64,000 bases of DNA from Vermamoeba vermiformis (lineage: Eukaryota): NCBI GenBank assembly GCA_045837725.1, contig JBEWZL010000266.1:62001-126000 (forward strand), in the 5' to 3' direction. Under the pieces are notes generated by a model. It was not told the DNA's origin, made no database searches, and saw only the letters and a program-made list of their open reading frames with translations. Numbering within the stretch: position 1 is the stretch's first letter; every line of letters starts with the position of its first letter. Below, piece after piece: positions 1 through 64,000 of this stretch. A program made the position numbers and the translations under genes.

Positions 1-1645
1 CGCGACAGTTTTAGACCTGCGATCTAAAAACGGAATCGTATCTTTGCAATGATTTGATTACAAAAATAACTAATATCTGCGATTCATACGCATATGCAAT
101 GTAATCGTAGCGAAAAAATAAACTATAGCGAGTGGAATATTAAAGCATACCTGAGATGTCAGCGAACAACACGCAGCTAAGATAGCTCTCGGTTTCAGGT
201 GCTCTAATAGGTCGATGTGGCTCGTTGATAAATCTTCGAACGACAATTTTGGGCACAAAACTCATCAAGGCTTTGATAAGCGGTGTTTTTTCTCGAGATG
301 CGATCTCTTGAAATTGGGGATCGTCCACTTTGATCGAGGAGCCAGAACGTGCAATAGCCTTATTATCGAACCAGAACGATCTATATGCAGCATCTTGCTT
401 AATCTGTAGGTAGATCCGTCAGTATGGGTTAGAAATGAAATTCGTTAGGAAAACGGCTAGTATTTAAAAATTAAATAAATTTCAATATAATTACTTCAGT
501 TAAATAGTAGAATAATAATACGATGATTAATAATTAAAATATTCTCATTCGCTCGCGATCATACAATTGCAGCGTTTGGATGAACGTCTACGATAACTTC
601 ATCGACAATCGGTGGTGACGCCTCTGTCTGGGCATGCTTATGTTTATGCTCCTTATTCTTTTTCTTTTTATCTTTTTGTTTTAATTTTTTATCTTTCTTC
701 TTTTTCTTTTGCTCTTTTGTCGCCTTGTCTGGCATGTTTAAACAAGATCTTCAAAGATATACAAATATATTATATATATTAACGTTCAATACGTTTTCAT
801 AATTATTTGACGTTGTTTTGTGGTAGTTTTGTTGTTCGCACGCGAATAAATGAAACGCGTGACGGATTTGACAGTTAACAAAAAAAGCAACATTGCAGCA
901 ATCAATAAACCTCAAACTTAACATGATGGTATACTAGCCGTGTCCATAATAAAAAAAGAATAGTCCGTACCTTGTCAAACTCCCAATCAGCAGGCACATC
1001 CTCCGACGTGTACTCGCCTTCAGAATCCACGCTTGGCACTGAACTGCGTGGGGTTAACTCGAGCCTATTCTCGAAATTAGGTATGCAGAAGTGCGCTACC
1101 AATGCTGCAAATGCTCCTGTCAAAGTGTTGTGTTCCTCGATCACGGATGGGATTTGCCCGCCTTCAAAAATTCTTTTCCAACCAACCGCGTGGCGCGCTG
1201 ATTTCTTCGGTGATTTGTTGACTGCATTGTTTTGTGTTGTGGCGAGGTTGATAGACAGCTTTCTGTAGCGAGGAGAGATGTTTTCACCCGTGCCAGCACG
1301 ACCTTCGTCGGATGGCGTACGTTTGTGCATGAATAACACTGGGTCTTTTTCTCTCGACGCTGAAAATCGTTTCCTTTTGTTCTCCGTATCGGCTGATCGT
1401 GGGGATGAGCCTCGGTCTTTTTGTTTCTTCAAGTCTTCTGGTCGAAGCGAGATGCGCTCCACTTTGGGTTCTTTTTTCTGGTGTACCGCTGATAGATCTG
1501 TTTGCCTTCGCGCTTTTAATTCTTCCGCAGATATCTTCTTAATTGCAGGCACGTCGGATGACCCAGACATGTCCGTTTTAGCTGTTTTATGACCTTTTGG
1601 TTTGGATGCGGAACTGTGGTCACTTTGATCGTTAGATTTCTCCAT
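1..1645 (-). CDS. Soluble class III nucleotide cyclase (ADCY10/sGC-like), 5' part; runs off window start
   Basis: Exon 1645-971 (low-complexity N-terminus, GTACGG donor) splices in phase 0 to exon 403-151, ending LMSFVPKIVVRRF...PETESYLSCVLFADISG, which resembles the start of the first catalytic domain of ADCY10-type cyclases. Confidence 0.75.
565..735 (-). CDS. Putative alternative first coding exon of the cyclase gene (57 aa, Lys-rich)
   Basis: Open frame MPDKATKEQKKKKKDKKLKQKDKKKKNKEHKHKHAQTEASPPIVDEVIVDVHPNAAI followed directly by a GTATGA donor in phase 0, compatible with the acceptor before 403. In-frame stop just upstream of the ATG. Confidence 0.6.
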
Positions 1646-2420
1646 CAGTTCTGTAAAAATTAATAAATCGTCAATATACACTTCTACGTTATTATATAAT
1701 AGAAGGGAGGTAAAATGGCGCAATTATATATTTGTCCTTCGCTCTTTAAAAAATGCAATTAATTAATTATCGCGACAAGCGAACCGATTGGCATTAGGGC
1801 ATCAAAAAATACTTACGTAGTCACTATTATATCATGTTAAATTATTATTGTATGTTTCTTCATGATCCGTCGTACAAAGCTCCGTTGCTGATCTGCCGGT
1901 GAAATTAATCCTTGTGGATCGGGTTAGAATTAATTCGCCTCGATTGCAGACCTAAGAATAATAATAATATCAATGTGCGTCTGTCTGTGTCGCGTAAAAT
2001 ATAAGAGTTGAATTCCGCTTGAAAACTCGAAATGCGCCAACCCAGTAACGGTCAAATTAGGTCATTTTTTGAAATAGGAGCAATAACTACCACTAAGGCG
2101 AGATACAAAGGACAAGAAGTTCGCGAATAGAGCGATGATTCAGTTAGTGTTACAAACGAACGGAGAAAGTAAAGTACGAGATGAGCTTTGTTTGAAAGTC
2201 TCATTTTATTCAAGCCCTTTCAAACTTAATAGTCCTATAAACATATTACAAAGTGCGCTCTGCGTTATTATTTACTGGGGAGGGGCTTGTTGGTTGCCTA
2301 ATTGACGAAAAAACAATTAGTAAGTGAGTTCACAACGCGGCCACGCAGTGGATGACGAAATTTTCGCTGGATCCGGCTTATATTTAATCTATTAACCGTC
2401 CCAGCGCGGCTGTAATTTTC

Positions 2421-3000
2421 TTAAGGGTACTTACTCTTGCTGCATTGAGAGAAGTAGCTGTAGGCCCATTGGCATTGGCCGATTTGGTTTTCGTTGTCCT
2501 CCAAGCACTTCAAGAAACCTTGGAAAGGTTGGCTGCAAGGACCAAGTTGCTTCTCGGCGGCTTGGGCTTGTTCACCGCTGCCAAAGATGGATCTGGAGAT
2601 AGCGGAGCCGACCATAGTACCGACGATCTGAAAAATTATTATTAATTTTACGGTCACTATAAATTACCACAAGCGCGTATTTCATGTCTACTACGCATTT
2701 TAGTATTGTTTTGATAATTTTAATAATTCTTTGCGGCCTGTGAATGAGTCCACCGAATAATTATTTCGCATCGATACTTACGGAGCCACCAACAGTAGAG
2801 AGGAAGCTACCACCCATACCACCAGTAGGAGCAGCAGTGGGTTGAGCGCCAGGAGCGGCTTGTTGAGGAGGCTTTTGAGCTTGAGGAGCAGATTGTTGAA
2901 CGGGCTTGGGAGCAGGGGCAGGAGGAGCAGATTTGTGAGGAGCAGTAGTAGTAGGGCGAGAGGCGCTAGCTGAGCGACCGCTGGATCTTCCACGAGGCAT
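2421..3000 (-). CDS. CHCHD2/CHCHD10 (Mix17)-like mitochondrial protein
   Basis: Exons 3000-2782 and 2627-2421. MPRGRSSGRS start, Pro/Ala-rich linker, Gly-rich hydrophobic helix (VGTMVGSAISRSIFG), twin CX9C (CSQPFQGFLKC...CQWAYSYFSQC). Confidence 0.9.
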
Positions 3001-3191
3001 GTTGGAGTTATGTGTTGTTTGATTACGTGTTAAATTAGAATAAACGAAAATTTCCTGCGCAAGGTTTTTCTGCCTTCGCGTCACGTGACTCGTTATGGAA
3101 CTCAGCAGAACTGCCGCGCTAAGGCACCAAACTTGAATCATGTGTCATACCACGTCCGCAGGCCCGGTTATAAAGGTATTCAAGAATGGAG

Positions 3192-4491
3192 TTAACCTCG
3201 GGAGGCAGATCCGGTTGTTGCGTTCGGATCCGTTGAGTTCAGTGCATTGTTTTTTGACAAATCATCGCTAGACTGTATTCCAAACATCTTTTCTAGCTCT
3301 CTCGACTTGGTTTCAAGGTTCAGTCTCATTTGCTGGAGGTGCTCTCGGTGCACCTTCTCCCAGTCAACGATGCGACAACTGTACGTGTCTTTCCACACCT
3401 CGCTCTCTTCCATGTCCAGCGCAAATGCAAGTTGCGGGTACGTTTGTCGGAACTCAGGGTCTTTATATGGACGCTCGTATCTGCCCCTGCTGGCCCAAAT
3501 ATACTCTTTGATTGCTGTGCGGTACAGCTCTTCTTGCTTGAAAATGACGCACAAGACTAGTAGCTCGAAGGACGCAGTTACTGCGAGGTCGTGTACTAGT
3601 GTCGGTTGAATGTGCTCGCTAGTTTAGAGGACCGTTAGTAAGCCATAGCAAGAGCGTTGAAGACGTACCCGCACTTCGACATGCAATGGATCGTTGCTTT
3701 TCTTGCCAGCCACAACGACATTAGGTGAATGCTGAAAGTTGAAAATTGGTGCAAATCGGGCATTTTGCATGGCCGCATCTTTTTGGGCACCGAGAACTTT
3801 TTAACGGCTTGTTTTTCTGCAGTCGTCAGGCTATGATAGTGTTCCGTGAAATCGAATTCTTCTATGTCAGGGTAATACGCTTCAAAGCAAGCATTAAGTA
3901 TGCGTGGATGATTATATTTGAAGATTTACGTACAAAACAAGCGGTTCCATCGCCAGTTTTTCGCATCTGACTCCAGTTTTCTAAGTTCGTGCGGATCATA
4001 TCCTTCGTTATAATAAGTTCTTGCGAATTTTTTCTCAACATCGGGTGCATCCTCAATATCGAACTTCATGCTTCGCGCAATTCGATAAAGACTTTTTGCA
4101 CGAATTATAAAAAGCTCTCTGCTCTAACGGTAATAAAATATTATAATTTTAATATTATCCATAATTATTTTCTTAACAAATTATTGCTGCAAATCAGTGT
4201 AATGTAGCCGTGGAATAAATTTAAATTTTGTGTTTAAATATTTACCATTTGTTTATCATAGCCAATGTCATCAAGGAGGTGCTTAGTGTATGATTTATAC
4301 CATAGACCCACCAACATAGTGGAAGAATCATTTTTTAAAAGATATTCGTGCAACTCTTTACACGTTCGTCCAAAGCTCACCAAGACTTGCGGATGCGCTT
4401 CAGACAATAGCAAGTCTAATATTTCGAGCGGTAAGAGCCACGCAGAGCTCAAATCGGCCAGAGATTTGCGTAGCGTATTGTTGTCTTCCAT
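3192..4491 (-). CDS. F-box domain protein, multi-exon
   Basis: N-terminal LLPLEILDLLLSEAHPQVLVSFGRTCKELHEY fits the F-box pattern. Downstream exons (~4120-3870, ~3817-3669, 3556-3192) have canonical splice sites. Confidence 0.65.
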
Positions 4492-4738
4492 GCAAAAATT
4501 AAAATCGGTCTGATCGGGGTAGGTTCATCTCAACTTAACACCTGCATAAAAGTAATGTAATCTATTGATGCGTACTTCTAACGCTGACCGAGCGATATGG
4601 TGGCAAAACGGACTTGCCGCATTTTACCTTTTCTCCGTGCACCGGGAATCACACTCCGGATCCTAATGTACCGTTAAAAGCCGGTCATTTCGATCATTGT
4701 TCCAAGGCAATCAACAGAAAGCAGAAATCAAGACAAAA

Positions 4739-5635
4739 ATGTCAAACTCACGTGTCATTTTGATCACTGGTGCTTCGACTGGACTCGGGGCTGCAATGGC
4801 ATCGCAATTCTTGAAGGCTGGTCACATCGTTGTTGCTACTGCACGAGATGTTAGCAAAGTACTGCACTTTCAAGATCAACATCCTAGCAGAGCACTGGCT
4901 CTCAAGTTAGACGTAACCGATCCGAAACTGGTCAACGCCGCGGTGGAAGAAACGATTGCAAAGTTTGGTCGTATCGATGTCCTGATCAACAATGCAGGTT
5001 ATGGTCAGTTTGGCGCATTCGAAGAGCTGACAGAGAAGCAGATCCACGATCAAATGAACACGAACTTCTTTGGTCTGGTCAAAATGACTCAGAGAGTGCT
5101 GCCGATCATGCGCATTCAGAAGAGTGGTCACATCATCCAGATCAGTTCATCGGGCGGTCAGATAACAGTCCCTGGCTTGTCGATTTATCACGCGAGCAAG
5201 TTCGCGCTTGAAGGCCTGTCAGAAGCGATATCGAAAGAGACAGCTGCGTTCAATGTCAAAGTGACGATTGTAGAGCCAGGCGGTTTCAAGACAGATTTCG
5301 CTGGGAGATCGTTCCAACCTGAAGAAGTGAAATTGCCTGAATACGCTCCCAGTGTCGGAAAGGTGCGCGAAATGATCAATTTGTTGCACGGCAATGAAGC
5401 GGGAGACCCATATAAAGCAGCTGCTGCCATTCTCAAAGTGATCGAGTCTTCAAAGCCTCCTCTACGTCTTCTGCTCGGCACTGACGCCTATCAACTCGTG
5501 ACTCAAAGCAAAGTGCAACAGAATGCTGAGATCGAGGAATGGAAGCACGTGACGTTGTCTACTGACTTTGAGCACTTAAATACGAATGCGTTAGGTCAGG
5601 TCATGGACACCGTCAGCAGCGCTATGAATCGTTAG
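4739..5635 (+). CDS. Classical short-chain dehydrogenase/reductase, intronless
   Basis: TGASTGLG, NNAG and YHASK motifs; ATG at 4739 after an A-rich leader. Confidence 0.95.
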   Translation: MSNSRVILITGASTGLGAAMASQFLKAGHIVVATARDVSKVLHFQDQHPSRALALKLDVTDPKLVNAAVEETIAKFGRIDVLINNAGYGQFGAFEELTEKQIHDQMNTNFFGLVKMTQRVLPIMRIQKSGHIIQISSSGGQITVPGLSIYHASKFALEGLSEAISKETAAFNVKVTIVEPGGFKTDFAGRSFQPEEVKLPEYAPSVGKVREMINLLHGNEAGDPYKAAAAILKVIESSKPPLRLLLGTDAYQLVTQSKVQQNAEIEEWKHVTLSTDFEHLNTNALGQVMDTVSSAMNR

Positions 5636-5922
5636 ATTAGTTTTCAAGAGACGAAGTTATGGCAATTTAAAATAAATACTTTTTTACCTACTATTTTCCT
5701 TGTACACTTATTTAGTGCCCTATCCATACCGAACGCCGATCTGCAAGGAAAAATTTGGAGCTCTTTTTTATTACCAGCAAATTTACTCACGATGCGCCAA
5801 TAGTCCATTGTGTTTGTCAAGTGGTTAGTGGTGTGTCATATTAAAAGAAGGGAAATGCCGAAACGAGAACGGGCGCGCGGGCGTCTAGCCTCAACGGAGG
5901 GACCAGGCGAATCATAGACGTC

Positions 5923-7480
5923 CTAAGTCGAAGAGAGATTGCACTTGAAATCTCCGTAAGGAAAATGCACATTTCCTGGGAGTTCAATTCTGAAGAGTTC
6001 AGAGGAATTTCCACGGTAGAACGGGGATATAATTTCTCGGCCATTGCAAACTGCAACCGAGCTCGCAAGATATGATAATGCATTTGAATTGGGCGGTGCA
6101 TCCCATTTGTTGTCTATCAGATCCCAAACCAACGTGGATGTCCAAACGTTCATTGAAACCAGATCGATAACTTTGGAATCATTGAACTAAAAAATAATAA
6201 TATGAGCTTGTATATATGCACGCTATATCTTACATCAGTTGTGAACGGCGATACTGTCATTCTTCGCAAATACCTCAGATCGTACGTCTCGATCTGGTCG
6301 CCAGCGAGGTACAATTGGTTGCCATATGTATTTAAACTAACTCGATCAAGTATAGGAACATCGACGTCGACACTGGCCACTCTTTCGTTCTGCCTCGTAT
6401 CTTTGATGACTAAGCTAGTGGTTGACAGGCCATAGTACACATTGTCCCGCAGTGTCACGTGCTCGAGTCTCTCATCCCACGTGGAGACTAAATGACCTGT
6501 GCGCCAATCATAAACACATCCTAAACGTATAAAAGGACAAATTAGAACTATAGTAGGTGTCGTTCTGCCGGTGGATCTTACTCGGTGTCACGAGCCAGTT
6601 GTCGTTGACCGCGAAAGTGTCTTTAATTGTCGCTGGCACTGGCGTCTCAAAAAACCGCAAGGTCAGCTAAAGGGCACATTAGTAAGTGCTCAATAGATGC
6701 CTATACTTCCGTACCAAGTTTTTTGTGCTTAACAGTCTGATGGCGTTTGCAGTGTATACAAAGACAATGTTGCCATGGACACGAGCAGTGCTGGGCTTGT
6801 TCACCGGTGAAATGATCTTCGAAAGAGGTTTAGTCAGGTCAAAGAGGCTAATGTGGTCTGTGCTGCACACGACGAGCATGTCTTCTTTCAAGTCCAGCGA
6901 TGCAATGCCGCGGTGCGGTGGTATGACCAGCGGCTTGGCTTTAATCCTCACGCGGAATTTGTTGCTGCATCACATATAATATAAGTATGATAATAAGCTA
7001 TAGAGTGGCTATTTGACTTACTTGTAAGATTTGTAGAACACTTCGCGTGGGCTTTCTTTCGTCGCGGATGTGTTTTCAGTTACGACACGCAACGGAAAGT
7101 ATTTGCAGTACATATTGCTCCACACACTATGGTTGTTAATATATGCATTGAATTGCTTATTGACGAGTGAAAGAGCTGTAGCAGCTTGATGCGACATGAA
7201 GCCAATGAGGTAAACGATCATTTCAACTGGAAGGTCTTCGATTGGAAAAATCGAGTCCGGAGCTATTACATTGGTCAGTAAATAGTCAATTCGTATTAAA
7301 ATATTCTTACTTTCTCCTGTGTCTTTCAATAGACTGTGGATCCAGCCTAAAAACGAGAGTTTAGTGACAGATTTAAGACTTTTGATTAATAGCGCTGATG
7401 CACGTACTATCTTTAAACGGATCGAGGGTATATAAATACTGTTTAGGAAGCTCTTTGATGTGCTTCAGTAGGTGCGCCAT
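5923..7480 (-). CDS. F-box protein with probable beta-propeller (WD40-like) C-terminus; ends approximate
   Basis: IEDLPVEMIVYLIGFMSHQAATALSLVNKQFNAYINNHSVWSNMY is a clear F-box. Later exons have strand-like motifs (ISLFDL, IETYDLR, TLVWDL). Confidence 0.65.
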
Positions 7481-8026
7481 GATCAAGATACCCTTGGAAT
7501 TTCGGCTGTCAATCGTTTCTGACAGTGGCTTGAATGTTAAAGGTAAAGTTAAATTAGATAAAATGAGATATCTCTGTTTTATGATAGAATTAGAAAAAAG
7601 GAGAAAGAAAAAAGCCCAAGCCATCTATAGATCAGCAATCAAGACAATTATGCTGGTTCGTAAAGTCGTAATGCTGGCAAAAATAGCGGCACAAAGTTGA
7701 TATTTGGCAACTTGTTAAACACATCCAGCAAGAAATCTTCGAATTCACCAGCTAAGGTCAATATTTTTGGCACTTTGTGACTGAGTACGTAATTTAGGAA
7801 ATCTGGCTTGCCGTTCAATATATAGTGCAGCGTTGATATATCATTGAATATAACGGTGTAAACGTGCTCTAGATCTTCGCTACAAAAAAAAAATTAGCAA
7901 AAAAACTTTCCAGATCGACTACGTACGGCGAAAATTTCATAACAGTTACTATGTGCATCAATAAGATATTAATTCCAGGTTGAAGGCATTTCCGAGGTCT
8001 AAATAAGGCAAGAACTTTTTTCCGAT

Positions 8027-8135
8027 CACTGTGGTGTAAAACACGCTGTTTTTCGAATGAAAAATCCTGCCAGGAAAACTGTGTTTAAAAAACTTGTGTT
8101 TATTGGAAACAACGTTTTAATAAACAGTGTTTAAA
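8027..8135 (+). repeat. Left terminal inverted repeat and subterminal AAACA-N-TGTTT repeats
   Basis: TIR 8027-8044; nearby aaaactgtgttt, aaacttgtgttt, aaacaacgtttt, aaacagtgttt. Confidence 0.85.
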
Positions 8136-8258
8136 AATACAATAGATATTATTACAAGCGTTTGTTATTATTTTTCTTATATTAATAATTAATAGTTCTC
8201 AATGTATATTTAAAAATTATAATTAAAGAAGAGTTAGAAACATGCCAGCAGCTGGTCG

Positions 8259-10412
8259 TTAGTTAAAAAGAGCGGAAACATCGTTGAAGAGCTCACGGAA
8301 CTGTTTTGTCGAAGAAACAGCACTCTCTTTTAACAGGACAACTCTCTACGAACTAATTAGTTAATCAGTTCTAATAATTGTGCATTACTTGAAATAACGC
8401 TTCTGTCATCGGATATGCAGCGTTGTGCGCGTCTTCAGGAGCAAGCAGATTGACACCAATATGCATTAATGTTTTTTCATAATCGTTCTGCGACGGTTGA
8501 ACTTCTTCAATCGCTCACGAGCGTGCGTTCATCAAGGTGAATGAAGGCATCACTTGAAGATCGAACATCGATGCTGCATTGTGAACGAACTTGTAGCAAC
8601 TGTCTCGGATTGTCGCAAAGGGCAGTTCTGATATGGCAGCGATTAAGGCATCGCGAGTCAAATCCTGTTATCGTTAGAAAGTGGCAGTGAAATTGATGGT
8701 AACTCACAGGTATATCAATTGCGAACGTGCTCTTCAATAGAGGTATAAATTTCTTCGGAGCGTTTTTGAACGCGTAAGCGGAGAGCATGCACAGGAACAT
8801 CTGATTCTTGGTGAGTCTTAGTTTGAATAGCAGCGTAATACATACGTGAAAGCGTCGCTGAAGCCTTTCAGGCGTCAAAACGGTTTCTGAAGCGAATGAT
8901 AGATCGATCGCCGTCTAGCAGAGATTACTATTTCATATCATTAAGCAGGCTAACTTACAGCATAAAAGCGGGTGTTTCGATCAACGTATGGTGCAGCAAC
9001 GGAAAAAAACTCATCTCCTTCCGTCGAAAACATCAACGACACTCGTTGTCTTGTTGTCAGCATAAGAATGCTCTTAAATGCAATTAGAATTTATTTTGAC
9101 GAAGTTTCCGTACCTTGAAAGCGCAGCCAGAAAGTGCAACCAGGCCCTAAGTCATAATTTGCGTTAACAACGATCAAAATTGCACCTATGCTTACCGCAA
9201 GGTTGTAGGAACCAATTAACATTGAAGTGGAGCCAGTTGAAGGAGGTGTAAATATTTGATCGCTACCGACCAGTCGTAACTCATTGGTGTTTGTAATATC
9301 GAAGTGATATTCTGGAGCGCTGTCGAACGTAACCAACAACATCAATTTCTCGGACGCATTCCTGATAGTTATTTAGTATGCGTCAATTACGATCGTAATT
9401 TCGTCAAACTTACTGAGTGGTTGGCTCTTCAGATGGAAGTGACTTGGCTTTACCCTGTTGTTTTCTTTTTGGCTCCGTCGATGGCTTCTCATTCGTTCGT
9501 GGTGAATCGGGAGGCGTGTTGTTGTTTGGACCACGAGGAGACTTGGATTTTGATGTGAACCGTTGATTAGTGTTCGAGGCAGCAGGTTGCACAGTGTTGG
9601 CAACACCATTGCGATTTCCAGTGCTGGGAGATGACGATTGAGTGGCCTTTAGCGTTGTCGCACGTGTACGGTGAGGAGGGCTGGGCGGTTGAGGAGAACC
9701 ATTTGACTTGGTCACTTGCTTCGTACCAGGCTTGGGCGAAACTGGTGGCGACTCGCTTTACAAACGTGTTATCAATAGATTTAAACTTAATGTTACGCAC
9801 CAGTCAGACATTTCGTCGTTTTCAGCATTGGCATCATCGTCCATGTCTTCGTCATCGATGTCGTCGAAGTCATTACCAAGGAAATGTTGCAATCCGTGCT
9901 TGTACAATAAGTTACAACGTTTGCCAAATAAGGTAAATTCAACTTACCACGTGGTATTGTCGCAATCGACCACGGAGGAACTCCCACATGCGGTTTCGTA
10001 TGATTCGCTGCAGAATCTTGATGCCCATACCCGACTCGAGTGCATTTCTGAACTCTTTTGATGTACGAGAAGCAATAAACTTCTTGATAACGTCAGCGAA
10101 GTCGTTGTTGCGAATATTTTCTATTTAAATACGATTAATCTTTTGTTTAGAACTAGGATAAATTATTTACCATTGTAAAACTCGCTGTCTCGATAGATTG
10201 TGTTGGGAATCGTTTGTAGATGTTTGATTGACATAATAAATTTTCGATTCAGATCTTTTTTTAGATCCCGCAAAAGCAGTGTTAGCTCCTATAGTATTAA
10301 TATAATATTAGATATTTAATTTAACTAACGATTATTTGCTTACCCTGGAATGTTTCGTGATCCCCGACATAATGACAGATCGGCGACCCATTGAAGTATA
10401 AAATGAGGACAT
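8259..10412 (-). pseudogene. Transposon second (accessory) gene, unknown family, ~11 exons, one in-frame TGA at 8517-8515
   Basis: Exons join in frame from MSSFYTSMGRR through a helical region, an acidic tract (DFDDIDDEDMDDD), a Ser/Pro-rich linker and a globular C-terminus to TAA at 8261-8259. The frame stays open on both sides of the TGA. Confidence 0.7.
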
Positions 10413-10709
10413 GGTTGTTAATGTTGTTGGTATTGAATAAAATCGAATTGTTTTCCGCTTTTATTGTTTCCATGTTTACTTGTAATGGTGAAAAACCATT
10501 CGATCCACGGAGCTTGTTTTCGGCATTGGGGATACTCCAATCCACAAGGATTATCAGCGTTAATAAACGCATTGGAATGATAACCCCGGACAAATACAGA
10601 ATCTTCCTATTACGGTGAATTTGAAGGAAATTTACTGGAGCACTAACCCAAACATTTTGTTATAAAACAATTTTTTCAAACAAAACAACACAAATCACAA
10701 CGCTTCAAT

Positions 10710-13700
10710 ATGACTTATTATTGCCCCAAATGCCCCTATACGTGCGATCGCTATGATCGCTTAGCTACTCATTACGGAACAATTCACATCTTAGCGGTAC
10801 GTGTTACTTAACCAATTAAGAAAGTACTCACCATATTGTTGAAGGATGTTTCATCGGACAGTGATGATATAATGGAAGAGGACATTCTTCAAGCTGTCGC
10901 GGAAGACTTTCAAGCGCCAGCGGATGACCAACTACAAATAACTGAACCAAGTACGTACAGTTAGGAAAATACATATTTGGTTATTAATTCTCATTTTAGT
11001 TATTGCAACGCTTGATGAAAGACAAAAAATCACTTTTGAATTAATGACCCTACATCGACTATGGCGAGTTCCTCGTTGGCAGTTGATCCAGATCCTTGAG
11101 TTAGCCCAAAAGGCTGCCGCTAAGGATGAAATGATCAGATACGCTGACATCAGAGCGTTCGAAAATTCATTCAAGAGCAATGGCTACTGTCTGACTCCCC
11201 ACCCGTGGTATATCGATACAAATTTCGCCGGTCGCGCTCAACGAATCAAAATTGGATTCATAACGTAAGTCTCACAAACTAATTGAGAATAGCACCTCAT
11301 TTTGTAATATTTAGAATCAAAGACCACATTCGCCGCTGCTTTAGCATTCCTGAATACAGTCGAAAGCTTCAAACATGGCAGGCTTCTCGCGCGGTGAATG
11401 TTAACAGCATGCACGATCTTCACGACCTTCCACGCTTTACCGAAAACCCAATAATGCAACAAGACGCTCGAAATTTGCTTCTGCTGTTTTATGTCGACAA
11501 AGTGTGCAGAAATCGACAAGTGAACTTGACGTGGAAGAACGTGTGGGTACTTCGTTGCATTCCAGTATCTCTTGGTAAAGCTTATCGAGCTGACATGGCG
11601 AACTGGTGGGATTTGGCATTCATTCCGGGTTTTTTGCTGAAGGAAAAAGGTAAAAAGTTCCGCCGCTAGTCCACACTTATTAATTTTTTACTTAGGAGTC
11701 AATTTCTTTATGGAGCGCTTCGTCGACGAACTAAAAGACCTTCGCGTGAATGGAATTCAAGTTGTTGACGCCTTCAAGTCGGAGCAATTTCTATGCAAAG
11801 CGGATTATTTTGGAATTATCGGAGATTTACCAGCAATTTCAAACATAACGTGCTTCAAGGTATTCAAATATATGCCAGTATTGTTTCATAATAACACATA
11901 CCGCAGGAGGGTGGTTATTCAAAGCTAAAACGATGGTGCATGCACTGTTTTGGTGACCGATCGGATGTGTTTGCTACACCACCAAGAACTAACACTCGAG
12001 ACAACGCTGCATTTATTCAAATCGCCAACAATCGACTCCCAAACTATGCATCTTCGTTCCTGAGCACTTTTTTTGGTATAAACGGTACGTGAGATCTTGC
12101 ACACGAAATTCTCTGCTTACCATCTTTCAGATTGCTCCGTATTTTGGAATCTTCCCTCCTTTGATACATCAACAATCTTTTTTGATTTCTTTCACACATG
12201 TTTGGAAGGCGAATTGAAGAAGCTAACGCAGCAGATCTTCATGCACGACACCCGTGAGGTCAAATACGCGTTATTTACAAAACAGGACCTTGCAGAAATT
12301 AACATGATCGTCGCAAATATCCCCATGCGAAGCGATGATGAGAGATTAGTTAATTTTGTTGATAGACATCCGTATTTCAGGTATGAAAAAAAGTTTGACG
12401 TAAAATTCTCCGTTCAAATAATATTACTTTTACCCTCAACGAAAATTCAATTATATTTTTAAAGTTTATTAATCATTCTGCTCCGCTTTTCCTAATTCGC
12501 TGTCAATATTGTGCACGATCGAATCTGCCTTCAAGATCTAACGATTCTTTGACCAGTGGGCATCAGATGTTCCTTTGGTTACGATTAGCAATACCTGTTC
12601 TTGCAGTGTTTCTACCAAAAACTCCGTGCAATTGTCGAATTGGCATTCGAAAACAAATCCCGGTCGATCTGCAACAGTATTTCGGTTTGGAGGCAACTCA
12701 CACCTATTTCGATCACTACGTTGGTATTAGAGAATATTGTTTATTCTATTTACGGGCAACTTCGCACTCCCCACTCAGTGTAAGTAAAAAATCGTTTGCG
12801 CGATCAGATCTGACATATTCTAGCTCGGTAACCTCAATGATGTAAAGCAAAATCTCGAAAACATAACTAGGCTTCACATACTTTTATATGGTGACTCGTT
12901 CATCACCTCTAAAACCCACGTGGAAGGTACGGAATAATTTACCGTGAATTTTTTCGTTTCTAATACTTATAATTACGCAGTTGCGCATGTAGTTGATCAG
13001 TTCCGTAACCAAGGAAAGCCTGGTTGGCTTCATTGCTTCACACCTGAGCGAGACAACCGCAGCATTTAGACAATCAATACGAATTCGACGGACGTATTTT
13101 ATCACTTGCTTCAGATATCAGGTAAAACCAATATTTGCCTTTATTCCTTTATTTACATTAAACAGAACTACGAAAAGCATCACAGTTGTGCCAAGCTTCA
13201 TCGGAAGACGAAAAAATTCAGGCCACCGGTAAAATTAACCTCCTTACCTTCGACAATCACATGTTCCATTTGTTTGAAAAGTATTACGCATGGTTCGATC
13301 TTGATTTTCCGGAAAATTTCGATTTCATAGCCACCAGCTATGAAGGTATTCAACTGCGCCACTTTGATCTGAAGCGCAATTATTATTTCCAATTTATTAG
13401 ACGGAATACATCTTACATTGCCCGTACTCAATACGTCATACTTTATCATGGTCGATATTGGATCTATGCGGTAAGTTGTTATTTTTTTTACGAACAAAAA
13501 TACTAATCGATAATTAGCTTCAATACAAAAACTTGGGGCACAAAGATCCCGTAACGCACTTGCCGTTATTGCAAGTTGACATGCCAATTGTTGTCCCTTC
13601 CGATGCCGTTTCCCAACAAGTGGTCGTCGTTCCGTCGGATCTGCGCTTTCATTTTCTGAACAATCACACTATGGCGGACGCTGAACTACGGCAAAATTAT

Positions 13701-13727
13701 TTTTTACTTTGTACGGAATTTGAATAA
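10710..13727 (+). pseudogene. CMC/EnSpm-type DDE transposase, 12 exons, one in-frame TAG at 13067-13069
   Basis: N-terminal C2H2 finger (YCPKCPYTCDRYDRLATHYGTIH); motifs LLFYVD, GIIGDLPA...WCMHC, FDFFHTCLEG, TSKTH..AHVVDQFRNQG....HCFTPERDN typical of CACTA-like transposases; 11 GT-AG introns in consistent phases. Confidence 0.85.
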
Positions 13728-13740
13728 CACATCATGTACT

Positions 13741-13808
13741 AAAATAAACACTGGTTTTTTATTACGAACATTGTTTTTTTTAAAAAACATTGTGTTTTAA
13801 CCACAGTG
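13741..13808 (-). repeat. Right terminal inverted repeat and subterminal repeats
   Basis: 13792-13808 is the reverse complement of the left end except for a 1-nt indel; preceded by aaacactggttt, aacattgtttt, aaacattgtgtttt. Confidence 0.85.
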
Positions 13809-14933
13809 ATCTTCATCCGTGTAGATGTCACGTTCTGCGAAGAGATCCATCGCCTTAATGATAGCATTTCTCGCGCGAGCTTTTTCTTTTTTCGACGAAA
13901 TTCCTGCAATGATTTTGTCTTTGAGCTGAATGACCGGCGCCATATTATTTGGAGATAATAAATTGATCAAGGCCGTCATATTGTATGGCATGTTCGCATC
14001 TTGATTTAACAGTAAGTAGACGACAGGATAATTTCCATATTTGTCTTTTTCATGAATTAATTCTTCGCCGAGTGTTTCTATCACCAGCCTAACAAGGAAG
14101 TTTAAACAGTGGAATAAAAGCTTAGAATAAATGATTACCTTATTGCACCAAGAGAGGAATTAATGCATAATAAATGAAGAATATTTCTGCTCTCTGAATC
14201 ACGCCAGGCAAGTGTTTTGGCCGCGATCGGAGCCACATCCAGAAGTGCAAATACGTAATTGTAGCGTAATTTAGCCTTCCATTTGCTTATCAATACATTA
14301 ATAAGAACAGTGGCACCTATATAGTGTTAGAACGGTATATACACCTAACTATTAACTTACCAACGGTAAAGACCTGTTCATCTGACATTTCTGGCGAGAC
14401 ATTGATTCTGATTCGATATTTATGCAAAATATGATCTAAGTAGCTTTTCATAGGCTTGGAACATAATATGTTGAAGGCTTCGTCTCTTGAAGTGGACATT
14501 TTACTTAAAAAAATCGGTATTAATTTGAGAAAATCCTGCGAATTTAATTAATTGAATTGTATGCACTACGTATACTTACAAGTAATTAAAATTAATTTTA
14601 TCAGGGTTCTACGTTTTTTTTAAATTTGGATCCAAGAAATTTAATTGACAAAGGCTTCCTACCGTTGCGGTAGGTACTTAAGAAGCTCGAGCTCGTAAAA
14701 GAATCGTTGTTATATCGAATTTGGCGATAATAGGAATGCAGTTGTGTTGCTTACTACAATGGAAACGTTCAGTTGAAAAAAGTCAATTAATTTACAAATT
14801 AGTTGACTTTTCTCTCCCGGTACTAATAAAATAATTCTAATAAGATTATGTCAGTACTTAAGTCAGTAAATATATGGGTATTTAACGCCGGCATGTACTA
14901 TTTTACAAGATTTACTTTACTATTACAATTACT

Positions 14934-16569
14934 TTATACAACGCTCAGACTGCTCTTCGCTTCACTAGCAACAGCGAGTTTCTTCAGCTCTTTCAGCGAG
15001 GGACAATAGTAATAATTCGTCGTCAACGGCGTGCTGTACGTGAATATGCGATCAGGCAGGCCGTCCAATGCTCCGACCATTCGTTGTAGCGCTGTATCGA
15101 ATTCCGATAGCAACCCGCTGAATGCGATAAAGAATAGACCTATATGGTGACGAGTCATAGTTAGTTAGTTCTTTTCTCAGCTTTACAACAAGCATTGATC
15201 CGTTGAAATAAAATTAATAAAACGTACCGCACTCGGATAAAGTTCCAAAGGGCATCGCTTGTCTGTACATTAGCCCATAGCCCTATAATGATATAAGTCA
15301 ATAGTTTTACGCAATTATTTAAGATAGTATTCGCGGTAGATGAAGTTACAAATACCGATCCAGATCTGGACAGCAAAAGAAAAAGGAGGCCTATAGTTTT
15401 GACGTATAATAATAGCACATACCCTATTCAAGTGATATTGCTTCGCGTGATCGGTGAGTTCATTCGGCCACACTGCAATAGCGTCCTTCAAGTGCGGATT
15501 CGAATTTCCAAACATGCCTTGATTAATGCGCGTGTAGTCTCGACCGACGAGATGGCTCTTTTGTTCATCATTTAGTCCATCGAACTAATAGTCATATTGT
15601 TAGTAATCATAAAGACCTAACTGGAATGCGGATGTACTTTGTCAAGGTCATGTAAGAACTTTGAAGTGAATACAAAGCTGCCGCCAATCCAATCAGCATT
15701 CTCCACGTCGAAATCTACATTAATTACGGCGGAATCGATGATTGCTCGCTTTGAAGGGGCATTTCGAGAGCCGTCCATGAAACCTGACAGATCTCGACCG
15801 TCCAAGTACTTTAAACCTCGTTAGACGACAATAATAGGACATATTAATGACATTACCTTCCATCCTATTGTTTGCTCTAATTTAAGCACATTTTGATGCT
15901 TTTCATTCAACGCCTTTACAAATTTTCTTGCCACTTCAAAAGTCAGATCCATTCTAGGCGCTATGAAACGCATAGAATCAATTCAATATTCATAAATAAT
16001 AGGAAAATATCACAAAGTTGATAATAACGGACTTTCAGCCGAAGTTACTCCGGATTAGCAGTTATAAAGCACTTACATTTAACGTAGAGGAATAAGTCAC
16101 CGCCAGTTTTAGGAAAAATATATTTTTTGCCGTCAGGAGTTGTATATGATATTTCTTCATAGCTCTTTAGTTGCGCTGGAAACGGTCCAGGACAAATCTG
16201 CTTCCAAAGCGCTGGCTCAACGCCAATAACGGCTTCAATTACTGCAATATTTCCATCGCGCTTATTTGTACGCGCTACTTCTTTGGCTAATTCTTGTACT
16301 CGAGTAATGTGTCGCGTGATCTCGTTTTTATCGAAATCATTTTTTAAAAATACTACAGCAGATTAATAATAAGTATCTATAGATAAATGGAATATCTAAT
16401 GCAATAATAATATAAATTAAATTATCGGAACTGGTTGGCATGAAATGCAAATTCGGATCTATCGAACTTATTTTCTGAACTTACTTGTTGTATACGAGGC
16501 GTACTCATAACATTGAGATATGACGCCTGATTGAATGTCGGTCTCGTTTGCGAGCAGATCTGCTTCCAT
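14934..16569 (-). CDS. Dye-decolorizing (DyP-type) heme peroxidase, YfeX/class B-like, multi-exon
   Basis: IQSGVI start, FPKTGGDLFLYVK, YLDGRDLSGFMDGSRN (GxxDG), GGSFVFTSKFLHDL, YHLNR (proximal His candidate), GLFFIAFS...RMVGALDGLPDRIFTYSTPLTTNYYYCPS. Confidence 0.92.
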
Positions 16570-16825
16570 TTGATTGTGTTGTTTAGAATTTCGAAATTCA
16601 AATCAAATTGCTAAGTGACAACCGTTCGAAATTCACCAACGTAAAAGAAGAATTCGAGTATAATACTACTATGTTTCAATTAAGCAAATGAGTGTTTAAA
16701 TCCATCGGATTTGAACTGTGTTACTGACACGAGATTGACACATAAATTGGTTTCAAAAAGATTACGTTAGAGATTCTGATTTCGTAATTCAATTGGAACA
16801 ATAACAACACATTGTATTCAGCGAG

Positions 16826-19667
16826 ATGGAGCGAATACTAGCGGTGTTATTGCTTGCCTTATTGGCTGGATTTGCTCAGATTTCGCCGAGCCCTACTGGA
16901 GCGCCTTGCACCGCTGGACTTGGCTCAAGCGGGAATGTGTACGATTTTTCTACATATTTAAAATGCTGTAGTGAATTGGCCCAGCCCACGATAACTACGG
17001 CAGCGGATTGCGAAACGTATTGCACAAGCCAAAATCAACCATGGATCTATGGCTATTTTCGAAATGCCACTTATGACACTTGCGTTTGCCTCCTTAATTG
17101 TGTTGACGGTAAGTGATTTTTAAAATAATTTGCCTCATACGTAATGAAATTGAATTTTTACTTGTTTTCCTTTTTAAAACGCTTTCATTCCGTTTGAATA
17201 ATAAGATAGTATTTTTATCATTAATATTGATTTTATTTTGCTGATTTAGTGCCAAGCGACGTGAGTCAGGGAGATTATCGGCAATTGGTTGAAACTTCTC
17301 AGACCCCAAACACAAGTAAGTTATATAACGAACTATCATTAATTAAATCATGTACGGTTATCTCATTGAAATTTTACTAGCTGTTACGGATCTGATTTCA
17401 AGTGCACCGGATTTCGAAATCGATGTTAATTCAACTCAAGTAACTTTATCGCCGAACCAAACAGCTGAATTTCAAACAAACATTAATATCGAAGGCAAGT
17501 CATTTTAAAGTTTAAATCGATTCGAAAGCTTTTTTTTTTTGTGACACTTTCCTTTTTAGGCAATATGATTCATTTTATCGCGATGCCTTCCGTTAGTGGC
17601 CTATCAGCTGGTTCAATAATAGGCTTCACTGTCCGTGATTTATATGATTTTAGAACTATCACGCCGACGGTAACATTCAGAAACAATTCATTTGAAATTT
17701 CATGTTTTTTGTACTACTACGATCCACCCGTGCAATATAAGCGTCAATTATCGCCATCAGATACATTCACTTATACGATGAAGAACCTCGGCGACAGAGT
17801 GTTAGTGGTGCTGAGTGCTGGCGGTCAAGCAGTTGTCTCGTGGTACTACGAGCCCATCGCATCCAACACCGACAACACGATCTCGACTCTCGCCAATAGT
17901 TTCACGTTTGACCTGGCCTTCGAACAGTCCACCAGTCTGGCGTATCAATCTTGCACTGACAACTTGTGCTACGACTCGACGCTGTATGTCTGTCAGAACG
18001 GCACCAACACTGAAACGTGAGTAGCAGCTCATTGCGTCATTCTTTGATTAAGATAGCGCTAATTCATTTCCAAATTAGGAAATTCTGTTACATGGGATGT
18101 GATAGTGATGGACTTGACTGTGTTCAATGCAATTCTGACACGTGTCAAGGCACGTGTGCTGTCAATTCAACCACACCTCAGTGTGTTTGTTCGGGCACTA
18201 ATATCGGCGCTGGATGTCAAAGTACGCAGTTTTCAAGCATTTCTTTACATCGGATTTTGAATCTAACGTTTATTTGCAGCTGATTTGGCCACATCAACAT
18301 TCTATCTTTCAGGCTCGTACGATTACAACAACCAGCGATATGTCACTGTATCATTTGACATCTCCAATTGCGTTGTCGGCGAGGTACGTACAGTGATCTT
18401 GTTGCGGGCCCGTATTAATTTTGAAATGTCAGAACTGCGCTACAGTATCGTACCTCTACATTGGAACTACGAACAGTTCTTTAGGCAGTTGTTGCACAAC
18501 TCAATTAAACTTCGCGGCGCTTGACGCATCACCTCAGAGCGGCACGATATTGACTTTTAACCGAGAAGGTGATTGGACTTGTTTCAACGGCGATGAACTG
18601 ACACTTGACCCGTCGCTGTTGGATTCGTACTTCGAACTGTCATTCTCTATGACAGATTCAGTGTCCTGGTACTGGAATGACATGACTCTCGAGAGCTCCA
18701 CTCAATCTCTCTACACCTGCAGTACGTAGATCGTACATTATCATCTTGGCTTACTAACAGTCTTCTATCATAGACAGTGACATCACCAACCTCAGTCAAC
18801 CAGAAAAAGTCATTACTACTCTGATACTTGAAGTAGGACTACCTTTCTTATGCGCTAGCTGTGTTGCAGTGGCTATAGGTTTCTTGGTCGGAATGAGAAC
18901 CGCGCCTAACGGTGAGTGACACGTGTCAAAGTGTCAAAACTATTGCTAAGCTTGGTACAATAGGAATGACTATCAAGAGAAAAGAACCGCTTGATAAGGG
19001 TTGTGTGCCTAGAAACAACGATACAATGGCTCAAAGTATCATTGCCATCATTGTACTCGACGTCAGCCTCGTCACTTCATTCAACATCATTGGCCTCATC
19101 TTCCCAGTATCGAGTAAGCATATCTAATACTCATACCAACATTCTGACTTTACTCTAGTGGCGGTGCTGGCCAGTGGCGTCATTCTGATCATTATGACCT
19201 ATCAGATCGATCAAGTTGGTGCGCGTGTTGGTCGCAAACCAAGCACCGTGCACAAACTTCAAACAGTCCAACGAGTCTTTGGTAGAATATCAGGTGATGC
19301 CTTTCGCTCTATTTTAGCGTCGATCCTCTAATGCGTTATTATAGGAGCCTTCTTGATACTGTTGGGAGCCGTGGTCTTCGTGGTCGGTCTCGCCTTCTTC
19401 GTCTACGGAAATTTGACAACCATCATTTATTACATCTCGCCTTTGATTGGTAAGCATTACTTATTCAACTAGGTCTTTCTAACGATATATCTAGGATGGT
19501 TCGTGCTCGCCATCTACTTGACATGGTCACTTGTCATTGTTCACTTTGTTGCGGCCATTTACGTGTCAGTGTGCTTCTTTTTCACTGCTGTGCGCACGGA
19601 CGAACAAGAATCAATTCGCGCGCATAATATTGAACTAGATGAACGTCCTGATAATATCGAGCTTTAA
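16826..19667 (+). CDS. Cys-rich/EGF-containing multi-pass membrane protein, paralog A
   Basis: Signal peptide, Cys-rich N-domain, NNSFEI..YDPPVQYKRQ motif, EGF-like CQGTC..CVC..GAGC, ~5-6 hydrophobic segments; exon structure shared with B and C. Confidence 0.8.
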
Positions 19668-20100
19668 AGAGCTTGACACGTGACACGTATGTAAATAGTA
19701 TTTTTACGCATTACCGAATAATTGCGATTTCGAAATTTAAATCTTTACCAGCGTGATATTGTCATAGTATCGTTCGTATATTTAAGTAATCGCTTGACCG
19801 TTTCACTTTTGGATTTAACGAGCCGAAATTAGCCATTTAGAAACTGAACCGTGCTGAGTACGAGAACACGATAATCGAATATTATTATAACACTTCTATT
19901 GATAAGAATAGATACAATGCATTTTCCAAAATAACGAAATCGCAACCATTGGCGAATTACGCGTCAAGTCCAATCAACGGAAGTGTGATCCAAAACAAAA
20001 AGCGAATTGAGAGCGATAAAAAGGACAGACTTTTCGAAGCAGTTTTATTATTTACTTCACAACGAAGACAATACACTCAACGGTTCTAAACTCCTGCACG

Positions 20101-23010
20101 ATGAACCGAATTCTTTTCGCAGCAATTTTGCTCATGGTTGCCAGCATCGGCTCTGCTCAAAATCCTCTAACGCCAACAGGAATGGTCTGTCCTTATGACG
20201 TCGCTAGTAGAGTCTACACTATGGCGGCCGATTCTACCCAAGCTGTATGCTGCTACGAAGAAGTTGATCCGGCTGCATCTGCTACGCCGACTGATTGCCA
20301 GACCGCTTGCGCCGGTTACAATTACGCATTGTATGGATACTTCAGAAACGTTACATATGATTCTTGCGTATGTCTCAACTGTGGGGGTAAGTCGTTGTTT
20401 TGCAATTCATCCGCGTACTGGACGCTGTCTCCGGTTAAACTCATATAACAGCTCTAAATGATTCTTTTTCTCCTTAAACGTTGTAAAGATATAAGAACTG
20501 ACGGTAAAGTTATAATAGGGAGTGTCGACTTTACGTCCAATTTGAAATCAAATCTAAACTATGACAACGGCAAGACGCCAACAACTGGTATGAATCTGTG
20601 CTATTATCACTCTTCAAGATTCTAATTCAATTATTGAATGATAGATGTGCTAGATCTGGCGGCTAGTACTACTTTCGATGTCGAAGCGGATTTGAACACT
20701 GACAATTCGACTCAATTGACCATATCGCCCAATCAAACAGCTGTTATTCGCACGTCTACTTCGGTTAATGGTACGCGGACAAATGCCGCAAATGCAATTC
20801 TTTTTTTTGTGATTTGCTTTTCACTGAAAAATCTCGTGCAGACAGAATGACACCAAACTTTAACTAATTTTTCCTTTTTAGGCAATAGCATTTCGTTCAT
20901 CGCTATCCCTTCTGTCACTGGCTTACCTGCCTATTCTACCTTTGGTTTTGTCGTACGAAATCTGACGGATTATGGTACCTCGACCGAATCCGCAATGTTT
21001 CGCAACAATTCTTTTGAAATTTCAAATCTTGCAATGGTTTACAATCCCGTTGTGCAATACAAGCGCCAAGTATCTCCCTCGGACCTATATACTTACACCA
21101 TGAAGAATCTCGGCAGCAGATTGTTCGTTGTGCTGAGCTCGGGCAACAGTCCACTCACATCTTGGTACTACGAGCCTGTAGCTTCATATGTAGACAACAG
21201 TATCGCGGCCCTGGCTGAGGACTTTACTTTCAACCTCGAGCTCGAGTCTTCTGCGACCATGAAGTATTCGAGCTGCGACAGCAGCAAATGCAACAACAAC
21301 ACGTTGGAAGTGTGTCAGAATCAGAGCCTCGTTGCACGGTAAGTTCATATTAGGATGAATGAATATATGTACTTACGTTATTGTATTCAAGAAAATACTG
21401 TCCTCTTGGCTGCGATTTGTCGGCCAATGACTGCATCCAGTGCAATTCGACCAATTGTCAAGGCACGTGCGCCGCTGATTCAACGTGTGTTTGTTCCGAC
21501 ACGCAACTCGGCAACTCCTGTGAAGGTAAGGTTTAATTATCATCGTTTCATGCAAGTATTCATCTAACTTAATATTGCGCAGTCGATATTTCCACGTCCA
21601 CTTACGCCGTGACCGGTGGAGGCTCGCGTCAAGGAGACTATGCCGTTCCCGCTCGATTTGACATCACTGAGTGCAATGTGGGCGAGGTATGGCACTTTGC
21701 AACTGATTGGAGTTCGGATTCTAAAGCTGAGTTTGTAGGTCTGCGGTCAAGTGTCGTACATCATACCTGACTTCAACTTGATGATCATCACCGTGTCTGG
21801 CAGCTGTTGCACAGCGACACTTAGACTCACTGAAATTCAATACGTCTCCGCAAATACCCGTACTTTGCAGTTTGCGAAAGAATCCGATTGGACTTGCAAA
21901 CAAGGAGATTATTTGCAGCTGGACACTAACACTATGGACTCGACTTACGCTCTGACTATCCAAGCACAGAGCAGCTCTAGTCCTTACGGCCCTCCCAGTC
22001 AGTACAACAACTGGCGTTGGAATGATCAGCAATTAGCTCCAACTGAGTCGCCACTCCCCCAATGTGGTACGGAAGCTTGACTATGCACGTGCACTCTTAC
22101 ATACAATTGTTCGCAGGAAGTGCCGCCGAAGAACAGAGCGCCAACAAACAGATCGTAAACGCAGTGATGCCTGTCAGCGTGACATTCATGGTCGTGTGTT
22201 GTGTTGCTGTCGCTGGTGGTTTTGTCGGAGGATTCTTCAAGACACCAAGAGGCAAGTGTTCTGTTGACACGTGTCAAAGTAAAACATGATTAACTTTTAC
22301 TCGCGAAGGTTTGACCGTGAAGAAGAAGCACTTCAAAGGCTGCTTGCCGAAGAGTAATGCAGCCCTCTCGCGCAGTATCATAGCGATTGTGTGCGTGGAC
22401 GTTGGTGTCGTGACCACCATGAACCTCGTTGGAGCACTGAACCCCTTGTCAGGTACGCACTAACAAAGTATTCTAATCTTTACTAACGGTATGTCAGCGA
22501 TGGTCGTTGTCAGTGGCATCTTACTCGCTATCATGGTTTTTCAATATGAAGCTGTGGCATCGCGATTCAACAACAAAATGAGTCGTATGTACCACATGCA
22601 AAAAGTCGAACGCGTGTTCGGTCGTTTAGGCGGTAAGTTACTGTTCACATGATGATTATGTCTGACTCGTTGATGACAGCTGCGTTTCTGATTATCATCG
22701 GAGTTATGCTGATCTTGACCGAGGTCGTGAAGCTCTTGCCAGGATTTTTATCTATCATCTCCAGTTTATTCAACGGAATCATCGGTAAGTTACAGAGCCT
22801 AGATTCGTCCATAACAGCGTATTCAATGCATTCAAAGGTTATTTCTACCTTGCTCTCTTCATTACTTGGATATTTGTTGCCGTTCATTTCGCTGCGGCGA
22901 TCTACATCTCGGTCGTTTTTTACTACACTGCCGCACGTACCGATGAGCAGGAGTCTATTGAAGACCATGAAAAGGAGATGTCTGAAGTACAGAGTGAAGC
23001 TGAGCCGTAG
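20101..23010 (+). CDS. Cys-rich/EGF-containing multi-pass membrane protein, paralog B
   Basis: Same architecture and intron positions as A; YGYFRNVTYDSCVC, NNSFEI..YNPVVQYKRQ; stop TAG at 23008-23010. Confidence 0.8.
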
Positions 23011-23130
23011 AATTTGAGCCCAGGATTTTACATTTTCCTAATTTGGAAATGTAGGTACAAAATTATTTACAAAAACAAAAAATTGTAATGACTAATTTAT
23101 TTAAACCTTTATAATACCACAACGCTGTTC

Positions 23131-25959
23131 ATGTTGTTTCGGGTTGCAATATTTTTAGCGGTGGTTATATCGGTGCTGATCCAATCCATTGCGGCCCAAA
23201 CGCCTGTAGTTAATTTATTAGGTCTTAAATGCTCTCAAGACACATTGTATGAGATTGATTCCACCTTACAATGCTGCAGCGAAGACGACGTAGCTCCGGT
23301 TCCAATGGTGGATGCGACAGCTTGTGCGGCTTACTGCGCAGCTAATAATTTAACTTCAATGTACGGAAGATACTTGGATGGTACACACATTGAATGTGTA
23401 TGTTTGACGAATTGCAGTACCGGTACGTACTTTTTAAACTTATTTTGATACAATACTAATTAGAAATTTTATGTTCGTTTTAATTATAATTCAAATTGCT
23501 AATTATTCTTTGTTTTTTAATATAAATATTTATTTTATACTCTTATTCTTACTTGAACACGTGCAGTTTCAAGCGTCTCGAGCGTGTTGGGCTTTGAGTA
23601 TGCTAGCAATAGTATTCCTTCTTCGAGTATGTGGCATACATAATATCAATGCACAATTCGTAATATTCGTGCATTACAGCCGTGCAAGACCTTGCATCCG
23701 GATCAACAGCAACCACCGAGCAGAATATTCAACCGAACAGTTTAACGCAAATTAGTCTTTCTTCAACACAGACAGCCATTTTCCACACTTCTTCTGATTC
23801 TAACGGTTCGTATTATTCCAAACTCGAATTATACGTATAAATTAAAATTTCCTTTTTAGGCAATGTGTTGCACTTCCTCGCTACCGTCACCTCAGCGGGA
23901 CTACCTACTGGCGCTCAACTCGGCTTTACGTTGCGAAATATGAATTCCTATTCTCCGTACTCACTTTTGCAACTCGATTACAAAGCAGTGAACAACTCGT
24001 TTGAAGTGATGGTCGGCATTGCTGCTTATGACCCTCCCGTACAATACAAGCGACAAACCGCAGACCTATTCACCTACTCGATATTACACCAAGGATCAGG
24101 TCTCATTGTAGTCTTGAGCTTGGACAATCAGCCTGTCATGTCATGGGAGTACAGCGTGATGATTACCAACATTGACAGCACCACTGGTCAATCATCGACC
24201 GTCAACAGTTTGGTGTTCGATCTCGCCTTAGGCTACACTACATCACTATACTATGCTTCTTGTTCGGCCAATCAGTGTCTCGATTCTCACGTGCTGCGAG
24301 TGTGCAACGGTTCATACATTGAGCGGTACGCATAATTTTGTCTTGTAAATGAGGAGTCTAACAAAAGGTCAGAAAATACTGTTACTTAGGGTGTAATTAT
24401 CAAACGAATGATTGCGAGCAATGCAGTGCTACCAATTGCGAAGGTACTTGCGTCAACTCTCCAACTCCGCGTTGTGTTTGCAGTCAATATCAAGTCGGAT
24501 CCGATTGTTCCTGTAAGTAGATTTTAATAGGCGTAATCACCCTACTGACTATTCTGAAACGTTAGTTGATGTGTCTACTGCGTCCTTGGCCTTGGAGAGC
24601 TATTACGACATTGCCGAAGTTACAATTGACGCGTCGGCCTGCAAAATTGGTAGCGTACGTTGTTTTCTTTAATACTTTAGGTAAATAGTTGACCAACATT
24701 CTATCAGACTTGTGCGAAGGCGCACTTTTTCACGTCGACAATTTCTACGAGCCTTGACAAGTTCTGTTGCGAGAACAGCTTTGCCCTGAGTTCAATCACG
24801 AGGCTAAATGGCAATGATGTGCTGAACTTCACTTCGACGGCTCAATGGGCCTGCGCTGGCCAGAACAAAGATGTGCTCGCTGCTCGATTCCCAACGGTGT
24901 TGTCTCTCCAATGGTTAGATCTGCCAGGACAAGTAGTCTTTCAGTGGCACGACGATCCTGAAGGCTCTCAAATCTACAACGGAACTTCAAGTGGTCACGT
25001 TACGTCTTGTGGCAAGTTTTTCCACGAAAAGTTTACAGGAATTGACCTGTTGTTAGATCAAGTTAGTACTGTGGGTGACGCATCACAGATCTTGCCTGAC
25101 CTTTCAATACCTCTCGGGTTATCATTCATGGCGGCTAGTTGTGCTGCTGTGATTATTGGATTTGCAGTCGGATCCGTCACTGTGCCTAATGGTACGTACA
25201 CTTTGTTATTTCATCATATTGACATTCTATAGGAATGACGGTCAAAAGACGCGAACCGTTAGCGAGGGGATGCGTACCTAAATACAACGGTGATTTGGCC
25301 AACAGTATTGTCGCGACATGTGTGCTGGATGTGGCACTGGTCACCGTGTGCGGCATCATCGGAACTCTTTATCCCGTGACTAGTAAGCGAGCTAATATCC
25401 ATAGAAGTTTTGGTTAACCTCCTAATGTGCAGTGTTGGTATTGGCCAGTGGAATTGTTCTCGTTGTAATGACGTACCAGATCCAAGACACAGCGAAGCGA
25501 TTCGGCAACATTCATAAGACTGCGCATCAATTACTCACCGTGCAGAAGGTATTTGGCCGAATTGCAGGTACGAACAATGTGGTGTTACATGATTAGATTT
25601 ACTAGTCTGACATTCTTCTAGGTGCATTTTTGATCGTGCTTGGAATTGCTATCTTTGTCATCGCTCTGGCTGCACTTGTTCTGGGCCAGTTTATAGTTAT
25701 ATTGGTGTACGTTGGGCCCGTATTACGTAAGAATAAGACTTGCGCTATCCGCACCCTGGATTCTAACTCTTGATTGACAGCTTGGTTCTTTCTCGGTGTG
25801 TATGTTACTTGGGTACTTGTTATTATCCATTTCGCTGCTGCTATTTACGTCTGCGTCTGCTTCTATTACACAGCTGCCAGATCTCGTAATCAAGATCAAG
25901 AATCGGTGCGAGTTCATACCGTTGAATTGGACGAGCCTTCGTCTGATTACATCGCGTAA
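23131..25959 (+). CDS. Cys-rich/EGF-containing multi-pass membrane protein, paralog C
   Basis: Same architecture; YDPPVQYKRQ; C-terminal HFAAAIYVCVCFYYTAARSRNQDQESVRVHTVELDE matches paralog A. Confidence 0.8.
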
Positions 25960-26242
25960 TAACATAATTTGTTTGTACATATTCATTAAACCTGTTGAAA
26001 AGACATTAAGGCTTGATCCTCGGTAATTTTTCCTAATTTGGAATAACTCACGTGACGTAATAAACGGAAGAGCTCTTCCGTCGCGTCACAATACCATTCA
26101 TTTCGTATTGCGCACTACAAGGCAAGTATTAAATCCAAAGTAAATTGACCAATTTGACTGACGATCTAAGCGATCGACACTTTTGTAAAGATCCTGCAAG
26201 TAATAAATAATTATTTAGGTAGAAAGAAAATAATAGAAAAAA

Positions 26243-26819
26243 ATGGGTTCATCTTCTGGCAAGGAAAAGAATCCCGTGATGAACCAAGCCACGACGGATC
26301 CAGACAATCCGCCGCACTACAAAAAATTAAAAGACAGAAGTTATCCAGCGAAGTTTAAAGCACTCGCCGCGAAGCATCATACAGATTTGAAGCCAGGAAA
26401 TTATCAAGAGAGTCCGCAGGCTGTATACGAAGGTAATTGCAATCGGATTCTGAAATTTTTAATGAATTGATCCGAGAGAATCTTCATCTTGGAATTAAAA
26501 CAACAAAAGATAATTGCGTAATATTATTAATTACGTTGTACTAACCATTACATTTTCAGACGTGAAGCGCGTGATCCAAGGAGAAAAGCTTTGGAAGATC
26601 GCGGCAGAGTTTCCTGAAGAATACCGCATTGAATTTGTGGCTGTAACTCCTTTGATGAGATTTAAGGACGATGTTGTGGTCGTTATTGAAGCAGATCCAA
26701 GTGGTAATGGCTCGATCTTGCACGCGCGTTCAAAATCAAGAATTGGACGAGGCGATATGGGTGCTAATAAGGCGAGATTATTATACTTGTTTGGTAAGCT
26801 CAATTTAACACCCAAATAA
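26243..26819 (+). CDS. DUF1499-family protein
   Basis: Two coding exons (26243-26432, 26560-26819); IEFVAVTPLMRFKDDVVV...LHARSKSRIGRGDMGANKARL matches the family C-terminal signature. Confidence 0.85.
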
Positions 26820-27757
26820 TGGAGAGCTGCTTGTGATATATAAGTATTATTTGTAAATAAATGGTAGGTTAGTACTTAAATTATTATTACGACGTTCTAC
26901 TTACCAGCACGAATTTGCCATCCACCATTGTACCAGCAAGCTAATCGACATTATATACCTTCTGAACGAGGCCTATGGTGACACTGAAATTACTGCGTAA
27001 TTCACCGGATGTGCACAACTCAGCATTCTCGTTACATTTCCCGTAAGTTTCAACATTTCAAGTTATGCAAGGCTAACACCTGTATCTAAACAGAAAGCTG
27101 TCATGTCAAAGATTTCGATAGAATCCCGGACAAACCTGTCAAGCACTTGAATACATCATGACACGAGAATGTTTGTCTTTGGCAATTTAAATACAATCAT
27201 TATGAGTACGTATAACTTATATTCGCAATTTTAATATTAATTCTGCAATAGAATGAATCGTAGGAAGGTCGAGAACTACTTTCTCTTAAAAGAATTTTTT
27301 TTTTTGCTGCGAGTTTACGGAATAGGTACGTTATAATTGATGTCGCTTTATTACGTAAGGCTTAATCGGATCTAACACCTGCAATAGCGCAATATTTGCC
27401 GAAATAGCCAAGACTATAAAAGCCCGCAGTTTAATATAAATCACTCGCGCAAGATTTGCCGACAAAAAATCACCAAAATGAGGCAATTGCTATGCACAGA
27501 CTTCTTAGAATATTATTCTGCAGAAATTCGTGCGTAATCTCTCGTGTTGTAGCTGCATTTTGCAACCGAAGCGAGGATTTAAAGGAAAGAAATGCGACAG
27601 CAAACTCATTCAAACACAACTTGACAATATAGCACCACAAATAGCCTTACAACACGACTTTTAAAAGTAATCGTAAGAACTGACATCAGATCCAGCTCGC
27701 TTTTCGTAATTAATGCAGTATTTTAGAAACGAACCAGACCTGTTCGCAACACCAACA

Positions 27758-30409
27758 ATGCATCTGAAAGCAATTATTCCGCTTTTGATGCTTTCAGCAC
27801 TCTTCATCTTGCCGAGCACTGCATTTCTAATAGAACGAAAGACAATAACAACCGTCGATTGGACCGCTGACACTGGCTCTTTTGCAGCAATCACTGCTGG
27901 TCCTTATTCTCTCTTTGCAAACAACATTCAAAAGCCTCTCTACGCGTTCAATGCTGACTCTCATTCTGCCTCTATCATCGACGTCGTGCCACCTAACAAC
28001 TACACGTACACTGTTGTCGACAATGAGTTGGCGATCTTTAGCTCCGGAAGTCTTGCCGCTGATTGGCTCATTGTCTTCAACACGACTTCGCAGCAAACAT
28101 CAACGGTGAATGTAGCGCTATCGAACTACAACTACGCGATCACCGCTGTTGGCACCAAGGTATTCTTCGCTGGTGGCTATAGCTTGAGTAGTCCAACGAC
28201 AGTGACGGACTATGTTGGCATTTATGACACCGCTACTCAATCGCTGAGTTCTTCAGCACTGCCCGTGCCGCGAGTGGAGCTGACAGCGACTTCAGTCGGA
28301 GACTTCGCCTTGTTCGCTGGTGGTCGAAGCGACTCCGTTGGACCTTTTGAAAACGACGTCTTCATATTCAACACCGCGACGCAATCGTGGAGCAGTGCCA
28401 GTCTCAGTGCCGCAAGAAAGCTTCAGACTGTATCGATCGGTCAATTTGCAATCTTTGTGGGTGGAAATCTCGCAGACTTTTTCGACAGTAACACGCAAAC
28501 ATGGACCACTCACACGCTCAGTCAAGCGCCTACTTCAGTGTACGGCTTCAGTATCACAAAGGATCAGCGTTACGTGTTCTTTGTTGGTGCAGGAAGAGCG
28601 GATGTGTTCGACGTGCAAAGTCAAACTTGGTCAACGCTCGAAATCTCGCCTTCAACACCTGCTTCGTACTGTCCATCAACGATCGTCGACAACTATGCTC
28701 TATTTGCATGCGGTGATAGCATCGCAGTGTACAACACAGCAACTCAATCGTTTGTCCGTCGCATTGTGTTCGATATCTACGACAACGTCATGCTTCAAGC
28801 GGGCTCGATTGGAAAGGTCGCAACATTCCTTTGCGTTGAACCAGAAGACGCGCGCAGACTCTACGTGATGACATTTGACTTCACCACAGGTCCGCCACAC
28901 AGCACTACTGTCTCGCGTGTCATCAATCCCGCGCCAGTGACCGTGCAGCTGTCCACGCATCAAATTGCCGCGCCTCGTCCTCTCTACTACGTTGTCGCAA
29001 ACAAAGCCATCTTCGCGACGTTTGACAACAAAAGTGTTGACATCTACGACGCTGACACTGACTCGTGGTCCACTTCGCTCCCTGACATTCCTACTCGCGG
29101 TGCCATTCTGACTGTCACCGATGATTTTCTGGTGTTTTCTGACAGCGCAGAAGCAGTGTTGCACATTTTTAATGCCAATTCTCTGGTGTGGAGCAAAGCT
29201 TACTTCCCTGAGGGAGTGTCGCGCTACTTCACATCAGTAGGCAACTACTTGTTCTATTCTGGCAGCAACAACACTCTTGTGGTGTACAACATCGTCAACG
29301 ATACGTGGCTGTCATTCAGCGATCAGTATTGGCTCAGCAATGAATTCATCAACGCGCTCTCGTACAAAAATTACGCTGTCTTTGTGCAGCAGCTTATAAT
29401 GACGACCAGTGCGCCAGCCTGGGACACAGATACAATGACGCGCACTGACTTTTACTACGGTGGCGACGTACCCAGAAGATATCCCGCTTACGCTGTAGCA
29501 GGAGACTACTTGGTGTTTGGTGGTGGTCTGTTGGACGATGGTTCTAAGAACTACAGCACTTACTCGGCCGACTTCTCCATTCAAAACCCTCACACGGGCG
29601 AATACTACTCCGGACTCATGCCTAGCGAGCGTTACACACTTAACATTCTCTACGTCCATCCTCTAGTGATGTACATTGGAGGCTCGGTCATCGAATCATT
29701 CAACGTCGAGACACAACAATGGCAGACTAGCTTCTTGGACGTCGGTTACACGGATGAACGAATGATGACGGGCCATTGGATGTTCACCACGCTCGGAAGT
29801 CCCAACTATGTTATTCAGTTCGATTCGACCACGCTCTCTTGGACAAACATCACTTTTGCGGGTTCTCCCGTGGGAAAAATAGCAAAACTCGGTGACCTGG
29901 CGGCATTTGTCGACAAGACTAGCCTAGTGCTGTTCAATCCACACACTCAACAATGGACCAGAGCTCAGTTCTCGTCGGACAAACAGTTCGCACTTGCGTT
30001 CACTGTTGGTGACAAAGCGCTGATCATGTCAAGGGATGCCCGAACCATGCACGTGATACCACTCAGTCAACTGTCGAACACACCCGCACCGACACCCTCT
30101 AACTCCGTGCCATGGAGTCCGTGGATGCCTCCTGTCACAACGAACAGTCCGTCCTCTCCAAGCACTGCTCCTTCTGCTTCAACCACGCCGTCATATCCAA
30201 ACACACCCAGCACCCAAGCACCGCTCAGCAGTGCTCCCACACTTGTTTCGAGTCCCTCTTCATCATCGCCACCCGTTGTATCCTCTACGAGCGGTGTCTC
30301 TTCGCCAACGCCTGTTGAGGCACCAACCAATGAAGGCAACCTGAAAACATCATCTGCTTCGCTTTCTACGACCGCTGTCATCTCAATCGTCCTCGCAGTT
30401 TTAGTCTAA
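27758..30409 (+). CDS. Secreted/GPI-anchored Kelch-repeat beta-propeller protein
   Basis: Signal peptide from ATG 27758, repeats such as VGTKVFFAGG..VGIYDTATQS and ALFAGG..VFIFNTATQSW, Ser/Pro/Thr stalk, hydrophobic C-terminus. The longer ORF start (27713) lies in a probable 5'UTR intron. Confidence 0.85.
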   Translation: MHLKAIIPLLMLSALFILPSTAFLIERKTITTVDWTADTGSFAAITAGPYSLFANNIQKPLYAFNADSHSASIIDVVPPNNYTYTVVDNELAIFSSGSLAADWLIVFNTTSQQTSTVNVALSNYNYAITAVGTKVFFAGGYSLSSPTTVTDYVGIYDTATQSLSSSALPVPRVELTATSVGDFALFAGGRSDSVGPFENDVFIFNTATQSWSSASLSAARKLQTVSIGQFAIFVGGNLADFFDSNTQTWTTHTLSQAPTSVYGFSITKDQRYVFFVGAGRADVFDVQSQTWSTLEISPSTPASYCPSTIVDNYALFACGDSIAVYNTATQSFVRRIVFDIYDNVMLQAGSIGKVATFLCVEPEDARRLYVMTFDFTTGPPHSTTVSRVINPAPVTVQLSTHQIAAPRPLYYVVANKAIFATFDNKSVDIYDADTDSWSTSLPDIPTRGAILTVTDDFLVFSDSAEAVLHIFNANSLVWSKAYFPEGVSRYFTSVGNYLFYSGSNNTLVVYNIVNDTWLSFSDQYWLSNEFINALSYKNYAVFVQQLIMTTSAPAWDTDTMTRTDFYYGGDVPRRYPAYAVAGDYLVFGGGLLDDGSKNYSTYSADFSIQNPHTGEYYSGLMPSERYTLNILYVHPLVMYIGGSVIESFNVETQQWQTSFLDVGYTDERMMTGHWMFTTLGSPNYVIQFDSTTLSWTNITFAGSPVGKIAKLGDLAAFVDKTSLVLFNPHTQQWTRAQFSSDKQFALAFTVGDKALIMSRDARTMHVIPLSQLSNTPAPTPSNSVPWSPWMPPVTTNSPSSPSTAPSASTTPSYPNTPSTQAPLSSAPTLVSSPSSSSPPVVSSTSGVSSPTPVEAPTNEGNLKTSSASLSTTAVISIVLAVLV

Positions 30410-30483
30410 GCACTTTACTGTTCTTTTGGACGGTCCAAGCAAACAGAAATTTTGAATAAATCACCTCACATTAATTTTTTAAC

Positions 30484-32755
30484 ATGACTACCTCAAACGA
30501 CGATAAACCGATAGCAGAATCATTGGCCAAGTTAGGAATTACTGTGGGCCCAAGCCAAGAGCCGGGTAAGAATTTCCTCAAAATTTTATTATTATTAATT
30601 TTAATATAGGTAGGATGCAATTATAATACTATCCTATTACGTAATATTGACTTATTGATACAAAATTTGTAGAGGACGACAATCAAGCGAATTAATTAAA
30701 ACAATTTTTAATAATTCTTTAGATTGCTTAATAAGTCTGGTGAATAGTGTGGCTCACTCTGCGGTAGAGCGTTCTGAGGCACGCTACTTCCGATATGCAA
30801 CGGCACCGCGGGATTCAGCCTGCAAATCTGTTTTGGAAAAGCTAAATTCAGTGCTCGGGCAATTAACACAATCCCCGCAACGAAACTCAAATGAAGGACC
30901 TTCTCCCACGCAAGCACCGCAAGCGTGGCATGTTCCTTGCATTTTCAACGGATCGGGATCGGGCAAAACGTTTTTCAGCCACTTTTTGCACGAGCACATT
31001 CTCGATTATACCGCAAAGAATACAGCGGTAATCGATCATAAAGACTCAAATTATACAGCTTATTAATTGATTTGTGACCAGGTTGCGCCGGACGTTTCAG
31101 CTTTCTTGCAAAAGCATCGAGTTTTGCGGGTTTGGATTGCACAATTTAATGGTCAGCAAGTACCACCAAATGAAACAGATATCAAACTTTACCTAGCTGC
31201 AGTTATTGCCTCACAGCTATTATTGGAAAAGCAGCGAACTGGTGTTCTCCGCGGTGCTTCGGTCATCACTTTGTTGCACAAGATCCGCGAAACAAAAACG
31301 GAGGGTCTGTTTACGGATAATTCAATATTATTACAAGCTATTAGAAGAGTACAAAGCATCCCAGACAACGAGCCCTTCTTAATACTTTTCGGTCACGACG
31401 AGATGCAGATGCTGACTGACCCAAAAGAACTGATGGGACTTGATGACGGAAAAAGACAGCAAAAACTAGTATACAAGTATATAGTCTCCGCCGTGGAATT
31501 CGCTACTGCTGCCGCTGCTCACAATGTAGGGGTTTTCAATTTGTTCACTGGAACGTTTCCTCTCAACTCTACAGTGTCGTTAGCACCGACAAAATATCAA
31601 TGGAGTCCTGTCACTTTCGATCCATTGACACCAGCTGACGGAATTACATTGCTGAAATCTCAACACCCGTCATTGAAGGAAACTTTAGAGGCAGCCAATA
31701 TAGCAACGCTATTAGAATTGTTTGGAAATGTTCCTCGCGTCTGGGAATTGTTTTCACGAGAGTTGGAAAAGAATTTAACGGCAATCTCGTCATCTAAATC
31801 GGTCGTTAAAATGTGCGATTCGTTTGCTCCGTGCGTTGAAAGATGGTCAATTCCAATACAGCAACTGCACGTAGCATTATTAGTACTGGTGCAAGGGTGG
31901 ACGCTAGCAGAAGTCAAGAGCCTGCAAAGACCAGAGATTGAGCGAGCTGTCATCAATCTTATTTACGACGGAAGACTATTTGCACGAGAAGATGGCAAGT
32001 TCTTCATACCAACCATTTTTCTGCGAAATTCAGTACGGGCATTAGACAACGAGGATCCCCGTCACGAGATATTCATCGAATATTTCAACGATTGTCTGAA
32101 CGGCAACTTCGATGACGGAGTATTCGAAAAGTTCTGCCTCGCCTTCCTCGTCATGAAGTACAACCTGTTCGTCAAATCCAAGTTTGACCGAGTGAGTCTT
32201 CAGCAAGTCTTTAGAGGATCTTGGATGAAGGAAAATACCAAAGGCCAGATCCGCATCGGTGACAAGCTGATTAGAGAAACTTACAGTACTACGCGCAACA
32301 TCATGACATCATTCAAAGATGTGCAGGTTGATGATGGTCTAAATAAGCGCAAATTCAAGGACATCAGAGATGCAATTCCGATTGCACTTTGGATCGGCAA
32401 AACTGATCCACACCAAGATGCTCTGCTGTTGTTACCTGATGACGTGTCAATCCATGTAGCGATGAAATTTTCTAGGACTGATGCTCAAGGATCGCTTTCG
32501 GGCGAATCTAACGGATCATTTGCGCACGAGCAACAGATGGCGGAGCAGAGTCCGGTTAAGCAGGAGAACAGCTACTTCATTTACATTACAAACCAATTGC
32601 TAACCGAAAAACCAGCGCAAAAAGAGGAAATACACCATCGATCATTCATTGTCTGCGCCAACAACTTCAGCGAGTTCTTCGGCGGAATTTTTCCATTTTT
32701 GACGTCAAAGTATTTTTTCGCTGGTGAATATGACTACGAAAGCTTGCAAAATTAA
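30484..32755 (+). CDS. Crinkler/RHS-like STAND-type P-loop NTPase with C-terminal restriction-endonuclease-like domain
   Basis: Walker A NGSGSGKT, Walker B LILFGHDEMQ, FTGT, LFGNVPR; C-terminal GVFEKF...HQDALL...VAMKFS. A 54-nt intron (31028-31081) joins the two ORFs. First exon junction uncertain. Confidence 0.7.
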
Positions 32756-33613
32756 ATATCGGTGCAATAAGTGTAATTGCCACTTTATGACCGGCTTGTG
32801 GACTTGTACAATACTGCGAAAGCGCTCTCCGGTAAGAGCCAGTTTCACTCGTCTAATTTTGGTCCAGCAGAGAAATTAATTGCGGGATTTTTGAACGAAA
32901 TTTTTACCTAACAAAACGATGTTAATTTTACTGTCCAATATTTTTACAAAAAATTTGGTTGGTCAAATAATAATAAAAATTTATTGGCGTTCTGATCCCT
33001 AGCGCGTACCAACACCTTGCAAATGCCGTGTAGTTGTAGACTTCGGATTTTCAGTAAGTTTCAAGCAAACTAGTTTACTGCGCGTCAGTTGTCAACATTG
33101 TCAATGTTATTGAATTGAGCGAGATCTCACTCAATTTGACCACTAGGCAAAGAGCGTTTCAGTTTCAAATTGTAGAGTCCTGATGATGCTGCTTAAATTG
33201 ATCACTGAAATAGCAACGACGACGTGCCGCGACCTCGTTGAAAAGGTAACATTCGGTCATTTTTTTTTTTTGAGTTGCAATGTTTACGAGCAACCAACAC
33301 TACTAATTACAATCAGGCTCTTTATTAAGAGCACCTTCGTGCAAGAATTGCGAAGAGACCAAGACTTCAAATGCAATGTAGAGAATTTGCTAGAAATTTA
33401 AGTGCGATCTCATGAAGTATACCAACTGCAATGGAATTTAAAGCTTTAGACGGCAATAGTTGACAGTATCATTTACAATCATTGACAATTACACCACAAA
33501 AGTACTGTAATACTTGAGGTAAGTACGAGCCAGATCTATTTTGATGGTTACTCGTTCTCACACTTATAACTTTAGCATCATAAGGACTACAATATTACAA
33601 ACCGCGAACAACA

Positions 33614-35191
33614 ATGCATAAAAAAGCTGTTACTATGCTTATGATGCTGTCAAGTCTCTGTGTCTTACCTAGCTGTGAATCCACCGCTCAAAGCGACACT
33701 TTAGTCTCCCGGGTCATCAATCCCTCGCCAGTCTCAGTGCAACTAGCCACTCATCAACTCACTTCATCACGTCCTTTATTCTACTCAGTCGCAAACAAGG
33801 CTATCTTTGTCAGCAATGATGAGACAAGTGTTTACATTTATGACGCCGGCACTGACTCGTGGTCTACGTCATCACCTAACACAGCCTCTCGTGGCGATGT
33901 CTTATCTGCTGCTGACGACTACTTAGTGTTCACTGACAAGGCTGACGGGGCAGTGCTTCATATTCTCAATGCCAACACTGTGACATGGACGACAACTACC
34001 CTCTCCGAGCGAGTGAACAGATACCACCAAACAGTCGGCAACTACATCTTCTACTCTATTAGCTATAGCTACACTCTAGCCGTGTATAACATCGCTAACA
34101 ACACTTGGCTCTCGTTTGAAGAAGAGTACGAAATGGCTGAAAATGTCATCATTCCGTTCAAGTACCAAACATACGTGGTATTCTTCTTCCGTGCCCGCAG
34201 AACAGGCTACCTCACTGCATGGAACACAGCTGGCGACTTGACGCGCACTCGTTTTGACTACGGAGGAGAGTACCGCCTGTTTCCGTCTGCGGGCGTGGCA
34301 GGAGACTACTTGGTGGTGGGCGGAGGAGTGCTTGAAACCACGTACTCGGCTGATTTCTCTGTTCGCAACCCTCACACTGGCGAGTATTACTCTGGAAAGA
34401 TGCCTACTGCTCGTTACTTGTTGACCTTTCTGTACGCCGATCCTCTGATATTGTTCACTGACGGCAATCTCACTGAAGCATTCAACGTGGAGACGCAACA
34501 ATGGCAGACAATTGTGTTGGAGATTGATATCTCAAACACACGCGTGTCAACGGGCCACAAGCTGTTCATGACTTACAGCGGTCAGAACCACGCAATCGAG
34601 TTCGATTCGGTCAAACTGACTGACAGTCAAACTTGGTCAACCATCAGCTTTTCCGGCTCCAGTGTTGGACCAGTCGTCAAACTCGGTGACTTGGCAGCAT
34701 TCGTTGACAGCGATAACATCGTGCTGTTCAATCCACACACTCAACAATGGACCAGAGCTCAGTTCTCGTCGGACAAACAGTTCACGAATGCTTTCGTTGT
34801 TGGTGACAAAGTGGTGATTGTGTCGAGTGATGAGCGAACCGTGCATGTCACAGGCCTGGCTCAACTCTCGTCCTCAGCACCTACGCCCACTCCCGCCACA
34901 CCTACATCAGCGCCAAGCACTCCATTGCCCTCCGCTCCCTCGACAGTGCCGTGGAGGCCGTGGACGATGCCTATTCCGAGCACACCGCTCGCTAGCACAC
35001 CTACCACTAGCAATAGCCCAGTACCTCTTCCAAGTCCGGTGTCTTCGTCGCCCGTGGCCTCTCCGAGCAATGGAAATGCCCCGGCGGTCGTTGCACCGAA
35101 GAGCGACACCAGTCTGGAAGTCAAGTCGTCAGCCTCACTTTCTGCTTCGATCATTTCATCCTTGATTGCTGCTACTGTGGCTTTGTTGTAA
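33614..35191 (+). CDS. Shorter Kelch-like surface protein paralog (signal peptide fused to C-terminal half)
   Basis: After the signal peptide it aligns with the 27758 protein from VSRVINP onward; keeps the stalk and hydrophobic tail. Confidence 0.85.
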   Translation: MHKKAVTMLMMLSSLCVLPSCESTAQSDTLVSRVINPSPVSVQLATHQLTSSRPLFYSVANKAIFVSNDETSVYIYDAGTDSWSTSSPNTASRGDVLSAADDYLVFTDKADGAVLHILNANTVTWTTTTLSERVNRYHQTVGNYIFYSISYSYTLAVYNIANNTWLSFEEEYEMAENVIIPFKYQTYVVFFFRARRTGYLTAWNTAGDLTRTRFDYGGEYRLFPSAGVAGDYLVVGGGVLETTYSADFSVRNPHTGEYYSGKMPTARYLLTFLYADPLILFTDGNLTEAFNVETQQWQTIVLEIDISNTRVSTGHKLFMTYSGQNHAIEFDSVKLTDSQTWSTISFSGSSVGPVVKLGDLAAFVDSDNIVLFNPHTQQWTRAQFSSDKQFTNAFVVGDKVVIVSSDERTVHVTGLAQLSSSAPTPTPATPTSAPSTPLPSAPSTVPWRPWTMPIPSTPLASTPTTSNSPVPLPSPVSSSPVASPSNGNAPAVVAPKSDTSLEVKSSASLSASIISSLIAATVALL

Positions 35192-35265
35192 GAGTGTGTG
35201 CGATGGTCAGATAGTTATTAAATTTTATCAAACAAATTATACATTTTACGACGCACGTTGCCTAT

Positions 35266-37276
35266 TTACTGCGTGGACTGCGAGTTGCTATTGTTGTGCA
35301 CTCTAAACTCGCCTGAGGTCACTGAGCCTCGGCGGCCAGTGCCAGTAGGTTTCACAGCCCAACTGCCTCGTCGCTTGCTGTTGGCTTGCGACAAGAAGTC
35401 CCAATAATAGTAGTGCGGGTCTGAATGGGAACTTTTGTAGGTGGACAAGGGCTCGGGGTTGGGCGTAGTCTTCAAGAAGTCCCAATAGTAGTGGTGCGGA
35501 TCCCGACTGGAGTCATCCGTGCTGCTTACGTTGATAGTGGTGGCAGGCACGGCTTTAGGTTTGTTATTGTGGTGCTTAGTGCTGTTTGATCCGCCCTTAA
35601 TCTCTTCAATTTTGTTGACAAAGTCGTCGAATTCGCTCGAGTTCAGAGTGTTGCTGTTGTGCTGCACGGCATTGTGTTGCGTGTTAGTGTTGCTAGCTTG
35701 TGCAGCGGTGTCGTGTTCAGCCGTTGATTTGATTTGAGCTACGCGTGCGATGAACTGATCGGCCTCGCTGCCAGTAACATTCACATTGGCACTCGAGTGC
35801 GCATTGACATTGTGAGGCTTTTCAACGCCAAGAGACTAAGTAGAGGAATCAATTGCTGCTCATAACCGTTCAGCTTCAATACTTACACTAAAGAATGATT
35901 CGACGCTGGCCATGCTCTTGTCAACCATTGATATGGCCTTTTGAATGTTAGGCACTGGATCTACGACAGCAGTTGACTCGTGCTTGACCTCTTGAACAGT
36001 ATTGGTATTGTTATGGGTGCTGTTGTTTGCTTTGGCTTGTTCCAATGCCTGGGTGTGATCATCGCTCGATTTGTTTCTGGTGCCGACAACGACGGGGCCT
36101 TGACTGGTGATGGAACCGCGACGCGTAGTTGAAGTAGGCTTCAATGCCCAGCTGCCCCTGCGATCACGAGTCGCACCTTCAGCTGGTTGTTCGGGCTGTG
36201 CAGTAGTGTGGCCCTCTTCAGTGGTGATTTGAATCGTTGTTTCAGGCTGTCTTGGGCTCGCGTCACCGTTGTGGTTGATGGCACTTAAATTGACATTTGC
36301 AACGTCGTTTGATTGGCCAATGCGTTGTGCTTTCTTCTCTTTGAGTGCCTTCAACTTCTCTTCTTTCTGTCGCTGATAATCTTCAGACTTGCGCGGTGTG
36401 TGGCTCTTGGTCTTGCTCTTCTTACGGGCCTCTTCTTCTTGTTCCAACTTGTCCATTTGTTCTTTGAAGAAGGCGTCCTCTTCCTCAGCTGTAATGCGCG
36501 GCGAGACGAGTGCAGTGACCTCTTCCATCAGTGGAGGGGCTTCTTGTGTCGTCGTCAGCGAGCTCGTGGATGTGTTGCTGCTCGGGCTAGCAGTGTTGTT
36601 ATTGCGCGGTGAGAGCGCTGCGGACAAGTTCAACGACTTGATTGATGATGAAGAGCGTGAATGTGATAGTGCACGTTGCACTTGCGCTTCAATATCGGCA
36701 AGATCTTTTTTCGAATCAGCTTGCTTCTTTGCGTGCTCAGCTTCCAATTTCGCGTATAAAGCAGCGCTAGTTTGATCCATACTATGGTCAGTACTCGTGT
36801 GTGTATGAACTGGCTCGGTTCGTTGGGGAGCTGGCTCTTCTTGAGGAGTTTCTCGCGGAGTTTCTGGTCGGTTGGAAAGATCAGATTCGTCGCGAATTTT
36901 TTGTTCGTTACGAAAAAATAGGCAATATTTTTAATATTGTACCTGTTTTTGGAGCGTGTCCTTGAGCCGCAGCATAATGAGGTTTGCAATAGATTTTTGT
37001 GTCGTGTACGAAATGTTGTCCGGGTCTCAACGAGGATTTGCAAGTAAAGCACTTAAAGCATGCCTATACAATTAAAAATATGCGTAAATATTTATTAATG
37101 GTATTTTAATGAAACGGTTTTTCCAATTCAATGAGATCCGCATATCTTTTTTGATTCTCTATTGTAAACCAATCGATTTTTACCTTATGAAAATTTCTGC
37201 CATCAGCAATCGATACTTTTTCTAGTGGATATACTGTTTTATTGCATTCGCTGCACTTGACTTGTGTTGCAGACAT
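35266..37276 (-). CDS. LIM-domain protein with long disordered tail
   Basis: Exons from 37276 encode KCSECNKTVYPLEKVSIADGRNFHK|ACFKCFTCKSSLRPGQHFVHDTKIYCKPHY (LIM); they splice in frame into the 306-aa and 172-aa ORFs (intron 35886-35836). Confidence 0.88.
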
Positions 37277-37561
37277 CTTGGTCTAGTGGTGTTGTTCGAA
37301 TATTACAATAGAGCTTCGTCACAAATAATACTATGGATAAATTGGTATACGTCAGTGGTGTTGCGCTTTAGTGTTGTTTGGTTGTGATCTGAAATTGACG
37401 GTTTTCGCGTGTGCCGGGTAAAATTTTGAGCGGCAAAAAAACTGGCCAAGTTTAAGCGCCCTAATTAGTGTCTATTAATAATTTGTTTGCGAACACACAT
37501 ACCAATGTTTAAATTACTTTAACAAGCCACTACTCAAACTACTATTCTTTGTGGGCAAGTA

Positions 37562-38050
37562 CATGGGCACACATGCAAATATTCACCAATACCAAGACCA
37601 ATGTGCAGACTATAATTTAATAAATCAACCGTACATTGACGAGCGCAGCTTAATAATTCCTCAGTCCCCAGAGATTGCTGTTCAAGCCGAAAACTCTGAC
37701 TTTCATCCAAACCCAAGAGACTCTCTCCATGGCAAGCCACTGACGTAATAATCATCTGTGCAAAGAAGACTGCTAAAGAGGTAAAGGAGCATTTAAAATT
37801 GATGAGGCTGGAGTACAGACATGAAAGAGACGAGGCTTTGTTGGAGGGCATACGCGCTGCGTGTTCCTTTCATTTCAAAGAACCGATCGACAAAAGCGAA
37901 GAAGAGATGATCAAAAACTTGCAAAACGAGCCTTTTGAGCAGGTCGTCGAAGATCCGAAGCTGCATGGAATGTCCATGATGCTTCGATACTTTAACTTTG
38001 CTGCCAAGCGTGATGAGCGCCGTAACGAAATTAGATTAAGAAATAAATAA
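37562..38050 (+). CDS. Hypothetical small protein; 5' structure unresolved
   Basis: Charged, protein-like open frame 37700-38050; no convincing splice found linking it to the upstream ATG. Confidence 0.35.
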
Positions 38051-38170
38051 TTTCACTTTGAAACAATTGCTGGCAACGGATCTTTTTTTGAACAGATCTG
38101 TTCGGAAAATTTAACGTTGAAACTTAGATTTGATTAATTTACTTATAATACATCCTATTATTAATACAGA

Positions 38171-41100
38171 TTACTCTCGCAACGTCTGCCTCAATAAGTC
38201 TTCAGTTTCCTTGAGCAGGTTATCAATACTTGCGTACAGATTCGGATCTTGCTTTGGTTCTTCTATTTGCTTTGGTTCTTCGACATAAAATGCTCTCGGT
38301 GTAATTACAGTGTCAGCTGGAACAGAATCAATGACTGGCGCAGTATTCAAAAACTGTTCAATGCTCTGCAGAGCGATCTGCGCTTCTAAACTAGATTTGC
38401 TGCCCAACTGAGCCTTATCAACGTGTTCCAGTGCATCATTCGTCGCTGATCCAACAGGCGTCAATGTCTCGTAGGTGATGCTCGAGTAAAAATTCTCGTA
38501 GTCAAGAGAGTGGCGTCTGCTGCTCGTTCTGGTAGAGGTCCCTGACACGACCGAGGCTCGTCTGTTGTCTGATCGTTCAACGGGAGGTGTTTGTGGACTG
38601 CTTGAGAGCTGCATGGGACTAGTATTGTTGTTAGGCAGCGTGACGCTTTTAATGACCACTAATCGTTCAATGGATCCTACAGTCGTTGGCTGCGTGCTGT
38701 TGGTCACGTGATTACTCTCGTAAGTGCTCGTCAATGAAGAGGTACCGAATGAAATCTCCTCATCTGCTTTAAACACAAGGGAATTCGTCATCGATGAACA
38801 CGCACTGTCGCTCAAATCAGTCAGCGTTGGTTCTAACGAGGCCGGATTGGGTTTGTACACTGAAAGACGCGTTTTGATGAACATTCCTGTGTCGTCTTCA
38901 CTAGCCCCGACAATTTCGTGAAGATCTCGATCTGAGATGCCATATACCGCCGAGTCTCCATCGTTGTAGTCGAATGAGTAGTCTGACCCTGCCTTGCGAA
39001 TGGGATTCGGCTTGGTTTGTTGACCTTCGGTGCCTTTGAGAGGGTCATTCACAAAGCTGTCTCTCAAGTTGCTAATGTCAATGTCCATTTCATTCGCCAG
39101 TGACAGGTGCTCGCTGCTCTTCGGGTGCGTCTTCACTAGCAACAGTTCTTGGGCGTGTTGTTCTAACTCTTCAGGCGAGGCTGCTACTGGTGCCACGATT
39201 GTTGGAATGGACAAAATATCTTGCACGATGGGTTGAGGAGGGCTACTTTCAATCGGAGTGTCTTTTATGGAAGGCGGTGGCAACTTCTCTTCAACTGGCA
39301 TTCGACCAGTCACCCAACCTCGGGGAGGCGTATTCGGTTTTTTCGGTTGGTCAGCTTTCATATACTTAGGAAGGGCTTGAACAAATGTTGGTCTATGCTG
39401 TGGCGGACTATCGACTGGCTTGGGTTGAGGAGCGGGCTCTACTGGCTTCTGTGCAGTTTGTTGTGGAGTTTGAAGCTCGGTTGATTTAGATAGCTCGGTG
39501 AGTTGCTTTGGAGGCTCGACTGGTTTTGGCACATCGACAACCTTTGTTGGCTCGACCTGCTTCGGTGTTTCAACAGGCGTTTGTGGGGCAGGTTCATTGA
39601 TCTGCTTATTAATAGTGTCGATGGTCACTTGAACGGCTGCTTCACCAACGCTCTCAACTGCCGCGTTCGCTGCTGCACTCGCTTCAGCTTCAACGTCACG
39701 CTCCATCTTCTCGAAGAAAGAATCGGACAAATAAGTGTTTTCAAATGAAAATTCTTCTTGTTCTGACGGTCGCGTTGGCTCTGTGATTGGTTTGTTCTTC
39801 TCGCGGTAGATTTCAAGTACTGTGTTAATCGTGGAGTATAGGCCTTGAACATTAGAGCTCTTCACGCGAAGTTCTTGTGCTTTGCCATCCAATTGATATT
39901 TCAGATTAAATACGCCTCCAACATCAGAAATCTTGTCGATATTTTTCAACAGAATGTCAACACGTGCCTGATAAGCGTTAGTATAAACCATGGTACGACA
40001 GTATCGCTTACATTAGATAGCAAAAAGAAGAAGCTCAACGTGTCTCTCGTTAGCTTGACCTGCGTGTATTCTTGGCGTTTCTAATGCAAGAATTAGTACG
40101 GATTATAATTATGTCACATATCCGTACCGTTTTGTCATTAGTGTCCTCGGGCGATGTTCTGCAGTTGATGTTGATGCTCTCGCCTTTGTTGATAATCGTC
40201 GTGACTAGTGTCGAGGCTGTCTTTTTGATGGAATCGACCCACATCTTGAACTCCGCTTCGACAATTGACAGCGTGTACGTGTTGCCAAGCACATCAACTG
40301 ATACGAAATTCAGTTAGACACTAAGCAACTAACAACACGAGCACGTACCTAGTTTCACAATGTTATCTTTGCCTTTGACTTTCGATTCTTCAAGCGAAAT
40401 ACCGACGAGCCTGATCGTCTCGAACAGTTGTTTGCCCAAGTCAGTAGGATTTTTGCGCTAATGTCCCACTGTGAGTACTATTATTGTTATGAGAGGTCTG
40501 GACTTACAGTATCGCCCTTGTAAAACCTGATATTTAAGTTGGTTAACACGACCCAGGTCTTGCGCCACTCGCTGCCTGACAAGCGCAACAAAAACCCGGA
40601 TCTGACTTCTTTTTCTTCGATGACTAAATTCGTTTGAGGTAGCTTCAACCGCACATATTAGAATTTGCATGACCAATATTGTTATTACACTTACCTCGTA
40701 TGTTTTGACGAATAAATCAAGCTGCCTTTTCAGGCGGAAAAACCACTGTTTTTTCTCCTCGTCGTTCCTTGCGACCAAAAAATAGCCTTTCTCATTCGTA
40801 GTAATGATCTTCAAGTAATGTGGCTTCTCACACCCGTCCTCTGCATCCTCGTCGTTACTTAATTCGGTAATTTCCGTCAAATTAATCCATCCTTTTAGGC
40901 CCGTAAGATCGTCGGTTCGCTGAAATTGAAAAATGTATGAGAAATTGAAGCAAGAAAAATGTGAGATCTTACAGCATTGGCGCGGTCAAAGTAATTCAAA
41001 AATTGTCCTTGCAAGACAAAATAACGCTTTTTCCAATTTTGCGTCTTGTGGCCTTTGCCTCCTTTTTTCATGAGCCATCCGGCAGCCAACGGCTCACCCT

Positions 41101-41724
41101 ACGATAAAATGAGTGAATATATACAAATTTCGGTTATAATAATTGTATAAGGCAATCACGCCATTTTGATTGCAAGTAGGTAAATTTTTTTGTAACGGAT
41201 TCCGAAATGTACCAGCGGATCAGAACCGTCTCTAAACAAGCTAAGTACCAAAAATATTGTCGTGCGAAAGCAGGCATGCCTAATATTGATTTAAAATAAT
41301 AAAACTTACAGCTAAGTTATCGGCAAAGATCTTCACTTTCTTAAGTGCGTAAAAAATAGCATTTTTCCACATCGTGCACTCTTCCTTATCGATGGTTGGA
41401 GTGAATATATATTCTTTACCGCTGCTATTTGTAATAACAAACGAATTTTCTCGTTCGGTTGTTGGGTCCGCATCTCGGATTTGACAACCCTCCAAGTACA
41501 ATTGCCCTTTTAATTTATCGAATGCTTTTCCTGACAAGTCCTAATAAATTACAAATTAATATACAGCAAGTCGTGCGGAGTATATTACGTACCGGCTTCT
41601 CGAAATAATAGGTTAGAAAAGTCCCCTGCAGCACGCACCAGCGGAGCTTCTGATTCTTAACAGTGTGGCCCTTACCACCTGTTTTGAATAGAGTCCCAAA
41701 ACATATCGTGTCTGGTGTGGTCAT
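38171..41724 (-). CDS. Multi-PH-domain protein (three or more PH domains) with long low-complexity C-terminus
   Basis: FGTLFKTGGKGHTVKNQKLRWCVLQG...WKNAI; GWLMKKGGKGHKTQNWKKRYFVLQG...EEKKQWF; third domain ending EFKMWVDSIK. Confidence 0.88.
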
Positions 41725-42304
41725 CGTCAGTACAAAAAAAATTGATCTAGCAGTCGAAGATCAACCGAAATTGAACACCAGCCTTGAGTATAGGGACATC
41801 ATATATGATATCCCATCGTACATCCTTCCCGCAATATAAATCGGAAAGCACATTGCAATTAGTCCAGAGTTAGTGTGCCACCTACATCTCGATCCACGAA
41901 CAGCCTAGTTTGGAGTAATAATAGTTAATTATTGAAATGACATCATCCAATTAATACGGTAAGCAACCCACCAGATTGGTAAACGCAGTTTGTATTCAAT
42001 TAAAAATATTTGAATACAATGATCAATTAAAAGCGTTCGGGGGTATGCAATATTATTAATTAGTTTTATTAAGCTGTTATTTTTTTAATCTTTAAGTTAT
42101 AATTAATTGTAATTGTCATTGACCCGAGATTGTTTTGTCTGCACGTACTCTGTGGCTTAGATTAGGAGTATTGCCTCACAAGAGGTGGTTACAAGAATCT
42201 TCACGGTATTGTTGTGTTATTTCATTAAGAGATACGAAAGGATTTGACACGATCAGGTCAGAAAGAGCGCGGAAAAAAACTGAGATTATTTCTGCTTAGC
42301 GGCA

Positions 42305-44903
42305 ATGGAGAGTCATATCTCGCCGTCTACGCAGTTGTTAGATAACATTAATAACGATGAGTTGCATTTGTATGTGAGGGCATTCTGGGCAGGAAAGTTA
42401 CTTCAGCTTCAAGACCCAATCCCTGAAGAAGTGCGAGAAAAAGCTATAGATCTATTGGGAGCATGGACTACAACGCTATCCAATGGTGTATCGCGTGTTG
42501 TCTTGAACAAAGAAGATGTATTTGGGCAAATCCGAGAGGAGGAATTTTTGAACGGGCCATTTTTAAATTGGGATAAATTTAAAAAAGACAAAATATTATC
42601 CTTAGGTACGTCTAGGTTGCATATATTGGAAAAACAAGCGACAGAAAATTTATAATAGAGGTGTATTCAACTTCATTTGTACAGATCCCATTAATCCGAT
42701 TGAAGAGCAGTTGACGAGCGAAGAAATGGACTTCTTAAAGGCCAGTCACTATATCAAACACGCAGCTAGCTCAGTTCACGCCACAGTATCGACCTGGACT
42801 CGGGACCAATTCTGCGACAGTTATCAGAACGTATTGGATGTGTTTAACTACGAACAAGTAAGATTATTGGATTAAATTTGATACAATGATATTCACGTGG
42901 GTAATTATTAGGACTTTGTGGATGTTTTTGACTTGCATTTGAAAGGCGAATCAAGTTTAGCATTAATGATTGCAGCGAGCTATCTTGAACGAGCATTAGG
43001 CGATGTATTTGAGCACGTGGCTAATACCAAAAAAGGAAATGACAAGAAAAAAGATCGCGTCGTTTGTCCTCGAATACTGCGTGATTTATTAGCGACAGAA
43101 GAATTAAATAGTTTTTTGGGCGAGGACGTTGTACGTAAAATGGGTGAATAATATACATCTCTAATCATATACACTAGCTATTTGTATTGAAAACTATAAT
43201 AGGCCCGCCAATCGGTACGTGATCAAGGTATTTCTAACTAAGCTAACTTATGTCAAAGGACTTAACTTGCGCAACATATTGTGGCACGGCTTTTTATCGG
43301 AAAAAGAATTCGATTCTTATTACACGAGCTTCACATTTGTGTTGATGAACTCACTCGCATTGATGTTCAAACAACTGTTAGGCACTGACAGCCCGTTAGT
43401 GAAAAGACCGCTGATCAAACTAAATACGATCAACCACGAGCTCTATGACTTTGGACACGGCGCTACTGTCGTTAATATTGAAGGTATATAATGATATTAA
43501 TATATACTATGGCTAATCGAAGCTTAGAATTTGGTGCTGCAGACTGGCTATATTTCGAACAGTTACTTCAGCGATCATTTTTCATCTTGCCTGAACGAGC
43601 GCCTGTATTCATTCAAGCGTTAAAATACTTGCAGTCGAGCGATAAGTAAGTAACATATACCTTAACTAATCCTCATTAACATTATTGCCTAGACTTAAGT
43701 ACCATCGATTCTCGACGTTGTTCCTGCCACAGTTCGAGCATGCATTAAGAAGGATCTTTGTTGCTGCAAATAATCTGCCAACACCAATGTTATGTGCAGA
43801 ATCACGTGCTTATTTCACAACACTGGATATTTTGTTGGACGAAATTGTTGGTGAAAATCAATCGAACCTGCTGAAAGACGAGATTGGTACTGGCGCAATG
43901 AACTGTTTGTGGGACTTGTTTATCCATGTAGCGGGTCCCAGGCCTCGGTAAGTATTTATTGAATAATATAATTCGCGATTAGCTGTTTACGCTATGCTAA
44001 ATTAGGGATCGAATATCACATGGTGAAGCGGATCCAAGGTCTATTCCATATGAAGTTATTGATCGATTCTTGGCTATTTTAATCTACTTCTGTTGCAAAT
44101 ATGACGTCGAGAACAAGTGTCAAGGTAACTCTAGCCCGTCAATAATACCTTGATTTACTAATTTATGATTAGAAGATTATTTCACCGCGCTACCAGTCAA
44201 ATTCAAGCTGGCCTACGACTACATAACTAACTACATCTCATGTTTTCATCCAAAATCACTCTTGCAGCGGCAATTCAAAGCAGCAGCGAAAAGTTACGAA
44301 GCGTTAAGTCAAACCATGGAGAAATTTCCTTATAAGGAAAGTACCGAGGAAGAACCAAGCGACGATGACGTCTATAAACACCGGCGCAATGATAACGCTG
44401 ATATGTACAATGCAGTCACCGAGCTCAACGAACAATTGAATGTAAACAACGGGCATGTTCGGCTGTTCATGAACGACAAATTCAACTCAAACGAGCTATG
44501 TGACTTGGAGACGCTGAAGTGCAGTGCAAATGAAATCACATTAATTACATCGCTCAGAATTCTCCTTGGCGAAGTGGAACAACTGCTGGTCGATTACAAC
44601 AACAAAATCATCGAGCTGTCTGGTGCCATCGCGTCAAACCAAGCCACACGACGAGCACAAGACAGTTTTTACAAGTTATTAGGCCTTATGGACTTATTTA
44701 CTGCTAGCTTCACCTGGTTCATTTACTTGATCGAGTACTTGCTGTTAGTGAAGAATGAAGTGGCTGGTCAAAAAGAAGTCAAACTGCTCAATCGGTGCTT
44801 GACGTACGTGCAGCGGTTACAAACAAAAGTAAAAGAAAATCAATGGGCTACATTAGTAGACACCATCAAAGAAATGTTGAAAACTGTCATGAAACGCGTG
44901 TAA
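42305..44903 (+). CDS. ERMARD/C6orf70-like (DUF4209) protein
   Basis: [69 protein letters not shown]. Confidence 0.85.
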
Positions 44904-44975
44904 ATAATAAAACAGCTGATATTAACTTATAAACAAAAAAGAATTTACTTATCACTGCCAGTCAGTTCCACACGA

Positions 44976-46802
44976 CTACGCAGTGGACGGCTCAGTTGTA
45001 TTGGCGCCGTGACCATTTGTACTCGTTGTTTCTTCGCTCTTATTCTCCACCGTGGTTTCTTGTTTGACAGGTGTCGTTTCTAAAAAAAGAAATCAGTTTT
45101 ACAATCCTGCGGTATTCGTTCGAATGAAGTTCGTACCTTTTTTCGGCTCAACAGCTTTGGTTGGTGTTGAAGTTGTCGAACCACCTTTCTTGTCGTAATC
45201 TTCTTTTTCTTTTTTAAATCGTTCTTTGTCTTTCTCTGCGCGGTCAATATATTTCTGCAACATGACCATTAGATAACTATTATAACAGCAAGCTCGTGTT
45301 ATTTACGACTTACTTGTCGTTCATCGCTCGGCAAAGCTCGCCACTGTTCAGCAACTATTTTGAGCACTTGCTGCACGGGATAATTCGGATCTTTTTCTTT
45401 CAGCTCTGTTGCGACTTGCTCTCGTCGTTCCTGCATATGAATTAGCAACACATTCAATAAGTAAATGAAACAACAATTGATTTCCATTTTAGGAAAAGAG
45501 ATCAGTCTGCTACGTTAAGCACGTACCGTCAAGAAAATAATGTAAGGTGTTAAAGCACGTTTGGGAGCATTAGGATCGGTCTTCCTCTTCTTACGGGGCC
45601 GTCTCATCTTTTTACCCTTGCCGTCTTCCGAATCTGAATCTGAAATATCCGAAAGCGACTCGAGATCTGTTTTAGGATTTAACGCTGCATTTTTCTTGTC
45701 TTCTTCCCATCGCTTGGTATCTGATTGCGCCTTCTCTTCATAGGGCTAAATAAATAATGCATTAGTTACGAAGTTCCAACTCGCTCAGTACGAAAATATA
45801 GAGCCGAAGGTATTTAATATGCTCGTAGTTCATATTAAAGATTAATATGCACAATAGTTACGCGATATAAATTTCGTTTGAAAAATCTTGCGAATATCTA
45901 GTTTGATGGCTATCATAAATCAAATTTCGGTTTTTAGTGCCCTGCGCGATTCAATTTGAATCACCTTATTTTCGAAATAATACGAACTATAAAAATAATA
46001 CTAAATACGTACCTTCTTATCTTCAGCACTCAGTGCACTCCATAATTTGCCTACTTCTTTTGTCACCTCCGTAAATTTCATGTCTGGATGGTCCTGCTGT
46101 ACTTTAGCGCGCATATCCTATTAATCAAACATTAATATGACGTTATTCTTAGTCTCTGAGTTTGAGGACGGTAAAATGCGCTTTGTAAGGGAATATTTTT
46201 CAAATCTGGACTTGTTTGATTACAACTGAGCTCAATGTATTAAATTTCGTGTTTATAAACATTAGGTAATATAAATAAAATCAATTGCAAATTTAACAAG
46301 AAAAAATGAAAATTTTGCAGATCCAGTCTTACGCAAGACCCTAGGACCACAAATTGATTATTCATCACTAAAATAGACTTTAAAAATGAATAACAAAATA
46401 TAAATACGTTGATATTTCCTATTGATGAACAAATCTGGCAGATTTCGACAATAAAAAAATTAATTAATTCTTGTATATGCTTGGTTGATCGCTTACCTGC
46501 ATAAAATACATGTAGGCCGTGCGTGGCCTCTTTACTTTCGCGTCTTTTCCTCCACGCTTTCTTTTCTTGCCTCGCTTTTTTGGCTCCTCATCTGATTCAT
46601 CTGAATCTGAATCTAGAGGTTCTTGCTTTGTAGGAGTTGTTTCTTTGGATGGCGGCGCTGCGCTCTTCACCTTGGCTGTAACATTCATAATTTCTTCATC
46701 AATCAGCATGCCACCTTCACTCTCCGCAGAGGAAACGCTCGAATCTGAGTCTGAATCTGCGTTTGTTTCCACACGAAACGCGTCGTCATTTACTACCGAC
46801 AT
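44976..46802 (-). CDS. HMG-box protein with two boxes and acidic/basic tracts
   Basis: KRPRTAYMYFMQ...HPDMKFTEVTKEVGKLWSAL; DPNAPKRALTPYIIF...VAEQWRAL. Confidence 0.9.
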
Positions 46803-47156
46803 TATGCTGGAGTTTAATTAACTGTTGTTTACTTAGTGAACATCAAATAGGGAAGTGATGAATAAGATCGAACAAATTTTTCTGTTCACTTCGTGTTAAG
46901 TCACGAGTATCACAATGAAAGCATCGTGACTTAATTTGAAATATGTTATTAATTAATAACAACACTGATCACAAAATCAACTAGGAAAAGCTCGCATTTA
47001 AGGTTTTCGGCTCCACATCCGCCTTATTCCGCTCAGGTCCACAGCTCAATTCAAAAAAACGCGCAAAATCCACCAAAAAAGACGTATGTATTAAAATACA
47101 AATAAATACATTTATGTACAGTTTTTCGAATCAACTAACAGGCCAAAATGGTGAAT

Positions 47157-49444
47157 TTAGGGCCTATACTTCTCCAGCATCGTGCACACTTGCTCCATTT
47201 CCTGCAATATAATTATGAGACAAAATAATTTAAATACGCGGGGTTTAGAAACTTACTGGACGAGCACTCGGATCCGCTTGGAAGCACATGTTGATGATAT
47301 TCTTGTACACTTCATTGCAGTCTGTTGGGATTTTGGGGGTCTTATTGCTCTTCAGCTCGAGAGCGACTTCCAAAACATCGTTGATGTCATTGAATGGCTG
47401 CTCCCTGTTTAAAATTTCTGTCATCACAACACCAAAGGACCACACGTCTGACTTGGTGCTGTATTTTCTGTTGCGGATAGCTTCAGGTGCCTGGAGGTTA
47501 ACGAGGTTAGTACGAGCGGCATCGAATGCCTCGTGCACGTGGCACTTACCATCCAACGAATAGGACCGATGTTAGTCTTCGTCGTTCCTTCTTGAATGGT
47601 TGATTCAACAATTCTAGACATGCCAAAGTCAGAGATCTTGGCTTCACCATCGCCAGACAGCTAAATACGCTCAGTTAGGCACTGAGAAGAATACGAGCAC
47701 GTGACACGTACCAAGATGTTTCTCGCGGCCAAGTCTCTGTGCACAATGTTGTTCAAGTGCAAGTGCAACAAACCCTTCGCAATGCCGAAGATCAAGCGGT
47801 GCTGATAAGCTGGTGTGATCTTCTTTGACTTGTTGAACAATGTCTCGTCGAGGCTGCGGCCAGGACAGTACTCTAAAATGATTGCTGGTGCTTGACCATC
47901 AGTGCTGACACCAAGCACTTGCAACACGTTGGGATGTGGACGAATGTTACTGCAACCGAATTAGACACCAACGTTTGACACGTGCCATGCAGAACTTACA
48001 CCATGATGCGAGCCTCCTTTTGGAACTCTTCAGTGGCGCCAATGCTGTTGCTCACTTTAATGGCGACTTGAGTGCTCTGCCACGTGCCCAAATAGACCTT
48101 GCCAAATGCACCTGAACCGATTTCTTGTTTGAACACGAGTCTGCTCCATGGGATCGCAAATCTATCGTCCAAGTTGACGGTCTGGTTGTTCGGCGATAGT
48201 GCTTGGAACGACGGGTTCATTGATGCACCACTGCCAATGACATCGACGCCCGTGTAGATTGTCGGAGTGGTTGATTGTGGCTGCAAAGGCACGTCGTCAT
48301 TGGGCTTGTTGCTCTTCTGACCGCTGCCTGACTTCTTGCGCTTGTTTCGACGCAACAACAAGATGACCAGCACAACTGCTCCAGCAGCTGCAATCGGCAA
48401 AGAGACACACAATCCGACGATCAATGGTATGTTAGGTGGGGTGTCAGGCGCACCGCTGGGCTGGTCGGTGCTGGTCGAGTTTGCTGTGGAAAAAGTCAGT
48501 TGAAGGAGCTATTTTTAGTACCAATTGACGTACTCAAATACGTGACATTGGCAGTAATGGACCCCATAACTAGTACTGAGGGAACTCCTGCGTTTGCGAC
48601 GGAATACAATACGGTCAAGTACGTGTTGGGAGCGTTCTTGAAATTAATGTCATTGATCGTGTAGGTGACACTGACGAAGTTCAATCAGTTAAGAAAATAT
48701 TAAGTATGTCGAGGATAATTACATTTTCTGGGTGAAGTCATTAGAACCCGAGACAGACTGCTTAGTCCCGGTCCAATTGCCTGTGGAATTGGAGATGATC
48801 GCATATTGGACCACATCCGAATTACTATTCTCATTTTCTCCGAAACGATCCAAAGTCAGGACCATACTAGTCGTAACCTCGCCCTCTGCAGCAGGTACTC
48901 TTATGAGGCAAAGCAAAGGCATTGACGTCCTTGCAAAAGTACTAACGAACGAGACTTGTGCCAAGTTACCGGTAGACGGTCCCCACTTGAAGTAAGAGAA
49001 ATTAGCGAATTCAAAACCAAAAATCAAAGTCCAACTTACCACAGGTCTACTATCCACCGCGGGTTCAAAATTGTAGAAGCAATCCGAAGCAGAAACTGAC
49101 ACTGTAGCTGTTCTATTCATTAAGCTCTGCGCGATGCAGCTCTCCACCTAATAATACGAATTTAGCTTACAGGATCGCTATTCTATGCTAATTACAGTGC
49201 AAGACTGCTCTTTTGTCGTTCGACACCGTAAAGTTAAAAAAAGATTCTTGTTCGGCAGATAAGTTAAAATAAATGACATTAATAATACGGTTCGTGAGCA
49301 CTACATCGAATTAATAAAATCGGTATTAAATAAATGTAAATTCCAATTTAATGGATCTTTGACACCTACGAGACATTGGATTAGCACTACACAGCAGAGA
49401 TGACGCCATAGCTTAGAATTGATAACATTATTTACGCCAGGCAT
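47157..49444 (-). CDS. Single-pass receptor kinase (TKL/tyrosine-kinase-like); start approximate
   Basis: N-glycosylation-rich ectodomain, TM IVGLCVSLPIAAAGAVVLVILLL, GSGAFG, VAIK, HRDLAARN, DFG, GPIRWMAPE, SDVWSFG. Confidence 0.9.
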
Positions 49445-49681
49445 TACGTGTTGCTCCTTTTATTGCGGTTACAAAACTGAAAGATTTTGACACCTGATCA
49501 CAAATCAACGGCCCGATTTTCCAACCAAAACGACGTCTGCATACAGACATAAAGGGTTAATGATACAACGCACATCGAATCAACCTTTTCAAAAGGATTT
49601 ACATCATATTCAATCAGATCCCAACAGCATCCCCTCGTAAAGCAACCAAAAGATCACCACTACTGTGGAAATTACATTCCT

Positions 49682-51495
49682 TTATTCTTTCTTTGTCTTT
49701 ACACTTTCTTTACGGCTGCGTAACAAGGATCTAACCGCTCCGACAAACAATATCAGAATCAAAATACTTGCCACAACCTTCAAGATAATCGCGTAAATGC
49801 CGAATACTGGTAATATGTAATATTTAGGCACGTTAACTTCGCATTGCTGAATTTTCAGTATTTGGTTCGGAAGATCCTCGCTAGGTTTGAACGACAAGTC
49901 TGACAATCTAATTTTCTCTTGCCAAACAATACTGCCATTAACCGCATCGTGTGCCTGAACGGTAACCGTTACGGGGGATGCATTCCAGTCAATATCAATA
50001 GAGCCGAAGTTTCTCTTAGCAAAGAACGGCTCCACCTAAATGACAGGTTAGATCAGGCTCCAAATCATCAAAGAAGCTTACGTGATACAAATGCTTGAAG
50101 AATTTGTTGATAAAGAAGTCGCAGTAGACGACGTTAGCATCGCACGAATGCGTTAGACCGCTGCTCGTGAACTCGTAGATCGGATAGCCCAGATCCGAGC
50201 AATTCAGACCAACTTTCATCTTCTCAGCGTAATGCACATCACCGCTCAAAAATATGACGCCCCTATGATCGAGATCAGATATCGTGCCATATTTAGAGTC
50301 GTGGACATGTAGTGACTTACGGGGTCTGTTTCTCTTTCAGCAATTTGAACAGTCTGTACCGACTCTGCGGATGATTGGCCCACTTTTCACTCAATGGTTT
50401 GTCTGCGGGCAGAACTTGAATGCCAGAACCAATCAAGTGGATCTAAACGGCTAGGTTAGTACAGGATATTATTAATGGTATGACTCTAATACCTGTGCAT
50501 CGCTGTCAGTCAATTCGTTCTCGAGCCACTTCCATTGATCTTCGCCCTACATTCATAAGTCTGTAAATTTCATCGAACGCGAATAAGAGGGACAAATAAT
50601 GACGTACGAGCAAATCACCGAGTCCGTGAGTGCCTTCTTTGTGATATCTGACGTCTAATAATAGTACTTTGACCTTCTGGCCTCTATATAACGCGTTGTT
50701 AATCGCGTACAATGATTTCTGGTCGATTCTAATGGACGTACTTAGGACCGAAAGAAAATGAGCCATAAATTCCTTCACGGTTCCAACGAGGGCTGAAAAA
50801 CTAACATTAAGCACGAAGTGGATACCAACAAGTGATAATAACTACTTGCCTGTCCTTAGGCTCGTCCAAAAAGTCTAGGAAAAGTTGTTGACTGCCTTGT
50901 TTGTTCGGGTACTCGCCCCCACCGTCATTTTTGCCATAATCGTGATCGTCCTAAATAAAGTATAGTGTCAATATGAGCAAGTAATAGTACGATAAAACTT
51001 TTCATGAATGTCAAACAGAAATCGTGACGATTCATTTTCCATACCCAAACTCCAATGATCTTAGTGTCAGATTGAAGAAGTTTTCGATATTCTGGACGTT
51101 CTTTTTGAGCATTTAACTTGAATTCAATGTCTTGGAGACTTGCGTAGGCCCGTAAAAATATTTTTAAGACATTATCAGCACTGAAAAATTAATTAATAAT
51201 TCAGAAACAATTAGTAAACGAGCAACATCATGATCTCTATATTGGAGATCATATAAAGGTGATAATAAAAATATGTAACGTACTAGACAGTGTCGCCAAG
51301 CCAAATAAACAAGTCTGGATTCAGATCTACAATATGTGCCCAAGCAGGCTGAGGTCTGTCGTGTTTATTACACGAGCCAAATACTATTCTTTGCAGTTTA
51401 TTATCACTTTGAAATTCTTTGGCGGCATCTACTTCCGATTGAGCATGGATGCAGGTTGCCGCAAGCAGCAGCAGCGCTATATACACTCCTCGCAT
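49682..51495 (-). CDS. PhoD-family alkaline phosphatase with C-terminal membrane anchor
   Basis: Signal peptide, [50 protein letters not shown], hydrophobic tail. Confidence 0.93.
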
Positions 51496-51565
51496 GGTCT
51501 TGCTTCGAGGGTTCTATTTTAATAAATTAAAATAACCCGAGCATTGTGACGTGGTGTGCTGATGT

Positions 51566-51590
51566 CGGGCCGAAATCACGTGATGGCCCG
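51566..51590. promoter_or_regulatory. Candidate E-box palindrome upstream of the PhoD gene
   Basis: CGGGCC-gaa-ATCACGTGAT-GGCCCG about 80 bp before the ATG; similar TCACGTG(A) cores at 3081, 26048 and 54360 upstream of other ATGs. Confidence 0.4.
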
Positions 51591-51687
51591 GTATTTTATG
51601 GAGCACCGATGACGCGTCGCAATCAACGTCAGTTTAAATATTAAGAGATCATCAACAATGATGGATTATGCACGTTTATTAGGGTGT

Positions 51688-53907
51688 CTATTCAACTTGC
51701 ACGACTTGAATCATATTCGTCTGTCGCGCAATAACACTACCAACTCCGTCCTCAGCGACTTCTAAATATGGAAAGTCAGTTCATGACTCGCGGATATAAA
51801 TAACCAAATTGTCAACGTACCGTGCTTGTGTTCCACGTCCAAGCTGATGTCACCAGCAATCGCTACGACGTGTTCGCCAGGCAGCACGAGCTCCAACTCC
51901 TTGGCCTTGATGACGGCTTGTTTGACCACATCGAGCATCGACACTTTGACCGTGCTCTTCTCGTCAATCACGTACGGCACGACACCGAAGCAAGAGAGAG
52001 ATGAATTAGCAACCTCTTGCTTGGTAGTCACTGCTAGAATAGGGCAATGAGGTCTGTATTTAGACACCAATCGCGCAGTGTCTCCGTTCTCGCTCAATGC
52101 AATCAACAATGTCGCGTCCAAATCCCACGCTGTCTTGACAGCACTCGAGGCCATTGACTCGGCGAACGAGATTTCAAAGTTGTAGTCTTGGATGGATTGG
52201 TGACGAATCACGTGATAGCTTTGCAAAAATTTAGTTAGTGGAACGGAGTGAGTACCTAGGTGAGACTTACATGTCACGATACTTGAGGATCTTTTCTACT
52301 TCAAAGCACTGCTTCAACACAATCTTCACACTTCTCACGGGCCACAATCCTTCAGCGGTCGTGTTCGTCAATGCAAAGCCGTCGACACCGTCAAACACGG
52401 CATTGGCAATGTCGGTTACTTCGGCTCTATAACGTCGTTAGTTACAAGCCCAATATAACCTCATTCGGTAACACTTACCTTGTGGGACGAGGGTTTGTAA
52501 TCATCGAGTTGATAATTTGATTTGTTACAATAACTGCATCACTGTGAGTACGAGTTATCTTGTCACACGAACATTTCCTTACCTGGCTTGCCAGCAAAGT
52601 TGCATTTTCTGATGGTGTTCTTTTGCACGTGTGCGATCTACGTTGAACGTGAGAAAGATGTACAAGATAAAGGTGAAACAATGTACATACGTCTTCGAGA
52701 GGCAAAACCATGGCAATACTAGAACGAGCAATGATCACTCCGTCGACTAATTTCAACATCTCATCGAACTGCTGTACACTCTCACTGCACGAATAAGTCG
52801 TTAACCACTATAATTACAACAGGACTGTTTAGTCCGTACCTGCGATCGACCTTGACGAACACATTGATCGAGGCGTTCTTGGCGTGCAATGCTTTCTTGA
52901 GCTGTGTAATGTCATCCGCGCACTGAGCAGTGGTGCAAATGAAGTCAAAGCCGTGAGTGATTGCAAACTCAATGTCTTTCTTGTCCTTCTCTGTGATCCA
53001 ATCGATGTTCAGCGGAACAGGCATGCCAGTCTTGCCCTCGACAAGATGCACAATCTTACGTGGCATCATCACACTGTCGTTGTCTACAATAGTCGTCACC
53101 ACTTCAGGGGTCACTTCGGTCACTGTGCAGCCCACGGCATTGTAGTTCAACACAATTTTGTCACCGACTTTCAAATGCTTGTGTAAATCGGCGAATTCAA
53201 TGTGCATATCCTTTTCATCGCCTTCAATAGGCTTGGCATGGAAACGAAGTGTTTGACCCTTCGACAAAGAAACCTACGGAGATCCAATTTGTTATTTCTG
53301 AATCTTTTTTTTTGCGGCTCTTGGCTCTTACCTTTTCTAGACCGTTTTTAAAATAGCCAAGACGAATTTCAGCGTTCTGCACGAATAAAGTGTCAGCAAA
53401 ATCCTCCATCTGCACTTCTGCATAAAAGGAAAAATTTTCCTAAATATCTGCTTACTCTTAAATCGCCAAGTATAGCAATATTCTTCTTCGTAAATTCGCG
53501 GGCCTTTTGAATGTTAGTTACAATCTCTTGGGCAAATTCGTGAGTTGCATGGCTAAAGTTGAGACGTGCGATCGACATTCCAGCTCGTGCTAGGTCACTA
53601 AATATAATATTAGCTCAAAAAATATTCATGCTAAATCTAAGCCAGTCTAATTTAAGCATACGCTGAGTCTGTCCATTCAATAAATAGTAAATCCAATTTG
53701 AAAATGTGTGTTATGCTTTACGGGCTAGTCTGAAAGTTGTAGACATTGATAAATATCGTACCTCAAAACTTCAACAGATCGCGAGGCAGGGCCAATAGTG
53801 CAAATAAGCTTCGATTTGACGCATCTGTGAATCCAATTTCTCTCTTTGATCTCAGCAGGGTCTGTGAAATCGAAAATACCCGTCGGTTCGGTTGATGTAT
53901 GCAACAT
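51688..53907 (-). CDS. Pyruvate kinase homolog with degenerate active site
   Basis: KLICTIGP, IARLNFSH, NPRPTRAEVTDIANAVFDG, TARLVSKYRP; but KVD, ARSSIA, VTNQ and LTNTT replace KIE, ARGDLG, ATQ and LSGET. Confidence 0.9.
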
Positions 53908-53962
53908 TGTGTGTGGAAGTAACAGGTAATTATTAAAAGATAAATTTGAAAATTTTCTGTTT
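53831..53962. repeat. 132-bp direct repeat, copy 1 (PK 5'UTR and first ~26 codons)
   Basis: Matches 55244-55375 with 2 mismatches. Confidence 0.95.
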
Positions 53963-54494
53963 GATTTTTTGTGCCTTACTCGCGTACATCAACATTTCGT
54001 GATAAACCCCGAAGAGCATAAGCACATAAGTACCCAACCAACATGTAATAGCACATGGATTTGTTTAAGGATATAAAGGCAAGATTCTAGTGAAACGCGA
54101 ATGGTTCTAGATAGATTTGCGAGATAACGATAGCAACTAAATTTTAAAATGATATAGAATGCCAAAAAACTATTACGTTAGCGGATTCATTTAATATTAA
54201 TTATTTAACATTATTATTAATAATTAATTGATTTAAATTGAAAATTTCTTTTTTCATCTAGACCGAAGCCAATTACTCTGCCAAAATGTCGATAATTAGC
54301 AATAATGACAGCTTCATAATGGTACTAACTCGTAGGCCGTAAGTAAAGACGCAAAATCATCACGTGCCAATTTCCTTTATAGCCAAATTTCTGCCCAAGA
54401 AAAACGCAGAAATTTTGTGCGGCAACGCATATCAAACAAGAACCGAAGTAGAAAGAAGCAATGCAACCTACTTAGATCCCTGAAAAAGAAGAAA

Positions 54495-55024
54495 ATGTCT
54501 GACGAAGAAAATAAATCAGGCGATACACAGTCATACCATTCAGATGAAGATAAGAACGCTGACAACTTGGCAGCCACGACACCTGCAGTCTCGGCACCGA
54601 TCGGCCGGTTTGTACCCTCTGCAGACGAGTCAGATAAAAAGCGTAAAGCCGACTCAATTCTCGATGGCAGCGAGGGTAATACTTTACAAATTATTCTCAA
54701 ATAACTTCTTAATTGTTCAGCAGACGAACGTCGAAAAAGACGCAAAATCGATCCGCAAGAGCTGAAAGAGGAGATAGCTCTCGCGGGAACTCGCTACCAG
54801 ATAGACTTGGTAACGCAACGGTCAGTACTATTTAATTTTAATTTATGTAGTACTTACTGGATCCATCCGGATTTAGGGTTGCCAACCTTGAAGAAGAACT
54901 GGAAAATCTAGAGGCTAAAAAGGCTGACATTACGCAGCAGATCGACTCGTATCGACTTCTACTCGGTGAACTCCAACAAGGGTTACAAGCGCGTCAACCG
55001 GTACCCTCGAATAATAACCAGTAG
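54495..55024 (+). CDS. Small coiled-coil protein with NLS-like basic motifs, 3 exons
   Basis: MSDEENKS...KKRKAD, RRKRRK, heptad-like VANLEEELENLEAKKADITQQIDSY; canonical introns; TAG at 55022-55024. Confidence 0.65.
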
Positions 55025-55243
55025 TCGTTGTATTTGTAGCTACCAATTTTGTAAACTACTTGTATGTTTTTGGTCGCTCGATATAAAACGAACTATTCGC
55101 CCAGTCCTAACGAATCTGGGCGTCACCCAATAGAACCACTGAATCACCCTGTGCTGCCTTAGTATCGCTTGCTTCGAGCATTGCCGAGTCTGTCTCGCCG
55201 TCATTGTTCTGTTTGGTTCTAGATCTGGTTCTTTTCCTCGGTG

Positions 55244-55375
55244 ATCCAATTTCTCTCTTTGATCTCAGCAGGGTCTGTGAAATCGAAAATACCCGTCGGT
55301 TCAGTTGACGTATGCAACATTGTGTGTGGAAGTAACAGGTAATTATTAAAAGATAAATTTGAAAATTTTCTGTTT
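55244..55375. repeat. 132-bp direct repeat, copy 2 (orphan copy of PK 5' end)
   Basis: Encodes MLHTSTEPTGIFDFTDPAEIKERNWI on the minus strand, then diverges and stops. Confidence 0.95.
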
Positions 55376-55464
55376 TTTGTTCGCAGCTTCAGTGGATTTC
55401 GAAAGTAACGCGACAATACTATTTCGCGATGAAAACATGATAACACAATCGAACATCTTGCAAT

Positions 55465-58400
55465 ATGGAAAAAGATAATCAGAGCGAAGATGAAGGACTT
55501 CCTCAAGAAGTAAGATCTCGTGTCAACCTTAGCGATCAAAGTCATGCACGAATTAACCCTACAATTATAGATCATAAATGGATACGAATGTCTATTGATT
55601 TGTGCATTGCTCCCAATCTGTAAGAGAATCGGTCCCGAATTCAATTATTTTTAAAAATAGAAAATATACCACCCTTCATTAGCTTCGTAATACACTTCAT
55701 TTTATGCCTTACTTCTCAAATAGCCACCGGTTATTTATTTGTATTTGTTTGGGTGCTTCTAGAATTTTATTTATGTTTCTTGAGAATCTTTTTTGACTTG
55801 TTAATAACACAACTAAATAAGGACTATTATGCACCATTATTCTAATTTTATCGTCTATTCTATAATTTGGCAATACTTATGTTCATCAGATCTAATTTAT
55901 TCATTCAGCTCGTCATCACGGTCACATGTGCCGTCTTGCCCGGAATGATTTCGAGCTATTACGCACTAAATTTAATATGCCACTCGAAGTACACGAAGAA
56001 TGTTACAAACAAGCATTAAAGCTTAGTCCGGTACACGAGATCCGATCGTATTCGTAAACAGTACTAATGACTCTTAAATAGCTTCTCCCTAGCCAATTTA
56101 AATACCTCGTTAAGCTTATCGACGAAAATAAGCCGTTATTAGCCCCCGGTGATTTCGAGGTACCAAATTTTGCTGTCAAAAGTGTCATTTTATGCTTATA
56201 CTTTATCTTAGGCCGAAACTAAATATGAATCATACAAAGAAGAAGAAAAGCAAGAGTTATTGGATATACTAAATAGGCTAAATAACAAAGACGAACTCAA
56301 AACTCAGATCTACATTCAGGCACTTGACGCTATGCATATTCCTCTGAAAGGTATTAATAGCTCTTGTATCCTTATGAACCGTACTAATTAGGTATTAGAG
56401 AAAGAAAAAAACGGCTTTGAAGTGGTTTGCAGCTTTAAAGTCGGCGAGCAACGAATCAAATCAAAACCCTTTCCAGTGGATGAACAAGGCAATGTCGAGC
56501 TAGAAGAGGACTTCGTATTGTAAGTCTAGCCACTATATTGTAAAGAAGCTTATTTCGTTGTTCAGTGACTTGCCAGCGAAGATAACACCGACAACGCAAA
56601 TTTCATTCAAGTTGCGCGAGAGCATGAAACAACGCTCAGTGTGTGAAGGTTCAGCACCTTTAGCGCAATACGTAGCTGAAAAACCATCGAAGCCGACAGG
56701 TATAATATACAATAATGTGCTAATATCCTCTAATCAATTGTTGTAGTCTTACAGGTACCGATGAAGAAGCGATCTGGCTTCTCTGAAAACAGTCTGTCAC
56801 GAAGCTTGAGTTCATCAATGGACGATGCCAATGGCAAAAGCTTGTCAAAATCAGCGAGCGTTGTGACAGGAGGTCTGTTGCGAACAATTGTGCACGTGAC
56901 ACGCCGTGAATTTGTTGACGTGGAAGTGTTCAACTTGAACTTGACCAATCCGCGCTTGACTGAACTAATTGAAATGGACCATTATCCACTCTCAATGGTG
57001 AGTAGCTCTATTTTTACCATTGGCTACTAATAATCTGTGCTTAGGTCTTTGTTCCAGTGCTCGCAACCTCTAATGACCCTGCCTTGGAGTGGCTCTTGAA
57101 CGAATACATTGAACGATTCCGCATATCCAAGACATACGTCAAGTTAATGTACGATCTATAAGCGCCTATATTAGTCTATTATTAACACTTCTGTTAGCCT
57201 GTGCGAGTACTTGCTTCGAAAACTCACGTACAAACTGCACGATGTGCAACACTTGCTTAAGGCCTTTGAAGACGTGACTATGGCTATACAAGAGAAGAGC
57301 CACAAAATCACCAAACGAGAGGTATGCGATATACTTGCGCCCTATATACCAACGCAGCTAACAATGCACAGAAAAATCAATTCTTGTCACTGTTGTCAAA
57401 TGCCTCCTCGATCTTAGACCACGCATTCAGCACGGTGTTAGAAACATTCAAGTTATCAGAGCCAGGCACATTCAAAACGGCTTTAAAGTTGTTCGAACTA
57501 GTGCAGTTCGGCAACAGCAAGATGACCTCGTTGTTGAAAGACACATTTAATGTGGGCATGGTGAACTACTACAATCAATGGAGCGAGCAGGTGTTTGACG
57601 CTTATCCCGACAACAACTTGAAAGCATTGCGCGTGCTGAGTGACAAGATGATTCAGACTTTAGTGGACATTGACGACTTTGACGACGAGATCGAAGAGTA
57701 AGTGCTGCAAGTAGTATAATATTATATATATTGACTAATGTGGCTATAGTTTGAAGCTTTCTTTGGCTAAAATTAGTGCCGAAGTATTCCGTGTGAGATT
57801 TGAACAAGATCTGCGGACTAAAATGGAAAGTCAACGCGCAGTCGAACAAGAAATGAAATCTATGCAAAGTAATCAACACGCTGAAGTATTTGACTTATTT
57901 GAAAGAGTGAAAGAACTAGATAGGCTCTGTACAATTAACTCCAAGTACGTACCTGGCCAATAACTATCGTGAAAGACTAACAATTTGATCACAGGAATAT
58001 ACCGCACATTCCTTTCGAAGAAATATTTGATCATTTTATTGGCCTTTTCGTTGAAGAACAGAAAGACAACCTGACAAAGTGGGCTATCAACATCTTGTCC
58101 TATGAGAAGGTACGGTGATTTTAATCGATGACTAGCATTTATTTAACCCGTATTGTTAGTGGGAAATGATCACCAAAGGCAAGATCAAGTACTCAAACAG
58201 TGTCGTGGATCTGTTCTCTTCATTCGCTCAAATCGCAGAGATGATTGTCGACATGAATGTCAGTCCTGTCAAGCACATGAATAACTTCTTGAACGTACGT
58301 ATATGAAGCAATATACAGTGATAATATTGACACGTTGACAGCTGGTTTGCGAGACTGTTGATCTCTTTGCCACGCAACTGATCCGCTTCATGTTCGAAGA

Positions 58401-60868
58401 GCTCGAAAATGAAGTCGATCTGAAGGCACACGAGCAACAGTGGATTGAACTGCAATCTATGGTCGATCAAACTGAACGGGACGTTGAACTGGCGAGCATT
58501 GACGTCACTGTCACGCAGAAGTTGAAGACGTACAAATTCATGCCCTGCATCACTGAACGAGTGCGTGTCAATTGACTTCAAAATACGTAATTAACTTCAC
58601 TAATCTACCCTTATTAGTTATGCGTGCAATTAAACGATCTCGAACAACTTCGGTTCTTACTGAAACAATTCGAAGATGAGTGGTCAACGAGCTTGAAAAT
58701 CAAGCCAAAAGAGAAATCTAACCGCAGCAGCGACAAAAATGCACGCGACAGATCGAAGAGCACCAGCAGCAACAAAGAGGTTGAAGAAGAGGCTGAGCTC
58801 GAGAACCATTACATGTGCTCAAAGATATTCAAAAAGCTGAAGCACGCCGTCGACTACATGCTTCAAAACGTCATGATTAGGGTACGAAATTTCGCGTTAT
58901 AATATCATATGCCTTATCTCATTTGGCCTTGCTATTTTAGGCTCACTACGACTTGATTTGGGCCGTCGAGTTCTTGGGCTTCAAAAACAACTTGGCCCTG
59001 TACAAGCCCAACACACCTTCACTGCAACAACTGCAGCAGATTGACTCGCGAAATTTCCGCACCAATGTCAATCACGTGATGAAGAACACGATGCAGCGCA
59101 TGTCCGTGTCAATCTCAAAATCAATCACCAAGTCAGGTGAACTGCTCAAAGTCCAGCTGCCTAACATTCCGACCAAATACACCGAGGTGTCACAGCAGAT
59201 CACTTATTGGCACGTGACTGACGAGACGCGCGCCATGTTCCTAACGCAGTATTTGAAACGTCAAATCAAAGCACTCAACAAGTGGTTCTTCCCCTCGAAT
59301 ATGATTCGCGGCTTGAAGATTCTCTTTGAATTTACTATTTTGGAAATAGAACGATTGCTGCTGCCACGCAACATTATGGAGAACAAAGTCGATCGTGTCA
59401 AACTGTACTACACGCTGCAGAAGACATTTAAGGCAAGTCACACCAGCATAATATGACACATTACTAACGCCTTTGTAGACCATCACCGAACAGTTCTTGG
59501 CCCCCGATTACATCAGCGTGTCAGCGTTCAATGGCCTGTCAAAGACGTACATCAACAAGCAATCAACACACCTTAAGAACGCCTTTGAATTGTTCGAGAC
59601 ACCAGTCGACTACTTGATTCATCTGTGCCGTGAAAAAGAAGTCCAAGCATTGCAGGCCGCGAACACCAACAACACGAACACGAGTGCTGAGACAGAGACC
59701 ACGAGCAATGACCCGAACAAGCCTCGAAGCAGCATTGACTCGACGACTGTGAAAGAATCGCTGGACTACTTGGACATTTTGAGCATTTTGACGGCGAAGA
59801 AACTGCTTGAACCCGAGGCCAGCAAAGAGTTTTTGACGCTCAAATCGTCACTTGTCCTCGCTGGTAATTTGATTCAAAAACTGAAATTACCGCACAACAC
59901 GAAGATTATCAAAGGTAATATAGAATACCTAAATTAACTCAAAGAATAATGCTAACAATATTGTAGGGTTCTATTGCTGCAACTCGAGTTATCTCCTCGG
60001 CGAATTGTTTGTGACCAATCAGCACTTGGCATTCAACCTTTTATCAACAAATATGGAAGAGCACATTATCATTGAACTGAATGACATTCAAGGCTTTGAG
60101 GCAGTAAGTCTTACAATAGCACGCTATATCTAATTCTAACAAATTATTAGTCCGGCAAACAAAAGACGTCGCTCAAAGTTAAGACGAAAGATGGAAAGGT
60201 AATCGCGCCATATCGACTTCATACGCAGGAATTAACACGTGTATAGACGTATACCTTGGTGGGCTTTTTAGACGAGAAGTACATCAACCTCGTGATTGAT
60301 GCCGTCAACAAGGCACGCGAGAATGCAGATGATTACAAAGAGCAGTACGTGAATAAACAACAAGAGTACAACAAAGTCAGCAAGAAGATGCGCAACAAGT
60401 TTGATCTGCCTGACACTGAAGAGGTCAAGAAAAGTAAGTTTTTTCGATTAGAGCCATTGACCTGTGTACTCACCATGCCGAACAGAACAAAAGTGCACCA
60501 TGGGTCTCTCACCAGGCACAATGTACATATTCGAGAACTACGTGTGCTTCAAGGCCACACTAGGCGGTGATAAGGTACGGCACTACTAATCGTTTGACAC
60601 CTATTCTGAGTCCTTTGTTAGCACGTGATTCCACTCACAGAGATCACTCAAGTCAAGCAGCAAGCGCTGTTAGGTCTGATCCCGAACTCAATTTCTATTT
60701 CGCTGAAGAACGGCGTTGAGGTAAGCCATATTTGGTACCCAAGGCAGGTCTGACTTCTATTAGCTGAACTTTAAATTCCCGCTGGCTGCCGAAGCAATTG
60801 CTACGATGATCAAAGAGCACCACCAGAAAGCCAAACTCAAGGAAAACTTGGCACAAAAGGAGTCGTAG
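55465..60868 (+). CDS. Munc13/MUN-domain-like protein with probable N-terminal C2-like and C-terminal GRAM-like domains
   Basis: Many exons; MHD1-like YSNSVVDLFSSFAQ and CITERLCVQLNDLEQLR; GRAM-like KFDLPDTEEV..PGTMYIFENYVCF..IPLTEITQVK. Confidence 0.7.
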
Positions 60869-61059
60869 ACGGCGAATCATTAGACTTGTAGGAACGACAT
60901 CCAGCCTGCCAAGGATCTAGTGCAAACTCCGCGGCAATTGACCCTGCTATTCTCATTCTACCTGCGGCACTAACTTATGTTGCAACCTGCCTCAAGGGTT
61001 ACGTGATAAAGCCATCTGTTCAACTCACATAATACATTTACACTATTCACAATTACACT

Positions 61060-64000
61060 TTACATTTCTTCAGACTGTTCGCTCATCTCTTCACTCGGCT
61101 CTTCAGTTGAGCCGCTGTAACTGTTCCGTCGCGTAGGACAGAAGGTCCAGTCGAACAAATCAGTGACAGGTGTCAACAACCAATCAAAGCTGCGGAACTC
61201 AATCCTAAAGAATTCGTCGCTGCCCTGATTGGTGCTCTGTTCTAACCGCTCTTCAATCTGCTGCATCATTTGCTTGTCGGTAATCCAATGGCGCACAATA
61301 CGCAACAAATTCACTTTGTCTGCGTGAGTGTGGTTCGTCTTGGGCACGAAATCTCCTTCGTACCATTGGAAGACACGCGGCAAATAAATCTAAAGAGGTG
61401 AGGTCAGCACAACTCTTGTTACAGAAACGTGACGTACCGTATTGCTGGTTTGGTCTATGGTAATAGCCGTGCAGAACTTTTGAGCAGCGTACTCGAGCTG
61501 TTGATCAATGCGATCGAGTGCCAAGAATATCACGCGGGGACTGCTATTGGTCAGATACGACAGCGCAAAGTGTATGCGTGGGTCGAGATTCAACACGTTC
61601 TGCTTGCGTCCGTCCTTCTTCGGGAAATGTTTGATTTTGTTGGCTTCGTCGACCGTCACATTGCCTACAATACCCAACTGTTAGGCTTCGTTATTCAACG
61701 ATTGAAGTGATGCACATACCTCGCAATATGCCGTCCCTCATGTCCTCGAGGGAGTAACTGCACTTGTCAATGCTGTACTTGAAGATCTTAAAGAAGAATT
61801 TTCGCTTGAACTTGGATGCGATTGGTCCTAACAGTACTGTGATGTGAAGATAGAGCAAGTTGTGGATATTAATAAACAACACTTTCTTCTCTTGCTGCGA
61901 GAAATTTCTAAGTTCAATCTAATTTCAGTGCGTTAGAATTTTGCCGACGAACACAACAGCGACTGTACCTTGTGCAGCATGGCGACGAGACTCGAAAACT
62001 CCAAGAACTGCGGGTCATGTTGCAATTGGAACTTGTCTATGTGCACGTGCTTGATGCCACTGTCACGAATGGACGACTTGCGACGATTGGCCTTGACAGG
62101 TGAAGTGTTCTTCGTGTGAATATTTACAGTGCTGTGCTTCTCGTACAACGAGGCCAGCTTCTCCATCAAGAACAGCACAAAGTCATTTGCAGTCTTGGCA
62201 CTTGCTTTCTTCGATGACAGAGCGCGGAACAATGTCTTCTCGCGTTGCATGACTTTGCTGTCGATAGTCTCGTCGTTCCACGCGTTCAATAGCCACACGT
62301 CCTCGCCGGTGAAATTTCGTACTTTGCTCTTCTCGATGAGACTGCTGTCGCGCTGTGCTTTCTCGGCCGAATGAGGACTGACGCTCCAGTCACGCAAGTT
62401 GAAGTCTGGATCTGTTTGAATCAACTCTTCAATGAACGAGCACTTCTCTAACTTCAGTGCTAACTCTTGTAGCTTGCCGAGGATAACAAGCACCTCCTAA
62501 TATCACGTGATTAGAGTGCGTCATTCGCGTCATAGTCGACGTACCGAAGTTGTCTTGGGCGTGTCTTCAACCGCTTTGAACAGCCGTGTCTTTTTGATGG
62601 CCACTAGACACTGCAAGTCAAACAACGAGCGCAACAAATCCAAGCGTTTAATGCGCGGTTGAATAGCAATGGGCATCAGTCGTGGCGGGGTCTACAACAG
62701 TTCATTTTAGAATTTGATTAGCACACGTTAGGATGTTACTTACCGTCATGCGATCATAGAATTGATTGACAGCTGGTGTGGCCTGATCAATGAACGAGTT
62801 CATGTCCTGCAAGTACTGTTCTTTGGTGCCAAATCTCACGCCACTCGCCAAGTTTTGGATCACTTTGGCGATCAAAATCAATCGACGACGCATCTGCGGC
62901 GGCACGAAATCTGTGCAAATATCAGAATCTGTACGACTACTAATTACAGAACAGTTGCTACATACCTGCCAAGCCGTACTCTTCAGGTGTCACGAGCGCT
63001 GAACAGAAAAATCTCAAAAATATAAAGCCACAAACACCTTCACGCCAACTGTCCTCTGATGGATACTTGTATCTAATGGCACATATTGCTGATTAGTAAA
63101 CTATTCAATAACATGTCTCGTGTGACTTACAGCACGATGCGTTTGATCTCAGAGCACAACACGCGCAAGGAAGCAGGACAGCGCGGCACGGAATTGACAA
63201 TGGCGTTCACGACCTCTTGACACCGTGCCGTTAGTCGCGCCATATTCGCTGCTATACGACGCGGTGTGGCGTCACTGCCGAGCTGCATCGGATCTACTTC
63301 AAGATCTTCGTGTGTGTTCGCTATAATACTCGCACAGAGTGGTTTTAACACGCGACACAAATATCTTCCGCCAATCTCGCGCGCAAAGTGTGAAATAATC
63401 TTCGTGGACACGCTGTTACGACGCAGCACAGTAGTCGCCATGTCTGGGGACTAGTTAGCGCTGTGTGATATAACACAGGTGTTATCAGTACGTACCTGAG
63501 TTGTGGACCTCGCGTTCAATGGCTTTAGTCAACAATTTAACGTGTCGTCCGTGGCAATGAAATATTCGGAACAAACTGCCGCTGATCTGCTCGGCGAAGC
63601 TGATGTCTGATAATACGACATTAGTGCTGTCATTAATAGCTGTATTTAATAGACTTTATAATGTTGCTAATTAGCTCCAATGTCAATGTGAAAAATCGTG
63701 CACTAATATCACAAAATAACATTATGATTTTTGTTCTGCATTAACGTGAATCGACACATCAATCACAATTGAGCAGTAGCACAATAGTTGATAATCATAT
63801 ATATGACATGGTGTTGCTTACTTCGATCACCGAGCTCGCACAGACCATTAAATATAACACCATCGTCTTCAATCAGCAGCTGAAAATCAATCGCAATTAG
63901 CACGATATTAATCGCATTAAACTACTCGCTATAATAGTGCTAACTGTATTATATCTCTAACGTACCTCAAACAGACCTTTGTGGGCCTCCATCAAGGTTA
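61060..64000 (-). CDS. RasGAP + DUF547 protein, 3' part; starts beyond window
   Basis: RasGAP VLRRNS, GFIFLRFF, LILIAKVIQNLA; DUF547 FINIHNLLYLH, YSLEDMRDGILRG, DPRIHFAL, LPRVFQWYEGDF. Confidence 0.88.

What the first reader, a model, noticed from the sequence alone, without database searches (positions are those of the whole stretch)
51688..53907. Intact but probably catalytically dead pyruvate kinase (pseudoenzyme)
Seen: full A/B/C domain gene with no stops or frameshifts detected, yet DTKGPEIR reads DLRNAEIR, KIE reads KVD, ARGDLG reads ARSSIA, ATQM reads TNQI and LSGET reads LTNTT. Known (PKM numbering): E272 and D296 bind the divalent metal, G295 and T328 contact substrate, S362/E364 line the active site; these are near-invariant. 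The NPRPTRAEVTDIANAV segment near the subunit interface is retained. Inference: a regulatory subunit, metabolite sensor, or enzyme with changed chemistry.
Basis: partly seen in the sequence, partly recalled or inferred. Interest (0 to 1): 0.7.

Follow-up and report, generated by a model that had tools for sequence, protein, structure and literature searches.

The report
Conserved dead pyruvate kinase of amoebae
An amoeba keeps, beside two normal pyruvate kinases, a spliced and strongly conserved copy whose catalytic site has been rebuilt in the same way in a whole undescribed group of such proteins, so it probably regulates the last step of glycolysis rather than performing it.

Summary
Confirmed and extended. 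The gene is a 10-exon eukaryotic gene encoding 532 aa without internal stops. All 9 introns are spliced out in public runs, and dN/dS is 0.05 against a related locus. The genome holds four pyruvate kinase (PK) loci: two canonical and two degenerate. The degenerate pair belongs to one clade of 12 sequences, 34-74% identical, with 100/99 support after the motif columns are removed. Its only named member is from the amoebozoan Vermistella. The clade lost E364, G295 and S362 once; the metal ligands E272 and D296 were then lost 4 and 3 times independently. The window protein lacks all six core residues; 277 of 292 other PK hits lack none. It keeps the phosphate/nucleotide-side residues and the A-A interface, including R342, which in PKs props up the neighbouring subunit's active site. 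Best reading (0.5): a non-catalytic subunit that tunes a canonical PK. Loss of activity and binding are predicted, not measured. No paper found describes the clade; the scan noted only unrelated bacterial PK-like genes on other DNA.

The parts
51688..53907 (-). PK-like (PKL) gene, 10 exons, 532 aa; A, B and C domains complete
   Evidence: splicing; fold of the 90%-identical relative P0121
53762..53907 (-). exon 1 (aa 1-49): N-terminal extension and first barrel strand
53456..53597 (-). exon 2 (aa 49-96): RLNFSH motif with R60/N62/S64/H65 (PKM R73/N75/S77/H78) and D94 (D113), all retained
53332..53376 (-). exon 3 (aa 97-111): NAEIR, with E99 (E118) and R101 (R120) retained
52840..53273 (-). exon 4 (aa 112-256): B (lid) domain with K184 (K207); KVD with K252 (K270) kept and D254 in place of E272 (codon 52847-52845)
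52691..52784 (-). exon 5 (aa 256-287): ARSSIA; R276 (R294) kept, S277 for G295, S278 for D296 (codons 52726-52718). The following phase-0 intron position is shared only with the second PKL paralogue
52583..52637 (-). exon 6 (aa 288-306): interface helix with Q292 and K293
52479..52533 (-). exon 7 (aa 306-324): TNQI with N310 for T328 (codon 52522-52520); NPRPTR up to R324 (R342)
52271..52426 (-). exon 8 (aa 324-376): AEVTDIANA interface helix; LTNTT with T344 for S362, N345 for G363 and T346 for E364 (codons 52368-52360)
51821..52218 (-). exon 9 (aa 376-509): C domain; effector loop reads SENGDT
51688..51761 (-). exon 10 (aa 509-532) and stop codon
55244..55375 (-). 132-bp, 98.5%-identical partial copy of 53831-53962 (5' flank and first 25 codons); the frame stops six codons later; not part of the working gene
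   Evidence: no laid sequence in the bin 55236-55372

Best explanation
The protein is a pyruvate kinase pseudoenzyme that works as a non-catalytic subunit. Shown: an intact, spliced gene under purifying selection; a PK fold; two canonical PK genes in the same genome; loss of all six residues of the metal, carboxylate and proton-transfer half of the site; retention of the phosphate/nucleotide/K+ half and of the large (A-A) interface. Inferred: it co-assembles with a canonical PK (most likely the C101 type) across the A-A interface. Its R324 (PK R342) reaches into the partner's active site and shifts the partner between low- and high-affinity states. Its own rebuilt pocket may still bind ADP/ATP or a PEP/pyruvate-like anion, coupling that shift to energy or carbon state. 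The mixed oligomer also has fewer working sites, so its expression alone would turn PK flux down, for example when the amoeba runs gluconeogenesis; that physiological step is speculation. I put loss of the PK reaction at about 0.9 and the mixed-oligomer mechanism at 0.5.
For: Residue table. Lost in the clade: G295 to S/T in 12 of 12, S362 to T in 12 of 12, E364 in 12 of 12, T328 to N in 11 of 12. Kept: K207, K270, R294, Q310, R342, E344, D347, N350 in 12 of 12; R73, N75, H78, D113, R120 in 8 of the 8 members long enough to have them. On the careful tree G295, S362 and E364 change once, E272 four times and an acid at 296 three times: repeated loss of the metal ligands is what a non-catalytic clade should show. 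The segment most like the canonical paralogues is the interface, aa 306-340: 63% against 39% and 37% overall. R342 acts on the adjacent subunit's active site, and its mutation kills the Leishmania enzyme (PMC3467265, passages); the same arginine tunes cooperativity in pneumococcal PK (PMC10338316, passages). dN/dS is 0.052 overall and 0.032 in the second half of the barrel. A model of P0121 with the canonical relative P0149 scored 0.82 against a best control of 0.39. That mark was reached by 51 of 78 solved and 2 of 108 mismatched microbial pairs; the runs agreed in at least 96% of contacts, partner pLDDT at least 87. The interface was A-A, with R324 touching partner residues 261, 273, 296 and 297.
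Against: The complex pass is weak evidence: PK tetramers are solved many times over and close cousins pass by likeness (10 of 12 in the tool's test). A conserved A-A interface fits homo-oligomers or a PKL-PKL pair equally well. Six of 12 clade members keep both E272 and D296, which leaves room for a changed reaction in the clade. The fixed replacements (S295, N328, T362, N363) may mean a ligand pocket that works without any partner PK. No co-expression, localisation or binding data. Host organisms are unknown for 10 of the 12 members, so co-occurrence with a canonical PK is shown only for this genome.
Confidence: 0.5

Rival explanations
1. Stand-alone metabolite sensor or scaffold. PKL forms its own oligomer, alone or with the second PKL of this genome, binds a nucleotide or PEP/pyruvate-like ligand in the rebuilt pocket, and signals to a partner other than PK.
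For: The replacements are fixed across proteins 34-74% identical rather than random. Two PKL subtypes coexist here, each with an orthologue elsewhere (P0135, P0143; 100/99). In aa 271-305 the window protein is closer to other PKLs (66-71%) than to the canonical PKs (43-46%).
Against: The helix carrying R342/E344/D347/N350 has stayed canonical while the site next to it changed, as expected if it must keep fitting a canonical partner. No fused signalling domain in the full-length members seen.
Confidence: 0.25
2. An enzyme with changed chemistry: for example an ATP-dependent kinase of a hydroxy-acid, or a decarboxylase, that needs the phosphate and nucleotide contacts but not the enolate proton relay. 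PK side reactions of this kind are recalled, not checked here.
For: The residues lost at the clade stem (E364, S362, G295, T328) are the enolate-handling ones (roles recalled). R73, K270, R120 and K207 are kept, and 6 of 12 members keep E272 and D296.
Against: The window protein has D at 272 and S at 296, and the second paralogue has Q and S, so neither has the normal divalent-metal site. The two ligands were lost 4 and 3 times independently, which argues they are not needed in the clade.
Confidence: 0.17
3. A slow but real pyruvate kinase in which the new residues (D254, S278, N310, T344, T346) compensate for one another.
For: Fold and many substrate contacts are intact. D for E and T for S are conservative. 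JGI labels the relatives 'pyruvate kinase', though automatically.
Against: E364 is kept in 292 of 292 other hits and no other hit loses more than three of the six core residues. Two canonical PK genes are present.
Confidence: 0.06
4. A decaying duplicate with no function.
For: Long branch (0.88 changes per column); a broken partial copy lies 1.4 kb away.
Against: dN/dS 0.052. Of the 38 best-supported variant sites listed (140 more not shown), 28 are synonymous and 10 change a residue, none at a motif residue. The motifs are conserved to 34% overall identity.
Confidence: 0.02

Closest known systems
Canonical pyruvate kinase (EC 2.7.1.40; Pfam PF00224 + PF02887), K+-dependent Glu117 cluster; best solved matches Plasmodium falciparum and Toxoplasma PKs (7Z4R, 3KHD, 3EOE) and mammalian PKM
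   Same: A/B/C architecture and fold (pLDDT 90.5, Foldseek E about 1e-56, TM 0.80-0.87); 33-39% identity; R73, N75, S77, H78, D113, E118, R120, K207, K270, R294 and R342 equivalents kept.
   Different: E272, G295, D296, T328, S362 and E364 are all replaced, as are the lid aspartate (Y/F in 12 of 12 clade members against D in 285 of 292) and M330. The PYK-SubstitutionOME paper states that no known homologues lack the canonical activity (PMC10176505, passage).
Drosophila testis-expressed Pyk-like paralogues (Pykl genes; PMC11836677, PMC10755183)
   Same: Divergent PK paralogues beside a canonical PK; those with the 'like' suffix are called pseudoenzymes on missing residues, and a modulator role is suggested.
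   Different: They are insect, testis-biased and highly divergent (two at 21% identity or less). I did not align them; they did not appear among the named best hits, so an independent origin is inferred, not tested. Here the replacements form a fixed signature across a deep clade of a unicellular lineage.
Non-catalytic regulatory subunits derived from a catalytic paralogue, such as yeast NAD-isocitrate dehydrogenase IDH1; also the heteromeric alpha/beta plastid PK of plants (both recalled, not checked)
   Same: A paralogue keeps the fold, the interface and part of the ligand site and sets the kinetics of the active subunit.
   Different: For those, co-assembly is shown; here it is only modelled. 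As I recall, plant PK subunits keep the catalytic motifs.

Membership tests
Pyruvate kinase family (fold and homology) | PK barrel with inserted lid plus PK_C domain | tested here: met
   Pfam PK and PK_C hits on exons; model and Foldseek on relative P0121
Active pyruvate kinase | Divalent-metal ligands E272 and D296 | tested here: not met
   D254 and S278; roles recalled; the helix's role in metal/oxalate binding seen in PMC4448766
Active pyruvate kinase | RGD helix G295 and T328 (carboxylate contact, proton relay) | tested here: not met
   S277 and N310
Active pyruvate kinase | S362 and E364 of LSGET | tested here: not met
   T344 and T346; E364 kept in 292 of 292 background hits
Active pyruvate kinase | PEP-phosphate, nucleotide and K+ residues R73, N75, S77, H78, D113, E118, R120, K207, K270 | tested here: met
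   all nine kept in the window protein; T114 is L and K115 is R
Active pyruvate kinase | PEP + ADP to pyruvate + ATP activity | not testable with these tools
   needs an assay
Pseudoenzyme | Intact, expressed gene under purifying selection | tested here: met
Pseudoenzyme | An active homologue exists in the same genome | tested here: met
   loci on contigs C101 and C216 keep all six core residues; their activity is inferred from motifs
Pseudoenzyme | Measured absence of catalysis | not testable with these tools
   predicted from residues only
Regulatory subunit of a heteromeric enzyme | Co-assembly with the catalytic paralogue | tested here: inconclusive
   model passes (0.82 against best control 0.39), but a pass is expected from likeness to solved PK tetramers
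Drosophila Pykl group | Common ancestry with the insect paralogues | not tested
   insect sequences were not fetched or aligned

The most novel reading that the evidence does not exclude
An ancient amoebozoan branch of pyruvate kinase, predating the split of tubulinean and discosean amoebae, was converted once into dedicated regulatory subunits. They keep the nucleotide half of the active site as an energy-charge sensor and use the cross-subunit arginine to switch a partner PK, a mode of PK control by a dead paralogue not described for any organism. The alternative for members that keep the metal ligands is a PK-fold enzyme with a new reaction.
Probability: 0.3. Interest if true: 0.8.

Novelty: new variant of a known kind. 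Interest (0 to 1): 0.62.

Why it matters
Pyruvate kinase is among the best-studied allosteric enzymes. A 2023 survey says no known homologue lacks its activity (PMC10176505); the exceptions I found in print are sequence-based predictions for insect testis paralogues. A conserved clade with a fixed, rebuilt site gives a natural series from 'metal site intact' to 'all six residues gone', in which the step from enzyme to regulator can be tested. If the mixed oligomer is real, it adds a subunit-based way of controlling the PEP-pyruvate node in amoebae. It also means automatic 'pyruvate kinase' labels overcount active copies in these genomes.

Tried and rejected
Artefact of wrong splicing: rejected, junctions seen in laid sequence. 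Convergence or long-branch grouping: nine motif blocks were dropped before tree building and the clade held. P0164 (Vermistella) is a long branch, so the deep-age claim leans on one unsure row. Prokaryotic or viral origin: the signature DNA pattern gave 1 hit in GTDB genomes and 0 in viral contigs. The GTDB hit and 4 of 6 metagenome hits are near-canonical PKs or chance matches with ARGD/ARGN and LSGET-like motifs; only L017 and L020 are clade members. The run search listed no holder on record as RNA; the laid raw RNA reads of X21 are from a relative 85-95% alike and unstranded. The clade was not seen among named NCBI/UniRef proteins, but only the best 120, 120 and 150 hits of three searches were listed, so absence from Acanthamoeba, Dictyostelium or Entamoeba is not shown. 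Paper searches that found no description of the clade: (open-access library only). One search found no open paper on the T328/S362/E364 mutants, so those roles are recalled. PMC8481833 gave nothing useful. Earlier scan notes by sequence were unrelated. The ESM Atlas tool was not used, since the family is known.

Full report
Gene structure. The window is eukaryotic DNA with short introns. The finding is a minus-strand gene of 10 exons: 53907-53762, 53597-53456, 53376-53332, 53273-52840, 52784-52691, 52637-52583, 52533-52479, 52426-52271, 52218-51821 and 51761-51688. They give 1599 nt and 532 aa with no internal stop. Exons hit Pfam PK and PK_C. Four public runs from four studies were laid on 51400-55500 (4 of the 23 listed). 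All nine introns are skipped, each in at least two runs. Three runs are assembled contigs guessed to be RNA; one is a recorded RNA-Seq run whose 199 laid reads come from a relative mostly 85-95% alike. The gene is therefore transcribed and spliced as modelled, in close relatives at least. No intronless copy was found in the genome.

All are present. With PKM numbers (recalled; the Cryptosporidium paper PMC3467265 uses the same numbers for E272, R294, G295, T328, R342 and S362), the protein has D for E272, S for G295, S for D296, N for T328, T for S362 and T for E364. As background I took the hits that were 400-650 aa long and outside the clade: 292 proteins, with shorter or longer hits and cluster members left out. 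These six positions are kept in 287, 291, 285, 282, 288 and 292 of 292. 277 proteins lose none and none loses more than three. In contrast R73, N75, S77, H78, D113, E118, R120, K207, K270, R294, R342, E344, D347 and N350 are all kept. An AlphaFold2 model of the 90%-identical database protein P0121 has mean pLDDT 90.5 and matches solved PKs at TM 0.80-0.87.

Genome context. The genome (43.3 Mb, 309 contigs) has four PK loci by two Pfam searches. My models of those on contigs C101 and C216 keep all six core residues. The one on C84 reads KVQ, SRSSIA, ANQILNSM and LTNTT, the same replacements as the window gene, at 48% identity. The two degenerate genes share one intron position that the canonical genes lack. 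The genome also has a PEP-utilising enzyme locus (PF02896; PPDK or PEP synthase, not resolved). The nearest relative of the C101 enzyme whose organism I could read is from Echinamoeba exundans (98/92), so the host is probably an echinamoebid amoeba. Vermamoeba is my guess, from recall and untested.

Selection. A metagenome locus (L017) holds the orthologue with the same intron positions over 425 codons: 88% amino-acid identity, dS 1.28, dN 0.067, dN/dS 0.052; 0.032 in the second half of the barrel and 0.083 in the lid; aligned introns are 56% identical. All six replaced residues are the same in both. Of 38 listed variant sites from the runs (140 more were not shown), 28 are synonymous.

The clade. 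Three protein searches and one DNA pattern scan gave 12 distinct members including the two from this genome, 34-74% identical. With nine motif blocks removed from the alignment they form one clade: SH-aLRT 98 among 41 rows, and 100/99 among 30 rows in the careful tree. The window protein pairs with P0135 and the C84 protein with P0143, both 100/99, so both subtypes exist in other species. Only P0164 has a named source, Vermistella antarctica; it is a long branch. Clade-wide: G295 to S/T 12 of 12, S362 to T 12 of 12, E364 lost 12 of 12, T328 to N 11 of 12, lid aspartate to Y/F 12 of 12, M330 to I/V 12 of 12. On the tree G295, S362 and E364 need one change; E272 needs four and an acid at 296 needs three (two degenerate non-members were left out of that count). 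Six of 12 members still have both E272 and D296. The picture is two steps: the enolate-handling residues were rebuilt once, and the metal ligands then decayed repeatedly. A few degenerate PKs outside the clade also turned up (10 of 292 lose two or three core residues), so loss has happened elsewhere too.

How it most likely works. What is lost is the metal, carboxylate and proton-transfer half of the site (roles recalled; PMC4448766, passages, ties that helix to metal and oxalate binding). What is kept is the phosphate, nucleotide and K+ half (PMC10338316 names the arginine and lysine that hold the PEP phosphate; PMC5501398 ties E117 to K+ dependence) and the large interface. Residues 306-340 are 63% identical to both canonical paralogues against 39% and 37% overall. 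The invariant R324 equals PK R342, which reaches into the adjacent subunit's active site and whose mutation abolishes activity in Leishmania PK (PMC3467265, passages). A protein that has lost its own chemistry but kept the residue that completes its neighbour's site is best explained as a subunit of a mixed oligomer. A model of P0121 with the C101-type PK P0149 scored 0.82 against a best control of 0.39; the mark was reached by 51 of 78 solved and 2 of 108 mismatched pairs; contacts agreed at 96% or more and partner pLDDT was at least 87. The interface was A-A with R324 on the partner's R261 region. Because PK tetramers are solved and close cousins pass this test, the result shows that the surfaces are compatible, not that they bind. 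The same conservation would serve a PKL-only oligomer. I give the mixed-oligomer regulator 0.5, a stand-alone sensor 0.25, changed chemistry 0.17, residual PK 0.06 and decay 0.02.

Against the reading. Nothing was assayed. Half the clade keeps the metal ligands. The window protein's effector site looks weakened too: an acidic SENGDT loop, and loss of an arginine that 10 of 12 members keep. Any sensing is therefore more likely at the old active site than at the C domain. Hosts are unknown for 10 of 12 members. The clade's age rests on one long branch.

Comparison with what is known. PMC10176505 (passages) says no known homologues lack the canonical activity. PMC11836677 (first 10,000 of 14,183 characters) names Drosophila Pyk-like paralogues as predicted pseudoenzymes; its Extended Data, which list the residues, were not read and could show overlap with the positions lost here. 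PMC10755183 (passages) gives their low identity and testis expression. Searches found no description of an amoebozoan PK-like clade or of a PK regulated by a dead paralogue; the library lacks most subscription papers. Earlier scan notes report a degenerate bacterial PK paralogue and a PK-like barrel on other DNA; I did not test them and they are not this clade by their own description.

Verdict. A real feature and a member of the PK fold family, but not of the active PKs by residue tests. It is a new variant of a known kind (pseudoenzyme paralogue), unusual in being a conserved clade with a fixed replacement signature in a textbook enzyme. Interest 0.62.

Noticed in passing
window 55244-55375 (-): Recent 132-bp partial duplicate of the gene's 5' flank and first 25 codons (2 mismatches), followed by a stop; no laid sequence covers it.
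   Followed up: partly
G000:C84 (L015, - strand): Second PK-like pseudoenzyme gene, 504 aa, 9 exons by my model, with Q at E272 and S at D296; its orthologue P0143 keeps both.
   Followed up: yes
L014:2762-2822 (canonical PK on C101): One intron appears to use a GC donor; not checked against reads.
   Followed up: no
window 54076-55101: A spliced transcript on the + strand lies head to head with the PK-like gene, about 170 bp from its start codon (joints in run X1); product not identified.
   Followed up: no
window 27710-30409 and 33584-35191 (+): Two intronless paralogues (67% DNA identity over 1180 bp) with a signal-like start, repeat-rich body, Ser/Pro/Thr-rich tail and hydrophobic end, like surface-anchored proteins.
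   Followed up: no
window 17487-18020, 20851-21342, 23841-24335 (+): Three related exon-sized frames, suggesting a tandem gene family.
   Followed up: no
window 4667-5635 (+): Intronless short-chain dehydrogenase-like frame of 322 aa in an intron-rich genome (family from recall); possible lateral transfer or retrocopy.
   Followed up: no
window 31067-32755 (+): Intronless 562-aa frame between the two surface-protein paralogues; it reminds me of Crinkler/RHS-type NTPase-nuclease proteins (recall only).
   Followed up: no
window 47245-49147 (-): Receptor-like tyrosine-kinase-type gene (transmembrane segment plus kinase motifs) near the PK-like gene.
   Followed up: no
proteins P0168, P0171, P0178, P0207, P0218, P0276: Other PK homologues lacking two or three core residues; P0168 (labelled Pigoraptor chileana) and P0171 fall outside the clade in the tree, the rest were not placed.
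   Followed up: partly
protein P0125 versus window 51820-51762: One database relative ends in a translation of the last intron, suggesting intron retention or a calling artefact; spliced joints dominate.
   Followed up: no
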